The notes under the pieces: generated by a model
Database searches by the model: none
Told to the model about the DNA's origin: nothing
The model's input: the letters and a program-made list of their open reading frames with translations, nothing else
Program-made: the position numbers and the translations under genes
Part shown: positions 1 to 64,000 of the stretch, piece after piece
Layout of the letters: every line of letters starts with the position of its first letter
How positions within the stretch are numbered: the stretch's first letter is position 1
Assembly: GCF_001194135.2 (NCBI RefSeq)
Contig: NC_069006.1
Location: forward strand, 23,026,976-23,090,975
Origin: Octopus bimaculoides
Taxonomy: Eukaryota
Reading direction: 5' to 3'
Length of the DNA: 64,000 nt

Positions 1-117
1 CCAATACAAATATACTTTTGTATACACACTAGGTGTATCACTCCTTGGACTTACAACACAGGATTGTATACTATTTACAAATACATCATTGCAATTATGT
101 AATTTTTCCTTTTTCAG

Positions 118-429
118 CTGAACGTTTGTCTGTCTCTATCCAACCATATCAGTTGACTGTTGATGCTGGAGAAAACGCAAAGTTCATGTGTCAAATCGAA
201 GGAGGACGCAGTGGAACTTTACAGTGGACAAGAAACAACAATGTAAGTGATACTACAGTATTTCCTGTTTCTACTTTTAAAATATATTTACATGTTTTTA
301 ATTGGCTCAGCATAGGTGTGTGGTTTGTAGCCTCAGGCTTGGTTCCTTGGGCAAGAGTCTTCTTTTACTATAGACTCAGAATTGACCAATTGTGAGTGAA
401 ATTTGGCAGAAACTATGTGGAAACTTTCC

Positions 430-466
<37 letters not shown>

Positions 467-874
467 TGAACACATGTATGTATGTTTTTACAAAGTATTG
501 GTCAGCATGAGGTTATGGTAGAAGACAAATTATTGGTCAGCATGAGGTTATGGTAGAAGACAAATGCTTATCTTAGCAGTAGAATCAAATCTTGAGCAAC
601 ATGGTTGCAATGCAAAGTTCTAAAGATCACTGTTATTGTCTGCATTGATTATCTCTTGACAAAAACTTATTTCAGTTTTGTTGTTTTCTCTTTGTATGTT
701 ACTAATTTACCAATTTCTAAATTTTACAGCGACCATTGAGTTCTCGAACCACATCTCAAGATGGTATTCTGATGATCAATTCAGTCACCATCGATGATGC
801 TGGAGTATATGCTTGTACAGCATATGGTGATTCTGGAAGAGCTTCTAAAACTGTAGAATTGGTAGTTGTACCAG
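118..874 (+). CDS. HSPG2: Perlecan N-terminal Ig domain a (exons 118-242, 730-874)
   Basis: [22 protein letters not shown]|[29 protein letters not shown]; 125+145 nt, phases 1-0-1. Confidence 0.9.
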
Positions 875-3800
875 GTTTGTGAAGTTGTTTTTTCTCTGTC
901 ATTAACAAAGTTTTAAAGTTTTAAATCATGGATTACTAACTATTTGAAAATAATATTAAAAAGTACAAACATATTAGAGTGCTTACCACTTGGTCAAGGA
1001 AGCAAGCTATACTACAACGATTGTTTTACACACTTGAACAAAGCATTTTAGTTTGATGGTTTCAAAAAAATATGATTAAATAGATAATGTTTCCATATGT
1101 TCATTGATGTTTATAAAGCTTAAGCCAAATTCAATGAAAATTAACTTTAAAGATGAAGTATTTAAAATTACTAATTAGGAAGGTTGTGGTAAGAAAAATA
1201 ATCGTCAATATTTCAATTGACTATTATTTCATTTAGTGGTTAGGTTTTTTTAAATTGCATGATTTACAAACTCTGTATATATCTCCAGGTTATGAAAATG
1301 ACTTTGTGTGCTGTTCAATGACGTGTTTATTCAATCGTTCCATTTGTATACACATTGATTTCTGATGTTTCTTGCAGGTCCGAGTATAATTGTTACAGTA
1401 GACCCTGAAACACTGACTGTCCGTGCTGGACAATCAGCCAAATTTGTGTGTGATGTCCAAGATGGCAGTGTTAACACCTTGCAGTGGACCAGAGGCGGAA
1501 GAGTAAGCAGGCTTTCTTTTTTCCTCTCTTTCTTTCTTAGTGCATATCTAAACACTTCTGGACATTTTCCTGTTGATCAATATTCTGGACAAGCTAGAGA
1601 TTTCAGACAGGGGATTCAAATGTTAAGTGTGGATGTGTCATGGTCATATTCAGCCTTAAGTAGAAAGCCAGTGAACAACTAACAAAAGTTTTACTGAACA
1701 GCAATAAGATATTTTTGGTCTTTTTGATAGTTTTAAAATGTAATTTCTCCAGTGCATATTGTTAGTAATAATACCAAAGTCGCATTTAGCAACAGACTTC
1801 TTAAGATTGGTGTGATGGAGGGAATAAGTAAATTTTGCATTTTTACTTCCAAAGTTAAACAGTGTGCATTTATCTACAGCCAGCTTGAGTTGCTAATCAA
1901 CAATCTGTCACTGCATTATGTCCAGGTCAGACAGCAGGAAGGAGCTAGAGTGTATAGGATACATTCTTTTGGTTTCAAGGTACAGCTTAATGTCATCCAT
2001 GTATTTTAGCATAGTAATGTCCTTCAAGGTACCATCTATTTTATACTATGAACAACAAGGACTGGGAATAGATCCTTATGAGACTCCAGATGTAATTGCT
2101 ACAGCTGGATGCCCTTCCTAATGCCAACCACTCAGAGAGTGTAGTGGGTGCTTTTTACGTGCTATCGGCATGAAGGCCAGTCAGGCAGTACTAGCATCGA
2201 CCATGCTTGAATGGTGCTTTTTACGTGCCACCGGCATGGGAGCCAGTTAGGCGGCACTGGCAGTTGAAATAAAATAGGAAAATGGAAATCTTTTGGTATC
2301 ATTTATTCTCATATAAACACAAACATATCTCTTGCTTTATCTCTGCCTCTCTTTCATTGTAGCTACTTACAGATTCTCGAATCACATCAGATGAAGGTCT
2401 CTTAATGATTAACTATGTGACTTTGGAAGATGCAGGAAAATATGTCTGTACAGTTGCAAGCTTAGAAGGTATTGCAACAAAAGCAGCTGAATTGATTGTC
2501 CAGCCAGGTGAGATATTTTCATTTTTGTTCGTAAATATTGTTATCCTGCTACAAGAAGCTACAACTTATAATTTCCAGAAAATAGTTCTTTTAGTACCTA
2601 TTGACATACTACTTTGATTATTATTCTCACATATGGAAAAGAAATAATTATGCTTACATAAGTATGGCAACACATTTACGGAATAAAAAAAATGTATATA
2701 TGGATAGAAGCATTGCATTGCTTTGTGGTTAAGAATGTTCCTTCACAACTTTGTGGCTCCAGATTTGATCCCTATATATATATATATATATATATATATT
2801 TAAGATACATGTTTGAAAACAAAATCCTTAAATCCTTTGAGCAATAGAGATGAGGAGTTAAGCAAATATGTGAGGTGATATCAATAAATGAAAAGAAAGA
2901 TAAGAGATATTGTGTTACCTTACATGGGGTGTTTGATCCTACAATATTTTGTGAAAAATTCCCCTTCTTAAGTAGAAGAAAAATATTATCAAAGATTATT
3001 GGCCATTCTAGTGTGTTGTGAGTATTGGCTGAGCAGACTGCTACCTTTCTTTCCTTCTTTTTATACTCATTGAATGAATAATTTAGAGTCATAATGCTGT
3101 GCCAAGATTCGATTTAATTGCTTATACTCTCCTCTGAAATTGTTGAATTAAAACAATACATTTCACTTAAACTGTTTTCATATTTCTGCCTAAAAATACT
3201 CAAATTTTGTTTCCTACATGGCTTAGCTGCTGTAAGAACAAGGCCTCGAGGAATTACCTGATTCTTATTGCGATGACTGAAACATATGGACAATGAAAAA
3301 TAGTTTTGATAGTAAATGACACTAATAGTAAAATGTCAATAGTAGTAGTAGTAGTAGCAACAGCAGCAGCAATAATAAATTGAAACCTTATGTGAATAAT
3401 CTTCTATTATGTTTCAGATTCACGGTATATAGTTGAGATCAATCCATCCATTCTCAGAGTGCGTACAGGTTCACGTGCTGTGTTTACATGTGATGTCATT
3501 GGTGTTCGTGTAGCACAAGTCAAGTGGTCCAGACGATCAGGGGTGAGTTAACTTGGTTATTAATAGCATCAGAAAAAAAAATGAGTGATTTTATTTTAAA
3601 ATTTATTTAAAATTTTATATTTTGGCTTAATCAAGAGAGGAAAAGCAGTACACATGTCTATTTTTCTGGTGGGAGGCAAGCAAGGGTTACCTTCAAACTG
3701 AAATCTTAGCCTAAATGTTTGCAATAGAGTGGAAACAACTGCAGTCACTAAAGGGCCAGGTGGTGATGTTAAACTTAGTGAAAATTTGACTCATCATTAT

Positions 3801-6800
3801 TTACAGAAACCTTAATTAGGTGACTGACTTAGCTATTCCAAAATGTTTCCCAATTCTTTATGTCTGATCATTATTTTTATTTATCCTTCTTCTTCTAGAA
3901 ACCAATATCTCGTAAAGCTTCCATCAGTGGCAACCGTTTAGATATTTATGATATTGAACCTGCAGATGCTGATGACTATGTATGTGAAGTGAACATTGGA
4001 GGAGAAAAGTTGATCAAGGTAGCAAACCTTGGTGTAGATCTGCGTAAGTACAGGAGATGTTTATTATATCGTGTCCTCTTATTTGTCTCCATGTTGCTTT
4101 TCTGGTTCATCTGTTCATCTTATCCATATAGCTGCTGTATTCTGTTTCATAGTTCAGTAACTAGACACACCACCAACTCAACCACCTTCGCTCTACATCC
4201 ACAGTATGCTGTATTACCAGACTCAACCATTATGACACTCCCCCTCTCTACATGTGTACTCTGTTACAATGCTTCCTTATACCTATGTGTGACACTATTC
4301 CTGTACATTGGCACTGTAGTATATTTCTGTGGTCTACACTTAATTATAGCATACCCATTTTGTATCATAAGTACCATATAGCTCACAACCATTCCCAAAG
4401 CAGCTCTGCACACTATTAAGTCTACTACTACCACTCACTCTTCAGTTCTTATTGGCTAATGGTATTGTCATTCTCTTCCTCTTTATATTCTTTAGTTATC
4501 CCATTTGTTGTCACTGTCAACCCACGAACTCTGACTATCCGAGAAGGTGACCCAGCTAAATTCATGTGCCAGATTAGTGCTGGACACTCAGGAACCATAC
4601 AATGGACCAGAAGTGAAAGGGTGAGCATAACTTTGTCATTCACCAATAAAGTGTGAACAAAATATTCATCTTCAATATTTATATTTACCTCTATGTTTCT
4701 GTTGGTCTTCTTTTCCGTTGTCAATTACAGTGTCTTGTTCCTGAATATACACATGCTAGGAGTCGGATTAGGAGACCATTTTTAAAGTAATAGCAGAGTG
4801 TTCTTATCCCCTGTGCCATTGATGCAGTATAGTTACATTGTTCAAATCCAGTCAAGACTATGTACCTATCCAGGAATAAGACTCCTGATTTTGATTGTTG
4901 GTAAATCTATCAAAAAGGAGCAGAGACAAAAGTAGTGAAAAAATGTTTCATCTTTGAACATGTGGCAAATAGTTTAAAAAATTCAAAATTTATATTGTAC
5001 ATATAAGGGTAGAAAGATGATATGGCTGTGTGGTTGAGGATTCCATTTCCCAACCATGAGGTTGGGGTTCAGTCCCTCTGTATGGCACCTTGAGTAAGTG
5101 TTTTCTGCTATTGCCCTAAGCTGACCAAAGTCATGTAGGTGGGTTTGTCAGATGGAAACTGAAAGAAGATTGTCATGTGTGTGTGTGTTTTTATGTGCAT
5201 CCATGGTTGCTTAAATTGTATGAAAGTATGGTGTTGTTCTCAGTTTCTCCTGTCAACAAATTGTTCAGGCACTTCGTGATGTTGAAACTGTGTGAAAAAA
5301 GTGATCTCTTGAAAACAAATACAAGTTTGCCTCAGGAACAGCATCCACCTGTAAAACTGTGTCTTAAATAATGTATTTGTGCATCCCATACAAGCATGGA
5401 AAAATGGCCATATAACAAATGAACAAATGTGTGTGTGTTTGTGTCTGTGTTATGCTTAGGTAGGGTTGTCATTTTTGTTGCTGTTAAGAATCGATAGCAT
5501 GCCAGGAGAAATATCCTTCGATATTTAGTTACATTCATTTTTGCTCTGAGATTGAGTCAAATAATGCAAAGTATTTAGTTTGTTATAATGTAATTTTTTA
5601 ATGCTATTACTTGCAGCGAGCTCTGGGACCAAGGACTTCATCTATTGATGGTATTCTCATGATCAATGCAGTAACTGAGAATGATGCCGGCGAATATGTA
5701 TGCAATGCCTTTGGTGACAGCGGAAGGGCATCCGAGACCGTCCGATTGATTATAGACACCCGTAAGTCTCTCTTTTTAAATATCATATCAACTGTTATGT
5801 CATGCTGCTACCATTGCTGTAAAATTATTGGGTAGATGACAGGCCAGATCTGGTCAGTTTGACCATAAAACCAGTAGAATATTTTTAGATTTTCTTGTTT
5901 TATAAGTTGGAATAGTGCATTGTAAAGTCAAAATGTAACATCAACAAAGAGAAAAATTAGTTAAATGTTTATGCATTTAAACTGGTAGAAATTAGTCTGT
6001 TGAGGCTCGACCAAGACAGAATGAAAGATGAGAGCAAAGTAATAGAAGTAGTGATACAGATTTGGTATTGAGTGAAATGTACTTAAAAGAGAATGAAGCT
6101 GCTCTTTGTTCTCTTACATAGCCAAACTTTGGCACAGAAGATAATTAGTTTCTATTTATCCAAAATAACATGTGACTGCAGTGAATCTAAAGTAAACATG
6201 GTTTCTGTCTGTGCCATGTAAAATGGATCACAGACTACCAGTTTCTGGTTGACTAAAATAATACACATTGCAAACTGTTGAAATCAGTATAAATTTATGT
6301 CATTGACCGTTTTAGAGATTGGACCAGATCCAGGCCGCCCTGAAGGACCTTGTCGTCATACTGAAGCCACATGTAACAATGGTCAGTGTATACCCAAAGA
6401 TTTCCGTTGTGATGGTGAAACAGACTGTGCAGATGGTTCTGATGAATTTAGCTGCAGTAAGTTATTTCTTTAATTATATTTGTGTCATTTGAGTGAAATA
6501 TTTAGAACAGTCTGATGTAACAAAATATTCCCTGTATATTATTCAGGTCAGCCACTTCCATGTGAACCCAATGAATTTAAATGTCGAAACGGTCATTGTG
6601 CTATGAAAATCTGGCGTTGTGATGGCGACAATGATTGTGGAGATGGTTCTGATGAAGAAAATTGCCGTAAGCTTAAGTTTTGCTCTTATTCTATGTATTT
6701 TTAAATGAAATTACTCTGATTCTTTGATTTTAATTAACTTTACTGTTTAGATTTAAGTTTTCTCAACAATTCATTCAAAATGAGTTAAATGTTATTTTTC

Positions 6801-6916
6801 TTTTCATAAATTTAGCCATTTATTTATGTAATAGCAATATTATAGTATGCAGAATAATATTTGTTCACTGTTATGTTCAAATTTCATTCACTTTATACAC
6901 ACACAACCAGTTAGAC

Positions 6917-6964
<48 letters not shown>

Positions 6965-8934
6965 TAATGCCTTTTCGTTCTCTAGCCTTCATTATTTCCG
7001 ATCTGTTTATTCAGCATATCTAGTAAACAGCTCATCTCACTTCCTTAGTAAAACATTAGATTTTACTCTTGTTAAGGGCAAAACAGTTCATTCTGTTTTG
7101 CAAACTTTTTGTAGGCTTTATTTCCAGTCACTTTATCAAGTCAATTGCATTCAGTTTCTCATAATTATAGCGTGTGGTAATTAATATGAATTCTTAAATG
7201 TGATCAATTACAGCAACTGGTCCTCCAGGATCTACCTGCGATATGGATGAATTCAAATGCATTGCCAGAAACCAGTGTATTCCATCCAGCTACCAATGTG
7301 ATGGGGAAAATGACTGCTTGGATCGTTCTGATGAAATTGGCTGCAGTAAGTAGATTTCTTTCAAATAGGAACAAAAGAAATTAAGTCAATTTCAATATAC
7401 TACCAGATTATCTGTATTCTATGAACTGTAAAGATGACTTTAAATGGATTTGAACATAGTAGTGCGTGGGGTGGCAATAGGCTGTTGGGTCTTATATTAT
7501 TGTTTAATCCTTTAGCATTCAAATTACTCTCTCAAAATTTAGTGCTTATTTATTCACGTTGTTTAAATTAATCATGCATTATCTTGTAGTTTTGAGATTT
7601 TGATAAGGTAGCCATTAATTTTTAGAATGATATTATAGGGTTGGTGTGAGAGGCCAGATCCAGTTAATTTGAACATAAAACAGGTAGAATATTTTAGCCA
7701 GGTTTGGCCAGTTTAAATGCTAAAGGGTTAATTGTTTCAAACATCCCTAACACTCTTGTTATCAATTAATATTGATTGCTAACATTGGTACAAGCCTCAA
7801 ATTAGTGGTGAAAGGTGGAATCAGTTAGATTTACTTTTAACTTTCATGAGGCAGATAAATAAAGTTGATCATGGCAAGATTTGAACAATTCAGAACTTAA
7901 AAAGATGTAACTAAACACTGCAATAATGCTCTACTGATTAATGATACATGGTGCTTGTATATATGATACATTTATAGTTTCATACTTTATCCTTATAAAC
8001 TGCCACAACATTGTATTTACATGAAGAGAACCATATCTTTTCCCCTACAAAATCACTTCAAAATATCTTTCAGTAAGTGTATGATGAAACATACTAAAAA
8101 TGGTTTTCCCACAAAATATACTTGTAAAATAGGGATGATAAGGTATTCTGTGAGTGGATCTCAAGTCTGAAGATGTAATCTTAGCTAGTATTCCATTATA
8201 TAGTCTTTATGATTGGAAGGAAGCTTAATAAAATAGATACTGAGTTGATTTGATTCTATATCAAAATTTATCTTTTTGAGCCAAAAGATAACAATATTAG
8301 ATTATAATAAATTCTGGATAGAAACAGTTGTGAAAATGTTTGGCAATATAAGAAACAAAAGTTATGCATTTCACCAGACTTAATCAAATTCTGAAGCACA
8401 TCTTTTTCTTTGTGTCTTATACTAACAGGTTCTCCAGTGATTGTTTCACCTCCAATTAAGGACATTGAAGTTGAAATTGGTGGAACATTCACAATTGTCT
8501 GCAAAGCTGTTGGAGTTCCAGTACCTCTCATCATATGGCGTCTAAACTGGGGCAATATTCCTAAAGGAAGTCGAGTGGTCACAACAAGTCATAATGGTCA
8601 TGGTATTTTAACAATCTCTGATGCAAGGCTTGAAGATGCTGGAGCGTACACATGTGAAGCTATGAACAACAGAGGAAGCATTTTTGCCTTACCTGATGCT
8701 ATTGTTGTGGTCAGGAGTAAGTATTTTTGTGTTATCGTTGCTTCAAAAGAGAGTGTATGTACCATGTGTGTGTGAAGGTTTTTTTCTCTCCAATGGATTT
8801 CATATCTAATTATTTTTATTCTTTAGCAGTATATTGTCTATCTCTTTTGGTCATGTGTAAGGTGAACTGACCACTGACAAAGATGTTGGGTAACAGGTGT
8901 ATATGTACAGACATCCTAATACACACACACACAC

Positions 8935-8981
<47 letters not shown>

Positions 8982-11900
8982 TTAACTGTGGACTATTATG
9001 TATTTAATCAGGTTCCATTTTACAATTAAGATTAGCAAGATGGAATTTGGTAATATACCTGCATTTTGTGAAAGTATTAAACAAGTGTCACCCACATGCA
9101 ACATAATCAATTTCCTCTGTTTACTTCAATGTCTCTCAACTGTTACATATCATATAACATTGGTTAGATGTTCCTTCTCACTGTTCATCTTTTATTCATC
9201 TTTTCTAATGCTACTCTATTTCCTCCCCTATTTTTAGGACAGAAAGGTGTTTGTCTTCCACCATTCTTCAATGACATTGCCGTTTCCAGAGAGGAATGTA
9301 TGAGCTGCTTCTGCTTCAAGCGATCAATCCGTTGCAACAGCAGCAACCTGAAGAAAGTTTGGGTAAGTTTGTGCAATGTCAGTATAATCTCCTATTGATC
9401 ATTAACTTGTTATATTAGGTGTAGAATTTATTTATTCATTATTTATCTTAAATCTATATTCAGATCACCATGGGTAGCAATTTGAAGCTTGTGAAGCGTC
9501 GTGGAGACACAGTCCCAGAAGATGTTAGTGATTCATTGGTTTCTTATGATTTCGGCAAGCGAGAATTTAGCATTCCAGGCAACCGCTTTATTCCATCTGG
9601 TGTCTACTACTTCAGCCTTCCCCGTCAATATTTGGGAAATAAGGTAAGCATTTTTAGGATTTCATTCTTGTGCATCTCTTTGTTCTTTGAGTAAATTAAT
9701 TCTTTCATTTATAGAAATTTCTTATTGGGATGAAACTGAACTTTTCTGATTAAAAATAAGAAGGGAGAAAGTAGCATCAATGCATGTATATTTAAGTGTA
9801 TATTTCTGCCTGTGTTTTTGTGAAAATGTATGCAATTGAATGAAATCTGGTATGACAATGAAAACGGAAAACCTCTCAAGTGTATAACCTATAAATATAT
9901 GTATACCATACATTACAGCCGATACATCTTTGATACTTGGCATACTTTAAAAACATGTAAACATGTTTCTAAGATAATGCAAAATAAGAAGGATTACTAT
10001 TGTGCAAAAATAACAATACCTCTTCTATATTATTTAACAATTTTAATTTCAGCCTTTTACTTTCTTTTCAATCTTAATTTATTTAATTAAATTAATTTAT
10101 TATTTTTTATTTACAGTTGACCAGTTATGGTGGTGATTTACAATACAAGATGTATTTTGACAGAAATGGAGCCCCATCTAGAATTGAAGAACCAGATATT
10201 ATCTTAATGGTAAATTTCATAAGCCTTTTTTTTTGTAGAGTATTTTTAACATTTTGTGGAAGCAAGTTAGGTTGATTGGTTAAAAGTTTCATTTCATAAC
10301 CCTGATCCTACGGAATTTGATCCTACTGCATGACATCTTGGATAAATACGTTTACCATACCCTTAGCGGTATTTCATCTGTCTTTTTGTTCTGAGTTCAA
10401 ATTCTGCCGAGGTCAACTTTGCCTTTCATCCTTTCAGGGCAATAAATTAAGTACCAGTTGTGTACTTAATTGACTAGCTCCCTCCCCAAAAATTTCGGGC
10501 CTGGTGTCTAGAGTTGAAAAGGATATATATATATTGATGTACAGTGATATTTATATGCAAGAAAATACTCAAGTTGACATTTATTGTTATTATTTTCATT
10601 AAATATTCTTCTTGTCATATCTTTTTATTTTTAAGGTAATCCAAAATACCTTCATGTTATATTTTCTAATTATAGGGTAGTGACTTGACAATTTTCTACA
10701 GAGTTTCAAAGAATCTCAACCCAGGTCGTGAAAACTCAATCAGAGTACCAATGCTTGAGGTTTGTATTCTGTTTTCTACACATATCTATAAGTACACCAG
10801 GCAAATTATCAATATTTGTATGTACATAACACACACACACTCACACTCTCTCTCTCACATACACACAAACTCTCACATATACACAAACTCTCACTCTCTC
10901 TCTCTTTCTCTCTCTCCTTTCTCTCTCTCCTTTCTCTCTCTCCTTTCTCTCTCNNNNNNNNNNNNNNNNNNNNNNNNNNNNNNNNNNNNNNNNNNNNNNN
11001 NNNNNNNNNNNNNNNNNNNNNNNNNNNNNNNNNNNNNNNNNNNNNNTTATATCTCTTCTAACAGAACTCCTGGAGAAAAGACCCAGGAACTGGTTCTGGT
11101 TCTTTTGCATCAGATGCTGTTACTCGTGAAGAATTCCTGGAAGTTTTGTCCAACCTTACTAGCATCTTTGTGAAAGCAACAGTTGACAGTGGCCAAACAC
11201 AAGTCCGGTAAGTACCTGTTGATTGAAGCTTCTATCTATTTATCCAATATTTTGGGTTGAGTTCTGTAAGTGGATCACTGCACTGTTCATTTCATTATAT
11301 TTGAATATTGGTCAAAAATAATATCATTTGTGAAAAAGTGATGAAGTCAGATTTTGAGAAATGCTGTGTGGTTGACACTAGATGGCAATAGGTCTGCTTT
11401 AAAGGAGATAATATATCTGTATTTAATATGTTGGGTTTAAATGCAAGAAGCTTTATTTTATGTTATCTGATCAAGAGAAAATGTTTCTTGCTTTAGACTG
11501 GTATTTCTTCAGTAAGACTGTTTATTTCTCTTTCACTTTCTGCTACTTTATATTAACAGAAAGTAAACCAATTATTTTGTTGAAGATTCTTAGAAACAAC
11601 ATAACTGGGATAATTGGGGATAATGTTTTCTAACACTGGTATAGAAGTTTCCTGTCTGACCTTTTATACAAGTTTCTGTTTTTATTGTTGGTGTTTTTTA
11701 TGGTTAACTCTGCCTCAATATATATTTTCAGTATAAGTGGTATTGTAATGCACATGGCACGAGAACAAGGTACTGGAGACCGAGCTGTATTTGTGGAAGA
11801 ATGTAATTGCCCAACTGGTTATGATGGCTATTCTTGTGAGGTAATCTAGATTATCCTTTTATTTAACTACTTTTGATTTTTAATTGGTGTTTTTTTATAG

Positions 11901-13794
11901 CTTAATTCAGAGAGGAAATAGTTATGACTATGACCTTTTTCACAGCCTCTAATGACTGGTGAGAAAAATGTTATTTTCACTCCAGAATCCTTGCTTGTAA
12001 CAGAGTGGAGTCTGCTAAAGTCACTCAAGGGTCATGTGGTGGTATTAAGTCAGGTGAATTAAAAGCAACTGTGTTACTGTAACAGCTACGTTTTTCTTCT
12101 ATTTCAGAGATGTTCTAAAGGATACTACAAGACCAACCAGGGTAAATATGGTAGCTGTGTTCCTTGCAACTGTAATGGCTTTTCCAATGACTGCGATCCA
12201 GTTACAGGAGAATGTATTGTAAGTTGATTCATTTCTTAATGCTATTAATTATCTTCATCGTACATTTCCTTTTCTCGTTATTATTAAAAGCTGAATTGAT
12301 ACACACAGAAGTGTGCATCTTAAAACCAGAGTTAGGCTTAGGTGGGTTGGTAACGAAAGGGTTAAAGTTAATGGAACTGTGAAAAGTTCATCTTTACTCT
12401 TTTAATAAAACAAAGTTTACTGAAATAAATGTTGTTTCAGAATTTTTGTGTGTTTTTTGTTTTTGTTGGAACCAGAAGTAAGAACAAAATGAGAGAAAAA
12501 GGAAAGAAGATATAATTTTATTAACGTGAGTTTTATTTGCTTCACTTGACTTTTTTCCCCCATTATGTCATTTACAGGATTGTCAAAGGAATACAGGTGG
12601 TGCCCGCTGCGACAGGTGTGAAGAAAGTTATTATGGCGATCCTCTGCGAGGAATTGAATGCCGACTCTGCCCATGTCCTCTTACCTCAGGACCTAACCAG
12701 TATGTATTTTGCTAATTATACCAACATAAATTAAGTGAACCAGACAAGTTAAAAATTTGAAATAAATGAAACAAAATAACTAGATAATTATATAAAAATC
12801 ACAATAATTTTAAAAATTGACAAGATAATTCCACAAATGTTGGTAGAGGGAATTGTCACTACCACCCCCACTCCAGTACTCAAAAACTACATATTTTAGT
12901 AAACTGGTGCCTGATGGATTTGAAACTCAGAATACAAAAGGATTTAACTAATTCTGCGAATCATTCCGTTCAGCAATCTCCCAATTCTTTCAAAGGATTT
13001 CTAACTTGTATATATGACTACAAATTTACTGTAAAGTAGTGTAACCTACTGAAATAGTTATCAGCATCTATAATAACGATACTTTATTTAATTTCTAGGT
13101 TTACCAAGAAATGTAAACTCAACCCTGATGGTAGCATTGAATGTATTGGCTGCCCTGAGGGACATATTGGTAAACAGTGTGAGAAATGTGCCGATGAATA
13201 TGTTGGTGATCCAACCAAACCAGGAAATTACTGTCGACGCTTTGATGGTAAGTTGCAGTTACACCATACTTTATACATGGCTGATGGTTTGTACATGTGT
13301 GTGTATATAACATGGGAGAGAAAGAAAATGGATTTCACAAGATTGTTTATTAATTACTATATCTGTCACCTGAAAGACACAAATGCATGATGGTTTGAAA
13401 TGATCATAGTAATTAATAAAGAATCCCATGAATTCCATTTTCTTTCTCATGAATTCCATTTTCTTTCTCTTTCTTTCTCATTTGTTATAAACTCTATGGA
13501 CACAATAGAATTTCTAAAGTAAATCTAGTGGCATTTGAATTCATATTCAGGTAGCTGAATACAGCGAATGGGCTTTAAACAGCATACAAGGTGTATATGT
13601 ATATATATATGAAAATCATGTGAAATCAAGAGAAGAAAAGAGGGTAGAAGGTTATGAAGATGGTCTTGTAGAACTTGTACACTAATATCACCAGTGTGTG
13701 TGTGTGTGAGAGAGAGAGAGAGACAGAGAGAGAACTTATAAAACCCCCTTATTTATGCAGTATATGCGAATATAGCTGTTTGACAGTATGTTTA

Positions 13795-13828
<34 letters not shown>

Positions 13829-14240
13829 ATGATTGTAGTTGTTTGTATATATGCAACATATCTATAGAGGAAAACAGTAAAATTTCTTCTCAATTCCAGA
13901 ATCATGTGATTTGAGAGGAAGTTTCTCCAGAGATCCAGATTTAACAACAGAGAAATGTACCTGTAAGGTAAGTCTTTGTTCTGATCAAGGCTTGTTATGT
14001 CAAAAAGAAAGAAATGAAGAGGAGAAAAAACACAGATTCCACAGGCCACATTTCGGCAGCTCATCTAAGAGTGCAGTAACACAATAAAAGGCACCTAGCC
14101 CATGTTACAAAGTCTGAAGTCCTTCAATATAGTGGAAGGTACACTAGATGCCGAAATATCGTTCACTTGATAACAGTGACACTCTTCTTTTTTTTGCTTC
14201 TGTATACCTTCTGGAGGAGTTACCTCAATCCTATAAAATA

Positions 14241-14296
<56 letters not shown>

Positions 14297-17200
14297 TAAA
14301 TGACTAACATCCTCACTTGTGGTTTATACCAAAGACTGAAATTGATAATGATTATAATTAGAGCTGTAAGTGAAATGATTGAATGTTTGTCAAATACCTT
14401 TTCTAATTGATATGAGTTTATGAGCAATATTTCCCTTTTTTTCTGCAGGCCAATACCAAGGGTGAGAGTTGTAACAAATGTATTCGAGGCTCTTTCTACC
14501 TATCAAAGCACAATCCAGAAGGTTGCATTTCTTGTTTCTGTATGGGTGTAACTGAATTCTGTACAAGTACCTCCAGAACAAGGACTCAAGTAAGTATTGA
14601 GAATTCAGTAAGGAATAAAAGAATAATTACATTCAAAATGAGATAAATGTTTGAAAAATCTTTGAGGAATGCAGATGAGGAGTTTCTCATTTGAATTTTT
14701 CTTCATCAACATTGCAGTTAATGTTGATGAACAAAAACAAAGATATTGTATTACTACATGTGGGTTGTTTAATGATCCTATAATAATTTAGGAAAAAATT
14801 CTCTTCTTAATAAAGAAAAAAATAAATAAGTACATGAAAGAAAATAAGAACTCTAATGAAATATGAATATTCTTCTGAATAAGTTATTCATTTATTTAAA
14901 TTTTTGTACCGGGACCATGATTAAGAATTGTCTAACTTGAATTCAAAAATCCTTTTTTCAGGTGGGTTATCCATTTAACAGCGATCGAGCAGGTTTCTCC
15001 TTATCTGAAATGCACACACCCTCAACATTGATTACAACAGGATTTAGTGTCAATGCTAACAAAGACCTCATATATCGCAACTTCTACAGTCAACCTGAAG
15101 GTGTTTACTATTGGACACTACCCAGCCAGTATTTAGGAAACAAGGTATGTATATCGTTGTGTAAACAGGCTACAAGTAGGAAGGGCATTCACAAGTAAGA
15201 AACAAAAATGTGCTTTTGTTGAAATTTGCAAGAAGCTGTCACACCTGTGTTACCATGAAATAAATGATTATAAAGGTACCAAAAATTTGCTTTATATTTA
15301 AAAGCTGTAAAATTTTATGGTAATTTAAAAATACATTGCTCCTTCAGTGAACATAGAAAATGATTTAGATTTTTTTGAAATGTCTGAGATTTGAATATAT
15401 TCCTAAGCAGTACAGTAAAACTAAAGTGAATCTCTTTTCAACGACTTTACCCTAACATACTACTAAAAAAAGGATACACAGTAACTTTCTATAACTTCCT
15501 TTTTTCAAGTAAAACATGACCAAGTGGTTAAGAAGTTCACTTTGAAACTACTTGGTTTCAGGTTCAATTCAACTGCATGAAAGTGTCTTCTGCTATAACT
15601 TCAAGTTGAACAATGAATTTTGCATCAAATTTGTTCGGCAGAAATTATTCCTAACAAACCATATTCAACACTAATTTTGGAATGCCATTTCTCCAAACCA
15701 AACAGAACAGTTTTTATTTTAATCATATCATTGTGCAATTCTGTCTTAATGGCAAATTAAAATGAAACTCTTTTTTCCTGTTGTTGTTTCCGTAGCTCAC
15801 TTCATATGGAGGATATCTGCGTTTTACCATCAATTACCTGCCAGGTATCAACACATCTCCAACTGGTGGCCATGACATTGAAATCTCAGTAAGTCTTTTG
15901 AAACCAATATGCTGGGGTTTTAGTTAAATCTACTTAACCTTCTTTATAAAAAGTGACCTCTGGTTATGTCTGAGAGAATATGGTCCCCTCAAGTTAATTC
16001 TATCTTTTTTTTTTCACCTAATAAGTATTTCAAATTGAATTTTTGATACTCACGACATTAGACGTATTGACACTAACTTAGCCATTGATTTTTCATGCAG
16101 ATGGTACCTCTGAGTAGTTTTTACCAGGTTGTTTTTTTTAATCTGATACTTTTTCATGCTTAGTCATGTGTAATACTGATATGTAATTAGTCAGTTGCTT
16201 ATCACAACATCAGAAAGTATGGTTGACATGATGCTTCTTTGAGGAGGTTTAATTATATCAAAACATGTCTATAGTTGTCTCCTATGGTGGCTGAAATGAT
16301 TAGAATAATATTAACCATTGAACTCATAATTATTAACCATTGAACCTCATAATTATTTCTGTTTAGGTTTTTAAATTGACCACATTAAATATGATAATAA
16401 TTTAACTACATAATTGGTTTGTACAAACATACAGTCATCATGGAATTGAGGAAAACTCAAGTTTAAGATTTGGTTTTCTTAGGTTTTGGTTTAATTTTTT
16501 TTCTTTTAAACGTGCTAATATCTTACTCTTGTTATTTTTTTTTCTCTTTACCAGGGTAATGATGTGACATTGAAGTATACATTTAAAAAACCAGTTGAAC
16601 CTGATCAACATATGTCATTTGAAGTCCCTATATATGAAGTAAGTTTACCTTTCAAATCTAACACTTTGCTTACATGAAATGTTTTCATTTTTTGCATTTC
16701 TTTTTCTATGAAGGAGAGCATTAGTTCATTTATATTTATGAGAGGAATTTACATCACAAAGTCTATGACTGCTAATATGGCTTATACACGCATGCACATA
16801 CATATGCATATAAACATGTACCAGTTTTAGTAATTTCTATCAGTTTTAGCAAAGACTTCCTTTTAAAATAACCAGTGAATATGAGGCAGATGGCGAAACT
16901 CACATATAATATGTTCATGTTAAAAAATATTAAATATAATGAGCATAGGTTGCTGTGAGATAAGAAGCTTGCTTCTCAGCACCGTTCTGGGTTCAGTCCC
17001 ACTGTATGACACCTTGGGCAAGTGTCTTCTACTAAAGTCCCAGGCTGACCAAAGCCTTCTGAGTGGATTTGGTGGACAGAAACTGAAAGAAGCCTGTTGT
17101 GTGTGAGTGTGTGCATCATCATTTAGCATCCAATGTCCATGCTGGCATGGGTTGGATGGTCCTCCACACCACTTGACAACCAGTGTTGGTTTGTTTATGT

Positions 17201-20200
17201 CCTAATAACTTGGTGGTTCTGCAAAAGAGATTGATAGATTAAGTACCAGGTTTAAGAGAAAAAAATAGAAATATATAACACTGAATCATTAAGATCAATG
17301 CATACACATTTCGTACAAAACATATTTAATATGTTCAGCCTAAATAGTATTTGAAACCTTGACAGTTGACACTAAAATATTATGAGAGAATAACAAAGAA
17401 CATACCTATTCCTCTTGTTTAATATTGTCTTTTTTTTTTTTTTTTTCAACAGCAACACTGGGAACGTATAAATGGTGGCCCTACAACTAGGGAATATCTT
17501 TTGATGGCTCTGGCTGATTTAAAAAGAATAAGAATCAAAGCAACATATAGTGTGAACACTAACCTTGCTAGGTAAAAGCCTTTGTTTTCTTTTCTTGTTT
17601 GCTTCCCACTTTTAGAAGGTGACCAGCTTCTCTTAACATATATGCACATCATCTAATTGAACTCTTTCATGCTAAGTGATAGGAATTTTCAAATGAGAGA
17701 AATTTTGCAAGGCAGAACAAGACTGCTTTCAGGTTCAGCTTGGACAATTTTGTGTTTTTAGAGGTATCAAGGAATATCTAGGAGTACCGCCTGACTGGCT
17801 CCCGTAGGATTTTCGAGTGAGATCGTTGCCAGTGCCCCTGGACTGGCTTGTGCAGGTGGCACATAAAAGACACCATTTCGAGCGTGGCCGTTTTCGTGCG
17901 GGTGACACGTAAAAGCACCCACTACACTCTCTGAGTGGTTGGCGTTAGGAAGGGCATCCAGCTGTAGAAACTCTGCCAAATTAGATTGGAGCCTGGTGTT
18001 GCCATCCGGTTTCACCAGTCCTCAGTCAAATCGTCCAACCCATGCTAGCATGGAAAGCGGACGTTAAACGACGATGATGATGTCTGATGTGCTTATTCTT
18101 TTGCTTGTTTTTTGTTTTTGTTTTTTTGTTTTTCTAAGACTGTTGAGTGATAAGTGAGGGAGATTTAGTTGCTGATTGTAGTAGGTGGAGCAATCACAGA
18201 GGATTCCTTGTTACTTGGTGGTAACCAATTTAGATGGCTTCTTATGAATATAATAAGTAGAATGAGATTACCCTTAACATATATGAATCTGTTGAGCTTA
18301 AGAAACTTTAGAACACAGTAATAGGTAGCAATATTGTGCTGGAATTCACAAATGTAAAAATGTTAAAATGGTGACCTACAAATTAAAACATGGTCTTTGT
18401 CAAAGAGAAATTCAGTTTTGTCAAGAGTCAAGTTAATGGGATTTTTAAACTTCAGATTTTTAAAATTCTCTTTTGTTTGTTGTTTTTTATAACAGCATCA
18501 AAGATATAACACTTGATGTTGCTGAAAGGAGATTTGCTGGAGAAAGAGCTTATGCTGTTGAAGAGTGTAGTTGCCCCACTGGTTACCGAGGACTTTCTTG
18601 TGAGGTAAACCCATTTTGACATCTTTCAACTAAATTAGTCTGTCATATATACATTCCCTCAACACTTATTTAACCTTCAATCAATGAGTGGTGAAGTCAG
18701 TTGAGTGTCAGTCTCTAAAGTCATGGCCTTTTATGGTCTAAATTCAAACTGCTGAAATTAGCTTCATTTTTCATCTTTCCAGAGTCAACTTTGCTTTTCA
18801 TCTTTCTGAGGCTGATAAAATAAGTACTTATTTTATGCTGTGACCAGTATAATTGACTAGTTATTACTTTAGTCAGAAACACTGTTAAATGCCAGTGAAA
18901 TACTTTGGTTTGTGTGAAGGTGTGTGGCTTAGAGTTTAGGGTATTGCAGGTTCTGTGTTATACATCCCACTCAGCTTGACTTTACCTTTCATCCTTTCAG
19001 GGTTGATAACATAAAGTACCAGTCATATACTGAGATTGAAGCAGTCAGCTACATAATCTATCACAAAAAAAAACAAAAAAAAAACTCATTCTGGCCTTAT
19101 ATTTAGATTAGAAATTTTTATTATTATTGTTTTTTGTTGTTGTACTTACTGTTCTTTTTTTTCTCTTTCAATAGTCTTGTGATGTTGGCTACATGCGAAC
19201 TGTACAAGGTCTTTACCTTGGACTGTGTGAAGAATGTCGCTGCAATGGTCACTCTTCAGAGTGCGATCCAGTCACAGGTGCATGCAGGGTAAGAATTCAG
19301 AAGCTTTTTGTTTTTCTTAAATTAAGACATTTGATAAGCTCCAACTCAAATTAATTGACATGAATTTAATTTTAATTTCAACACTGCCTTATCTTTACGC
19401 TTATACAATTATTTTGTTATATAATCTTGATGTGTTGTACCAGTAATTTTAAACTGGAAAATAGTTAAAGATGTGAAATAAAATAATCTGTATCATCTGG
19501 AATTTTCTTTGTAGAATTGCAAACATAACACAGAAGGAGATCACTGTAACCGCTGTGCTCCAGGTTATTATGGAAATGCAAGCAAGGGATCCATCAATGA
19601 TTGCCAGAAATGTCCTTGTCCTTTGACTGACCGACCAAACCAGTAAGTTTTATCTTGAATTATGTTTTCTTATACTGGATGTATTACTCTATTACTGGCC
19701 ATGATCTTATTGTGTCATTCTGTCATGTGATCTTACTTCTTTTTTTTAAAAAGAGGTAGGGTGTGAATTGAGAAAAATTTAGCTGCTATTTCTGGCAAAC
19801 CAAGCAACCATTTACAGGTTGTTTTGTTGGCTTGAATACTATGATCTTGGATCTTGTAGATGTTGCTATTGCTTAGCCTAGGTCAGCCCTGATTAAATAA
19901 ACCTGTGATCAGAAGCATTCCAACCATGACCATCCAGTCTTTTATTCGGATACAGAGTAAGGCAGGCTATACTATCCAAAGTCTCTCTCTTTAAGACGGT
20001 AAAGTATGCGAGATATTTAGGTACTATTTCTAGCAGGTCATGCAACCTTATAGTGTGGTATGGTGTGCTGTAGTGTGGTATTAAGTATTAGTGTGATATG
20101 GTAAACTAATAGTATGTGGGAGAATATACAAATAATAACAACAGACGAGGACAGGTGGTGTAAATAACAAAAGGATGTATTAGTATGACGCTCGGGAATA

Positions 20201-22641
20201 CGGAAAGTCTTTGACGTTTCGAGCTACGCTCTTCAACAGAAAGAATACGGAGACAAGGAGAAAAGCACGGAGAAAAAAAATTGAATAGTGTTCAGTCAAC
20301 GGTCAATCATAATAATGATAGTNNNNNNNNNNNNNNNNNNNNNNNNNNNNNNNNNNNNNNNNNNNNNNNNNNNNNNNNNNNNNNNNNNNNNNNNNNNNNN
20401 NNNNNAGTATGTGGGAGAATATACAAATAATAACAACAGACGAGGACAGGTGGTGTAAATAACAAAAGGATGTATTAGTATGACGCTCGGGAATACGGAA
20501 AGTCTTTGACGTTTCGAGCTACGCTCTTCAACAGAAAGAATACGGAGACAAGGAGAAAAGCACGGAGAAAAAAAATTGAATAGTGTTCAGTCAACGGTCA
20601 ATCATAATAATGATAGTATGACATGTTGTGCTGTCGTACAATACTGGATGATGTGATATAATGTGCTGTAGTATGATTGTGCTAAAGAATGGCTAATGTA
20701 CTATAAAACATCATACTATGCTCATACAGAGCAATAGTACTGTATGACATGTGATAGTACATTGTGATGTGTTTCAGTATGTTATGCCTTCCTCTTGTAA
20801 TATGAACCACTTTCTTTTCCTCTTTCCTATAGGTTCAGTCCAACATGTATTTTGGGCAGAGATGGTCAAGTTACCTGCACAGCCTGTCCTCCTGGTCATG
20901 CAGGACGCCGATGTGAGAGGTGAGTCAAATGAATAGGTGTTGCATTATTACTAACCAGGATTTCTCCTATTTCAAAACATTTGAGTATTTTTGTCCTTTG
21001 TAGATAGATTTTCAAACTTCCTCTTACTCTCTCTCTTTCAGATGTCTGCCTGGCTATGAGGGCAACCCCATGGCTCCTGGAGATTTCTGTAAAACACGCA
21101 GTAAGTATGAAGTTTCTGAAAAATTACATCTTTTATTATTGTTGTTTATGATAACTGCTAGTTGAGCACTGGGATCAATATAATCGACTTAGCCCCCTAC
21201 TCCCAAAATTGCTGGCCTTGTGCCAAAATTTGAAACTATTATTGTTGTTTACCCACATGATCACTCTTAAACATGTAGACTTATGATCAAATACTTTCCA
21301 ACTTTGACCATCCCATTTTATTTTCAGATATAGTATATCTAATACTGTATCAGTGTACACTTTCATTTTTTTTAAGACTATAGTCCATAGTTGAGAATGT
21401 TTGTATGTTTATATATACATGTGTTTATTTCATTATCTCCACAGATACCACAAGCTGTATGTGTGATCCACGTGGAACTGTACAGAACACACAATGTGAT
21501 GCCAATACTAAACAATGTAGATGTAAGGTATGTCGATATCCTATTATTATCATAAATTAAACATTTAATCATAAAATTTGTAGTGCAATTTGTTAAGGGG
21601 TTTGTCTACAGCTTTCTGACTTTAAATTCAATCATTATTAGAATTTGTTACAGCTCTTTAAATACTGAGTTCAAGTCTTGCCACTGCCAGCTTTGCTTTT
21701 CTTCCCTTTTGGGTCAAGAAAATAAAGTACCAGTCAAGTATTGGGGTCAATGATATTGAACAAGCCTTTTCCTAATTTAGAAACTGCTGTTGTTGTTATT
21801 ATTATTAACATTATTAACGTGGTGAGCTGGCAGAATCATTAGCAAGCCAGGCAAAATGCTTAGCAGCATTTCATCTGCTTTGATGTTCTGAGTTCAAATT
21901 CCACCAAGGTTGACTTTGCCTTTTGGGGTTGCTAAAATAAACACCAGTTTCCCACTGGAGTTAATGTAAGTGATTAGTCTTCTCCCCCAAAATTTCAAGC
22001 CTTGTGCCTTTAGTGGAAAGGATTATTATTATTATTATTAAGGCAACAACCAGGCTGAGATGTCACTTAAAGTGTTGATATATTATTAAAACTTGTCACT
22101 TCATGCTGCAGCATTTCCATATTCCAGGCATTGAATAAATTAACAATTGTCTTTCTTTGTTAACTTCTAGGCATTTGTACAGAGGACAAAGTGTAACGCT
22201 TGTAAACCAAACTACTTCTATTTGAGTGAAGACAACCCACAAGGATGTCTGTCCTGCTACTGTATGGGCATTACCAACAAGTGTTCCAGCTCTAACTTCA
22301 ACCGAATGGAGGTAACACTGAACTTTGTTATTTTGACTTGAACTGTGACGAATTTGATTGTTGTTTACTCACCACACACTCACTGCATCCTTACAGGCAT
22401 TCATACACGCAGTCTTACATTTATCATCTATATTATTGCAATAGCTAGCATTATACAATTATACATGTGTGTGAAAAGCATTCAATGAGGATATATGAGA
22501 AACGTAACTGGAGAGAGATTTCTGATTTAAAGGAAGTAAGATTGTACAAGGGACAAAGAGAATGTGACCCTTTTCTTTATAGCCTAGCTCCTCAGCAGAC
22601 GACCTGTCAAATTTAACTCTAAACTCCAATCTGGAAATGAC

Positions 22642-22695
<54 letters not shown>

Positions 22696-22949
22696 CATAC
22701 AAAAATAAGAGGAGTGACCTGCAAAAGTGGACTCCTATATGCTAGAAATAGATGCCGANNNNNNNNNNNNNNNNNNNNNNNNNNNNNNNNNNNNNNNNNN
22801 NNNNNNNNNNNNNNNNNNNNNNNNNNNNNNNNNNNNNNNNNNNNNNNNNNNNNNNNNNNNNNNNNNNNNNNNNNNNNNNNNNNNNNNNNNNNNNNNNNNN
22901 NNNNNNNNNNNNNNNNNNNNNNNNNNNNNNNNNNNNNNNNNNNNNNNNN

Positions 22950-22983
<34 letters not shown>

Positions 22984-23924
22984 AAATACACACACACACA
23001 CACTCCAACAGTTGACTAGTTACAGAAAACAGAAGCCCATGAGCTCAGCAACCCATAAATTCTAAACTACTCAGTTTATATTCAATCTTTGTTTTCTTTT
23101 TATTTATTCCTTAATTTTATCCCTAAAATTCATATTTACTCTATGTTTTTCTTTTTGCTTTTTTTTTTTTTACAGTTAAAACCATCATTTGATCGTCAAG
23201 ATTCTCATGGTATTGTTTTAACCAACCGTGCTATGTCTCGCAATGTTGTGGACGGTTTTAGGGTCAGTGCACGAAAGAAGGAAATCACATTTGATTCATT
23301 TGATGCTGTTCAACGAGAAAGAGAAAGCTTGTATTTTTCACTGCCACCAAAATTCAGAGGAGACAAGGTAAAAAATAACAGTAACAATAACACACAAACG
23401 CATACATTATATGATGGTTGTCCAATTATTCAAAGAATATGAATATTACTGGTGATTAGAAACTATATTCCACATGAAAATTTTGTTAAGAACAGTTTGC
23501 AGAATGCTGCAACAACTCATTACCAAAACCAAACAATCAAGAGACAAACTAAAGCAAGTCATTTGTCTCTGAAATGTCACTCAGTTTCATACCATAGTAA
23601 CCTTCAATTAAAGACATGGCTTTAATGAACGCTATAACGTGTCTTATACTATGTGCCCTACAACATGCAGACAACAGTTCGGAATTTCTAAGTATTCTTT
23701 TTGTCCTGCTGGATTACTGTTGCCAGTACCACCTGACTGGCCCTCGTGCCAGTGGCACGTAAAAGCACCCACTACACTCTTGGAGTGGTTGGCGTTAGGA
23801 AGGGCATCCAGCTGTAGAAACTCTGCCAGATCAGATTGGAGCCTGGTGCAGCCATCTGGCTTGCCAGTCCTCAGTCAAACTGTCCAACCCATGCCAGCAT
23901 GGAAAGCAGATGTTAAACGATGAT

Positions 23925-23970
<46 letters not shown>

Positions 23971-25309
23971 CGCATACTTAATTACATACATCCATACTCA
24001 CATTTATACTGCTCTGTATAGTAACTGATTTAATCAGAAAAATGTTGATGAGTGAATAACTAGTCCACAAGGTTAAATCCTCTCCTCTGCCTTCTCCTCC
24101 TTCAGTAATATCTATGCAAGAAGACCTTTCAGACATTACTATTTATCTTTTTGATTCTTTTTGTAGGTGACATCTTATGGTGGTTATCTGAAGTTCACAT
24201 TGGAATTCTCAGTTGATGACGGTCGTGGAAATTTCTTCAGAGAAACAGATGTTGAAATCATTGTAAGTACAACTGAGTGTTTTATTTTGGCATTTCTAAG
24301 AGGTCTGGATTTGCAGAACCATTCGTGCATCAGACAAAATGGGTAGTCCTCATTACTCCGTAAGGAGCATAGGACTGGTTTCCTGGATTCTCTGGTGTAT
24401 ATATTATACCCAGGATGGGATGCCTATTGCAGGATTACTCTTTTTTTTTTTACCAGCTGAGTGGGCTGAAGCAATGTGAAATAAAGTGTCTTGCTCAAAA
24501 ACTCAATGCATCGCCCTGTCCAAGAATCAAAACCACAATCTTACAGTCATGAGTCCAACACTCTAACAACTAATCCACACACCCCCACAAAATACTTTAT
24601 GATATTTCTTCTGACTCTTTAAATTCTTAGTTCAAATCTTGCTTTGGTTAACTTTGCCTTTCATCCTTCCGGTGTTGATAAAATAAAATTCCACTCAAGT
24701 ACTGGAGTCAACTTAATCAACTTATCTCCCACCACCACTAAAAATTGCTGGTTTTGTACCTAAATTTGAATCAGTTGTTTTAGCATTTCTTCCCTCCTTC
24801 ATCTTTTACATTTATTTCCTTTCAGACTAATGGCCAGCGTCTCTATTATTTGTTCAACCCATCAGCTAGAGCATCAACAGCACAGAACTATGAAATTCTG
24901 CTGACTGAAGTAAGATTCCTTTTTTTTTTTTTGTGTGTGTGTATTTTTCTTGTACCAGTGTAAATCTGTCCAAGTCTCATATGGTATTTACTCCTAGAGT
25001 GAAGGAATTCTCTAAAGAGATGTAGTTTGGTAAGTAATTCATTTATAATACGGTTAACAGAGATTGATAAAATGGATATAAGATAACTGCTGGGGTCAGT
25101 ATAATTGAACACTTTTGAAAATAGTGATGTACTTGCTGCCATCCGATGATTGAAACCAGTGAAAAAAGTGAAAGATGAAACTAATTTTAAATAAATAAGA
25201 TGGATATTGATAAATTCAGTCCTTCTTTCCCAGAACATTGGTTTTCTGCAATTTCCTCTACACTTGTTTTCTCTGCAGCCATTGATTTACAAGTTGAACA
25301 TTAACTGTA

Positions 25310-25348
<39 letters not shown>

Positions 25349-28300
25349 TATTCATTCTGACAAATTTTTCAATTATTATTCTGTCTTCAGAAATCGTTCC
25401 ATATGTTCGATGGTTCCATTCCATCCCGAGAAGTCTTCTTGTCTGCTCTTGCCAACGTTGATGCCATCTTGATCAGAGCAACCTACCACACTAAAATGAA
25501 TGTTATCAGCTTACGTGATTTGACCATGGAAACTGCTGTACCAGAAGCTACTGGACTTGGCCGTGCTCCTATGGTAGAGTTATGTGAATGTCCTCAAGGT
25601 TACACAGGCGTTTCCTGCCAAGTGAGTATTAAGTTTTATTTATTTATTTTTCACAACATCAATTTCCTTTGCTCTTATTTCCTCCCAAATTATCTGAAGC
25701 CAAGGAAAAGTTTTCCAGTCACAATTTCTTCCTTCTTCATGATCTTTCCTTTTTGGTTACCTAACTTTACAATCATAAATTTTTGTTTTGATTTTTTTTC
25801 TTTTTTTTTTTCTCTAGGAATGTTCTCCTGGTTATTCTAGAGTTCAAAAAGAAGGCACTGCATTGGGCCGTTGTGTCATGTGCAACTGCAATAAGCATTC
25901 CTCAACATGTGATCCACAGACAGGAAAATGTGTAGTGAGTACTATTGATTTAATACTGTGAATTATTTTTTTGACGCCTTTAGTGGTCCCTAAGGTCTTC
26001 ATACATTGAGCTTAACACTGATATCAAAAGTTAATTCTTTTATTTCATAATAAGGATATTAATTTATTTTATCACATTTGCTTTATACTTTTTATATTTA
26101 CAATCGTAATCTCCATATAAATAGATTCAATAAACCTTTTGAATTCAAAGAATCTACGATTTTTTTTCCTTTCAAAACAAGGGGTAACGTTGGTGTCAGT
26201 AAATATGTTTTGGGGGGTAACTGGTTAAAAAAGTTCCCCAATTAGAGATACTCACATACATAGAAAGATGTATATATTATATAAACCATGTATGTATCTG
26301 ATCTCTCTCTCTTTTTCCTTCTCCTCGTTTATATTTATTTCACTCCAGCCTAGAAATTTCCACAATGATTTTATTTACATACTAGAACCTTCTCCTCTAT
26401 TCCCCCATTGCCTGCTTACCTCAATATTTCTTCTCCACAGAACTGTCAACACAATACATTAGGTGATAGATGTGAAACCTGTAAACCTGGCTTTTATGGT
26501 GATGCTACATTTGGCACCTCCAGTGACTGTCGACCATGTGCTTGCCCTCTGACCCTACCATCAAACAAGTAAGTTTGTTCACAGATAAATTCTTTCTCTT
26601 TTTTTTAAATCTTTTTTTTTTAACATTTGTTTGTGTTCTGTTTTACTGTTTTTAGTGTTGATAACACTGTAACATGATTTTTGTCTTTGGGTAGCAACAG
26701 TTATTTACTATTTTCTTATAAAAAATGGCTAATATTTTCTTCAAACATTGCTTTTGTTACATTTATTCAAATCCTGAAGATTCTTTCTCAACACATGGCT
26801 ATGATGCTCCCCCCACTACTCCTGCTCATGATCAGAGATGCACATATTGTCAGCCACTAAGGGACATGCTCTCATGGTTAAGGTCAAGCAAGTGACAAGC
26901 AGATCCGTGGTATGGAGCAGATTATTTGCTATAATAATATTTTTGCTTTGCATTAGTAACTCAGTGCTAACTCTGTTTGAAATTCAATGCAAAATAGATA
27001 AGTTTCAAAATATTAATGTCCAGGTCACAAAAGCAAAATTTGAAGGGAATAGCAGTCACTTCCTTTGATTTCTATGTAGAAGCAAATAGGAAATAACACT
27101 TTACTGACTAAAGATGAAAAAGTAAAGATTTTTGTACAGTGTAATGCACAACTGATTTATTACCTCTGCCTTAGCAAAGGTGGGGGTATTGTTTTCAGTT
27201 GTGTTTGTTTGTTTGTCTGTGATACCTCAAGAATCGTTGGATGGATTCAGATGAAACTTTCAGGGATGTTTGGCCTCATGACTGGCACAAACTGGTTAGA
27301 TTTTTGGGATCGATCAAGGATTTCAGATTATTTTTCCTGTTTTTTTACTTAATTTTTGAGAGCAGTTGGGTTCATTTTTAGTATTCTCATTTGTGAGAGC
27401 AGTCAAGTTTATTTCAGATATTCTCATTTTAAAAATCATTTCTAGCTAGTCGTTAAGAGGACGTTGGTGTTACCTTGGCGGAGGTTTGCGCTCTCTGAGT
27501 GCTCTTGTTTATATATTATATTTTATATCACAATTTGTGAACAATAGTGTCATTGGTAACTGGTTTCTAATGGGCTAAGTACTGATTCAAATTTCTAACA
27601 GTTGTGATAGTGACAAGGGAGTGTCTGTAAATCAAGCAGAACAAATATGTCAAGAGATTTTGTTTATATTTTTTGCTGATATACTTTGTCAAAAGATATA
27701 CATACACATGCATACATTCATACCTATTTGTGTGTGTGAATGGCTAAATAGACAAATGTTACTTTTGTTCATGAATAGCTCTGTGATCAGGTGAGAACAT
27801 GCCTGACTACCACTGTAGTGTGAATAATTTCACAAGGAAAGTATTCAATATATATGAATATTAATATTTCATTTAGGCATAACGATACAAATAACTGGGT
27901 GTTAGAATTCAATATACATGTGTTTAAGAGAAAAGGCATTAGTTGAGTACAAATCATAAGAGATTACATAAAGGACAAGTAGACAAGAAATTATGTAATG
28001 AACTTCATTAGCTTATAGCTGTTTCTGCTGTAAGATACCACTATGTAGAAAACTGAGGTTATGATAGAAGACATATTTCTCCAAGACTGTGCAAAGTTGT
28101 GGTGTGAACTTCTTAACCACTCAGTCATGCCTACAGCTATTTTACCTGAATTATTAGCATGCTCGTCTATTAGCCAAAAGTTCAGGGATATGAATTCTAT
28201 CATTGGTACTGTACTGTGATTATATCTGTAATACTTAGCTACCTAATGGTGGATTAGTTCTAAATTAGATCACCTTGTTTTAAATACTTAGGCGATGTGA

Positions 28301-29219
28301 CACAACAAGGGAATCTTTACATAGCTGCTCAATCTACATGAAATAGCAGCCAAGTCTCCCATAAATTACACCTAGTCATCTTTAGAAAAATACGAGTACG
28401 CTGGATAATATTGTCCAAGGTACGCCAGGCTTAGAAACATATTGATAGGCCATGAATGAAACATCTTTGATCAAAGCTCTGTTCAAGTAAGGCTGAATTT
28501 AACCAAATAAGGTCCCTAGGTGACACAAGTTGGTGTCACTCACTTTTGTAAGCAGCAGGAGTACAGTAAAAGTGATGTGTGTGCTTGCAATGCTGTGCTG
28601 TACATTTTACAGGTATATCCATTAAAACCCACTAGTTTCTACTAGTTTGATGCACACTAACTACACATATACACTACATGATGATAATTTTTGGAGGAGC
28701 TTAACCAGCAAAAGGAGGCTGGCACCCAAGCCATTTTGTCTTCTCAATTTAAAATTCTATTTCTCCATTCTTTTAAATGTCATTTCTTTATCTTTCAGCT
28801 TCTCTCCAACATGCTACTTGGCTCCAGATAGTCAGATAACCTGTGAAAACTGTCGTCGTGGCTATACAGGACGTGACTGTGGTGTGTAAGTATCAAGTTT
28901 GGGTTTGCTGACATGACTTTTAAAAAATTCTTCCCCACTTAATTATTATATTGATAGCAATAATAATATGCAAAGACAGAAGAATCTGAAGAAACTAGTG
29001 ATACTCCTAATTTTATGATTATGCAATTATATATATATATGGAGTCAAAAAATACTTCACCCTCTATTGCCATCCCTAACAAAGTAGGTCAACAGTCACT
29101 CTGTCTTTAATGGCAACCTTTTTGCTGAAGTAATGAAGACTAGCCTGTTATTCAACCACCTCCTATGAACATATCAAATAGAAAATATAAGATGAAAGGC
29201 AGAAGAAGAAAAGAAAGGT

Positions 29220-29255
<36 letters not shown>

Positions 29256-32200
29256 TGTCCATTTACTGGCAATTTTGACAGGCAGAGCTGACACATGGCC
29301 ATCAACCAGCTGATAATAGCAGACAAATCTCAGTCTTAAATAAAGAAAATATTGAGCAGTATGGTTCCTGATGTATGACTGATGGGGTTGTCACAATTGG
29401 AACACCTTCCATCATAGTTTTGCTCAACTATAACTGATATGGGATCAATGGAATAAGTCCCTGTCAAGTACTGGTGTCATTCTTCAATGTTATATTTGAA
29501 GCCTTACTCCAAAATTGGAACCATTATTATTAGTATTATTATTGAAGGTTGTGATGTCCAGATAGGTTGAGGATGGATAAAATGCCTTAACATTTTAAGC
29601 TCAAATCCTGCCAAAGTCATCTTCATTTTTTTGTCCTTTCAGGAATAAAAATAGGTACTGCTTAAGGACAGTTTAAACAATTGTACCCTTCATGTAAAAT
29701 ACGTGGCTTTGTGTCTGTATTAGAAATGTACAAACCAATGAGAAACTCTGTATTTGGTTATAATACCTGCTAGAAATAGCTACCATAAGTCACTCAAATT
29801 GTAGCATACTGTCTAAAAACAAATAAATGGACACACTGGAATGTCTAACCCCTGGTATGCAAAACAAATTGGATGGTCATTACTGCAATGCCATTGATAA
29901 TAATGGTTAGATAACCAGAACAATATTGCAAATCAATATGGAAGAGTCAACTAAGTCGTATAATGTGCCAGAAATAGTAACTATTGTTTCTTGTCTGTTT
30001 GCAAGGTGTGCTCCTGGATTCACAGGCAACCCGAGAGAACCCAGAGGATACTGTAGAGAACGAGATGGTAACTATAACACTGTATTATATTTTTATCCCT
30101 CTGCATACACTCTTGCTCTCTTCTGCAACATCTGCATATGCATTCTATTTTTACACACACATACACACATACTTACTCTTTTACATATATGCTTTCATAT
30201 GCACATATACACTCTTTTACACACACACTCTCTTATGCACACATGCATATATGCATTCTCTTATCTCACATGGACAAACACTCTCTTATACATGCACACA
30301 CATACACTCCTTCTTACACACTCCCATTTTGGCAATTTTCTCTTCACCTTCCATCCCCTCTCACCTATATCTCATTTTCTTTATTCCTACCCTTTTCTCT
30401 TTACAGATAGCTTGAGTCCTCAAGTAACCGTAAGTCCTCTCCGTAGCAGTGAAGTGATAGGACAAGTTGCAGTCTTCCACTGTCGAGTCACAGGCCAAAG
30501 ACCTATCTCTGTTGTGTGGCGAAAGGTTGATGGCACACCACTGCCCAACAGAGCAGAGCAGAATGATGAGCATGACTTGATCATCAATAACATTGCACCT
30601 TCAGACAGTGGACGCTATGTTTGTACAGCCAACAGTATTTATGGAACTTCCCAACAATATGTCGAGCTTGTGGTCATCAGTAAGTTCTATTTGTCTCCTT
30701 TTCTTCTTTGCTGCTCATTTCCTTATTTCCAATTCCTCTTCTCCATTGCAAGTTTTACATTGTAGGTTGTGTTCTAGCTTGTATAATCTCGTTTCTGTGC
30801 ATAACTGGGACTAAAGTATTTATTATGTACTAGAACCACATTATACAATCTTTAGTATCAATTTAATCGACTGATGCTGGTGTCTGTCATCTCCTTTATG
30901 AGGTTCAGTCTCCTAAGAGCATCTTTCATTACCACTTTTTCCTGTCTTCTTTGGTCTTCCTCTTTTATACATTCCTTCCCCCTGAATCACATGTCACTTC
31001 TTCACTCTACTATTCTATTATGACCATCTGTTTACCCTTTTTATAAGTGATGAGTATGCAATGTGTGTGTGTGTGTGTGTGTGTGGCATAAAAATCCCAG
31101 CATTTTCAGTTGGTTTATTTGATTTTACTCATTCTGATCTTCAAACAATTCTCTGGACATCAATATAAAACATGTTCTTCCTTGACAGGGACTGGGTCTT
31201 TCCAGGTGCAAATCACAGAACCAAAAGACATAAATGTTCGTCCAGGTAGCACTGTCCAGATGGAATGTACTGTGGTAGGATCACACTCACCAGTAAGTCA
31301 ATAAAGCATTTGTTTCTGTCTGTTACTTTTCCATATTTATTCATTCTTTCTTCCGTTGGAAGATTTGACCTTTCCACCCAGAAAATCGCCAAATCATAAA
31401 GACCTGAGGAAACTAGTGATGGACTGCATCAGCAATTAGCATGTATAAACTGTCCAAAAATGCGATAAATAATTTTACTGTGAGAGAAAGGAAAACGTTT
31501 TAACAATTAGAGGAGTATTCTTTTCTTATCACTTTCCAATAATGGATATTACTTAAGATGATGAACCGGCAGAACCTTTACTGCACTGAGAAAAATGCTT
31601 TGCAACATTTATTCAACACCACAGAAATGTGATCCTTTGAGAATGTCTATACACGGTTACTAAGCCTGCTAGAAAGAGCAACCAAACCTCCTTCAAGCCA
31701 CAACCCTGCCTACTTGAAAAGGGATATATTATACAATGCTGTTCAAGATAAATACTATAGCTGCACAGAATGTGGAATGGTAATAATTAGAATATCTTTG
31801 ATCATAAGTCTAATTGATCAGAACTGACCTAAAGTTAAAAACTCTTAAACTATACACCATTGTTGTTGTAGCCTCAGGTAAATGTAATATAATTAAAGTT
31901 TTTTGGGGTTATTATTTTTAGCACAACAGCATGTCTCCTGAGGGGGTATGATGTTGTCTCCCACGCTTCCTAAAAGGATTAAAACAATATTACACATTGA
32001 GCTAATGTTATTTTTTCCTCACCACATAATTATTCTTAATCAGATATTTAATGCTCACTGTATTAAATATGTTAGCACTAACTTAATGTTGGTCTTTTTC
32101 TAATTCAGGTTCTTGTGTTGTCATGGAGTAAAGTTGACGGTATCTTACCCACTTCAGCATATGAGAGTGATGGAACTCTGACAATCCGAAACATCCGACC

Positions 32201-33244
32201 TGAAGATGCAGGCGAATATACGTGCACTGGGTCTGATCCTGGTGGCATTGTAACAGATACTGCTTTTATCACTGTCACATGTGAGTATTATGCCCTATGA
32301 ATCAGGATGATTTTTTTTTTTGTTGTTTTATATTGATCCTTCCTACTTAATGTATGTATAAATCAATATATACTGTCCATATTTTGTATGAAACATATCT
32401 CCTGATAACCTTACAAAAATTCTGCTAGACCAACTAAGATATACAAATTTAAATAGAAATCAGAAAAAAATTAATTTTCCTGCATCTTCTATCCTACATT
32501 AAATTGAATGCTAACCTTTTGATGGTAAGATTTTTAATGTGGAATTTTTGAAACAACTTATTCCAGCACAACCTTTAAAGTTCTTGGCTGAAACATTGTC
32601 ACTGTGAATGTTTGTATTTTTTTTTATAGTCAGGAGGAAAGGCGGTGCCTAATACCCTTTACAGAGCATCTAAGACTTTCTTGCATACTGAAATTATTAC
32701 TACATGAAGAGGTTGTGAAATGGCCATAATTCTATGCAAATTATGTGGTTAAATATACCTCCTGATTTTATGTTTATATATATACCTCCTGATTTTATGT
32801 TTATATATATATATCATCATCATCGTTTAACGTCCTCTTTCCATGCTAGCATGGGTTGGACGATTTGACTGAGGACTGGTGCAACCGGATGGCTACACCA
32901 GGCTCCAATCTAATTTGGCAGAGTTTCTACAGCTGGATGCCCTTCCTAATGCCAACCACTCAGAGAGTGTAGTGGGTGTTTTTACGTGTCACCCGCACGA
33001 AAACGGCCACGCTCGAAATGGTGTCTTTTATGTGCCACCCGCACAAGAGCCAGTCCAGGGGCACTGGCAACGATCTCGCTTGAAAACCCTACAAGGCCAG
33101 TCAGGCGGTACTGGCAACGGTCACGCTCAGGATGGTACATCTTATGTGCCACCCGCACAAGAGCCAGTCCAGGGGCACTGGCAACGATCTCACTTGGCTT
33201 GCCGGGTCTTCTCACGCACAGCACATTTCCAAAGGTCTCGGTCA

Positions 33245-33275
<31 letters not shown>

Positions 33276-34070
33276 AACTTTCAGTTTTGCATTCATATTT
33301 ATGTTAAATTTAAAAAAATTATTTACCCATTACTGTTTGATTCTGTTTTCCTTCAGCAAATACTTACCCTCCAACTGCCCAAGTTGAACCAAGGGAACAG
33401 ACTGTTGTAGTTGGCCAAACTGTTGAATTTTTATGCACAGCAACAGGCTTTCCACAGCCAGAATTTCAATGGTATAAAAATGGTCAGCTTATTTCCCGAG
33501 GACCAGTTCTAACTCTCACATCAGTTTCCAAAGATGATGAAGCACAGTATGTTTGCGAGGCCACCAACAAATTTGGCGCAAGCCGAGTAAATGGAATACT
33601 ACATGTCACATCAAGTGAGTATTTCTGCACTAAATGATAGTGATTGATATAACAAACTGAAAAATATCTTACACCTTGAAACATGAGGTCAATAATAAAG
33701 ATATATTAATCTTATGAACGTCTATTTTATATTTTTATTTCTTTCAAGACTAAAATTAAGCTTATTTTTAAATTGCAGGTCGTCCAACATTACAAATTAT
33801 TATCCGACAAGAATCTGTGGTCAAAACTGTCGGAGAAAGTATTCAGTTGGTCTGTTATGTTGAGCAACGTGGTAATCTGATCAATTTAGTATGGAGCAAG
33901 CAAAATGGACAACTACCAGCAAGTAAGAACACTGTCAACCAGTGTGTGTTTGTGTGTGTGCATGTAAGACGTAGTTTGTTACATGTTCATTTTATACAAG
34001 TATGTATGGTATATAGATTATATACATATATATACACACATACATATAAATGCATGCATATATATCTATA

Positions 34071-34112
<42 letters not shown>

Positions 34113-34666
34113 CACATGCATACATACAGGCATTTTATATATACATATACACACACATGTATGTACGTATGTATATGTGTGTGTGTGTATGCACTTTATT
34201 TTGTGGACTAAGACTACCATTGGTTTCATGTTAACAGAAGTCCTTAGCAATTATCAAACCTATAACATGGAATATCGGTGTTCGTCTCCATTTTGGATTA
34301 AAATAATTTAAAACAATTTCAATCCAAAATGGAGATGAACACTGATGTTCCACGTGATAATCTTGATAATTGTTAAGGGCTTCCGTAACATGAAACCAAT
34401 GGTAGCCTTAATCCACAAATAAAGAATCTTAATCTACCAATATAGTGTTGATCACTCATTCTCACTGTTTAATATTTATATATATATGATACATATATNN
34501 NNNNNNNNNNNNNNNNNNNNNNNNNNNNNNNNNNNNNNNNNNNNNNNNNNNNNNNNNNNNNNNNNNNNNNNNNNNNNNNNNNNNNNNNNNNNNNNNNNNN
34601 NNNNNNNNNNNNNNNNNNNNNNNNNNNNNNNNNNNNNNNNNNNNNNNNNNNNNNNNNNNNNNNNNN

Positions 34667-34697
<31 letters not shown>

Positions 34698-35393
34698 TAC
34701 ATATATACATTTTGCTCAGAGCTTCCACATAAATAGACGTAAATACATAATTTTTTTTTTGTATGTAGAGTCTTCCATAAACCTGGAAATACAAAATTAA
34801 AATAATTTTTGTGTTCAATTTTATAGAATCTTCTCAGAGGAATGGTGTCCTTACAATTCCTTTTGCGAAGTCATCAGACTCTGGCGTGTACGTCTGTACT
34901 GGTACCAGTGATATTGGCAGATCAGGATCAAGTACTGTTGTGGTGACCATAACTACAGATTCAAGTATGTAAAGTATATTTTGTTTTTATGTCAAATCGT
35001 CCAACCCATGCTAGCATGGAAAGCGGACGTTAAACGATGATGATGATGTTGTTATTATTATTATTATATATATTGAGACTTATCACATGTGTTAGAAATC
35101 AATAATTGCATGGATTGTCCCGAGATAGTTGAAACTAATTCACTTGTTACCATCATCTTTTCCTTTTCTAGATGTCCGTCCAACTGCACGCATTGAGCCA
35201 GACAGAATGGTTACAATCCCTCAAGGTACTACCGGCACCCTACGGTGTATTGTGACTGGAAGCCCATTACCAACAGTCATATGGACCAAATCAAGAGGAC
35301 AGTTGTCAGACCACCACCAGGTTAATATTTTTCTAAAAAAAAAAAAAAAAATTTTCTTTTGAAACAAATCCCGGAGTCAATGTAATCGAGTGA

Positions 35394-35425
<32 letters not shown>

Positions 35426-36597
35426 GTATGGCAGGCTTCTTTCAGTTTCCATCTACCAAATCCACTCTCAAGGCTTTAGTTGGCCCAAGGCTCACACACT
35501 GGGGCCTAATCCAGATTCTTGTGGTTGGAAGCAAGTTTCTTACCATACAGCCATACCATATAACTGCAAAAGACAAGGATGGCAAAACGGGGTTACGCAA
35601 AGCCAGTAGCTCAAACTGGATTAATATATAAAAATCTACAAAGGTTATTGTGGCAAAGATACCAGATTAGAATTTTACTAAAACTTTCAAGACACATTAG
35701 CAATGTTCCTCCACTTCTTTGATAACTACTTTGCCTCTCTATAATTCTATACTTCTTTCTTTTTTTACAAGGTTTCGGGCAATGTTCTGAGAATCACAGA
35801 AACAATGGTTGAAGACCGTGGAATCTATGTTTGTGAGGCCAGAAATGTTGCTGGTTCTGTTCAGGCATCAGTGATTGTTGAAGTTGAAAGTAAGAGCCTT
35901 TAATTTGTTTTCTGCTTGATCTTCTAGCATTTTTGCTTAAGTGGTGGTATACATCATTGCTTAGATTTCACTTTATGGATAAACCTTAATCAGCTGTTCT
36001 TTTTTTTTTTTTTTCTATTATTATTTTGCTTTGTTAATCTTAACTGAAACCTTGTACTTTTATCTCTGTAGGGAGAGAATTGCCTGCGATAGACCTTTAT
36101 CCAAAAGGAACCCAGAGTATTCAGAGTGGTGGTAGTGCACTGTTCCAATGTAGAGCAACAGCTGGAATTCCATCACCAACAATCACCTGGAAACGGTAAG
36201 ACCTTAGAGATANNNNNNNNNNNNNNNNNNNNNNNNNNNNNNNNNNNNNNNNNNNNNNNNNNNNNNNNNNNNNNNNNNNNNNNNNNNNNNNNNNNNNNNN
36301 NNNNNNNNNNNNNNNNNNNNNNNNNNNNNNNNNNNNNNNNNNNNNNNNNNNNNNNNNNNNNNNNNNNNNNNNNNNNNNNNNNNNNNNNNNNNNNNNNNNN
36401 NNNNNNNNNNNNNNNNNNNNNNNNNNNNNNNNNNNNNNNNNNNNNNNNNNNNNNNNNNNNNNNNNNNNNNNNNNNNNNNNNNNNNNNNNNNNNNNNNNNN
36501 NNNNNNNNNNNNNNNNNNNNNNNNNNNNNNNNNNNNNNNNNNNNNNNNNNNNNNNNNNNNNNNNNNNNNNNNNNNNNNNNNNNNNNNNNNNNNNNNN

Positions 36598-36640
<43 letters not shown>

Positions 36641-39600
36641 GAGTAAGTAAGTGAAATTATGCTAAATACAACTAAATTGAAAAATGTTTTCCCTGCTGGC
36701 CATATCAGCAATTCTGAAAACTTTTGCGTGCAAATTTTACATGAGTGGAAACTTTTTTTAACAGTTTTTACCCTGAGGATCAGCTGTGCAAATTACATGG
36801 GTTTTTATGGTATATATATATGTGCGTATGTTTATATATATATGTATATAACTATGTGTATTTTTATTCTAGTTTTGTGCTTATATTATTGTAATTATCA
36901 AAGGTCTATGTTATCTAATTCAATTTGAATTTGTTGCTTATTTTCTATCTATATTTTCTTTTACTTTGAAGGGTTGGTGATGAGCCTATGCCCAGAAATG
37001 CCCAAATTGCTGAAAATGGTGTCATCCGCTTTACCCAAGTATCCACGCTTGATCAAGGAGGATATATATGTACGGCCACCAATGCTGTTGGCACTGTCAC
37101 CGCTACTGCTACACTTTTGATTAGCGGTCAGTAAAAGCTTTCACTACTTAATGCAATATTGTTGTTGTTATCTGTATCCTAATGTTGATGGAAAACACTC
37201 TGTCAAGACGGAACAAGTAAATTTGGAGTTTGTTCTCCTGTTCCTATATTTTATTACAATAATGAAGCAATACCTGCTAAACTTCTACCTACATATTTCT
37301 TGAGAAAGAAATATGGAATAGGACGTATGAAAGGAAAGGCCTAAAATATGAAATATTTAAGGAATCTTATGAAGTATGAGAACAACCGTACACAATGTTT
37401 CAAATTGAGGTGGGATGTTGTGGATTTGCAGCTAAATCCACTTGAACAGTGATTTATGAACTTGACAGAAAAGCATTAAATGAGTTGTTATGGATATGAC
37501 AGAGGCATGCATGAAAAAGAAAAATGCTGAGAGAAAAAAAGGGAAATCTTCAGTAATTCCTCATAATCACTATTATCGCCTTATCCTCTTTTTCTTTCTC
37601 CTCTCTTTCCCTTCAACAAATCACGGGAAAGCGTTACAATTACATTCCCTCTACCTCACATCATGAACATTTCTTTCTTCCTCTTTTTCTCTAATCACAT
37701 GAAAGCACTACCGATGGACTAAGTAATGCAATGACAAGCAGAATTATTATAAGATATCTATCTTAGGCTGAAAGGAGTTCCATGCTGTATAACCATACCA
37801 TCAGATTACTCTGGATGATGGAATTAACAGGTGGTAGCTGACAAAAAGGAGCATAAGAGCTTTTAAGAGTGCATTCTGAGGTTTTTGCCCTAACAAGATT
37901 AAATGTATATATCTGTATGTATATTTGTATAGGTATTATGTTAGCATATTCTTGCGTGCAATGCATACTGTATGTATTTATACATACATGTGTATATTTC
38001 ATGTATATTCCAGGCCCACCAAAGATTACAGTCACTCCAAGGGGTCCAATACGTGTCAGGGAAGGAGAACGTGTCACTATTGAATGCGCAGCTGAAGGAG
38101 ATCCAAAACCAAATGTCTACTGGACTGAACAAAGGGGATATGATATCAACAGAAGCCCAGGAGTAGTCCAACATGTCGCTGTATTGGAGATCAACCAAGC
38201 TAAACTTTCTGATTCTAGGCATTATGTGTGTATGGCTGAGAACAGTGGAGGAAGAGCTGAAGAAAGGATTCAAGTTATAGGTGAGTTACAGGGCACAATT
38301 TTTATTTCAAGACGGATAATTAAATGTGCTCAAGATCAGAAATATTTTGTGCATGCACACACACATTTGTGTGTGTATGTGTGTGAGAAAGAGAGAGAGA
38401 GAGAGACTTTTCTTAATATAACTTGTTTAGTTTTGCCTCCTTTCTTTCTACAAGCTCCGAAATCTTTATTATATCTCATCTCCAAACCCTGTTCTAAGCA
38501 TTTAGCGAAATCCTTTTTCTCTATATATTGACTTGCCTTCTGTTCCTTCTTGGAAGACATCTTTATCGCTTTGTTCCTTTGAGTTAGAGACCTTCAAGCT
38601 TTAAAACTCAAAAGAATGTTCCTGCAACACCTATAGATTTCAGTTTTGCTTTTGTGTAGATGATAGTTGCTTCTGTTGACAACATTATTCAGCCAAAGTC
38701 TGTGGCTGTGTGTCTGTATTTGTAATGATTATTATCATTATTATTATAGTTGAAAGAAATGATGTCATCACACCACCAGAGGATAACATTCTCAGAGTAA
38801 CTGAAGGTAAAAACGTCATTGTGAAATGTGAATCTCAAAGTAAGTTATTTACCCTGACTCTTTTTATTCTTTTGACAAGAATTTTACTGTCTTATTCTTT
38901 TTCTGTTAATCTTTCCAAAATTAATGAGGATCTATTTATTTGCCATATTTGTGATAGGAGCATCATTATGTTTATCTATGATAATTTATTAGAGAAGAAA
39001 TCAAGCATTATCATAATGATTGTGGGAAATTATTTACGGATGCCATCCACACACAAAAATAACAGTCAATTTTAGGCAACCATATTCAATGTAGTGAGGT
39101 AAAAAAAATCCTCATTAATTAATAATGTTCATCAGATGAAAAGAAGGAAACTTAGCTTAAGGATTAGTATTATTTTAATCTACTCTTGAAAGATAGTCAG
39201 TTTCATTGTTTAAACTGATTAATTATAAAAGTTGTGAAAGGCTTGCATATTAAGACAGTTTTTTTTAAATTAGTAATCATGCTTTTTGTACCTTTGTATT
39301 CAAAACTACAGTTTAACAAATGTAAACTTTAACCAAAACTACAGTTTAACAAATGTAAACTTTAACCAAAACATAACTAATATTTGGAAAAGATTTTAAA
39401 TTTTCTTTTAAAGCTGCTTGTGAAAATGAAATTGATGAAAGGGTTACCTTCTTTAGAGACAACAATAATGTCATACACTTCTTGTAAAAATAACAAACAA
39501 AACATATGCTTTGGAATTATCTACAAACATATAAATTGACAAACCTACTGTTTTATATGTACTGATTGTCAAAACACTAATGAGCTTTTGATCTTTCAGA

Positions 39601-42449
39601 TTTTGGTGGCTCTAGAGTCACTTGGAGAAGACGAAATGGTCCTCTTCCACCTGGACACACTACATCTAATGGAACACTCACCATTCCAAAGATTACCAAG
39701 GACTTTGAAGGCGAATATATCTGTCAGACCAGCACCACCGAAGGCGTGTTTTCGATTAGTTTCATGATTATTGTTTCAGGTAAGACACTTCTGTGTATTC
39801 CACCTGTAATTGACCAGATCATTGATGATAACAATGATAATTTTCACACACTCTATACAACATGCATCTAATAATCTAAAACAACTCAAATTATGCAACA
39901 TATATACTATATAAGATAAAACATTACACACACCACATACAACACAGTGCACACTAATATATNNNNNNNNNNNNNNNNNNNNNNNNNNNNNNNNNNNNNN
40001 NNNNNNNNNNNNNNNNNNNNNNNNNNNNTATATATATATATATTTCATTCCATAATGGCTACCTCTGATGAGCGCAGGGCTACATAATTGGATTGTTACT
40101 TGAGACTCCGTTAAATCCCTAGCACAAAACCAATTGGTAAGATCGGCTGTAATGGATATATGATACTGTACACTTAGGATTATATATCTATAATTGCTTG
40201 TTATATAGGCTTATGTTCTTAAGTGCATTAAACAGGCACTGACTAAAGGACTCACAGCCTATTTGTAAAGTCAAAATAATATTTATTATAAGTAATGACT
40301 GTGATATGTATATGTTATTTGTTACTTTTGTTATTTTAGCTGCAACACGAGTGATTATATCTCCTGCCAATGTGGCAGCAAGAATTGGTGAACCAATGCG
40401 TCTGGTGTGTCAGGCAGAAGGTAGCGGCCCTACTACTCTTGAATGGCAGAAGATAAATGGTGTTATGTCTCCCAATGTGCAAGAACGTGATGGTATCCTG
40501 CTCTTCAGAGAAGTCACTGCTGCTGATGCTGGCCAGTACCGCTGTCTTGCAAGAAGCGCTGGTGGTGTTGCTGAAGGAATAGTTCTTGTAAAGATTGTTG
40601 GTAAGAAATCAGTGATGGTTTTTTTTTCTTTTTTATCTTTTTTTTAACTTTTTTGTTGTTGTTAGTTTTTAGCCCCATATTTTTCTTGCAACTCTGATTG
40701 ATGTGCTTTTGTTTCTCATTGGCTTTTGTAAAGTTTCGATCAATTTTAGAGAGGAGCTTCCCTGACACCCCATTAAGGTTACCTGCCAAATTAATACATC
40801 GAGTGAAGTTTTATCTGTAAAATACTTTCCATCCTTCTGTCTTTTCCAGCTCGTCCAAGTGTCATATTGCCAGATGAAGAAGTTACTGCCCAGCGAGGCC
40901 ACAATGTTGTACTAAACTGTCAAGCCACTGGTAACCCACCACCAACAATCCGTTGGGAGAGAACTGATGGCCCATTGCCAGCTCAACATTACATCAGAAA
41001 TGGTGAACTTACGTAAGTAAAAAAAAAAAAGAAAAATTACATTCACATAGGGTACACCTGACTTGTGCTGTCTTTTTGCTTTTTTCTTTGTTGTTGTTCT
41101 TTAGGCCACAGGTAAAACCTGATTAAGCAGAGCTATGATTCAAAGTATTCCATTTCTATCCAACCTCTCATTTTAGAAATGTCAAGGACTACATACCTAG
41201 TTACCGCTCTATATTTTAAGGTAGTAGGATGTGATTTCTGAGAAATATGACTGCTATTTTTAGCTGGGCAAGTGACCCTGTAAAGGTTCCTAGGAATGTA
41301 GTATATATGTATATGTATGTGATTGTATGATTTGAATTAATCAATCTATGGTGAACATAGTTCATTTCAAAGATACCAACGCTTATGCAAAGGGGGCAAC
41401 AATTATGATTTTACGTTTATCTCCTGTAGTCCACCTCTGTTTTAGCATGTCTATCTCACATACTTTTGTCTTTCTTGTTAAGTCTTTGTTTCTGTCTCCC
41501 TTCAGTATTTATGGTGTCCGTGAAGAAGACCAAGGTCGATACATGTGTATCGCTACAAATGAAGTTGATACCTCCCGTGGTTATATCTACCTCCGTGTTG
41601 CCTGTAAGTTATGACTTCATTTCTTTTTTCTTTCTTGATCTTAATGTATGATCTATTGTCTTCATAGTTAAATGGTGATGATATGATGTTATTATTTAGT
41701 ACACACACACATACACACAGAAAAAAAAAAAAAATAAAACAGACTCCAAAGAGGCTGGTGTTGGTCTGTGTCAACAAGCCTTGTATTATTTAGTAAAATC
41801 AACAAAAAGTGTGCTATGAACTTCCCATGGTGTATATCACCCAAAAACAGGAATAGTTACCCCTGACATGCTTCTACACAGTTTCTATCTCGGAAATTTC
41901 ACTCATGAAGTTTTGGTTTACCTTCAGTTGAAGTAAAAGATGCTCAAGTTATTGTATAGGGGAATGAAACCTGAAGCTATGTAAAACAAACGTCTTGACT
42001 ACACCGTCATACCTATGTCCATATTGAAATCCCATCAGACTATTTTTACAATACTTTGCAGTGTAAAAAAAACAGTCTTTTTTTTTTTTTTTTACACATA
42101 ATGAAGAAAATATAAATGAGAAATGTCTAGTGTCTCTACCAAGAGAACGGTGTGTATTAATAGAATTTTGTATATGAATATTGTGGTAATAAATTGCAGT
42201 TTTTGTTAGGTAATATTTTTCTGCTTATATTTGTTTTCATTACAATATTTCTTTATTCCTTCCACAGCTGTCCGTCCACCGATAACACCTCCCAAAAATG
42301 TGCAGACTGCTGATGTTGGTGACAAAGTTGAGTTTGACTGCATCGTCTCTACAAGTAAGTTATATTTGTCTTTCCTTCAAAACTTTTAATGTAGAAATCG
42401 AAGGGAGTGACCATCACTCTAACCTTAACCATCACCATCATCATCATTT

Positions 42450-42505
<56 letters not shown>

Positions 42506-45500
42506 CTGACCCAAATCCACAAATTCAATGGTCCAAATTGGAAGGCCGTATCTCTGACAATGCCATTTATGGTAATGGAGTACTCATTCTGCCTAGAGTC
42601 AGAGTTGAAGATGCTGGTACTTACAAATGTACTTTAAGAACAACAGCTGGAGAAGTTGTTGAAACTAAGATTTCCTTATTTATCAGATGTGAGTAATAAC
42701 AGTTGTTTATTTTTTTTATTTTGCTTTCCTGTTTTTCTTGGGTTTTTTTTTTTCTTGATTCATGCTTCTAGAGAATGATGACACTCAGTAATTGTGGCTA
42801 TTGTACTCCTTACTTCTTATAGATACAAACTCCTTCAACATACATACAGAACATTTTGAATTTATAAATCAGTAAATATTGTACACATTAATGACATACA
42901 CAGTATGCCCAACATAATAGACATACAGTAATACGTAACACACTGCATGTATTTATATATCCCTATTTACATGTACAGACAATACCCTTTGCATATTACT
43001 ATAATACATTTTTACATATAAATATCATCCATTTTGTATACATGTAGCTTGATCAGAATTTCATCTACTATTGAAATTGCAGATTTCAGTATTTCTGTTC
43101 TGTTGTTAACTATAGTTTATTTTGAAATTGTTCAGCTCAACCTGTTATTGATGTTGATACAAGCCGTAATTCTGCCCCTCTGGGAACTCCCACTACCCTG
43201 GGATGCAATGCTGAAGGAAATCCACAACCATATATTACTTGGACCAAAGAGAATGGAGAGTTGCCAAGGTAAGAGATTTAATGTAGCAATTCCCTTCGTT
43301 AATTAATTAGTTTCTTGTATGCCAAATCAGTTGAAGAATTAAAGGAAAAGTTTCAAATTTGGAATCAGAACCTAAAATTAAAATGTCTACGATTAAACAT
43401 AGCAAAAAGTCTTAGCTAGTAGAGAGAAGGCAAAAGAAGCACTGCTGCCAACTGGGAAGTGGTGATGTTGAGTTTAGAGAAAATGTATGAGTAGACCTAT
43501 ATTATGTATAATGTAAACTATGTGTACAGAAGTCATGCAGCAGGTTCACAGGCAGGATGGGGCAGAAAAGAAAGATTTTTGATATAGAAGATGCACAGTA
43601 ATAATTAGCAGTAAAAGCACCAATGAAATAAATTCCTTCAAATGCATGATTGTTCACAAAATACATCATAAAGTCTGGTTTTGTTTTTTTAATGTAGGAA
43701 AAAGAACTTTTGCTCTAAAGTTTGGAACATGTGTCACTCTATGACATACAAACTTATTTCAGTTATCCAAATTTATTTATATATTTAAATACTGTGTTTA
43801 TTTTCATGAATATATATTGTGCTATTTAAGTGTAATTCTTGTAGCAGAAGACTGAACCTACAACCTGTGAACCCATAGTAATTCAATCCCTTATTCACTA
43901 TTCACTTCGCCATGATATCTCCATTGATATTATTATTTCTTTACCTGTTGTGTCTTTCTGTAACAGTGATCATAGCATTGTCGACGGAAACCTCTACATC
44001 CCTAAAGTAGAAAAAGACGATGCTGGAACATACTATTGCTCAGCCACAAATAGGTATGAAACTGCACGGCACCCTGTGACTCTTTCAGTTTCTGGTAAGA
44101 TCAAACAGAATTTTTTTTTCCTTTCATCATTATCATCATCATCATCATCATCGTCATCAGCACCAACAACAATATTTTAATGTCTGTTTTCCATGCTGGC
44201 ATGGGTTGGACAGATTGGCTATATTCCCTCTACTACTAACGTTTGTAGCCTTGTGCCAATAATATTGGGAATCTTATTACTTAAATATGTGCCAGATACC
44301 ATTTTGTAGCAACAATTTCATATCCTGCTTGAGATTTTTTTTTATTTTCTTAATACTTTTCACTGTGGTGTAGACATTCATAACCTTTTCTGCTCATTCC
44401 CACATCCCATCTAGGAAATTATTATTATTACTGCTCTACTGTCTGGCAACCTCCAAACTCCAGTTTAAAAAGCATATGGATCAAACAATGCTACACAAAT
44501 CCCATAATTAATAGGATATGCAGTGCAAGGACCATTAAACACTGCCCTTTCCTTCAGACTTAATAGTTTCAGTAAAACATTAAAGCAAAACCTATCATTA
44601 AGCCCAATGCATTGTCAATAGTAGAAGAAAACTCCATTTGGTAAGTTGTTTGTCATTGACAAGACCAAGAAAGGTTGAAATCACATGATCTGATAGTCTC
44701 TGCACTGGAGTTTGTGGGGATTTATCTCCCCACTAGCGATATAAACAAGTGCATTTTGCACCAGAAAGCCAATATGAGAGTTTCTCACATAACTGGCACA
44801 GTATAGTTTGTTCTGATAGAACATCCATGTTTAAGTGGGGATAAATATTACCTCTCAAAAGTTTTATATATTTGTATATGAGAAAATTTAACATTTTTGT
44901 CTGTTTCTTTTTTTCCAGACCTTGTTCCTTATTTCCCCCAAGAACCACAATCCTATATTGAATATCCTCCATTGAGAACTGCCTATCTGGACTTTGACAT
45001 CATTATTTCTTTCCGTCCAAGAGTTACAGACGGTAAGTTTTGGTGTTACTGTTGTTTCTACTGGAGGGGGGGGGGTTATTATCCATTGCATTAAACTAGG
45101 CAGAATGTACTACAAATATTTAGGTATGTAAAATAGGACATTGTACTAGTTACACCTTAACCAATGGCATTAACTGCACATGGGAAAAATTGTGATTCAT
45201 TGAAGAATCAGTACTTGGTTGTATTTTAAATTTAAGTAAAGCACTTTCTAGTACATGGTGTTCACCACATTAAAAAGGAATAATGATAGATTGACAGTGT
45301 TACTGTTATTCTTATTGGTGTTGTTGTAATGGTGAAATTGATTCATTTTTATTATTTTGCACATTTCGGCAGGATTGATCATGTATGAAGGACAAGCCAC
45401 TGAAAATGGAGACTTCATGTGCCTAGGTCTGCGTGGACGCTATCCAGAATTCCGTTTCAATGTTGGTTCTGGCCCAGCCATCATACGAGGAAACCAGAGT

Positions 45501-47050
45501 CTTGAACTTAACAAATGGCACACTGTACGTCTGAAGAGAGACCGTAAGGAAGGTAAGCAGTAAACTCTTAATAGAATCTAATATTTCCAATTTGCTATTC
45601 AGAATTCCAAATATGTAGTCATGCATGATTGATTAGGCAATATTTGTTGCATGAATGAAACTATATATTTCCAGTAAACCAGCTAAATTGGTTCTGATTA
45701 ACACAGGTCATATGGTGAAATGAGTGAACCAAATTACTGTCTACTATATATTTGATCACTATAAACAAATCATCTGTACAGTTTGTTCAGAAAGAAATTG
45801 CAGAACTCTCGTCCATCATCCATGACAAGAGAGTCCATGATATATTTCTTCTACAATATATTCTGATTTTCTTTATATTTTTCTCCATTAGGTAAACTTA
45901 TTATTGATGGCCAACCTTTTGTTGGCACTGCACCAGGACCATTCCAGGGACTTGACCTCAACCAACCTTTGTACCTTGGAGGTTTACCTGACTTCAATGC
46001 CATTCCTCAGTCCGTTGGTTTTGACAGAGGATTTGTTGGTAAGTTCATTATATTATCATTATACCTTTTTGTTTTTTGTTTTTTTCCTGTATTCTAAAAT
46101 AACTGAAGTGTGATGAAAATGGGAAGGGTTGGGGAAAAAAAAACTTTGTGGTATTTAGTTAATCCTGAAATGAATCTGCAAGAGTCGGCTTTTCAATTTG
46201 TCCTTTCTGGGTTGATAAAATTCAGTGACAGTCAAATACTATTATTGATGCAATTGACTGTTCCTCTCCCTCCCTCCTTTGAAAAAAAGTGACTATAATG
46301 CTATAATGGTGATGATAATGACAGTGATGAGTGGAAGATATTGATGAAAATGATGAAGCAGAAGATGAAATGCTAATAATGGCCGTAATGTTGAGGAGGA
46401 AGAGGAGGACGATGGTGGCAACAACGATGATGATTGGCTGAAAAAGAGGAAGATGGTGAGAAAGTAACAGTGATGAAGACGTGATGATGGCAAAATTTCC
46501 AAGATTTTAATTTGTTTTTTTTTGTCTTTTTTATCCCATAGGTGGAGTGAGTCAAGTGGTAATTGGAGGCCAGGAATTGAACCTTGGAGGTGATGCAACT
46601 CAAGTGGTTGGCATCAGACAAGCAGATGTGTGCTCTGCGTCACCTTGTTTCAATGGTGGAACATGTGTTCCAAAGAATTCTGAATATGGTTTTGCTTGCT
46701 TCTGTCCACAGGGCTTTGCAGGTTACCAATGTGACACTGTTGGAGAACGTTGTTTCCCAGGTAAATTACATCAATTATTTCATTTCTTTTTTCTAGGTGC
46801 AATCCCATGGTCATTCGTGACTGAAAGGATTTTTACTTTACATGCTCTGAGTTCAGATTTCTCCATATTTGCACATCACCTTTGTAGAAACAATACAATT
46901 AATACTGGCAGTTTGGCAGTATACTTTAGTGAAACATTTTACCATCTGTGCTAAGTTACAATAGTAAAATTTGTATTTTAGTAAGGGACCAATATTTTTT
47001 TCTTCAAACAGTAAAACGTGTGTGAGAGAGAGAGAGAGAGAGAGTGTGTG

Positions 47051-47094
<44 letters not shown>

Positions 47095-47730
47095 NNNNNN
47101 NNNNNNNNNNNNNNNNNNNNNNNNNNNNNNNNNNNNNNNNNNNNNNNNNNNNNNNNNNNNNNNNNNNNNNNNNNNNNNNNNNNNNNNNNNNNNNNNNNNN
47201 NNNNNNNNNNNNNNNNNNNNNNNNNNNNNNNNNNNNNNNNNNNNNNNNNNNNNNNNNNNNNNNNNNNNNNNNNNNNNNNNNNNNNNNNNNNNNNNNNNNN
47301 NNNNNNNNNNNNNNNNNNNNNNNNNNNNNNNNNNNNNNNNNNNNNNNNNNNNNNNNNNNNNNNNNNNNNNNNNNNNNNNNNNNNNNNNNNNNNNNNNNNN
47401 NNNNNNNNNNNNNNNNNNNNNNNNNNNNNNNNNNNNNNNNNNNNNNNNNNNNNNNNNNNNNNNNNNNNNNNNNNNNNNNNNNNNNNNNNNNNNNNNNNNN
47501 NNNNNNNNNNNNNNNNNNNNNNNNNNNNNNNNNNNNNNNNNNNNNNNNNNNNNNNNNNNNNNNNNNNNNNNNNNNNNNNNNNNNNNNNNNNNNNNNNNNN
47601 NNNNNNNNNNNNNNNNNNNNNNNNNNNNNNNNNNNNNNNNNNNNNNNNNNNNNNNNNNNNNNNNNNNNNNNNNNNNNNNNNNNNNNNNNNNNNNNNNNNN
47701 NNNNNNNNNNNNNNNNNNNNNNNNNNNNNN

Positions 47731-47769
<39 letters not shown>

Positions 47770-48605
47770 ATTTAATATATTATGTAGATTGTAAATATAT
47801 ATATATGTAAACCTTTTTTCATGTTTGCTTTAATTCTGGCCTTATTACAAGCTTTCTTATTACCTCTTGAACTATATTTTTTTCTCTTCTCTAGTCTTAC
47901 TTTGTCTTATGCCAGAGCTTTAAATCACCCCAGCTTGTTTTCAATTATCTCCCTTTGATTCTATACCTCTTTTAAATCTTCAACTAGTGCTTTGTCTTGG
48001 TTTGATCTCATGACTGCTTATTAATTTTCAGGGCAATCTTTGCCTTCGTTTGATTAACTTTTCTCTATCATTTTTCATCTTGTTCATCCAATCCATCTGT
48101 TCAGCAATTATTAAGTGATATTTCTTTAAATCAACACGTTTCCCATCTCAAGTCATTACAAATTTCATCTTTTGTCACTGTTCGTTCATCTGTCCTCAGA
48201 ATCAATATTACTTGCCTTTCAGTGTGCACAAACATCTCTGTATTTTGTATCTTAGATGAAATAAAGATAAATGAATAAATGCCACTGTTTACAGTTTGTG
48301 TATATGATGAGATATATATAGCCTTGATCAATAGAACTATTTGGAAAACTTTTCATTCATTTCACCATCACCTCATTCATCATTATCGTCATATACCAAT
48401 TGCCACTTCTTTAACCTTTATAACACTGCCTTCTATTACAGTGATATTTTAGCTATAAGCTGCATGAAGTTAGCTTCCACCAGCCTTTTCTGTCCTTTTT
48501 TGGCCTTATTATAAAATATATATTTTTTAATATGTATAGAGATATATGTGTATATATATGCATATGGTGTGTGTGTGTGTGTGTGTGTGTCTGTGTGCAT
48601 GTGCA

Positions 48606-48651
<46 letters not shown>

Positions 48652-51210
48652 NNNNNNNNNNNNNNNNNNNNNNNNNNNNNNNNNNNNNNNNNNNNNNNNN
48701 NNNNNNNNNNNNNNNNNNNNNNNNNNNNNNNNNNNNNNNNNNNNNNNNNNNNNNNNNNNNNNNNNNNNNNNNNNNNNNNNNNNNNNNNNNNNNNNNNNNN
48801 NNNNNNNNNAACAATATGCAACTTGTTCCGCTGTCAGTCTCTTATCTTGCTTCATCCAAAACTGCGTGAGATGATATAACCTTCACTTGCAGTCACTAAC
48901 ACTTGCACTGAGTAACTCTATACAATACCTTCTATTACAGCTCTCCCTCTCTCCCTCTCTCTCTTCTCTCTCTCCCTCTCTCTCTCTCTTTCTCTCTCTC
49001 CCCCTCTCTCTCTCTCGCTCTCTCTTCTCTCTCTCATTTTCACACTTTCCTGCTGCGTTTCACCTCCAATGGTTGTTTTCCAGTTTTGCTAACTTTTTTT
49101 TTTTTCCTTTCTCGTGTTTGATTTGTTCCTTACCTTCCATCATTTCTTGAAGGAAGGATAACCAATTCATTGCACATAAATTTTAACAACAAAATCTTCT
49201 ATGGACACCAAAGGACAATGTGGACCCTGGCTGAGCACCACTGATTTACTTAATGCAAGCAACACTTTCAAAAAAGACTAATTTGGATGGTCACAGTTGG
49301 AATGCCTTTGATCTACTGGTCATATTAATTGACCTGAAACTAAACAACAATGGCTTGACTTAGATATAAAGTAGATTCTATTAAGGTTCATTCAACTAAT
49401 TATATTTCTTCCTACACAGAAATTAACTTTATTCATAATCAAAGGATATTAATTAGTAACATACTCAGTTTATACTTGTATATGGTAAGTGTATATACTT
49501 GCAACCCCTCAAGGAAATTCATGTCTTTAATCCTTTTAATTTCTTTATACAAATACAAACTATCAATTCTCAATAAAATTATTAAATACATTTTCTATTC
49601 TTCATTTCACCTCCACCCTTTCAACATTTTTCATTTATTTTTTCTTGACCCCTGCTTTTGTCACCTGAATATACATCAACCTCAGGAGTAACAGTGAAAG
49701 ACCCATTCTTCAACAAGACCTCCTACATTTCCTACCCAGCTATCAATGACGGCCACAAGGTTTTAACTATTGACATCCAAATTAAACCCCACACTCTGGA
49801 TGATGGTATCATTCTCTATGAAGGTCAGCAACAGAATGGAAATGGAGATTTTGTTGCCTTGCTTCTTAAAGATCATGGCTATCTGGAATTCCGATTTGAT
49901 GTTGGATCGGGTCAGTATTGGTTCCATTAAATTCCTTTGTTTGATTTCAGTGGTTTTTGTTGTTGTTGTTGTTTTTTTCTTTTTTTGTCTGTTTAAATTT
50001 GTGTGGTAAAAAGAAAATTTGTTTCTTACAAAATTTTAAAGAACTTTTTGTAAATCTTTCATTGATATGAAAATAAAATAAAATAAAATAAGAGTAGTTT
50101 TAAAGAAGCTTGAAACAATCTATTCTGTTGGTAACAAAGAGTTTCTTTGTTCCTGAAAAAAAAAACAGACAAAGATACATATGTGTGATACTTATGAAAG
50201 TCATGAGTATTGAATGTGAAAAATCTGTACAAGTATCTTCTATAATCACTGGCTAACTAAAGCCTTGTGAATGGATTTGGTAGATGGAAACTGAAAGAAG
50301 CCTGTCATATATAGATATATATGTGTATGTGTGTCTTTGTGTCTGTGTTTGTCCCCTGCCACCATGTGACAACCAGTGTTGGTGTATTTGTGTCCCCATA
50401 ACTTACCAGTTCAGCAAAGACACCGATAGAATAAGTACCAGACTTAAAATAAGTAAGTCCTAGGGTCAATTCATTTGACTAAAAATTCTTCAAGGCAGTG
50501 CCCCAGCATGGCTGCAGATAAATGAGTGAACCATGTAAAATATAAAAGACAACTGCTTAGTTGTCCTTCTGTGCCACATCAATAAATTTCTATTTTCTTT
50601 TCGTCTCTCACCAGGCCCTGCTATCATCAGAAGTGCCGAGCCTATCAAGGCCAATGAATGGGTTAATGTTAAACTTCATCGCAAGGACAATGTTGGTATG
50701 TTGCAAGTAGGTGATAGCGCACCAGTGGAAGGTAAATGCTGTTTTTTATACTTTCTATACACCATACATTAATGTATATGTATGTGTATATATATATATA
50801 TATATATATGCCTTGGTGTATATGTGTGCATCTGTATATATACATGAGTGTGTGTGTGTATGTGTGTGCGTGTAATTCAGTCTAAATGCATAAAACATTT
50901 CAAACACTTTTGCTACCTGTTTTGAATATGAACTTTAAAACATCCGTCCTTCATAATCCTGCACACATGCATATCTCTCAGTTCTGTTATGACTAGCTTT
51001 CACTACTGCCATCACCTTCTTCCTCAATCCCCACCACTCTGAACTAAATCAAGGGATTCTTGTGACAGGAAAACTAAAATTGCTGTGGGTTCTCATACCT
51101 TTCCAACACTGACAGCATACAATGATTTTGGAATTAATTGTCACATGTGCATGCATGCATACATACTTGTGTATATATGTAAATACATGCATACTTGTGT
51201 ATATATGTAA

Positions 51211-51246
<36 letters not shown>

Positions 51247-51434
51247 GGGAGAATATACAAATAATAACATCAGACGAGGACAGGTGGTGTAAATAACAAA
51301 AGGATATATTAGTATGACGCTCGGGAATACGGAAAGTCTTTGACGTTTCGAGCTACGCTCTTCAACAGAAAGAATACGGAGACAAGGAGAAAATCACGGA
51401 GAAAAAAAATTGAATAGTGTTAAGTCAACGGTCA

Positions 51435-51470
<36 letters not shown>

Positions 51471-52023
51471 TATATAAAGGGCATTATAATTAATTATATA
51501 TAATTAAATATATCTATGAAGAAACAATGAATTTTTTCATTACGAAATTTTTCGTTATTTTTTCATTATGAGGTTTTTTCACGCTGACTACTTGATAAAT
51601 TCTTATAAAGAATTTATCCTATATTATATTATATATATATATATATATACATATCAGGACAATTACCCCCCATAGGACAATTACCCTCCTTGGTTAATTA
51701 CCCCCTCTCCAATATATTAAGAAGTTTTTAATCATTCATCTGGTCCATCTAACAAGCTTCCTTCTACACACACAGTTTTGCTGTCCATCAAATTTCACCC
51801 ACTTAATCTACAATTAACCTTACCTTCTATGTTGGTACTATATTTTATGCAACAATCATTACAGAATTGAGAGAATATGTCTCCAGCGCAAGACACGGAT
51901 ATGTTAAAGATCTTAATAATGGCAAAAAACAGATCTCTGTGAAACTTTCAAAACTTCCAAGAATGACTTCCATCTATCTAGTTAACTTATTTTTTCTTGT
52001 TTTATTCTATAAACATACATACA

Positions 52024-52059
<36 letters not shown>

Positions 52060-53230
52060 TATATATATTAACCTGACCATCTGTTTGCATTAGAATAATA
52101 TTGGATTTCCTGTCAGGGTAACTGAATTGTTAGTCTTTTGTGTTTCACTAATAACTAATCTGTAGAGTTGTTAGAAAACTAAAGAAATTCGAATGAAGAA
52201 TGATATCAAAACTATAAATTTTGTATGTTTAAATAATTTTCTTTTCTTATGTAACCTATAATTCTTTTGATAATCAGTGAAATATAAATTGTTGGAAATG
52301 AGAAAAGAGAAGAAAAATACCATTTTTCTCTTTAAAAAAAATAAAAAAGTTGTTTTATACACTCTATTAATCAATTTTCTATTTTTCTACTCATTATCAA
52401 TTTATAGCTGAAATAGCTGTGAAAAATTATCAAAGTGGACCTTAAATGTGAAGCTGTGCACATGATATTCTCTCATTCCATTTACTTGATATTCTTTCAT
52501 TCCATTAATATGATATTCTCTCACTCCATTAACTTGATATTCTCTCATACCATTAACTTACTGTTCTATTGTATTCATTTCTTGCTCTCTCCTGTCACTT
52601 AAAAAACTTCTTTACTCTTAGTAATTTGTAACTCTTACTTGGCATAAATATAACAAATTCTTTAACTTATTATTGCTACCTTTGTCAAGGATCATGGATT
52701 GGCAGAATCAACAGAGCATTAGAGAGAATGCCTGGTGATATTTCATTGTTTTGCTACGCTGTGTTTTGAGCTAAAATCCCATGGAGCAATGGAGGAGGAT
52801 GGAGACAGTTTTATCTTTCTTCCTGTTCTCTGGGGTCAGTTTTTACCCTTCATTCTTCCAGTGTCAGGAGGATGAAAGTAGCAGTCAAATACCCAAAGTT
52901 AATTTAATCAACTTTACACTTTGTACCTATCAAGAAATCATTATCAGCACTGTCTCTGAGGTTTTGAATTTGTGCCATGTTCTTGGCACTAATCTCTGCC
53001 TATTCCCTTTAGATTCCTTTTCATTACTCTCAGCGCACACTTAAAGTCTCTTTACTGTTCTACCAGGTCAAATCAAAGAGCTTAGTTCTTTTACAGATGA
53101 AGACCAATATATTCATTCCTCTATAAAAAAAATTAAAAAAATTTGCTTTGTTCTGCTTAGTCAAAAAACAAAAAGAATTAAAATTATTATTTTCAATATT
53201 ACTTCTTTCTGATGAATTCAAGTTCTTGGA

Positions 53231-53261
<31 letters not shown>

Positions 53262-56200
53262 GTCATTTTCTTTATTGGGGAAGATGGTCCAGCTATTGAA
53301 AAAAATCTATTCCATTAACCAGTTTCACTTATTTCCCCACTCTTTGATCTAACCAACACCAGCTATACCAGATTTAATAATATTAAAAAAGAAAACACAA
53401 GGATTTTTTGTCTCTTTTCATGTTGTATGTATTCTTATGTTTATTGTTGATGTTGTTCCTCTTAGTTTAGCAACTTAATGAATGTGTATTTTGATTGATT
53501 AATTAATCAATTAACTTTTTTGACATGTATTTTGTAACGAAAATGAAAAACCAACCAATTTTTTTTATTAATCGTCTTTCTACTGAATTTCTTCTTTTGT
53601 CCCCCAGTGAGACCTGGGAACACAGAAATAGTCTTGTCTCGAGGAGGTATATATGCTTATCTTACCTGTCTCTAGCATCTTTGCTGAAGTGGTCAGGTGG
53701 ATTGGCACTTCTTTTCCAGAAGTCTTCTCCACCTTTTATTAACAATTTTTTTCTCCTTTTTTTTCTCGCTCTTTCTCTCTGTCTCTTTCTGTCTCTCTTT
53801 ATTTCTGCCCAAAACTCAATAGAACAAAGACAGAATTTCTAAAGATGCATTTTCTAAATAGTTAGAAGAAAATATTTGTTTAGAACACAATAAATCAGAA
53901 CATCTAACCCATGAATATGTTGATACAGTTATATATTAGGAAAGCTTTAGCTTTGGAGATTACAGATGATATAGAAACATCCTATTGTTCTCTTGAGTTA
54001 TTTTTCTGACAACTTAAACTTGAGAGAACAATAGGACATCTACATCATTTGTGGTCTCCACAGTTAATGCTTCCAAATAAATAATTGTAGTTATATCTAC
54101 ATTATACATGTTACAAGTATTCTAATATTTACATTAATAGTAATATCTGTAAAGATTTTGAAAAACCTTGCTCAGGCTTTCACATTAGAGAGGAACTTTT
54201 CAGCTTCTGGCCCATAGTCCTACGAGATATATGGAAGCTCCAGAAAGTGTTGACCAGACAAAATGTTTTAGTAGACAACTTAACAAACAGATTAAACACA
54301 GAAATTGATCAGTAAGTTAATGTTGACATATTTAATGAATGATGCATAAAAATAGCTAAGTAGAAATTAAAATGTGGGAGATAAACAAATCATAATTCTT
54401 CAGTGATTCCAATTTTGTTGAAATTGTGACACTCCACCAAAATATGTGGCCTTGTGCAAATGCGAGGAATCAGTATTGTTTTTCAACAAGCATGGGAGAT
54501 AACTACAAATATGTTTCAGTATTATTATGACTTCATTAGTGAAGCCTAATCTTCACCATGCTTGATGAAGTAGTGAATATACATATTGTGTATTCATTGA
54601 GTATAGGAAAATAGATTTGTTTAGAGGTTCAATAAGTCATTACTGCCTTGTACATAGAGCACAAGAGGTAAAATTAATGTTAACATATATGAAAATCATA
54701 TTAGTCAATGACTTATATTGTTTTCTTCTGTTTTTTTTTCTCATTGCGTATTTATTTTTGATAGTTTTACAATGTTTCCTGCTTTAAATGTATTAGCACT
54801 AATTTACTTATTGTTTTTTTTTATGTAGCTGACATCTGTGATTCAATTGAGTTGTTAACAAATTGTTTTACCTGTCTAATTCATTATACTATAATAACTG
54901 CAGCTACACTGCTTGTCAATTCAATTTCTAGGTTTAAACTCAGACAGGGAGTTGGATGACTTTTACATTCTTCATCGACTATAAATATTAGTTTCAATGA
55001 CTTTTCATAAAGGGAACATAGTATTAGTGAAGAAAAAAACTATTATAATATTACAAATGTAATAACATTTTTGATAATCAAATAGTTATCTGTTTATTTT
55101 GCCGTCTAAACCAAACTTAAATATCATTTCTAAATTCTTTGATTATTCAGTCATTGATTCTTTTGAGTTTTGGGAGAAATATCTAACACAAATTCTACTC
55201 AGCTTTTTATTTTTTATTTCATTTTTATTTATTTTTTTCATTATGATATTTTATTTACATTTTTATTTATTTTACTTTCTTTTTACAATTTATTTTAAAC
55301 ATACCCTCTGCCGGCCTTTTGTTGTCACACGAGAGTATGCACCAGTTTCAAAACCTTTTTCTCAGGCTTCACTTTGCTTCAATTTCTCCTGAATTTTACC
55401 CTTAATCGGGGCACTCTTTCAGCAATGAAACCAAACAGTTTTAATATCCTCTATATTTGATTCTTAATGTCCTATATATTTGATGAAAATATTTCTGTCA
55501 CATTTTGATATTGATCTTTTGAGAGTTAATACAATTGGGATCAGACATAGGTTTAATTGACTATTTCTCCATATTGTTCTTATTAATGACCTTTATATCA
55601 TCTAAGTAATTGTATGGTAGGAATAAACCAACTAGAGAATGACTTCGCATTTTATGTGTCTCTGGTACTAAAATATATCAGTACCAGCTATATACTGAAG
55701 TCGGCTCAGTTGTCTATATTTCCTACTCTGACAAAATTTGACCTGAATTGATTGCATACAGAATTCATTGTGTCTACACTCCAAGAGTTATCCTTGTTCT
55801 AATTCATCTTAATTCACCAGCCCACTCTCACTCTTTCACACATTGGCATGTTGTGTTTACCTCTTGCTTGTTAGCAATATGTCTTTAATGGCAGCTATTT
55901 TATTCCCCTTTCTCTTCTATCAAAACCTTGAAAATTTGCTGTCAGTTCTGATGTTCACCTCACTTCTAGCTAAGCCAGTTCTGTTATGCTCATTCCACTC
56001 TTTTCTAAAGCAAACATCCTGCTACTCTTCACAAGGTTACTCTCTATACTTACATCTGCACCTCACCTTTCTGCTTATTTTAACTTTGTCTTATTCTATC
56101 TGTATGCTGTAGATCACAACTCTATTATTAATTCCATACATGAGAAAATTAGCGTTGAAGACAAATATTTGATGTTAAAAGGGCCCAGTGAACAACAGAC

Positions 56201-59200
56201 CTCAAACAGTGCATTTTGGAAGGAATAGCAGTACTTTCCTGTCACCCACCTGTAACAACAGCTACTATATAATCATCAGTTCTTGTTTTCATCATCATTT
56301 TCGTCATCTTCATAACATGATTAACTTAATGTACTATTTATTGAGTATATTTTATTAATTACTTAGATGTTTCAGCCAAAGATTTGCCCAGGCCATGTCT
56401 AACTTAATATCACCACTTGATTAGAAATCAAATGTTTATAAGCTGCTAATAATTGTCATAGTGATCTCTACTCATGCAAATCAATGAAGAATGTACACTG
56501 AAACATGGTCTAGTCTTTTAAGATTTTCTTGTTTTCTGTGGAAAATACAATTAGTTTCCTACTCTTTGAGGTGACAGCTATTGACTTGTTCTTTATAAAA
56601 ATATTATTTAGAACAGAATATGATTGGCAAAATATGATTTAGAGTTGTTATCATGCTGCCAAGATCTTAGACATTCACCAACTGCATTGTCTACATTCTA
56701 TTTTTAATTAATTTTAATGAATTAAAATATTGAAGTTGTCTATTCTGCCTTCATTAACCACAATTAGTCATTATGCTAATGATTCTGTCCCTTCTCCATA
56801 TAGTTCACCGCATTATTTCTGTTATCACCAACTTTACTTAGATGTAGATACCAAAAATACCCAGATATCTTACAGTTCTAACTTCAGTGTCTTATTTCTA
56901 GTTTTGAATTTAAATCCTGCTACAATCTACTGAAAAATATCATTCATAAGTATTAGGGAAATAAATATCAACAGAAAAATATTTTTTTGGTTGTAAACCT
57001 AAACCTAATATTTAATTATTTAACTAACTACAAAATTAAGCAACCCACATCTTTTTAGGACAGTCACAAATTCCATCATAGATTTGCTACTGTTAAATTA
57101 ACACCATTCGAGTAGAGAAGCAGTAAATATCATAAGTGAAACATGAAAGTTTTGATCTCTTTGAAAATATTTCTTCTATTTTATCTTCCACTAAATATTA
57201 TCAAAGACATATTGCTGAAAGGTGCTGCTTTACCCTGGCTTTTCTTCTTGGAAAATAAATTCATCTGAAATATCATCTCTAGCAACCTTTTGCAATAATC
57301 TTTCCTAGTTTAAAACCTAATAGTCTGTTATACTTGTACCTTCAAAATTCCTGCTGCACTGTTCCAAACATGGCTACAAGTTAACAAAGTTCATTTTCTA
57401 ACGTGCAGTTAAACAGTAACACAGTGCAAGATTATTTCTGTCTGTAAAAGCCATATTACCCCGCCCAAACACTAACAGTGCAGGTAAAAATATGATGGAC
57501 AAATATAACAGACTTCAAGTTACACTCTGCTTCTGTTACATCCCATAATTCTCTTGACTTTTTTACACTTTCCACTGCATGAAAGTCACAATATTCTGCT
57601 TTCACCATCACCACCATCTTCACAAAATCCACCTTTTTGTTTTTACCATTAAATCGACCTTTTCATTCTTTATCTCTCTTTAGCCATGAATTCCTACAAT
57701 TATTATCATTGCACCTCACTTGCTGAATAATTTTTTGTGAATAAATGTATTAAAAATTCCATGGAAATATAAACTACTTTTATATACTTTATAAATTTCT
57801 AGGTTTAATTATCTCCCTTAAACAAGTTTCTCACTTTACCTCCCTTCACAATGCTTTTTCTTTGATAGGTTGGTACTCTGACTTGGTACTCTGNNNNNNN
57901 NNNNNNNNNNNNNNNNNNNNNNNNNNTATATATATATATATCTGTACTGAGCCTGTTTTCCTCTTGTTTGGAAATTCAGACATACATGCACACGCATATA
58001 TATATGCTCATACACTTCTTATCTTGTATATATTTCAGTTCATATTTCTTGGAATTTTTTTCTTTTTGCTTAATTTTCTTTTAATTAGATAAAAAAAATA
58101 AATAAATGTATACAATTATTGCTGACAATTCAAAGTAAATGCATGTATGGACATAGTTAAGTCAAAGATGTTCTAAGTATATTGCACGACATTCTTGAGA
58201 GCAGAATTTGCCTCCATCAGTATTACTACATATAACAAGCAGATAGTTGTAGTGATTTTAGTTATGGTACGTATTAGTTATAAAGGCCTTTGTAATGTGT
58301 AGAAATAGTCCTGTTGTTTGCTGCATGTATTAGTTTTTATATACTTAGAAAGAGTAATAGTAATTTCTTTTTGGGGTATCATTAAATAGTAAAGGTAAAA
58401 CTATATGGAATTAGTACATACCACTAGAACATAAATTAAATATAATCTATTTTATTCATGTATTTCTACTATATTACTAAATTAATTGCTCTACTCCACC
58501 ATCTCAAAAATATTTGCAAAAACCCATCACATAGAATAAAATATTTAATAATTTTCCCAATAACTGGCTGAGGAAAAAAAATAATGAATTAAATAGCTTA
58601 AAAAATTTAATAATAAATAATATATATATATAACTTGCTGGTACATATGATTAAATAGTGTGTTCCCTTCTAAAGAACACAAATCATTCTTGCCCCTGTT
58701 GATAACTTTTGAATTTATTATAGCACTTCTATTTAGTTGATTTTTTTCTTTTTTTAGAGGCTGTGCTCTCCTCCCTCTTAGGTATAGTGGACTCTGCTTC
58801 TGATTAAAATGTTGTCCTTGTGAGATCCCCCAAATGATTGTCTCAAACAGCTGAAACGTATTCAATTAAAAGCAGGATGGTCTAATGATATTGGACTTCT
58901 GTCTTGAAAGCTTGTAAGGTTTACATCCACTGCAAGCATTCCATTATCCTTCTAAATAAAATACTTCTTTATTCTACAACACCCTCCTCCATTTACCTGA
59001 CAGTGAAATCAAAGAAGGCCGTTATTCCTAATATTCACAAAAGATTCAATCTACAACATTGCATGAGTCCACATATGGATAAAGCCTCATTAATTGTATG
59101 CAGAAGTGCATAAAATATATAGACAACTCTCTTCATCTTATATCCTTTATGTAAAATATTTTATTTGGATAAAATATTAGTTTGTGAATTGGACTTTACA

Positions 59201-62200
59201 AATTTGTTACAAAAGTAATTTTTGAAGTTTCCAATAACAAGGTGCTTCCTTCTGTTGATTAACTAATGATTAGGGATATTGTTATGAGCTCCCCACAGCA
59301 GAAGAGACCCATACCTCACAGCAGATGCGTTAAAACTGATCCTTCTAGTGGTGTAAAGCACTCGCAGCAAAGCCACATAAAAGTGCCCTTGTGGTGCCAC
59401 TTAAAAGCACCTGTGTGGTGTCACATGAAAGCACCTGTGTCATGCTACATAAAAGTACCCATGTAGCCTCATGTAAAAGCATCTGTGCAGTGCCACATAA
59501 AAGCACCCAGCACTTTCTGTAAAGTGATTGGCATTAGGAAGGGCATCCAGCAGTTGAAACCATGCCAGATCAGACTGGAGTCTGATGCAGCCAGCTCTGG
59601 TCACACCATCCAACCCATGCCAGCATGGACAGTGGACATGTAAATGGTGATGATGTTTAACATTACATTTAGTGCTACTATATTTGATTAACTTAATAGT
59701 TCATTAATGAGTGATTTCAAATAGGCAGGAGAATATTTATAATAGTTTTAAAACAAAGTTCAGTTTTTATCTCTGTTAAATTTAGGGTTGGGTGGGATTA
59801 GATAGACAGAAAGGTAACCCATAGACAAATTTAACTTATAGGAACTCTGCTGGTATATAAATATGCTAAGTCAGCTCTTCTGTTTAAATAATAAACAAAC
59901 AGAAAATGAATATTATTAAATCATAAATGTAAGATGACTTAAAGAAGCAGATTAATTTAAGGAAAATAGATTAAAAAATTAAGTACAACAATGATAACAT
60001 TTGTTTTAATCTAAATTTCTGGAAGTTATATCAGGTAACAAATATTTAAGAAAAACCCAAAAGGAATTATCCCCTTTTTCTTTCATTTTATTTCTAGCCG
60101 CTGATGATGAATTGCCCCGCTTGCCAATAGGAAAGTGATATTTGTCATGCTTCTTACCATTTTGTTTTGCTTGTGTTGTGATGTGTTTTTGAGTGTTGTT
60201 TTTATTTTTATTTTGTTACTTTGTGATTCTATATTCTTTTACATTCTATTTTCTATGTTTATTTTTGTTCAGTGTTTCTTGAACAGATTGCTATGTTATC
60301 TGGAGTGTGCCTTGTAAATAAATAACCCTTTAGCATTCATGCCAGCCTAATCTATAATATTTAGTCAAACCAACCTAATCTGTAATTTTTAGTCAAACCA
60401 ACCTAATCTGTAATATTTTTTCAAACCAGCTCTACTCACCTTGTACTATGTTTTGTACTATGTTAACTTTACTCCTTGACAAAAAATCCCACTCTCAGTA
60501 AATTTTATAAAATGTCACACTTTTCTTTGTTTCATAATTTCCTTATGATTTCATTGACATATCTGAATGCTGAAGGGCTAAACAAACAAGTTGTGTAATG
60601 TGTTAAAACATAACCCAGTTTAATCTTCTTTGCTACTGTTTGTTGTTGTTGTTGTAACCATTTACCATTCAAACTGTCCAAATCTAGCATTTGTAAAATA
60701 TCACTCTATTTGTCTAAACTGAGAACTTTATGATATGTAGCTACTGGTAGCAGGAAAAGTTTCTACTGAATCACATTTTATCTTAGTCATATTGTTTCTT
60801 AGTTTAATATGTTGTTCATGAATGTTGATATTTCTAACACCATTAATACCATGAATGCTATTGGTTTAAACTATATATATATATATATATATATNNNNNN
60901 NNNNNNNNNNNNNNNNNNNNNNNNNNNNNNNNNNNNNNNNNNNNNNNNNNNNNNNNNNNNNNNNNNNNNNNNNNNNNNNNNNNNNNNNNNNNNNNNNNNT
61001 ATATATGATTTAAACAACTAGCTACAAATATTTTCCTAATTAATCTCTATTTTTTCCCTTAAAATTAACCATACAAAGCATTATTATTTAAAAGATTAAA
61101 GCATTTAAACATGAACTGCATTAAACATACCATGTTGGTAAATAAATGTTAACAATGAAAACGAGGAATTAATGAAATTTTTTTCTTCTTAATTTGAAGT
61201 TCTAAAAGAATTTGTTTTAACTTGTTTTAAAATTAATTAAATATAAATTATTTATTTTTTCAAACTAAACTTATAAACTAATATTTCATATATTAAAATA
61301 AGAAAATGCACCTTGAAGTGAAGAAGGAAAATTAATTAGCAGAGGAAAAGTTCTTGCATATTTTGTTGTTTCTTTGAATCAATAATTTTTATTTTTGTTA
61401 TTCTTTCTTCTGATTAATTAACTAATTTTTAATTATATAATACAACTATACAGAATAAATAACCAACAGAGAATATAAATAAATATAATATATTTTTAAT
61501 TATTGCTGTAAAGTAATTTTGGAGTTTAAAACCCGTAATACTTGAAGAGAGATAAGATATGAATCTAAATATCTATCTTTAGATTGATTTCAGTCTAACA
61601 AGAAAGTTTGTAATTTTGGCAATTCAAAGATGCTGATTCACTATTATGTTGGATATTGTGATTTTTCAGTTGCCATGCACAAGCTTTCTTTCTCACTCTT
61701 ACATTCCACCTCTCTTTTACATATACTTGTAGTTTTAATTTCAAATTTACCTTACAGCAGAACTAAATGTGTTTTCACAAACAGAATTAACCTGAATTTT
61801 TTAATATAAAACCATAGGAAATACATCAAAATTTCCTAAAATTAACAACTGGGGAAAATTTTAACCTTGAATGACCAAAATGTCTGTGTTTAATATTTTG
61901 TTTCTCTTTTTGTCTACAACTTGTGTGAAATAACCATTTATATTTCTTTTTCTTCTCCTTTTATGTTGTCTTTCTCATGCTACATTGTCTTCTAATTGTT
62001 GGTCTGTTTCTCCTTCTATCTCTAGCTAGCATGTGGGTCTTCAAAACATATGGTTTTGACAACTAACTTGTGGTCGCCCATTCCTTCTTTATCTTACAAA
62101 TTTAAATATATAGATCATTCAAATAAATATTTTAACTGTTACACCACCACAAAACCTTTTCCCTCCAAATTATCAACTTCTTCCAAATTCTACCAAAAGC

Positions 62201-63731
62201 AACTTTGTCATTCAGCCTTCTGAAGGTGATAAACTGAAGTATAAGTCAAGCACTGAGGATGATTTTATCATCTGAAAATCTCCTAAAATTCATGACCTTA
62301 TGTGTATGTTAGCATGTCACACAAAATGCTCAACAGCATTTCCTCTGGCTCTTTATGTCCTAAGCTCAAATTCAGTTGAGGTCAACTTTACTCTTCCTGC
62401 CCCTAGGGTCAATCAAATAAGAAGCAGTTGAGCACTGGGGTCGACGTAATCAGCTTATATCATCCTTTGAAATTTTTGTCCTTGTGCCAAAATTTGGTTA
62501 AGTGTGGCCTGTAATTAAACAACAGCAATAGCAGCAACACCACCAATTTCAGTGTCAGTTTTATTATTGGTGTCTTTGTATCCATTTGGTTGTCCAAAAT
62601 TGTCACAAGCTCATGTTGGACATTATAAACATAATGATGTAAAAACAGAAGACTATTTTTATTTTTGTTTTCAGTTTAGTAAGAGAAGGAGAAGGAGACA
62701 GTGTTTGCAAGAGAGATCAACCATCTTGAATTTTAACAAACTAACTCAATTGTCTAATATCCTTCGACTACACACATACACAGAGGCAGTTTTTCCCCTA
62801 GAATGACCTTAACTGCAGTGGCTAAAACAAATAAATCACACACAAACATCCACATGCATGCACACATACACAAATTTCTGAATTTTTTTGCTTTTTATCA
62901 TTTTGTATTCTTTTTCCCCCTGTTGATGGGGCAGGTGGGGGCAGGGTTTAAGGACAAGATTGTGCATTTCTTTGTTGTCTTTTTTGTTTGTTCTTTGTCT
63001 TTGTTTTGGTTTCTTAGAATTTCCTGATTACTTTCTTCTTTTTATTTATTCCTCTTTGCTTATTTTATTTCTTTTCTTTTCTTTTTTTTTATTTCAAAGG
63101 AATGTCACTAATATTCATTTAACAAAATAAACTATCTTACAAAAATACATACATTGGTATATCTTTCACTTCTTTCTCTTTATCTATCTACCTATCTATC
63201 AATATTTGTTTATATATATGTATATTATATATATATATAAATGTGTGTGTATTTGTATAATATGTATATGCCACAAAAGTTTTGATTGTGGATATCAAAA
63301 GATATTGTACTTACGTAATATAATTTTGAAGTAACACTCACACACACATATATATATATAGAAGGTATGATACAAACTATTGGTTATGCATGGGTTTTTT
63401 CATGTTATATGTTCTTGAAGAAACAATTTTCATATCAGTACATATTTACTCGAAATATAAACTTATAAATGTAATTCTTTATTATAAAATAAATTACGGA
63501 TGATTACATTTGTAATTTTCATAGTGAGGAAATATGTGCAGGCCTGGAGCTTGTTTTCTGAAGGTCAGAAACATGGAATAACCCATTTGTATTCAATAGT
63601 TTGTACTACTATANNNNNNNNNNNNNNNNNNNNNNNNNNNNNNNNNNNNNNNNNNNNNNNNNNNNNNNNNNNNNNNNNNNNNNNNNNNNNNNNNNNNNNN
63701 NNNNNNNNNNNNNNNNNNNNNNNNNNNNNNN

Positions 63732-63765
<34 letters not shown>

Positions 63766-64000
63766 TTATATACATATATATTCACATTCATACCCACATA
63801 TACACACACTCACACATGTACACATAGATATATACATATACATTGGTATATGTGTGTTTGCGTTAATATAAATCTATATAAACATGTGTAATTCTTTATC
63901 TTCTTAATAGATTCTTCACCTGGAAGCCGAGTTGGCTTAAACCTGCGCCAGCCTCTGTACTTGGGTGGAATTGACCCACAATACAAAGTTGCTGATGGTA
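118..64000 (+). CDS. HSPG2: Perlecan (basement membrane heparan sulfate proteoglycan core protein), multi-exon, partial at both ends; 69 exons traced
   Basis: Spliced translation gives Ig x4, LDLa x3, Ig, 3x(laminin-B + laminin-EGF), Ig x12, LG1, EGF, LG2; the LDLa-to-LG2 part of this order is diagnostic of perlecan. All introns are GT-AG with compatible phases. No start or stop codon in the window. Confidence 0.96.
496..565. repeat. Perfect 35-bp tandem duplication
   Basis: TATTGGTCAGCATGAGGTTATGGTAGAAGACAAAT x2. Confidence 0.9.
1378..2507 (+). CDS. HSPG2: Perlecan N-terminal Ig domain b (exons 1378-1502, 2363-2507)
   Basis: [22 protein letters not shown]|[29 protein letters not shown]; 125+145 nt. 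Confidence 0.9.
2098..2263 (-). mobile_element. Fragment of dispersed repeat family A (SINE/LINE 3' tail family)
   Basis: CAGCTGGATGCCCTTCCTAATGCCAACCACTC..TTTTACGTGCCAC; matches copies at 17783, 23719, 32815 and 59372. Ends approximate. Confidence 0.75.
3418..4043 (+). CDS. HSPG2: Perlecan N-terminal Ig domain c (exons 3418-3542, 3899-4043)
   Basis: [22 protein letters not shown]|[29 protein letters not shown]; 125+145 nt. Confidence 0.88.
4496..5761 (+). CDS. HSPG2: Perlecan N-terminal Ig domain d (exons 4496-4620, 5617-5761)
   Basis: [22 protein letters not shown]|[29 protein letters not shown]; 125+145 nt. Confidence 0.9.
5021..5190 (+). mobile_element. tRNA-derived SINE-like repeat, family B
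   Basis: GGCTGTGTGGTTGAG..GGTTCAGTCCC head, then GATGGAAACTGAAAGAAG; similar to 16946-17252 and 50250-50535. Ends approximate. Confidence 0.7.
6316..7345 (+). CDS. HSPG2: Perlecan domain II: three LDL-receptor class A repeats (exons 6316-6456, 6547-6666, 7214-7345)
   Basis: [35 protein letters not shown]; [35 protein letters not shown]; [36 protein letters not shown]. Six Cys and the DxSDE motif in each; all phase 1-1. Confidence 0.95.
7508..7727. mobile_element. piggyBac-like MITE
   Basis: TTAA at 7504-7507 and 7728-7731 flank inverted termini TCCTTTAGCATT / AATGCTAAAGGG. Confidence 0.7.
8429..8716 (+). CDS. HSPG2: Perlecan domain II Ig domain (single exon)
   Basis: [44 protein letters not shown]; the WRLNWG motif is typical of this perlecan Ig. 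Confidence 0.95.
9238..11840 (+). CDS. HSPG2: Perlecan domain III-1 laminin-B (IV type A) domain (exons 9238-9362, 9464-9643, 10117-10209, 10676-10759, 11065-11207, 11732-11840)
   Basis: [29 protein letters not shown]|[46 protein letters not shown]. Confidence 0.94.
10270..10520 (+). mobile_element. tRNA-derived SINE-like repeat, family C
   Basis: GAGTTCAAATTCTGCCGAGGTCAACTTTGCCTTTCATCCTTTC..AAGTACCAG core; further copies near 18700-19110, 21655-22025, 24620-24775, 52700-52990 and 62330-62495. Ends approximate. Confidence 0.7.
12108..14589 (+). CDS. HSPG2: Perlecan domain III laminin-EGF repeats, block 1 (exons 12108-12218, 12578-12699, 13099-13247, 13900-13967, 14449-14589)
   Basis: [21 protein letters not shown]|[25 protein letters not shown]|FTKKC..|[23 protein letters not shown]. 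Confidence 0.94.
14244..14295. repeat. (ATT)n microsatellite
   Basis: Long uninterrupted ATT run; one of many (AT)n, (CA)n, (CT)n and (ATT)n intronic microsatellites, several beside N gaps. Confidence 0.9.
14962..18604 (+). CDS. HSPG2: Perlecan domain III-2 laminin-B domain (exons 14962-15144, 15796-15888, 16555-16638, 17453-17571, 18496-18604)
   Basis: [13 protein letters not shown]|[48 protein letters not shown]. Confidence 0.94.
16946..17252 (+). mobile_element. tRNA-derived SINE-like repeat, family B
   Basis: GGGTTCAGTCCCACTG..ACCTTGGGCAAGTGTCTTCTAC..GAAACTGAAAGAAGCC..AAGTACCAG. Ends approximate. Confidence 0.72.
17783..18082 (+). mobile_element. Young copy of repeat family A ending in (GAT)n
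   Basis: GGCGTTAGGAAGGGCATCCAGCTGTAGAAACTCTGCC..CCAACCCATGCTAGCATGGAAAGCGGACGTTAAACGACGATGATGATG. Confidence 0.8.
19175..22311 (+). CDS. HSPG2: Perlecan domain III laminin-EGF repeats, block 2 (exons 19175-19288, 19515-19642, 20833-20919, 21042-21100, 21445-21527, 22171-22311)
   Basis: [27 protein letters not shown]|[20 protein letters not shown]..|[17 protein letters not shown]. Confidence 0.94.
20111..20617. mobile_element. 212-bp Penelope-like terminal-repeat fragment present twice (20111-20322, 20406-20617) on either side of an N gap
   Basis: The two copies look identical; a third copy lies at about 51246-51439; a hammerhead-like motif is on the minus strand. Confidence 0.6.
23176..25621 (+). 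CDS. HSPG2: Perlecan domain III-3 laminin-B domain (exons 23176-23367, 24167-24262, 24826-24909, 25391-25621)
   Basis: [13 protein letters not shown]|[47 protein letters not shown]. Confidence 0.94.
23719..23923 (+). mobile_element. Repeat family A copy
   Basis: GGCACGTAAAAGCACCCACTACAC..GGAAAGCAGATGTTAAACGATGAT. Confidence 0.78.
25818..30067 (+). CDS. HSPG2: Perlecan domain III laminin-EGF repeats, block 3 (exons 25818-25934, 26441-26568, 28799-28885, 30006-30067)
   Basis: [21 protein letters not shown]|[31 protein letters not shown]|FSPTC..|[11 protein letters not shown]. Confidence 0.93.
27158..27509 (+). mobile_element. HINE/Helentron-like non-autonomous element
   Basis: 5' subTIR ACCTCTGCC (27162-27170), 3' subTIR GGCGGAGGT (27477-27485), then terminal hairpin GCGCTC-TCT-GAGTGC (27488-27502) and a T-rich end. 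Confidence 0.65.
30407..32280 (+). CDS. HSPG2: Perlecan domain IV Ig1 (exon 30407-30679) and Ig2 (exons 31189-31292, 32109-32280)
   Basis: [21 protein letters not shown]; VQMECTVVG..|[15 protein letters not shown]. Confidence 0.93.
32815..33243 (-). mobile_element. Young repeat family A copy with internal duplication
   Basis: Reverse complement of 17783-18082; the segment TTATGTGCCACCCGCACAAGAGCCAGTCCAGGGGCACTGGCAACGATCTC occurs twice. Confidence 0.8.
33357..34964 (+). CDS. HSPG2: Perlecan domain IV Ig3 (exon 33357-33614) and Ig4 (exons 33779-33922, 34827-34964)
   Basis: [32 protein letters not shown]; [22 protein letters not shown]. Confidence 0.92.
34194..34424. mobile_element. Fold-back (palindromic) MITE-like element
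   Basis: Arms of about 105 bp are near reverse complements around a short AT spacer. Confidence 0.8.
34991..35047 (+). mobile_element. 5'-truncated 3' tail of repeat family A
   Basis: GTCAAATCGTCCAACCCATGCTAGCATGGAAAGCGGACGTTAAACGATGATGATG. Confidence 0.8.
35172..37126 (+). CDS. HSPG2: Perlecan domain IV Ig5 (exons 35172-35320, 35772-35889) and Ig6 (exons 36072-36195, 36972-37126)
   Basis: [18 protein letters not shown]..|[11 protein letters not shown]; [19 protein letters not shown]|..[11 protein letters not shown]. Confidence 0.93.
38014..40600 (+). CDS. HSPG2: Perlecan domain IV Ig7 (exon 38014-38280), Ig8 (exons 38750-38839, 39600-39779), Ig9 (exon 40340-40600)
   Basis: [24 protein letters not shown]; VIVKCESQ|..[15 protein letters not shown]; [21 protein letters not shown]. 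Confidence 0.92.
40850..44094 (+). CDS. HSPG2: Perlecan domain IV Ig10 (exons 40850-41012, 41506-41603), Ig11 (42268-42354, 42506-42688), Ig12 (43136-43268, 43967-44094)
   Basis: [26 protein letters not shown]; VEFDCIVST|..IQWSK..DAGTYKC; [25 protein letters not shown]. Confidence 0.92.
42424..42502. repeat. (CAT)/(TAT)n microsatellite abutting the acceptor of exon 42506
   Basis: The repeat runs directly into ttcag (AG at 42504-42505). Confidence 0.88.
44919..46760 (+). CDS. HSPG2: Perlecan domain V LG1, EGF1 and start of EGF2 (exons 44919-45032, 45373-45552, 45892-46038, 46542-46760)
   Basis: [85 protein letters not shown]1 fits the C2-xxxx-T-C3 O-fucose consensus. Confidence 0.94.
49686..50731 (+). 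CDS. HSPG2: Perlecan domain V LG2, first part (exons 49686-49910, 50615-50731)
   Basis: [44 protein letters not shown]|[18 protein letters not shown]; ends in phase 1. Confidence 0.94.
51246..51439. mobile_element. Third copy of the Penelope-like fragment, embedded in (TA)n
   Basis: Near-identical to 20111-20322 and flanked by (TA)n on both sides. Confidence 0.65.
52462..52560. repeat. Minisatellite, unit of about 24-25 bp, x4
   Basis: TGATATTCTCTCATTCCATTAACT-like units. Confidence 0.8.
53608..53646 (+). CDS. HSPG2: Candidate alternative 39-nt microexon in LG2, (V)[12 protein letters not shown]
   Basis: Acceptor ttcttcttttgtcccccag, donor GAG|gtatat, 39 nt, phase 1-1, no stop, more GC-rich than its flanks. 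No transcript evidence available. Confidence 0.55.
57451..57483 (+). CDS. HSPG2: Candidate alternative 33-nt microexon in LG2, (A)[10 protein letters not shown]
   Basis: Acceptor ttatttctgtctgtaaaag, donor CAG|gtaaaa, phase 1-1, open frame. Confidence 0.3.
58758..58781 (+). CDS. HSPG2: Candidate alternative 24-nt microexon in LG2, (E)AVLSSLL
   Basis: Very strong acceptor tttttttctttttttag, donor TAG|gtatag, phase 1-1, open frame. Confidence 0.4.
   Translation, partial: RLCSPPS
59372..59655 (+). mobile_element. Diverged repeat family A copy with an internal tandem array of about 24 nt
   Basis: About six GCCACATAAAAGCACC-like units (59372-59508) precede GGCATTAGGAAGGGCATCCAG..CCAACCCATGCCAGCATGG..TGATGATG. 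Confidence 0.72.
60098..60138 (+). CDS. HSPG2: Candidate alternative exon in LG2, (A)[12 protein letters not shown]; 3' boundary ambiguous
   Basis: Very strong acceptor cccctttttctttcattttatttctag followed by a GC-rich, codon-like segment in phase 1. Confidence 0.4.
60326..60577. mobile_element. piggyBac-like MITE (same terminus type as 7508-7727)
   Basis: Termini CCCTTTAGCATTCA / TGAATGCTGAAGGG; degenerate TTAA-like flanks; internal 30-bp duplication. Confidence 0.6.
63911..64000 (+). CDS. HSPG2: Perlecan domain V LG2 continuation (exon truncated by window end)
   Basis: Acceptor ttcttaatag at 63910; phase 1 gives (D)[29 protein letters not shown], continuing LG2 in frame. Confidence 0.92.

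Follow-up and report, generated by a model that had tools for sequence, protein, structure and literature searches.

A 13-kb intron in an octopus perlecan gene occupies a conserved lophotrochozoan position for a predicted small cassette exon in the LG2 J-K loop

Splice inserts in the loops of LG domains are the means by which agrin and neurexin adjust their synaptic and matrix interactions, and perlecan is the third major dystroglycan partner. The neurexin SS4 insert is about 30 residues long, and its regulation and its effects on ligands are established. In agrin, the KSRK insert is placed in the J-K loop beside the calcium site; it creates a site for heparin and reduces binding to alpha-dystroglycan (PMC6450144). 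Perlecan genes are themselves extensively alternatively spliced, as described for unc-52 of C. elegans and for trol of Drosophila, which has 25 predicted variants (PMC10761121, PMC10328508). Widespread as alternative splicing is in perlecan genes, however, none of the unc-52 and trol events is placed in the LG2 J-K loop in the literature we searched, and we found no description there of a perlecan splice switch in that loop. The unc-52 events lie in the Ig region.

The window, by which we mean the whole 64,000-nt stretch of Octopus bimaculoides DNA that we analysed, carries a gene for a perlecan-type protein on its + strand. When compared with Pfam, the spliced window peptides matched Ldl_recept_a (three matches), Laminin_B, Ig/I-set, Laminin_G (two matches) and EGF. 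The domain order was that of perlecan, namely LDLa, Ig, repeats of Laminin B plus laminin EGF, an Ig array and an LG/EGF C-terminus, and the nearest named homologues were perlecans of molluscs and of a nemertean. Our gene model was built from 66 coding seeds, with the donor and acceptor picked independently for each neighbouring pair. The best donor and acceptor were frame-compatible in 58 of the 65 pairs, against one third expected by chance. Inter-exon intervals in the window had a median of 509 nt, the smallest real intron was 90 nt, and every reliable donor of the gene (64/64) had a G at -1 and/or a G at +5.

The first-pass annotation had reported a phase-1 intron of 13,179 nt that splits LG2 and is more than four times longer than any other in the window. 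Its sites and length were upheld, the next longest intervals being 2,925 and 2,230 nt. The intron and its flanking exons are as follows (a slash marks an exon border).

50615 to 50731, + strand: LG2 exon of 38 residues and one further base, the G that opens a split codon; exon end GTGGAAG, donor AAG/gtaaat, score 7.5.
50732 to 63910, + strand: phase-1 intron in the LG2 J-K loop, AAG/gtaaat...aatag/ATT; 13,179 nt as assembled.
63911 to 64000, + strand: start of the next LG2 exon, acceptor aatag/ATTCTTCA, score 4.0; 30 residues to the window end, with the exon continuing beyond.

The intron comprises 12,923 read bases and 256 N and is 26 times as long as the median intron of the gene. Both sides of the junction are in phase 1; the exon from 63911 reads (G)AT TCT..., and the split codon G/AT encodes D. 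Exon 50615-50731 ends 12 residues after G-M/L-L (strand J) in phase 1, as does exon B of Bulinus, Elysia and Tubulanus, and the exon from 63911 aligns to GSTPSNKTVGLNL of Bulinus exon D. When 50731 was joined to 63911, the LG domain aligned without gaps to insert-free mouse agrin LG2, and this direct junction encodes a loop of canonical length. Sequence comparison supports these two exons belonging together in this order, because the phases match, the agrin LG2 alignment is gap-free and three other species share the intron position and phase.

Within the intron, we detected no open reading frame reaching 125 aa and no recognisable nested gene, and an Rfam scan returned only sub-threshold matches on microsatellites. 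We also looked for a duplicate of either flanking exon, as expected of mutually exclusive exons, and found none. An alternative donor or acceptor that extends a flanking exon was considered and rejected: read-through meets a stop 13 codons on, and the only donor available is poor. A protein search with the spliced junction peptide gave three matches, none of them a cephalopod transcript.

The proposal that this intron falls in the same loop as the agrin A/y and neurexin SS4 inserts held for the J-K loop, with offsets of 4 and about 5 residues, respectively. The stretch GESPKSRKVPHT of human agrin (8s9p) corresponds to GESPVPHT in mouse agrin LG2 (3pve), and the VE/DSSPGSRV of the window aligns in register with both, so KSRK lies 4 residues downstream of the intron position. 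In neurexin structures with the SS4 insert, the alignment breaks at YPAG/RQLT, about 5 residues after the equivalent intron position. Strict identity with the agrin y intron did not hold. In a mouse-like Agrn gene (locus L007), the exon ends GESP/gtgagt in phase 0, the y exon (11425 to 11436) is AAATCCCGCAAG and lies 212 nt downstream, and the next exon begins VPHT. The equivalent perlecan position therefore lies 11 nt upstream of the agrin slot, and the phases differ: the two share a loop but not an intron.

The likeness to agrin A/y therefore consists of the J-K loop of a homologous LG domain and a short frame-preserving exon between two introns. By contrast, the agrin exon is 12 nt long, is bounded by phase 0-0 and follows GESP, whereas the perlecan intron is in phase 1; the insert sequences are unrelated; and alternative use is proven for agrin, whereas for the perlecan slot it is a prediction. 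Neurexin SS4 (LNS6) falls in the same loop by alignment, but it belongs to a different gene family.

An exhaustive HMMER search with the spliced LG2, in collections without cephalopod proteins, gave 1,296 matches, from which we fetched 153 proteins containing 148 LG segments. The octopus spacing from EFRFD.GSG to LYLGG was present in 114 of these 148 segments. Loops with at least 8 extra residues occurred in the named perlecans of Bulinus truncatus (KAH9504451.1, +22), Elysia (GFR68365.1, about +27), the scallop Ylistrum (XP_060073482.1, +28) and the nemertean Tubulanus (XP_074655738.1, +8). With the perlecan model of Biomphalaria (A0A2C9KC15), which has an insert at the same site too, all five lophotrochozoan perlecans examined carry one. 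Gains were also seen in two other proteins (+6 and +10 residues) and in Ciona agrin (+4). In a MAFFT alignment, all perlecan inserts fell exactly at the octopus exon junction. The phase-1 intron 12 residues after G-M/L-L is identical in octopus, Bulinus, Elysia and Tubulanus; in a crab and two other organisms, no intron was present at the loop position, and the loop is encoded without interruption. The genomic loci of the three other species contain the following exons.

20310 to 20372 of locus L004, Bulinus: cassette of 63 nt, attag/AACAAG...CAGAG/gtatat, encoding (E)QVAANDEQVYAHLARGDVVR; flanking introns of 1,548 and 1,631 nt.
Locus L004, Bulinus: upstream exon ending ...NNDEPIN+G, followed by gtgagg.
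23902 to 23970 of locus L005, Elysia: cassette of 69 nt; upstream exon ends GLLIVNNEEPVT+G; flanking introns of 3,354 and 2,342 nt.
21794 to 21817 of locus L006, Tubulanus: cassette of 24 nt; upstream exon ends GMLTVDAGMTVK+G; flanking introns of 627 and 1,349 nt.

Each of these species has one discrete cassette with AG/GT borders, a length divisible by three, phase 1-1 and a terminal G. In these models, which come from annotation pipelines and carry no isoform labels, inclusion of the cassette makes the loop 8-23 residues longer; without the cassette, the frame would be kept and the loop would be near-canonical. The Biomphalaria exon is 35 nt long and its model reads on into the intron, which suggests that a cassette exon can decay.

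On sequence comparison, then, the octopus intron is a conserved lophotrochozoan slot in the J-K loop of perlecan LG2, predicted to take a single small cassette exon. The general idea of a loop insert put forward in the first-pass annotation gained unexpected support, as the orthologous introns of two gastropods and a nemertean hold a short cassette, but not the series that it had proposed. The octopus copy of this shared phase-1 intron interrupts the loop on the rim beside the calcium and ligand site. It shares with the Bulinus, Elysia and Tubulanus slot the position, phase 1 and orthologous flanking exons. Those species, however, have a recognisable exon of 24-69 nt within introns totalling 2.0-5.8 kb, whereas the octopus has 13 kb and no recognisable counterpart. 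A search for the known inserts in the octopus intron by tblastn and motif scan found nothing above chance, as did a Smith-Waterman comparison of 305 open octopus segments with the known cassettes against 7,485 controls. The AN..(F/V)(Y/E) motif common to the known cassettes is absent from the octopus intron. A profile built on the mollusc LG2 alignment, used to look for plus-insert and minus-insert isoforms, brought up only short proteins of other taxa, all of them insert-free. The contigs of a relative (about 1 kb) are about 83% identical in their introns; a search with 1,437 aa of joined open reading frames from around all candidates, aimed at the relative's orthologous intron pieces, found no match.

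We scored candidate exons in the octopus intron with donor and acceptor matrices trained on 58 introns of this gene. In leave-one-out scoring, the 5th/10th/25th/50th percentiles of real sites were 4.4/5.7/7.9/9.1 for donors and 1.3/4.1/5.8/9.3 for acceptors. To the splice-site scores we added a codon-usage score trained on 49 exons, which gave the totals. The candidates listed in the first-pass annotation, and one pseudo-exon from an extra scan, scored as follows.

53608 to 53646, + strand: strongest candidate among those that keep the frame, a 39-nt cassette in phase 1-1 with G as its last base; would insert 13 residues; acceptor 3.9 (10th percentile), donor GAG/gtatata 6.2 (14th percentile), codon score 0.41 per codon, total 15.1.
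53676 to 53696, + strand: candidate judged a chance pseudo-exon, 21 nt; donor CAG/gtggat 0.9, below every real donor; codon score -0.50.
57451 to 57483, + strand: candidate, 33 nt, 11 residues; acceptor aaaag/ -0.2 (2nd percentile), donor 8.6, codon score 0.23, total 10.7.
58758 to 58781, + strand: candidate judged a chance pseudo-exon, 24 nt; acceptor 11.7, donor TAG/gtatag -3.0, codon score -0.32.
60098 to 60134, + strand: candidate, 37 nt, frame-shifting alone; acceptor 12.9, donor AAA/gtgata 1.6, codon score 0.70, total 22.3.
62675 to 62700, + strand: proposed partner of 60098-60134, judged unlikely, 26 nt; acceptor 7.9, donor ACA/gtgttt -1.8, codon score 0.77.
56113 to 56187, + strand: open phase-1 pseudo-exon of 75 nt from the extra scan, acceptor 5.7, donor 5.5, codon score -0.33; shows the chance background.

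The short segments claimed earlier thus exist, but on these matrices their quality is poor, unlike the good acceptors and plausible donors described for them. Candidate 53608-53646 was the only listed one with both splice sites inside the real range of the gene; each of the other 4 of the 5 had a splice site that ranked no higher than the 2nd percentile among real sites. The resemblance of RPNTNS in 57451-57483 to QPDANS of Elysia was not above chance.

Candidate 53608-53646 compares well with the annotated cassettes of the other species. Scored on the octopus matrices, the Bulinus, Elysia and Tubulanus cassettes had acceptors of 3.7, 0.5 and 12.9 and donors of 6.2, 7.7 and 6.0, giving totals of 18.2, 13.0 and 19.6. 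As their sites are also weak, 53608-53646 is of the same quality as they are. Joined to the exon at 63911, it would read ...LSRGDSSPG and create an RGD; the Bulinus cassette also contains RGD. We consider the chances about even that one cassette still persists in the octopus intron, with 53608-53646 as the best guess or with the exon hidden in an assembly gap. The shared intron position and phase, the discrete cassettes in three species and a score for 53608-53646 within their range suggest such persistence. That 53608-53646 itself is the octopus cassette is a tentative identification that we regard as rather unlikely. It fits the slot formally, being divisible by three, in phase 1-1 and ending in G, but its Markov P is 0.21-0.29 and it has no homology to the known cassettes.

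Assembly gaps in this region can hide exons, because a constitutive EGF exon is missing from the sequenced DNA between 46760 and 49686: a second EGF module is expected between the exon end at 46760 and the exon start at 49686, where there are two gaps, one of which probably holds it. Three gaps lie within the LG2 intron.

57894 to 57926, no strand: assembly gap of 33 N in the intron; a (TA)n run follows.
60895 to 60999, no strand: assembly gap of 105 N in the intron; (TA)n on both sides.
63614 to 63731, no strand: assembly gap of 118 N, its end 180 nt before the acceptor; an (AT)n run follows.

All three are intronic, touch no exon and border a (TA)n run on one side or both. Their effect is thus confined to the estimate of intron length and to possibly hidden content, and the reading frame is untouched.

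The strongest competing explanation is a plain long intron, in which the ancestral cassette was lost in cephalopods, LG2 is always short-looped and all candidates are chance pseudo-exons in AT-rich DNA. We regard this as a serious possibility, somewhat short of an even chance. Counts of candidates agree with it at every threshold. With the loosest thresholds, which admitted all of the earlier-listed candidates, open frame-preserving phase-1 pseudo-exons numbered 54 on the sense strand and 46 on the antisense strand, compared with 53.1±9.0 for Markov-resampled sequence and a rate of 58 per 13 kb for other introns. With 5th-percentile thresholds, there were 2 on the sense strand, 1 on the antisense strand and 4.4±2.4 in Markov resamples. 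These counts are in line with the caution, voiced with the original proposal, that AT-rich DNA yields chance pseudo-exons; in AT-rich introns, a list of open segments that could be spliced is, taken by itself, essentially worthless as evidence. A candidate of the quality of 53608-53646 appeared in 21-29% of Markov resamples, against which it is unremarkable. In real control sequence, only 0.07 candidates this good would be expected per 12.9 kb, which counts for a cassette. Loss would also fit the lack of homology to known cassettes, the microsatellites and dispersed repeats that the intron holds, and the canonical spacing of the octopus loop, which is the majority state of LG domains. Against loss stand the insert at this site in all five lophotrochozoan perlecans examined, the match of 53608-53646 to real cassettes in splice-site strength, phase, length divisible by three and terminal G, and an intron 26-fold above the median of the gene.

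A separate explanation takes 60098-60134 as a real 37-nt exon. Alone, it would shift the frame and give a truncated or NMD-targeted transcript (in phase 1, it reads 13 residues and then a stop); together with 62675-62700, it would restore the frame and add 21 residues, and the summed length (37 + 26 = 63 nt) is that of the Bulinus cassette. It has the top combined score in the intron (22.3, against an antisense maximum of 20.3), an acceptor at the 78th percentile and, with its partner, high codon scores, and it begins AADDE where planorbids have AANDE. This likeness is weak, however (tblastn E = 10-31; shuffle p = 0.023 before multiple-test correction), and the donors at 60134 and 62700 have neither the -1G nor the +5G of the rule kept by 64/64 reliable donors. 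The donors thus speak against the pairing proposed in the original list, and we consider such an exon improbable.

The least probable explanation has several microexons (53608, 53676, 57451, 58758 and 60098 with 62675) combined in alternative ways, possibly in neurons, on the pattern of neurexin or agrin. It draws on the right loop, a very long intron and some candidates with one good splice site, but fails because the candidates are at chance in number and quality, and the orthologous introns each hold a single cassette. In addition, 53608-53646 and 53676-53696 cannot be separate exons in one transcript, because they are 29 nt apart and the smallest real intron of the gene is 90 nt. As a set, the earlier-listed candidates are chance pseudo-exons, and their series is not a combinatorial code.

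Motifs around the candidates gave no different picture. Neural microexons of the SRRM4/eMIC type are very short, with an enhancer containing UGC near the 3' splice site, and their 5' splice sites are strong. Within 40 nt upstream, there was no TGC at 53608, 58758, 60098 or 62675, nor at the three annotated cassettes of the other species; TGC was present only at -22 for 53676 and at -26 for 57451. UGC was therefore mostly absent, and most candidate donors were weak, unlike those of SRRM4/eMIC exons. A comparison of Rbfox GCATG and UGC motifs around the candidates and cassettes likewise yielded no consistent shared pattern, which also counts against a combinatorial series.

Returning to the single cassette in a conserved slot, an octopus cassette would, if included, alter the shape and charge of the loop, which in agrin modulates binding to heparin and alpha-dystroglycan. 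Lophotrochozoan perlecan, that of octopus included, may carry a regulated LG2 J-K cassette, an independently evolved counterpart of agrin A/y and neurexin SS4, that would switch the binding of domain V to alpha-dystroglycan, heparin or integrins and whose use could be tissue-specific; we hold this wider proposal to be doubtful. A cassette at one fixed LG2 site in snails and a nemertean, together with the protein insert of a scallop, suggests that this loop has repeatedly been used in evolution as an adjustable binding surface. For genome annotation, a very long intron at the LG2 slot deserves a check for a small exon.

The octopus intron may have grown to about 13 kb through microsatellites and short repeats. 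Two repeats were delimited in it.

51242 to 51440, + strand: dispersed 199-nt repeat, 97.5% identical to 20113-20311 and 20408-20606.
59488 to 59655, + strand: SINE-like repeat; five or more diverged copies lie in other parts of the window.

The SINE-like repeat is adjoined by a tandem array of 24-nt units at 59372-59508.

Intron positions differ between LG1 and LG2 of the octopus perlecan gene (LG1, 45552/45892; LG2, 49910/50615 and 50731/63911). The LG1 intron falls between RKEG and KLIIDG, upstream of strand J, and LG2 has two introns, one between DVGSG and PAIIR (49910/50615) and another after strand J (50731/63911). Perlecan-like LG1-EGF-EGF-LG2 is also encoded at loci L003 (Logan ERR13935157) and L010 (JGI 3300018414). 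LG2 is one unbroken reading frame at both loci, and the J-K loop there is therefore without an intron.

Joining the candidate cassette at 53608-53646 to 63911 would give LSRGDSSPG, and the annotated cassette of the Bulinus perlecan locus (L004, 20310-20372) encodes HLARGDVVR; both contain RGD. The shared tripeptide may be a coincidence, since RGD is absent from the inserts of Elysia, Tubulanus, Ylistrum and Biomphalaria. The Biomphalaria glabrata protein model (P0126; UniRef A0A2C9KC15) continues past the cassette donor into the intron, reading QLYE followed by gtatatggtcca, and the homologous stretch in Bulinus (L004, 20310-20390) reads VVRG followed by gtatatagtcca. This read-through, together with a cassette that would be 35 nt long in Biomphalaria versus 63 nt in Bulinus, points to a decayed or frame-shifting exon or to a faulty gene model.

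Within the octopus intron 50732-63910, we counted 34 donor-like GT sites scoring at least 4.4 on the sense strand versus 55 on the antisense strand, and 280 versus 380 at a score of at least -3. Such scarcity on the sense strand would be expected if cryptic 5' splice sites were selected against.

The metagenome contig L007 (JGI 3300051405; region 10001-11700) contains genomic DNA of a mouse-like Agrn gene, which presumably derives from the host. The agrin y exon lies within it:
L007 11425-11436, Agrn y exon, 12 nt

An assembly gap probably hides a constitutive exon of the octopus gene. No match to the expected second EGF module was detected in the sequenced DNA of 46761-49685, between the exon ending at 46760 and the exon starting at 49686 (VTVKDPFF). 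This interval includes two gaps:
47095-47730, assembly gap
48652-48809, assembly gap

Two repeat elements were identified in the window:
20113-20311, 20408-20606 and 51242-51440, 199-nt element present in three copies, 97.5% identical
59488-59655, SINE-like element, with at least five diverged copies elsewhere in the window on both strands (for example, 17902-18079, 23750-23906 and 32815-32992)

The gap at 20323-20405 has a copy of the 199-nt element directly on either side (20113-20311 and 20408-20606), which suggests either tandem duplication or an artefact of assembly around this gap. A 24-nt tandem array precedes the SINE-like element at 59488-59655, the array and element together spanning 59372-59655.

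Follow-up and report, generated by a model that had tools for sequence, protein, structure and literature searches.

A perlecan gene and the intron within its second laminin-G domain

The window, by which we mean the whole stretch of 64,000 nucleotides that was analysed, carries a gene that, judged by its domain order and sequence relatives, is a mollusc-type orthologue of perlecan (HSPG2 / trol / unc-52). With eight annotated perlecans as queries, tblastn picked out about 50 coding blocks in the window, colinear on the plus strand, and the order by which we recognize a perlecan, namely LDL-receptor class A, Ig, laminin-B/laminin-EGF, a long Ig array and LG-EGF-LG, was found colinear on that one strand. 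Pfam matches to Ldl_recept_a, Ig/I-set and EGF exceeded the curated cut-offs, Laminin_G matched at 1e-21, and the EGF_laminin match was weak (E 0.005, under its cut-off). The best full-length relatives bear the name perlecan; perlecan domain I and LG3 fall outside the window.

Three exons of the second laminin-G domain (LG2) could be placed, all on the plus strand. The first (49686..49910, start approximate), located by its open reading frame and translation and by tblastn to annotated perlecans, ends with ..FRFDVGSG in phase 1, and is about 95% identical to a contig of a related species (L001), compared with about 85-90% identity plus indels in the flanking intron. The second (50615..50731; Pfam Laminin_G_1, 1e-21) ends in phase 1 within the J-K loop, at ..GTGGAAG|gtaaat. 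The third (63911..64000), beginning AT-TCT.., encodes the Ca2+-ligand region of the J-K loop and strand K and runs off the window; it was placed by alignment to agrin LG2 and perlecan LG3, with the Ca2+-ligand positions taken from PMC6450144. Between the second and third exons lies a phase-1 intron of 13,179 nt (50732..63910, plus strand), which splits the J-K loop and contains the candidate exon described below as well as three N gaps (57894-57926, 60895-60999 and 63614-63731). The equivalent loop of LG1 (45892-46067) is uninterrupted by an intron. The position of the LG2 intron is conserved: a mollusc contig (L004) has an intron at the same position and in the same phase (..GTTAATG|gtaggt), and nothing convincing as an insert exon was found in the 840 nt of that intron that were examined.

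Alignment to agrin LG2 and neurexin, the published agrin structure (PMC6450144) and an AlphaFold2 model together place the insertion point in the predicted exposed J-K loop (beta10-beta11), at the Ca2+/ligand-binding rim of the domain, a known hot spot for splice inserts. The loop is constant in length in 287 of the 375 LG domains of 149 representative proteins aligned, and the form of the octopus-window protein lacking the candidate exon matches this canonical length. Among solved structures, the top match of LG2 is the agrin C-terminus (8s9p, whole-chain E 4.5e-47 and 1.9e-17 for its LG2 stretch; 3pve, 1.5e-20).

The candidate exon and its splice signals

The candidate cassette exon occupies 53608..53646 on the plus strand. 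The first-pass annotation had picked it out as a 39-nt, frame-preserving and stop-free segment, and inspection of the sequence confirmed this exactly to the base. Its context reads tttcttcttttgtcccccag|TGAGACCTGGGAACACAGAAATAGTCTTGTCTCGAGGAG|gtatat, where TGAGACCTGGGAACACAGAAATAGTCTTGTCTCGAGGAG is the 39 nt at 53608-53646; it is preceded by AG and followed by GT, is in phase 1 at both ends, has zero stops, and would encode (V)[12 residues](D). It is 62% purine, with a GC content of 0.49; the intron has 0.30 and coding sequence 0.41. On the same strand, the polypyrimidine tract and 3' splice site AG lie at 53588..53607, with pyrimidines at 17 of 18 positions, and a possible branch-point region, ctactgaa, can be read at 53580..53587, its A at 53586 standing 22 nt 5' of the exon; this candidate matches yUnAy only partially, and no AG occurs from there to the 3' splice site. 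The 5' splice site, GAG|gtatat (53647..53652, plus strand), is good at -2, -1, +3 and +6 and lacks +4A and +5G.

The flanking exon boundaries at 50731 and 63911 and the peptide expected on skipping were likewise reproduced from the sequence. The upstream exon ends ..CCAGTGGAAG|gtaaat, the downstream exon begins aatag|ATTCTTCACC, and the split codon is in phase 1 (G|NN). Skipping joins CCAGTGGAAG|ATTCTTCACC, so that GAA G|AT TCT gives E-D-S and the protein reads PVEDSSPG. Inclusion, through the junctions CCAGTGGAAG|TGAGACCTGG on the 5' side and TCTCGAGGAG|ATTCTTCACC on the 3' side, gives GAA G|TG AGA ... CGA GGA G|AT, which is stop-free and adds 13 residues. The terminal ..CGA GGA G of the exon would be followed by the AT that opens the next one, so that inclusion creates R-G-D; as had been claimed, this tripeptide arises solely across the 3' junction and requires both inclusion of the exon and its direct joining to 63911. 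The idea that inclusion restores a conserved 'K/R-G-x-SPG' register was dropped, since the skipped form already aligns residue-for-residue with canonical loops, the sole difference being G to D.

Neural microexons of the SRRM4/eMIC type are at most 27 nt long and carry UGC after the polypyrimidine tract and before the AG. The candidate is not of this type: it is 39 nt long, and the 60 nt preceding it lack TGC. Rbfox and Nova motifs are not enriched within 500 nt on each side, and no UGC-type motif was found nearby. A repeat or transposon origin was rejected, the exon region being single-copy in the window.

The splice signals are good but not decisive, and the case that they are better than chance holds in part. 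The intron as scanned (50732-63910, 256 nt of it N) contains 359-388 in-frame, stop-free AG..GT segments, varying with the length limit and the removal of N runs. With a pyrimidine-tract (reduced-alphabet) acceptor model and a donor PWM, both trained on the gene's own sites (26 acceptors and 23 donors), the candidate ranked 1 of 388. Its acceptor scored 4.6 bits in the reduced alphabet, at the 62nd percentile of the gene's own acceptors and equalled by 9 of 563 decoy AGs, and 3.0 bits, at the 23rd percentile, by a noisier 4-letter PWM. The donor, at 6.7 bits by the donor PWM, stands at the 26th percentile of the gene's donors, so that it is weaker than most of them, and was equalled by 14 of 628 decoy GTs. 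By the 4-letter acceptor PWM the candidate ranked 11 of 382 on splice sites and 4th with codon usage added, segment 57451-57483 then topping the ranking. On codon usage the candidate falls among the best-scoring 3% of stop-free intron windows; set against windows from real exons, it stands at the 37th percentile.

These figures must be weighed against the explanation that the 39 nt are ordinary intron with splice-like flanks and an open frame, never or negligibly spliced, the real insert exon lying elsewhere in the intron (for example at 57451-57483 or in an N gap) or being nonexistent; we regard this as having a chance somewhat short of even. The intron offers some 385 in-frame, stop-free AG..GT segments, a segment equalling the candidate at both splice sites appeared in 9.7% of 300 Markov-simulated introns, and its summed splice score was matched by about 0.5 segments per simulated intron; ten other segments of the real intron score equally on splice sites by the 4-letter PWM. 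The same explanation is favoured by the donor, in the lowest third of the gene's donors, by the lack of regulatory motifs nearby, by the canonical loop length already present on skipping and by the dissimilarity between this insert and those of other molluscs. It would, however, require a coincidence of good splice signals, exon-like codon use, an RGD and a site that bears inserts in relatives, with the RGD recurring independently in the insert of Bulinus, and the stretch is unique rather than a repeat. An RGD-forming segment of any kind arose in 5% of the simulated introns, and in 0 of 300 with splice signals this good; this test is post hoc, since the motif had already been seen when it was chosen.

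By its sequence signals alone, the segment has the make-up of a small cassette exon: it preserves the frame and its splice sites are usable. Taking both sides together, we infer, with a probability of about one half, that 53608-53646 is a genuine, probably optional cassette exon of the perlecan orthologue.

Annotated inserts in other lophotrochozoan perlecans

Annotated gene models of perlecans from three snails, one scallop and one nemertean predict inserts of 8-29 amino acids at the LG2 junction. The carriers are Bulinus truncatus (KAH9504451.1 and KAH9504452.1), Biomphalaria (A0A2C9KC15), Elysia (GFR68365.1), the scallop Ylistrum balloti (XP_060073482.1) and the nemertean Tubulanus (XP_074655738.1). 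The closest perlecans all carry an insert at exactly this junction, between ..PV-x and G/x-SPG, and the first residue of each insert is V, A or E, encoded by G-NN codons and therefore as expected after a 'G|' phase-1 intron. These inserts, one lineage of them with an RGD, were beyond the reach of the first sequence-only reading of the locus.

In both Bulinus models an RGD lies in the C-terminal part of the insert, HLARGDVVRG (..YAHLARGDVVRGSTPS); the inserts of Elysia, Ylistrum and Tubulanus have none. In Bulinus, VVR comes between the RGD and the junction, whereas in the window's candidate the D is itself the junction codon. The Bulinus motif sits 4 residues further from the junction, so that the two RGDs need not be homologous. 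The 13-residue insert predicted here and the 8-29 residues of the relatives cannot be aligned, and a tblastn comparison of the window's intron with the snail, scallop and nemertean insert peptides gave only trivial matches of 4-5 residues. The background frequency of RGD is 77 in 195,000 residues of these proteins (4e-4 per residue), and about 0.04 would be expected by chance across all insert residues examined (about 100).

A protein search with the insert-bearing LG2 returned 7 matches, none with the insert and none from the same species, which is weak evidence because the index missed a relative (P0168) that is 86% identical. A profile search returned only short ORF-type fragments, P0168 among them, and neither search turned up a protein derived from transcripts of this species or of its relatives. 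A six-frame search for orthologous-contig ORFs with all open stretches around the microexon gave no match, nor did metagenome contigs when scanned with a degenerate DNA version of the exon, and an exact look-up of the window's ORFs found none on record.

A predicted RGD motif at the laminin-G rim

We propose that an optional exon lies in the phase-1 intron splitting the J-K loop of LG2. Skipping would leave a loop of canonical length (PVEDSSPG), and inclusion would extend the Ca2+/ligand-binding rim of the LG sandwich by 13 flexible residues, which would therefore act as the inserts of agrin A/y and neurexin SS4 do and alter what the rim binds. In the most specific version of this proposal, inclusion together with the AT of the next exon would yield R-G-D and add an integrin-binding site. 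AlphaFold2 modelling of the insert-bearing LG2, a domain cut short where the window ends, kept the LG sandwich (core pLDDT 85-92) and left residues 116-129, with the RGD at 123-125, as a loop with pLDDT <50 between well-modelled strands. Together with the agrin and neurexin alignment that puts the J-K loop at the LG rim, the model bears out the exposed loop suggested in the first-pass annotation and predicts that the RGD would be exposed and flexible. Working RGD sites usually sit on flexible, exposed segments.

The nearest precedents concern the same loop. Neurexin splice site 4 (SS4) resembles the candidate as a cassette exon at the corresponding loop of an LG/LNS domain (..VIERYPAG|RQLTIFN..), where it toggles ligand choice, and its insertion falls a few residues ahead of the Ca2+ ligands I236 and N238; it differs in its gene family, in its longer insert (30 residues, in LNS6) and in having no RGD, and the protein is a synaptic receptor, perlecan being a matrix proteoglycan. 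The neurexin splice site 4 exon is flanked by long introns. The agrin KSRK insert lies in the J-K loop beside the Ca2+ site, adding heparin binding and lowering alpha-dystroglycan binding, and the loop provides Ca2+ ligands a few residues downstream (PMC6450144). Agrin A/y (KSRK, 4 residues, in LG2) resembles the candidate in its loop and in being a tiny cassette exon; it belongs to a different, vertebrate gene and has four basic residues and no RGD, compared with 13 mixed residues here. Its insertion point sits 4 residues further along (RVLGESP[KSRK]VPH), after GESP rather than before G/D, so that the two introns are not the same, and the agrin isoforms are experimentally established whereas the window's exon is predicted from sequence.

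The agrin comparison also supplies the case for a real cassette exon whose RGD is incidental, which would reshape or mask the Ca2+-dependent alpha-dystroglycan/heparin-binding rim of LG2 without any integrin, as agrin A/y does. Such an exon has a real, if minority, chance: the insertion point is in the same loop of a homologous domain as KSRK, with its effects on heparin and alpha-dystroglycan binding, the J-K loop supplies Ca2+ ligands just downstream, the inserts of Elysia, Ylistrum and Tubulanus do without RGD, and chance accounts for 77 RGDs in 195,000 residues. On the other hand, the motif is found in both the window's candidate and the Bulinus insert, within just about 100 insert residues, and the prediction for the insert is a flexible, exposed segment, the usual setting of a working RGD. 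Very improbable is a real exon that never gives RGD, either because it is always joined to a further cassette or because the GT at 53667 is used (a 60-nt version): further in-frame candidates do lie downstream (for example 57451-57483), the snail inserts look like two small exons (Biomphalaria breaks after ..AQVAANDRQLY, and Bulinus goes on AHLARGDVVR) and the 60-nt variant has an open frame, but the donor at 53667, ACCT|gtctct, fits the consensus worse (4 of 9 positions, compared with 6 of 9), and a gap of only 29 nt to the nearest candidate, 53676-53696, leaves too little room for the two to serve as separate exons of one transcript.

For the integrin-binding version of our proposal, partial parallels come from elsewhere. 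In the IIICS/V region of fibronectin, an integrin site (LDV) is reportedly controlled by splicing; the likeness is that a matrix protein can gain an integrin-recognition motif through alternative splicing, in another domain and with another motif. The RGDS of mouse perlecan domain III is said to be a working RGD in a perlecan, again in a different domain. We know of no LG-domain loop in which the joining of two exons assembles an RGD. In vertebrates, alpha2beta1 integrin is engaged by perlecan domain V without an RGD. That domain V binds this integrin, on which the first-pass annotation had drawn, agrees with PMC9010944, and the earlier reading as a whole is partly supported. If the exon is real, the predicted RGD would have a little under an even chance of being a working integrin site; overall, such a site seems unlikely.

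A broader possibility is that mollusc perlecans switch an RGD integrin site on and off through one or more small exons in the LG2 J-K loop, at the dystroglycan/heparin-binding rim, with the RGD of a cephalopod-type genome (across the junction) and that of a planorbid snail either kept for >500 million years or evolved twice; we consider this rather doubtful. Splice inserts in LG/LNS rim loops are the classic partner switch of agrin and the neurexins, and to our knowledge no splice-insert switch of this type has been described for perlecan. If the candidate exon is real, the LG-loop splice code would extend to a basement-membrane proteoglycan and would include an unusual adhesion motif, complete only through exon joining. 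Even if the exon is unused, the comparative lead stands: at one conserved phase-1 intron, the perlecans of lophotrochozoans bear inserts that differ from lineage to lineage, and the loop concerned is otherwise invariant in length.

A candidate microexon in the perlecan LG2 intron

The window carries ~50 colinear coding blocks on the + strand that match annotated perlecans, with Pfam LDL-receptor A, Ig/I-set, EGF and laminin-G domains and, for laminin-EGF, a weak Pfam match only, under the cut-off. Among named full-length proteins, the nearest relatives are perlecans of gastropods, bivalves and nemerteans (40-44% identity), and a Logan contig of a closer relative has 83% DNA identity. At the 3' end the domain order is Ig, first laminin-G domain (LG1), EGF and second laminin-G domain (LG2), and the gene reading gives LG2 three exons on the + strand (49686-49910, 50615-50731 and 63911 onward), the second ending in GTG GAA G before gtaaat and the third beginning with AT TCT TCA CCT after aatag. 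The first-pass annotation had placed in the intervening intron (50732-63910) a microexon that would complete an RGD motif, and the sequence matches that description exactly. The candidate (53608-53646, + strand, 39 nt) is preceded by tttcttcttttgtccccc-ag and followed by gtatat; 17 of the 18 nucleotides in this tract are pyrimidines, and a possible branch point, ctactgAa, can be read 22 nt upstream on the + strand, with no AG between it and the candidate 3' splice site. Both junctions are in phase 1, and the inclusion form keeps an open frame with no stop. RGD appears on inclusion and is absent on skipping, as had been proposed, and is formed only by direct joining of 53646 to 63911. The skipped form reads P-V-E-D-S-S-P-G; its junction codon (G+AT, 50731/63911-63912) encodes Asp at a position that is Gly in nearly all related LG domains (PV-x-G-x-SPG), and the loop is otherwise of canonical length.

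Eleven N runs interrupt the window (e.g. 47095-47730 and 36213-36597), most of the assembly gaps being bordered by (TA)n microsatellites. Three of them lie inside the 13-kb LG2 intron (57894-57926, 60895-60999 and 63614-63731), and additional small exons could in principle lie in the 256 nt left unread there. A dispersed repeat, probably a SINE-like element, is present in introns of the gene in at least three copies (two at 32950-33384, +; 17770-18021, -).

Inserts at the same junction in other perlecans

An HMMER scan, run in full over 1.84 billion representative proteins, provided the closest LG2 domains, which were aligned and named, and in all of these an insert stands precisely between PV-x and G/x-SPG. 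The annotated proteins read EPIN-EQVAANDEQVYAHLARGDVVR-GSTPS in Bulinus truncatus (KAH9504451.1; the insert of KAH9504452.1 differs solely in RGDVIR), EPVT-AQAQPDANSFYTSSSWSTRSYY-GGNTG in Elysia (GFR68365.1), EPVK-VWPWSYYRDQYRNYYNYHLHRQYRYRRA-ATSPG in Ylistrum balloti (XP_060073482.1) and MTVK-VANPSFEA-GISPG in Tubulanus (XP_074655738.1), and Biomphalaria A0A2C9KC15 reads ESVN-AQVAANDRQLY before its gene model runs into junk. No insert was found at this junction in the arthropod and other perlecans of the aligned set, and among 375 LG domains from 149 aligned representative proteins the stretch spanning the loop is exactly 30 residues long in 287. The first insert residue is always V, A or E, all specified by G-NN codons, as would be predicted from a conserved phase-1 'G|' intron. 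In the one other mollusc locus that was readable here (L004, ENA ERZ25071447), the LG2 exon ends in GTT AAT G before gtaggt, at the same position and phase as in the window, and the start of the planorbid insert, compared between Bulinus and Biomphalaria, is no less conserved than the domain itself. By these gene models, lophotrochozoans appear in general to have a lineage-specific insert encoded within this LG2 intron, which raises the prior for one or more such exons being hidden in the 13-kb intron. The protein collections searched held no transcript-derived protein from the window species or its relatives.

RGD itself recurs in the C-terminal part of the insert in both Bulinus models (HLARGDVVRG, compared with VLSRGD in the window). 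Its frequency in these proteins is 4e-4 per residue, and the number expected by chance is ~0.01 for the Bulinus insert and ~0.04 over all insert residues examined. The two motifs are out of register, VVR standing between the Bulinus RGD and the junction codon; RGD aside, the window insert has no alignable similarity to those of the other molluscs, and the Elysia, Ylistrum and Tubulanus inserts contain no RGD. The recurrence is suggestive of function, through conservation or convergence, and is no proof of it.

Two features of these loci are recorded separately. The Bulinus proteins are neighbouring gene models on the same contig, each with an LG2 bearing the same RGD-containing insert; either the perlecan 3' end is tandemly duplicated there or the gene has been split or misassembled. 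At another mollusc locus (L003, ENA ERZ25073293 ctg33379l), a 136-nt unit is tandemly repeated ~36 times, at 96-97% identity, between LG1 and LG2 (13991-18863). In each unit an EGF-like coding segment (CGPKGRCYNLDGGLAGYRCVCPLGKTGAGCQ) precedes gtaagt. The period is not divisible by 3, and the array is an assembly artefact or else a satellite of exon-plus-mini-intron units.

Splice signals and competing segments

In the 13,179-nt intron, the number of in-frame, stop-free AG..GT segments is 359-388 according to the length limit applied and the treatment of N runs. They were scored with models whose training set, 26 acceptors and 23 donors from the same gene, was chosen semi-automatically and is hence biased toward consensus. 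By PWM, the candidate donor (GAG, then gtatat) scores 6.7 bits, at the 26th percentile of true donors, and is equalled by 14 of 628 decoy GTs. The acceptor scores 3.0 bits (23rd percentile) with the noisy 4-letter PWM and 4.6 bits (62nd percentile) with a pyrimidine-tract model, under which 9 of 563 decoy AGs equal it. Overall, the candidate ranks 1/388 with the pyrimidine-tract model and 11/382 with the 4-letter PWM, rising to 4th when a codon score is added. A segment equal on both splice sites was present in 9.7% of simulated introns (n=300), which held a mean of 0.5 segments reaching its summed score; in a post hoc simulation, an RGD-forming segment arose in 5% of introns, and in 0/300 with candidate-grade splice signals. 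Codon-usage log-odds place the candidate in the top 3% of stop-free intron windows and at the 37th percentile of real exon windows, and its GC content of 0.49 exceeds that of both the intron (0.30) and coding sequence (0.41). The stretch is unique within the window and no repeat, and its flanks contain no Rbfox, Nova or UGC-type motifs.

Two other segments compete with it. The first, 57451-57483 (+, 33 nt, in-frame; aaaag, CCATATTACCCCGCCCAAACACTAACAGTGCAG, gtaaaa), ranks first under the 4-letter PWM plus codon score and has a poor pyrimidine tract; spliced after the 39-nt exon, it would leave no RGD. The second, 53676-53696 (+, 21 nt, in-frame and stop-free; ctctag, CATCTTTGCTGAAGTGGTCAG, gtggat), reads ASLLKWS. 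Just 29 nt separate it from the end of the 39-nt candidate upstream, a spacing that would not allow one transcript to contain both exons, and no more than one of the two can therefore be in use. Judged by splice and composition signals alone, which do not prove actual use, the 39-nt segment is the leading candidate in the intron. An imperfect palindrome of ~171 nt (53924-54089, 75% self-complementary) lies ~280 nt downstream of it and may represent a small inverted-repeat transposon or an element that forms a hairpin.

The LG2 J-K loop as an insertion site

Among solved structures, LG2 is matched best by the agrin C-terminus (8s9p; whole-chain E 4.5e-47, LG2 stretch 1.9e-17) and by isolated agrin LG2 (3pve, 1.5e-20). 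In the alignment, the agrin A/y insert KSRK (RVLGESP, KSRK, VPHTVLNLKEPLYVGG) falls in the same loop as the candidate insert, 4 residues past its junction, and neurexin SS4 (VIERYPAG, then RQLTIFN) occupies this loop as well. It is known as the J-K loop, where agrin KSRK adjoins the Ca2+ site, confers heparin binding and reduces alpha-dystroglycan binding, and whose residues are among the Ca2+ ligands in agrin, perlecan LG3 and neurexin (PMC6450144). AlphaFold2 modelling of the insert-bearing LG2, a domain cut short at the window end, gave a mean pLDDT of 75.6 and a pTM of 0.76, keeping the sandwich (core blocks at pLDDT 85-92) and predicting residues 116-129, with RGD at 123-125, as a loop of pLDDT <50. 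The structure alignment, the published loop assignment and this prediction together support the exposed-loop placement first suggested for the insert. The J-K loop of LG1 lies within one exon in the window (45892-46067), and the equivalent LG1 loop lacks an intron in the window, L003 and L004; the LG2 counterpart is split by intron 50732-63910. The intron at the insert hot spot is specific to LG2 and common to the window and mollusc L004.

The first-pass interpretation, a splice-switched integrin ligand, stands in part: the exposed loop, the splice hot spot and the comparative inserts of the HMMER relatives are borne out, and expression, optional use and integrin binding are putative. From sequence evidence, we put the probability that the 39-nt candidate is a genuine cassette exon at about one in two, and consider a putative working, splice-switched RGD unlikely. 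Both estimates are favoured by the prior for insert exons in this intron, by how high the candidate ranks and how exon-like it is in composition, and by the RGD found independently in Bulinus; the weak donor and the decoys of similar quality hold them down. If the exon is real, the mechanism would most likely be of the agrin A/y or neurexin SS4 type, in which an optional loop extension on the Ca2+- and ligand-binding rim of LG2 may alter partner binding, and RGD-integrin recognition would be a specific, testable version of it.
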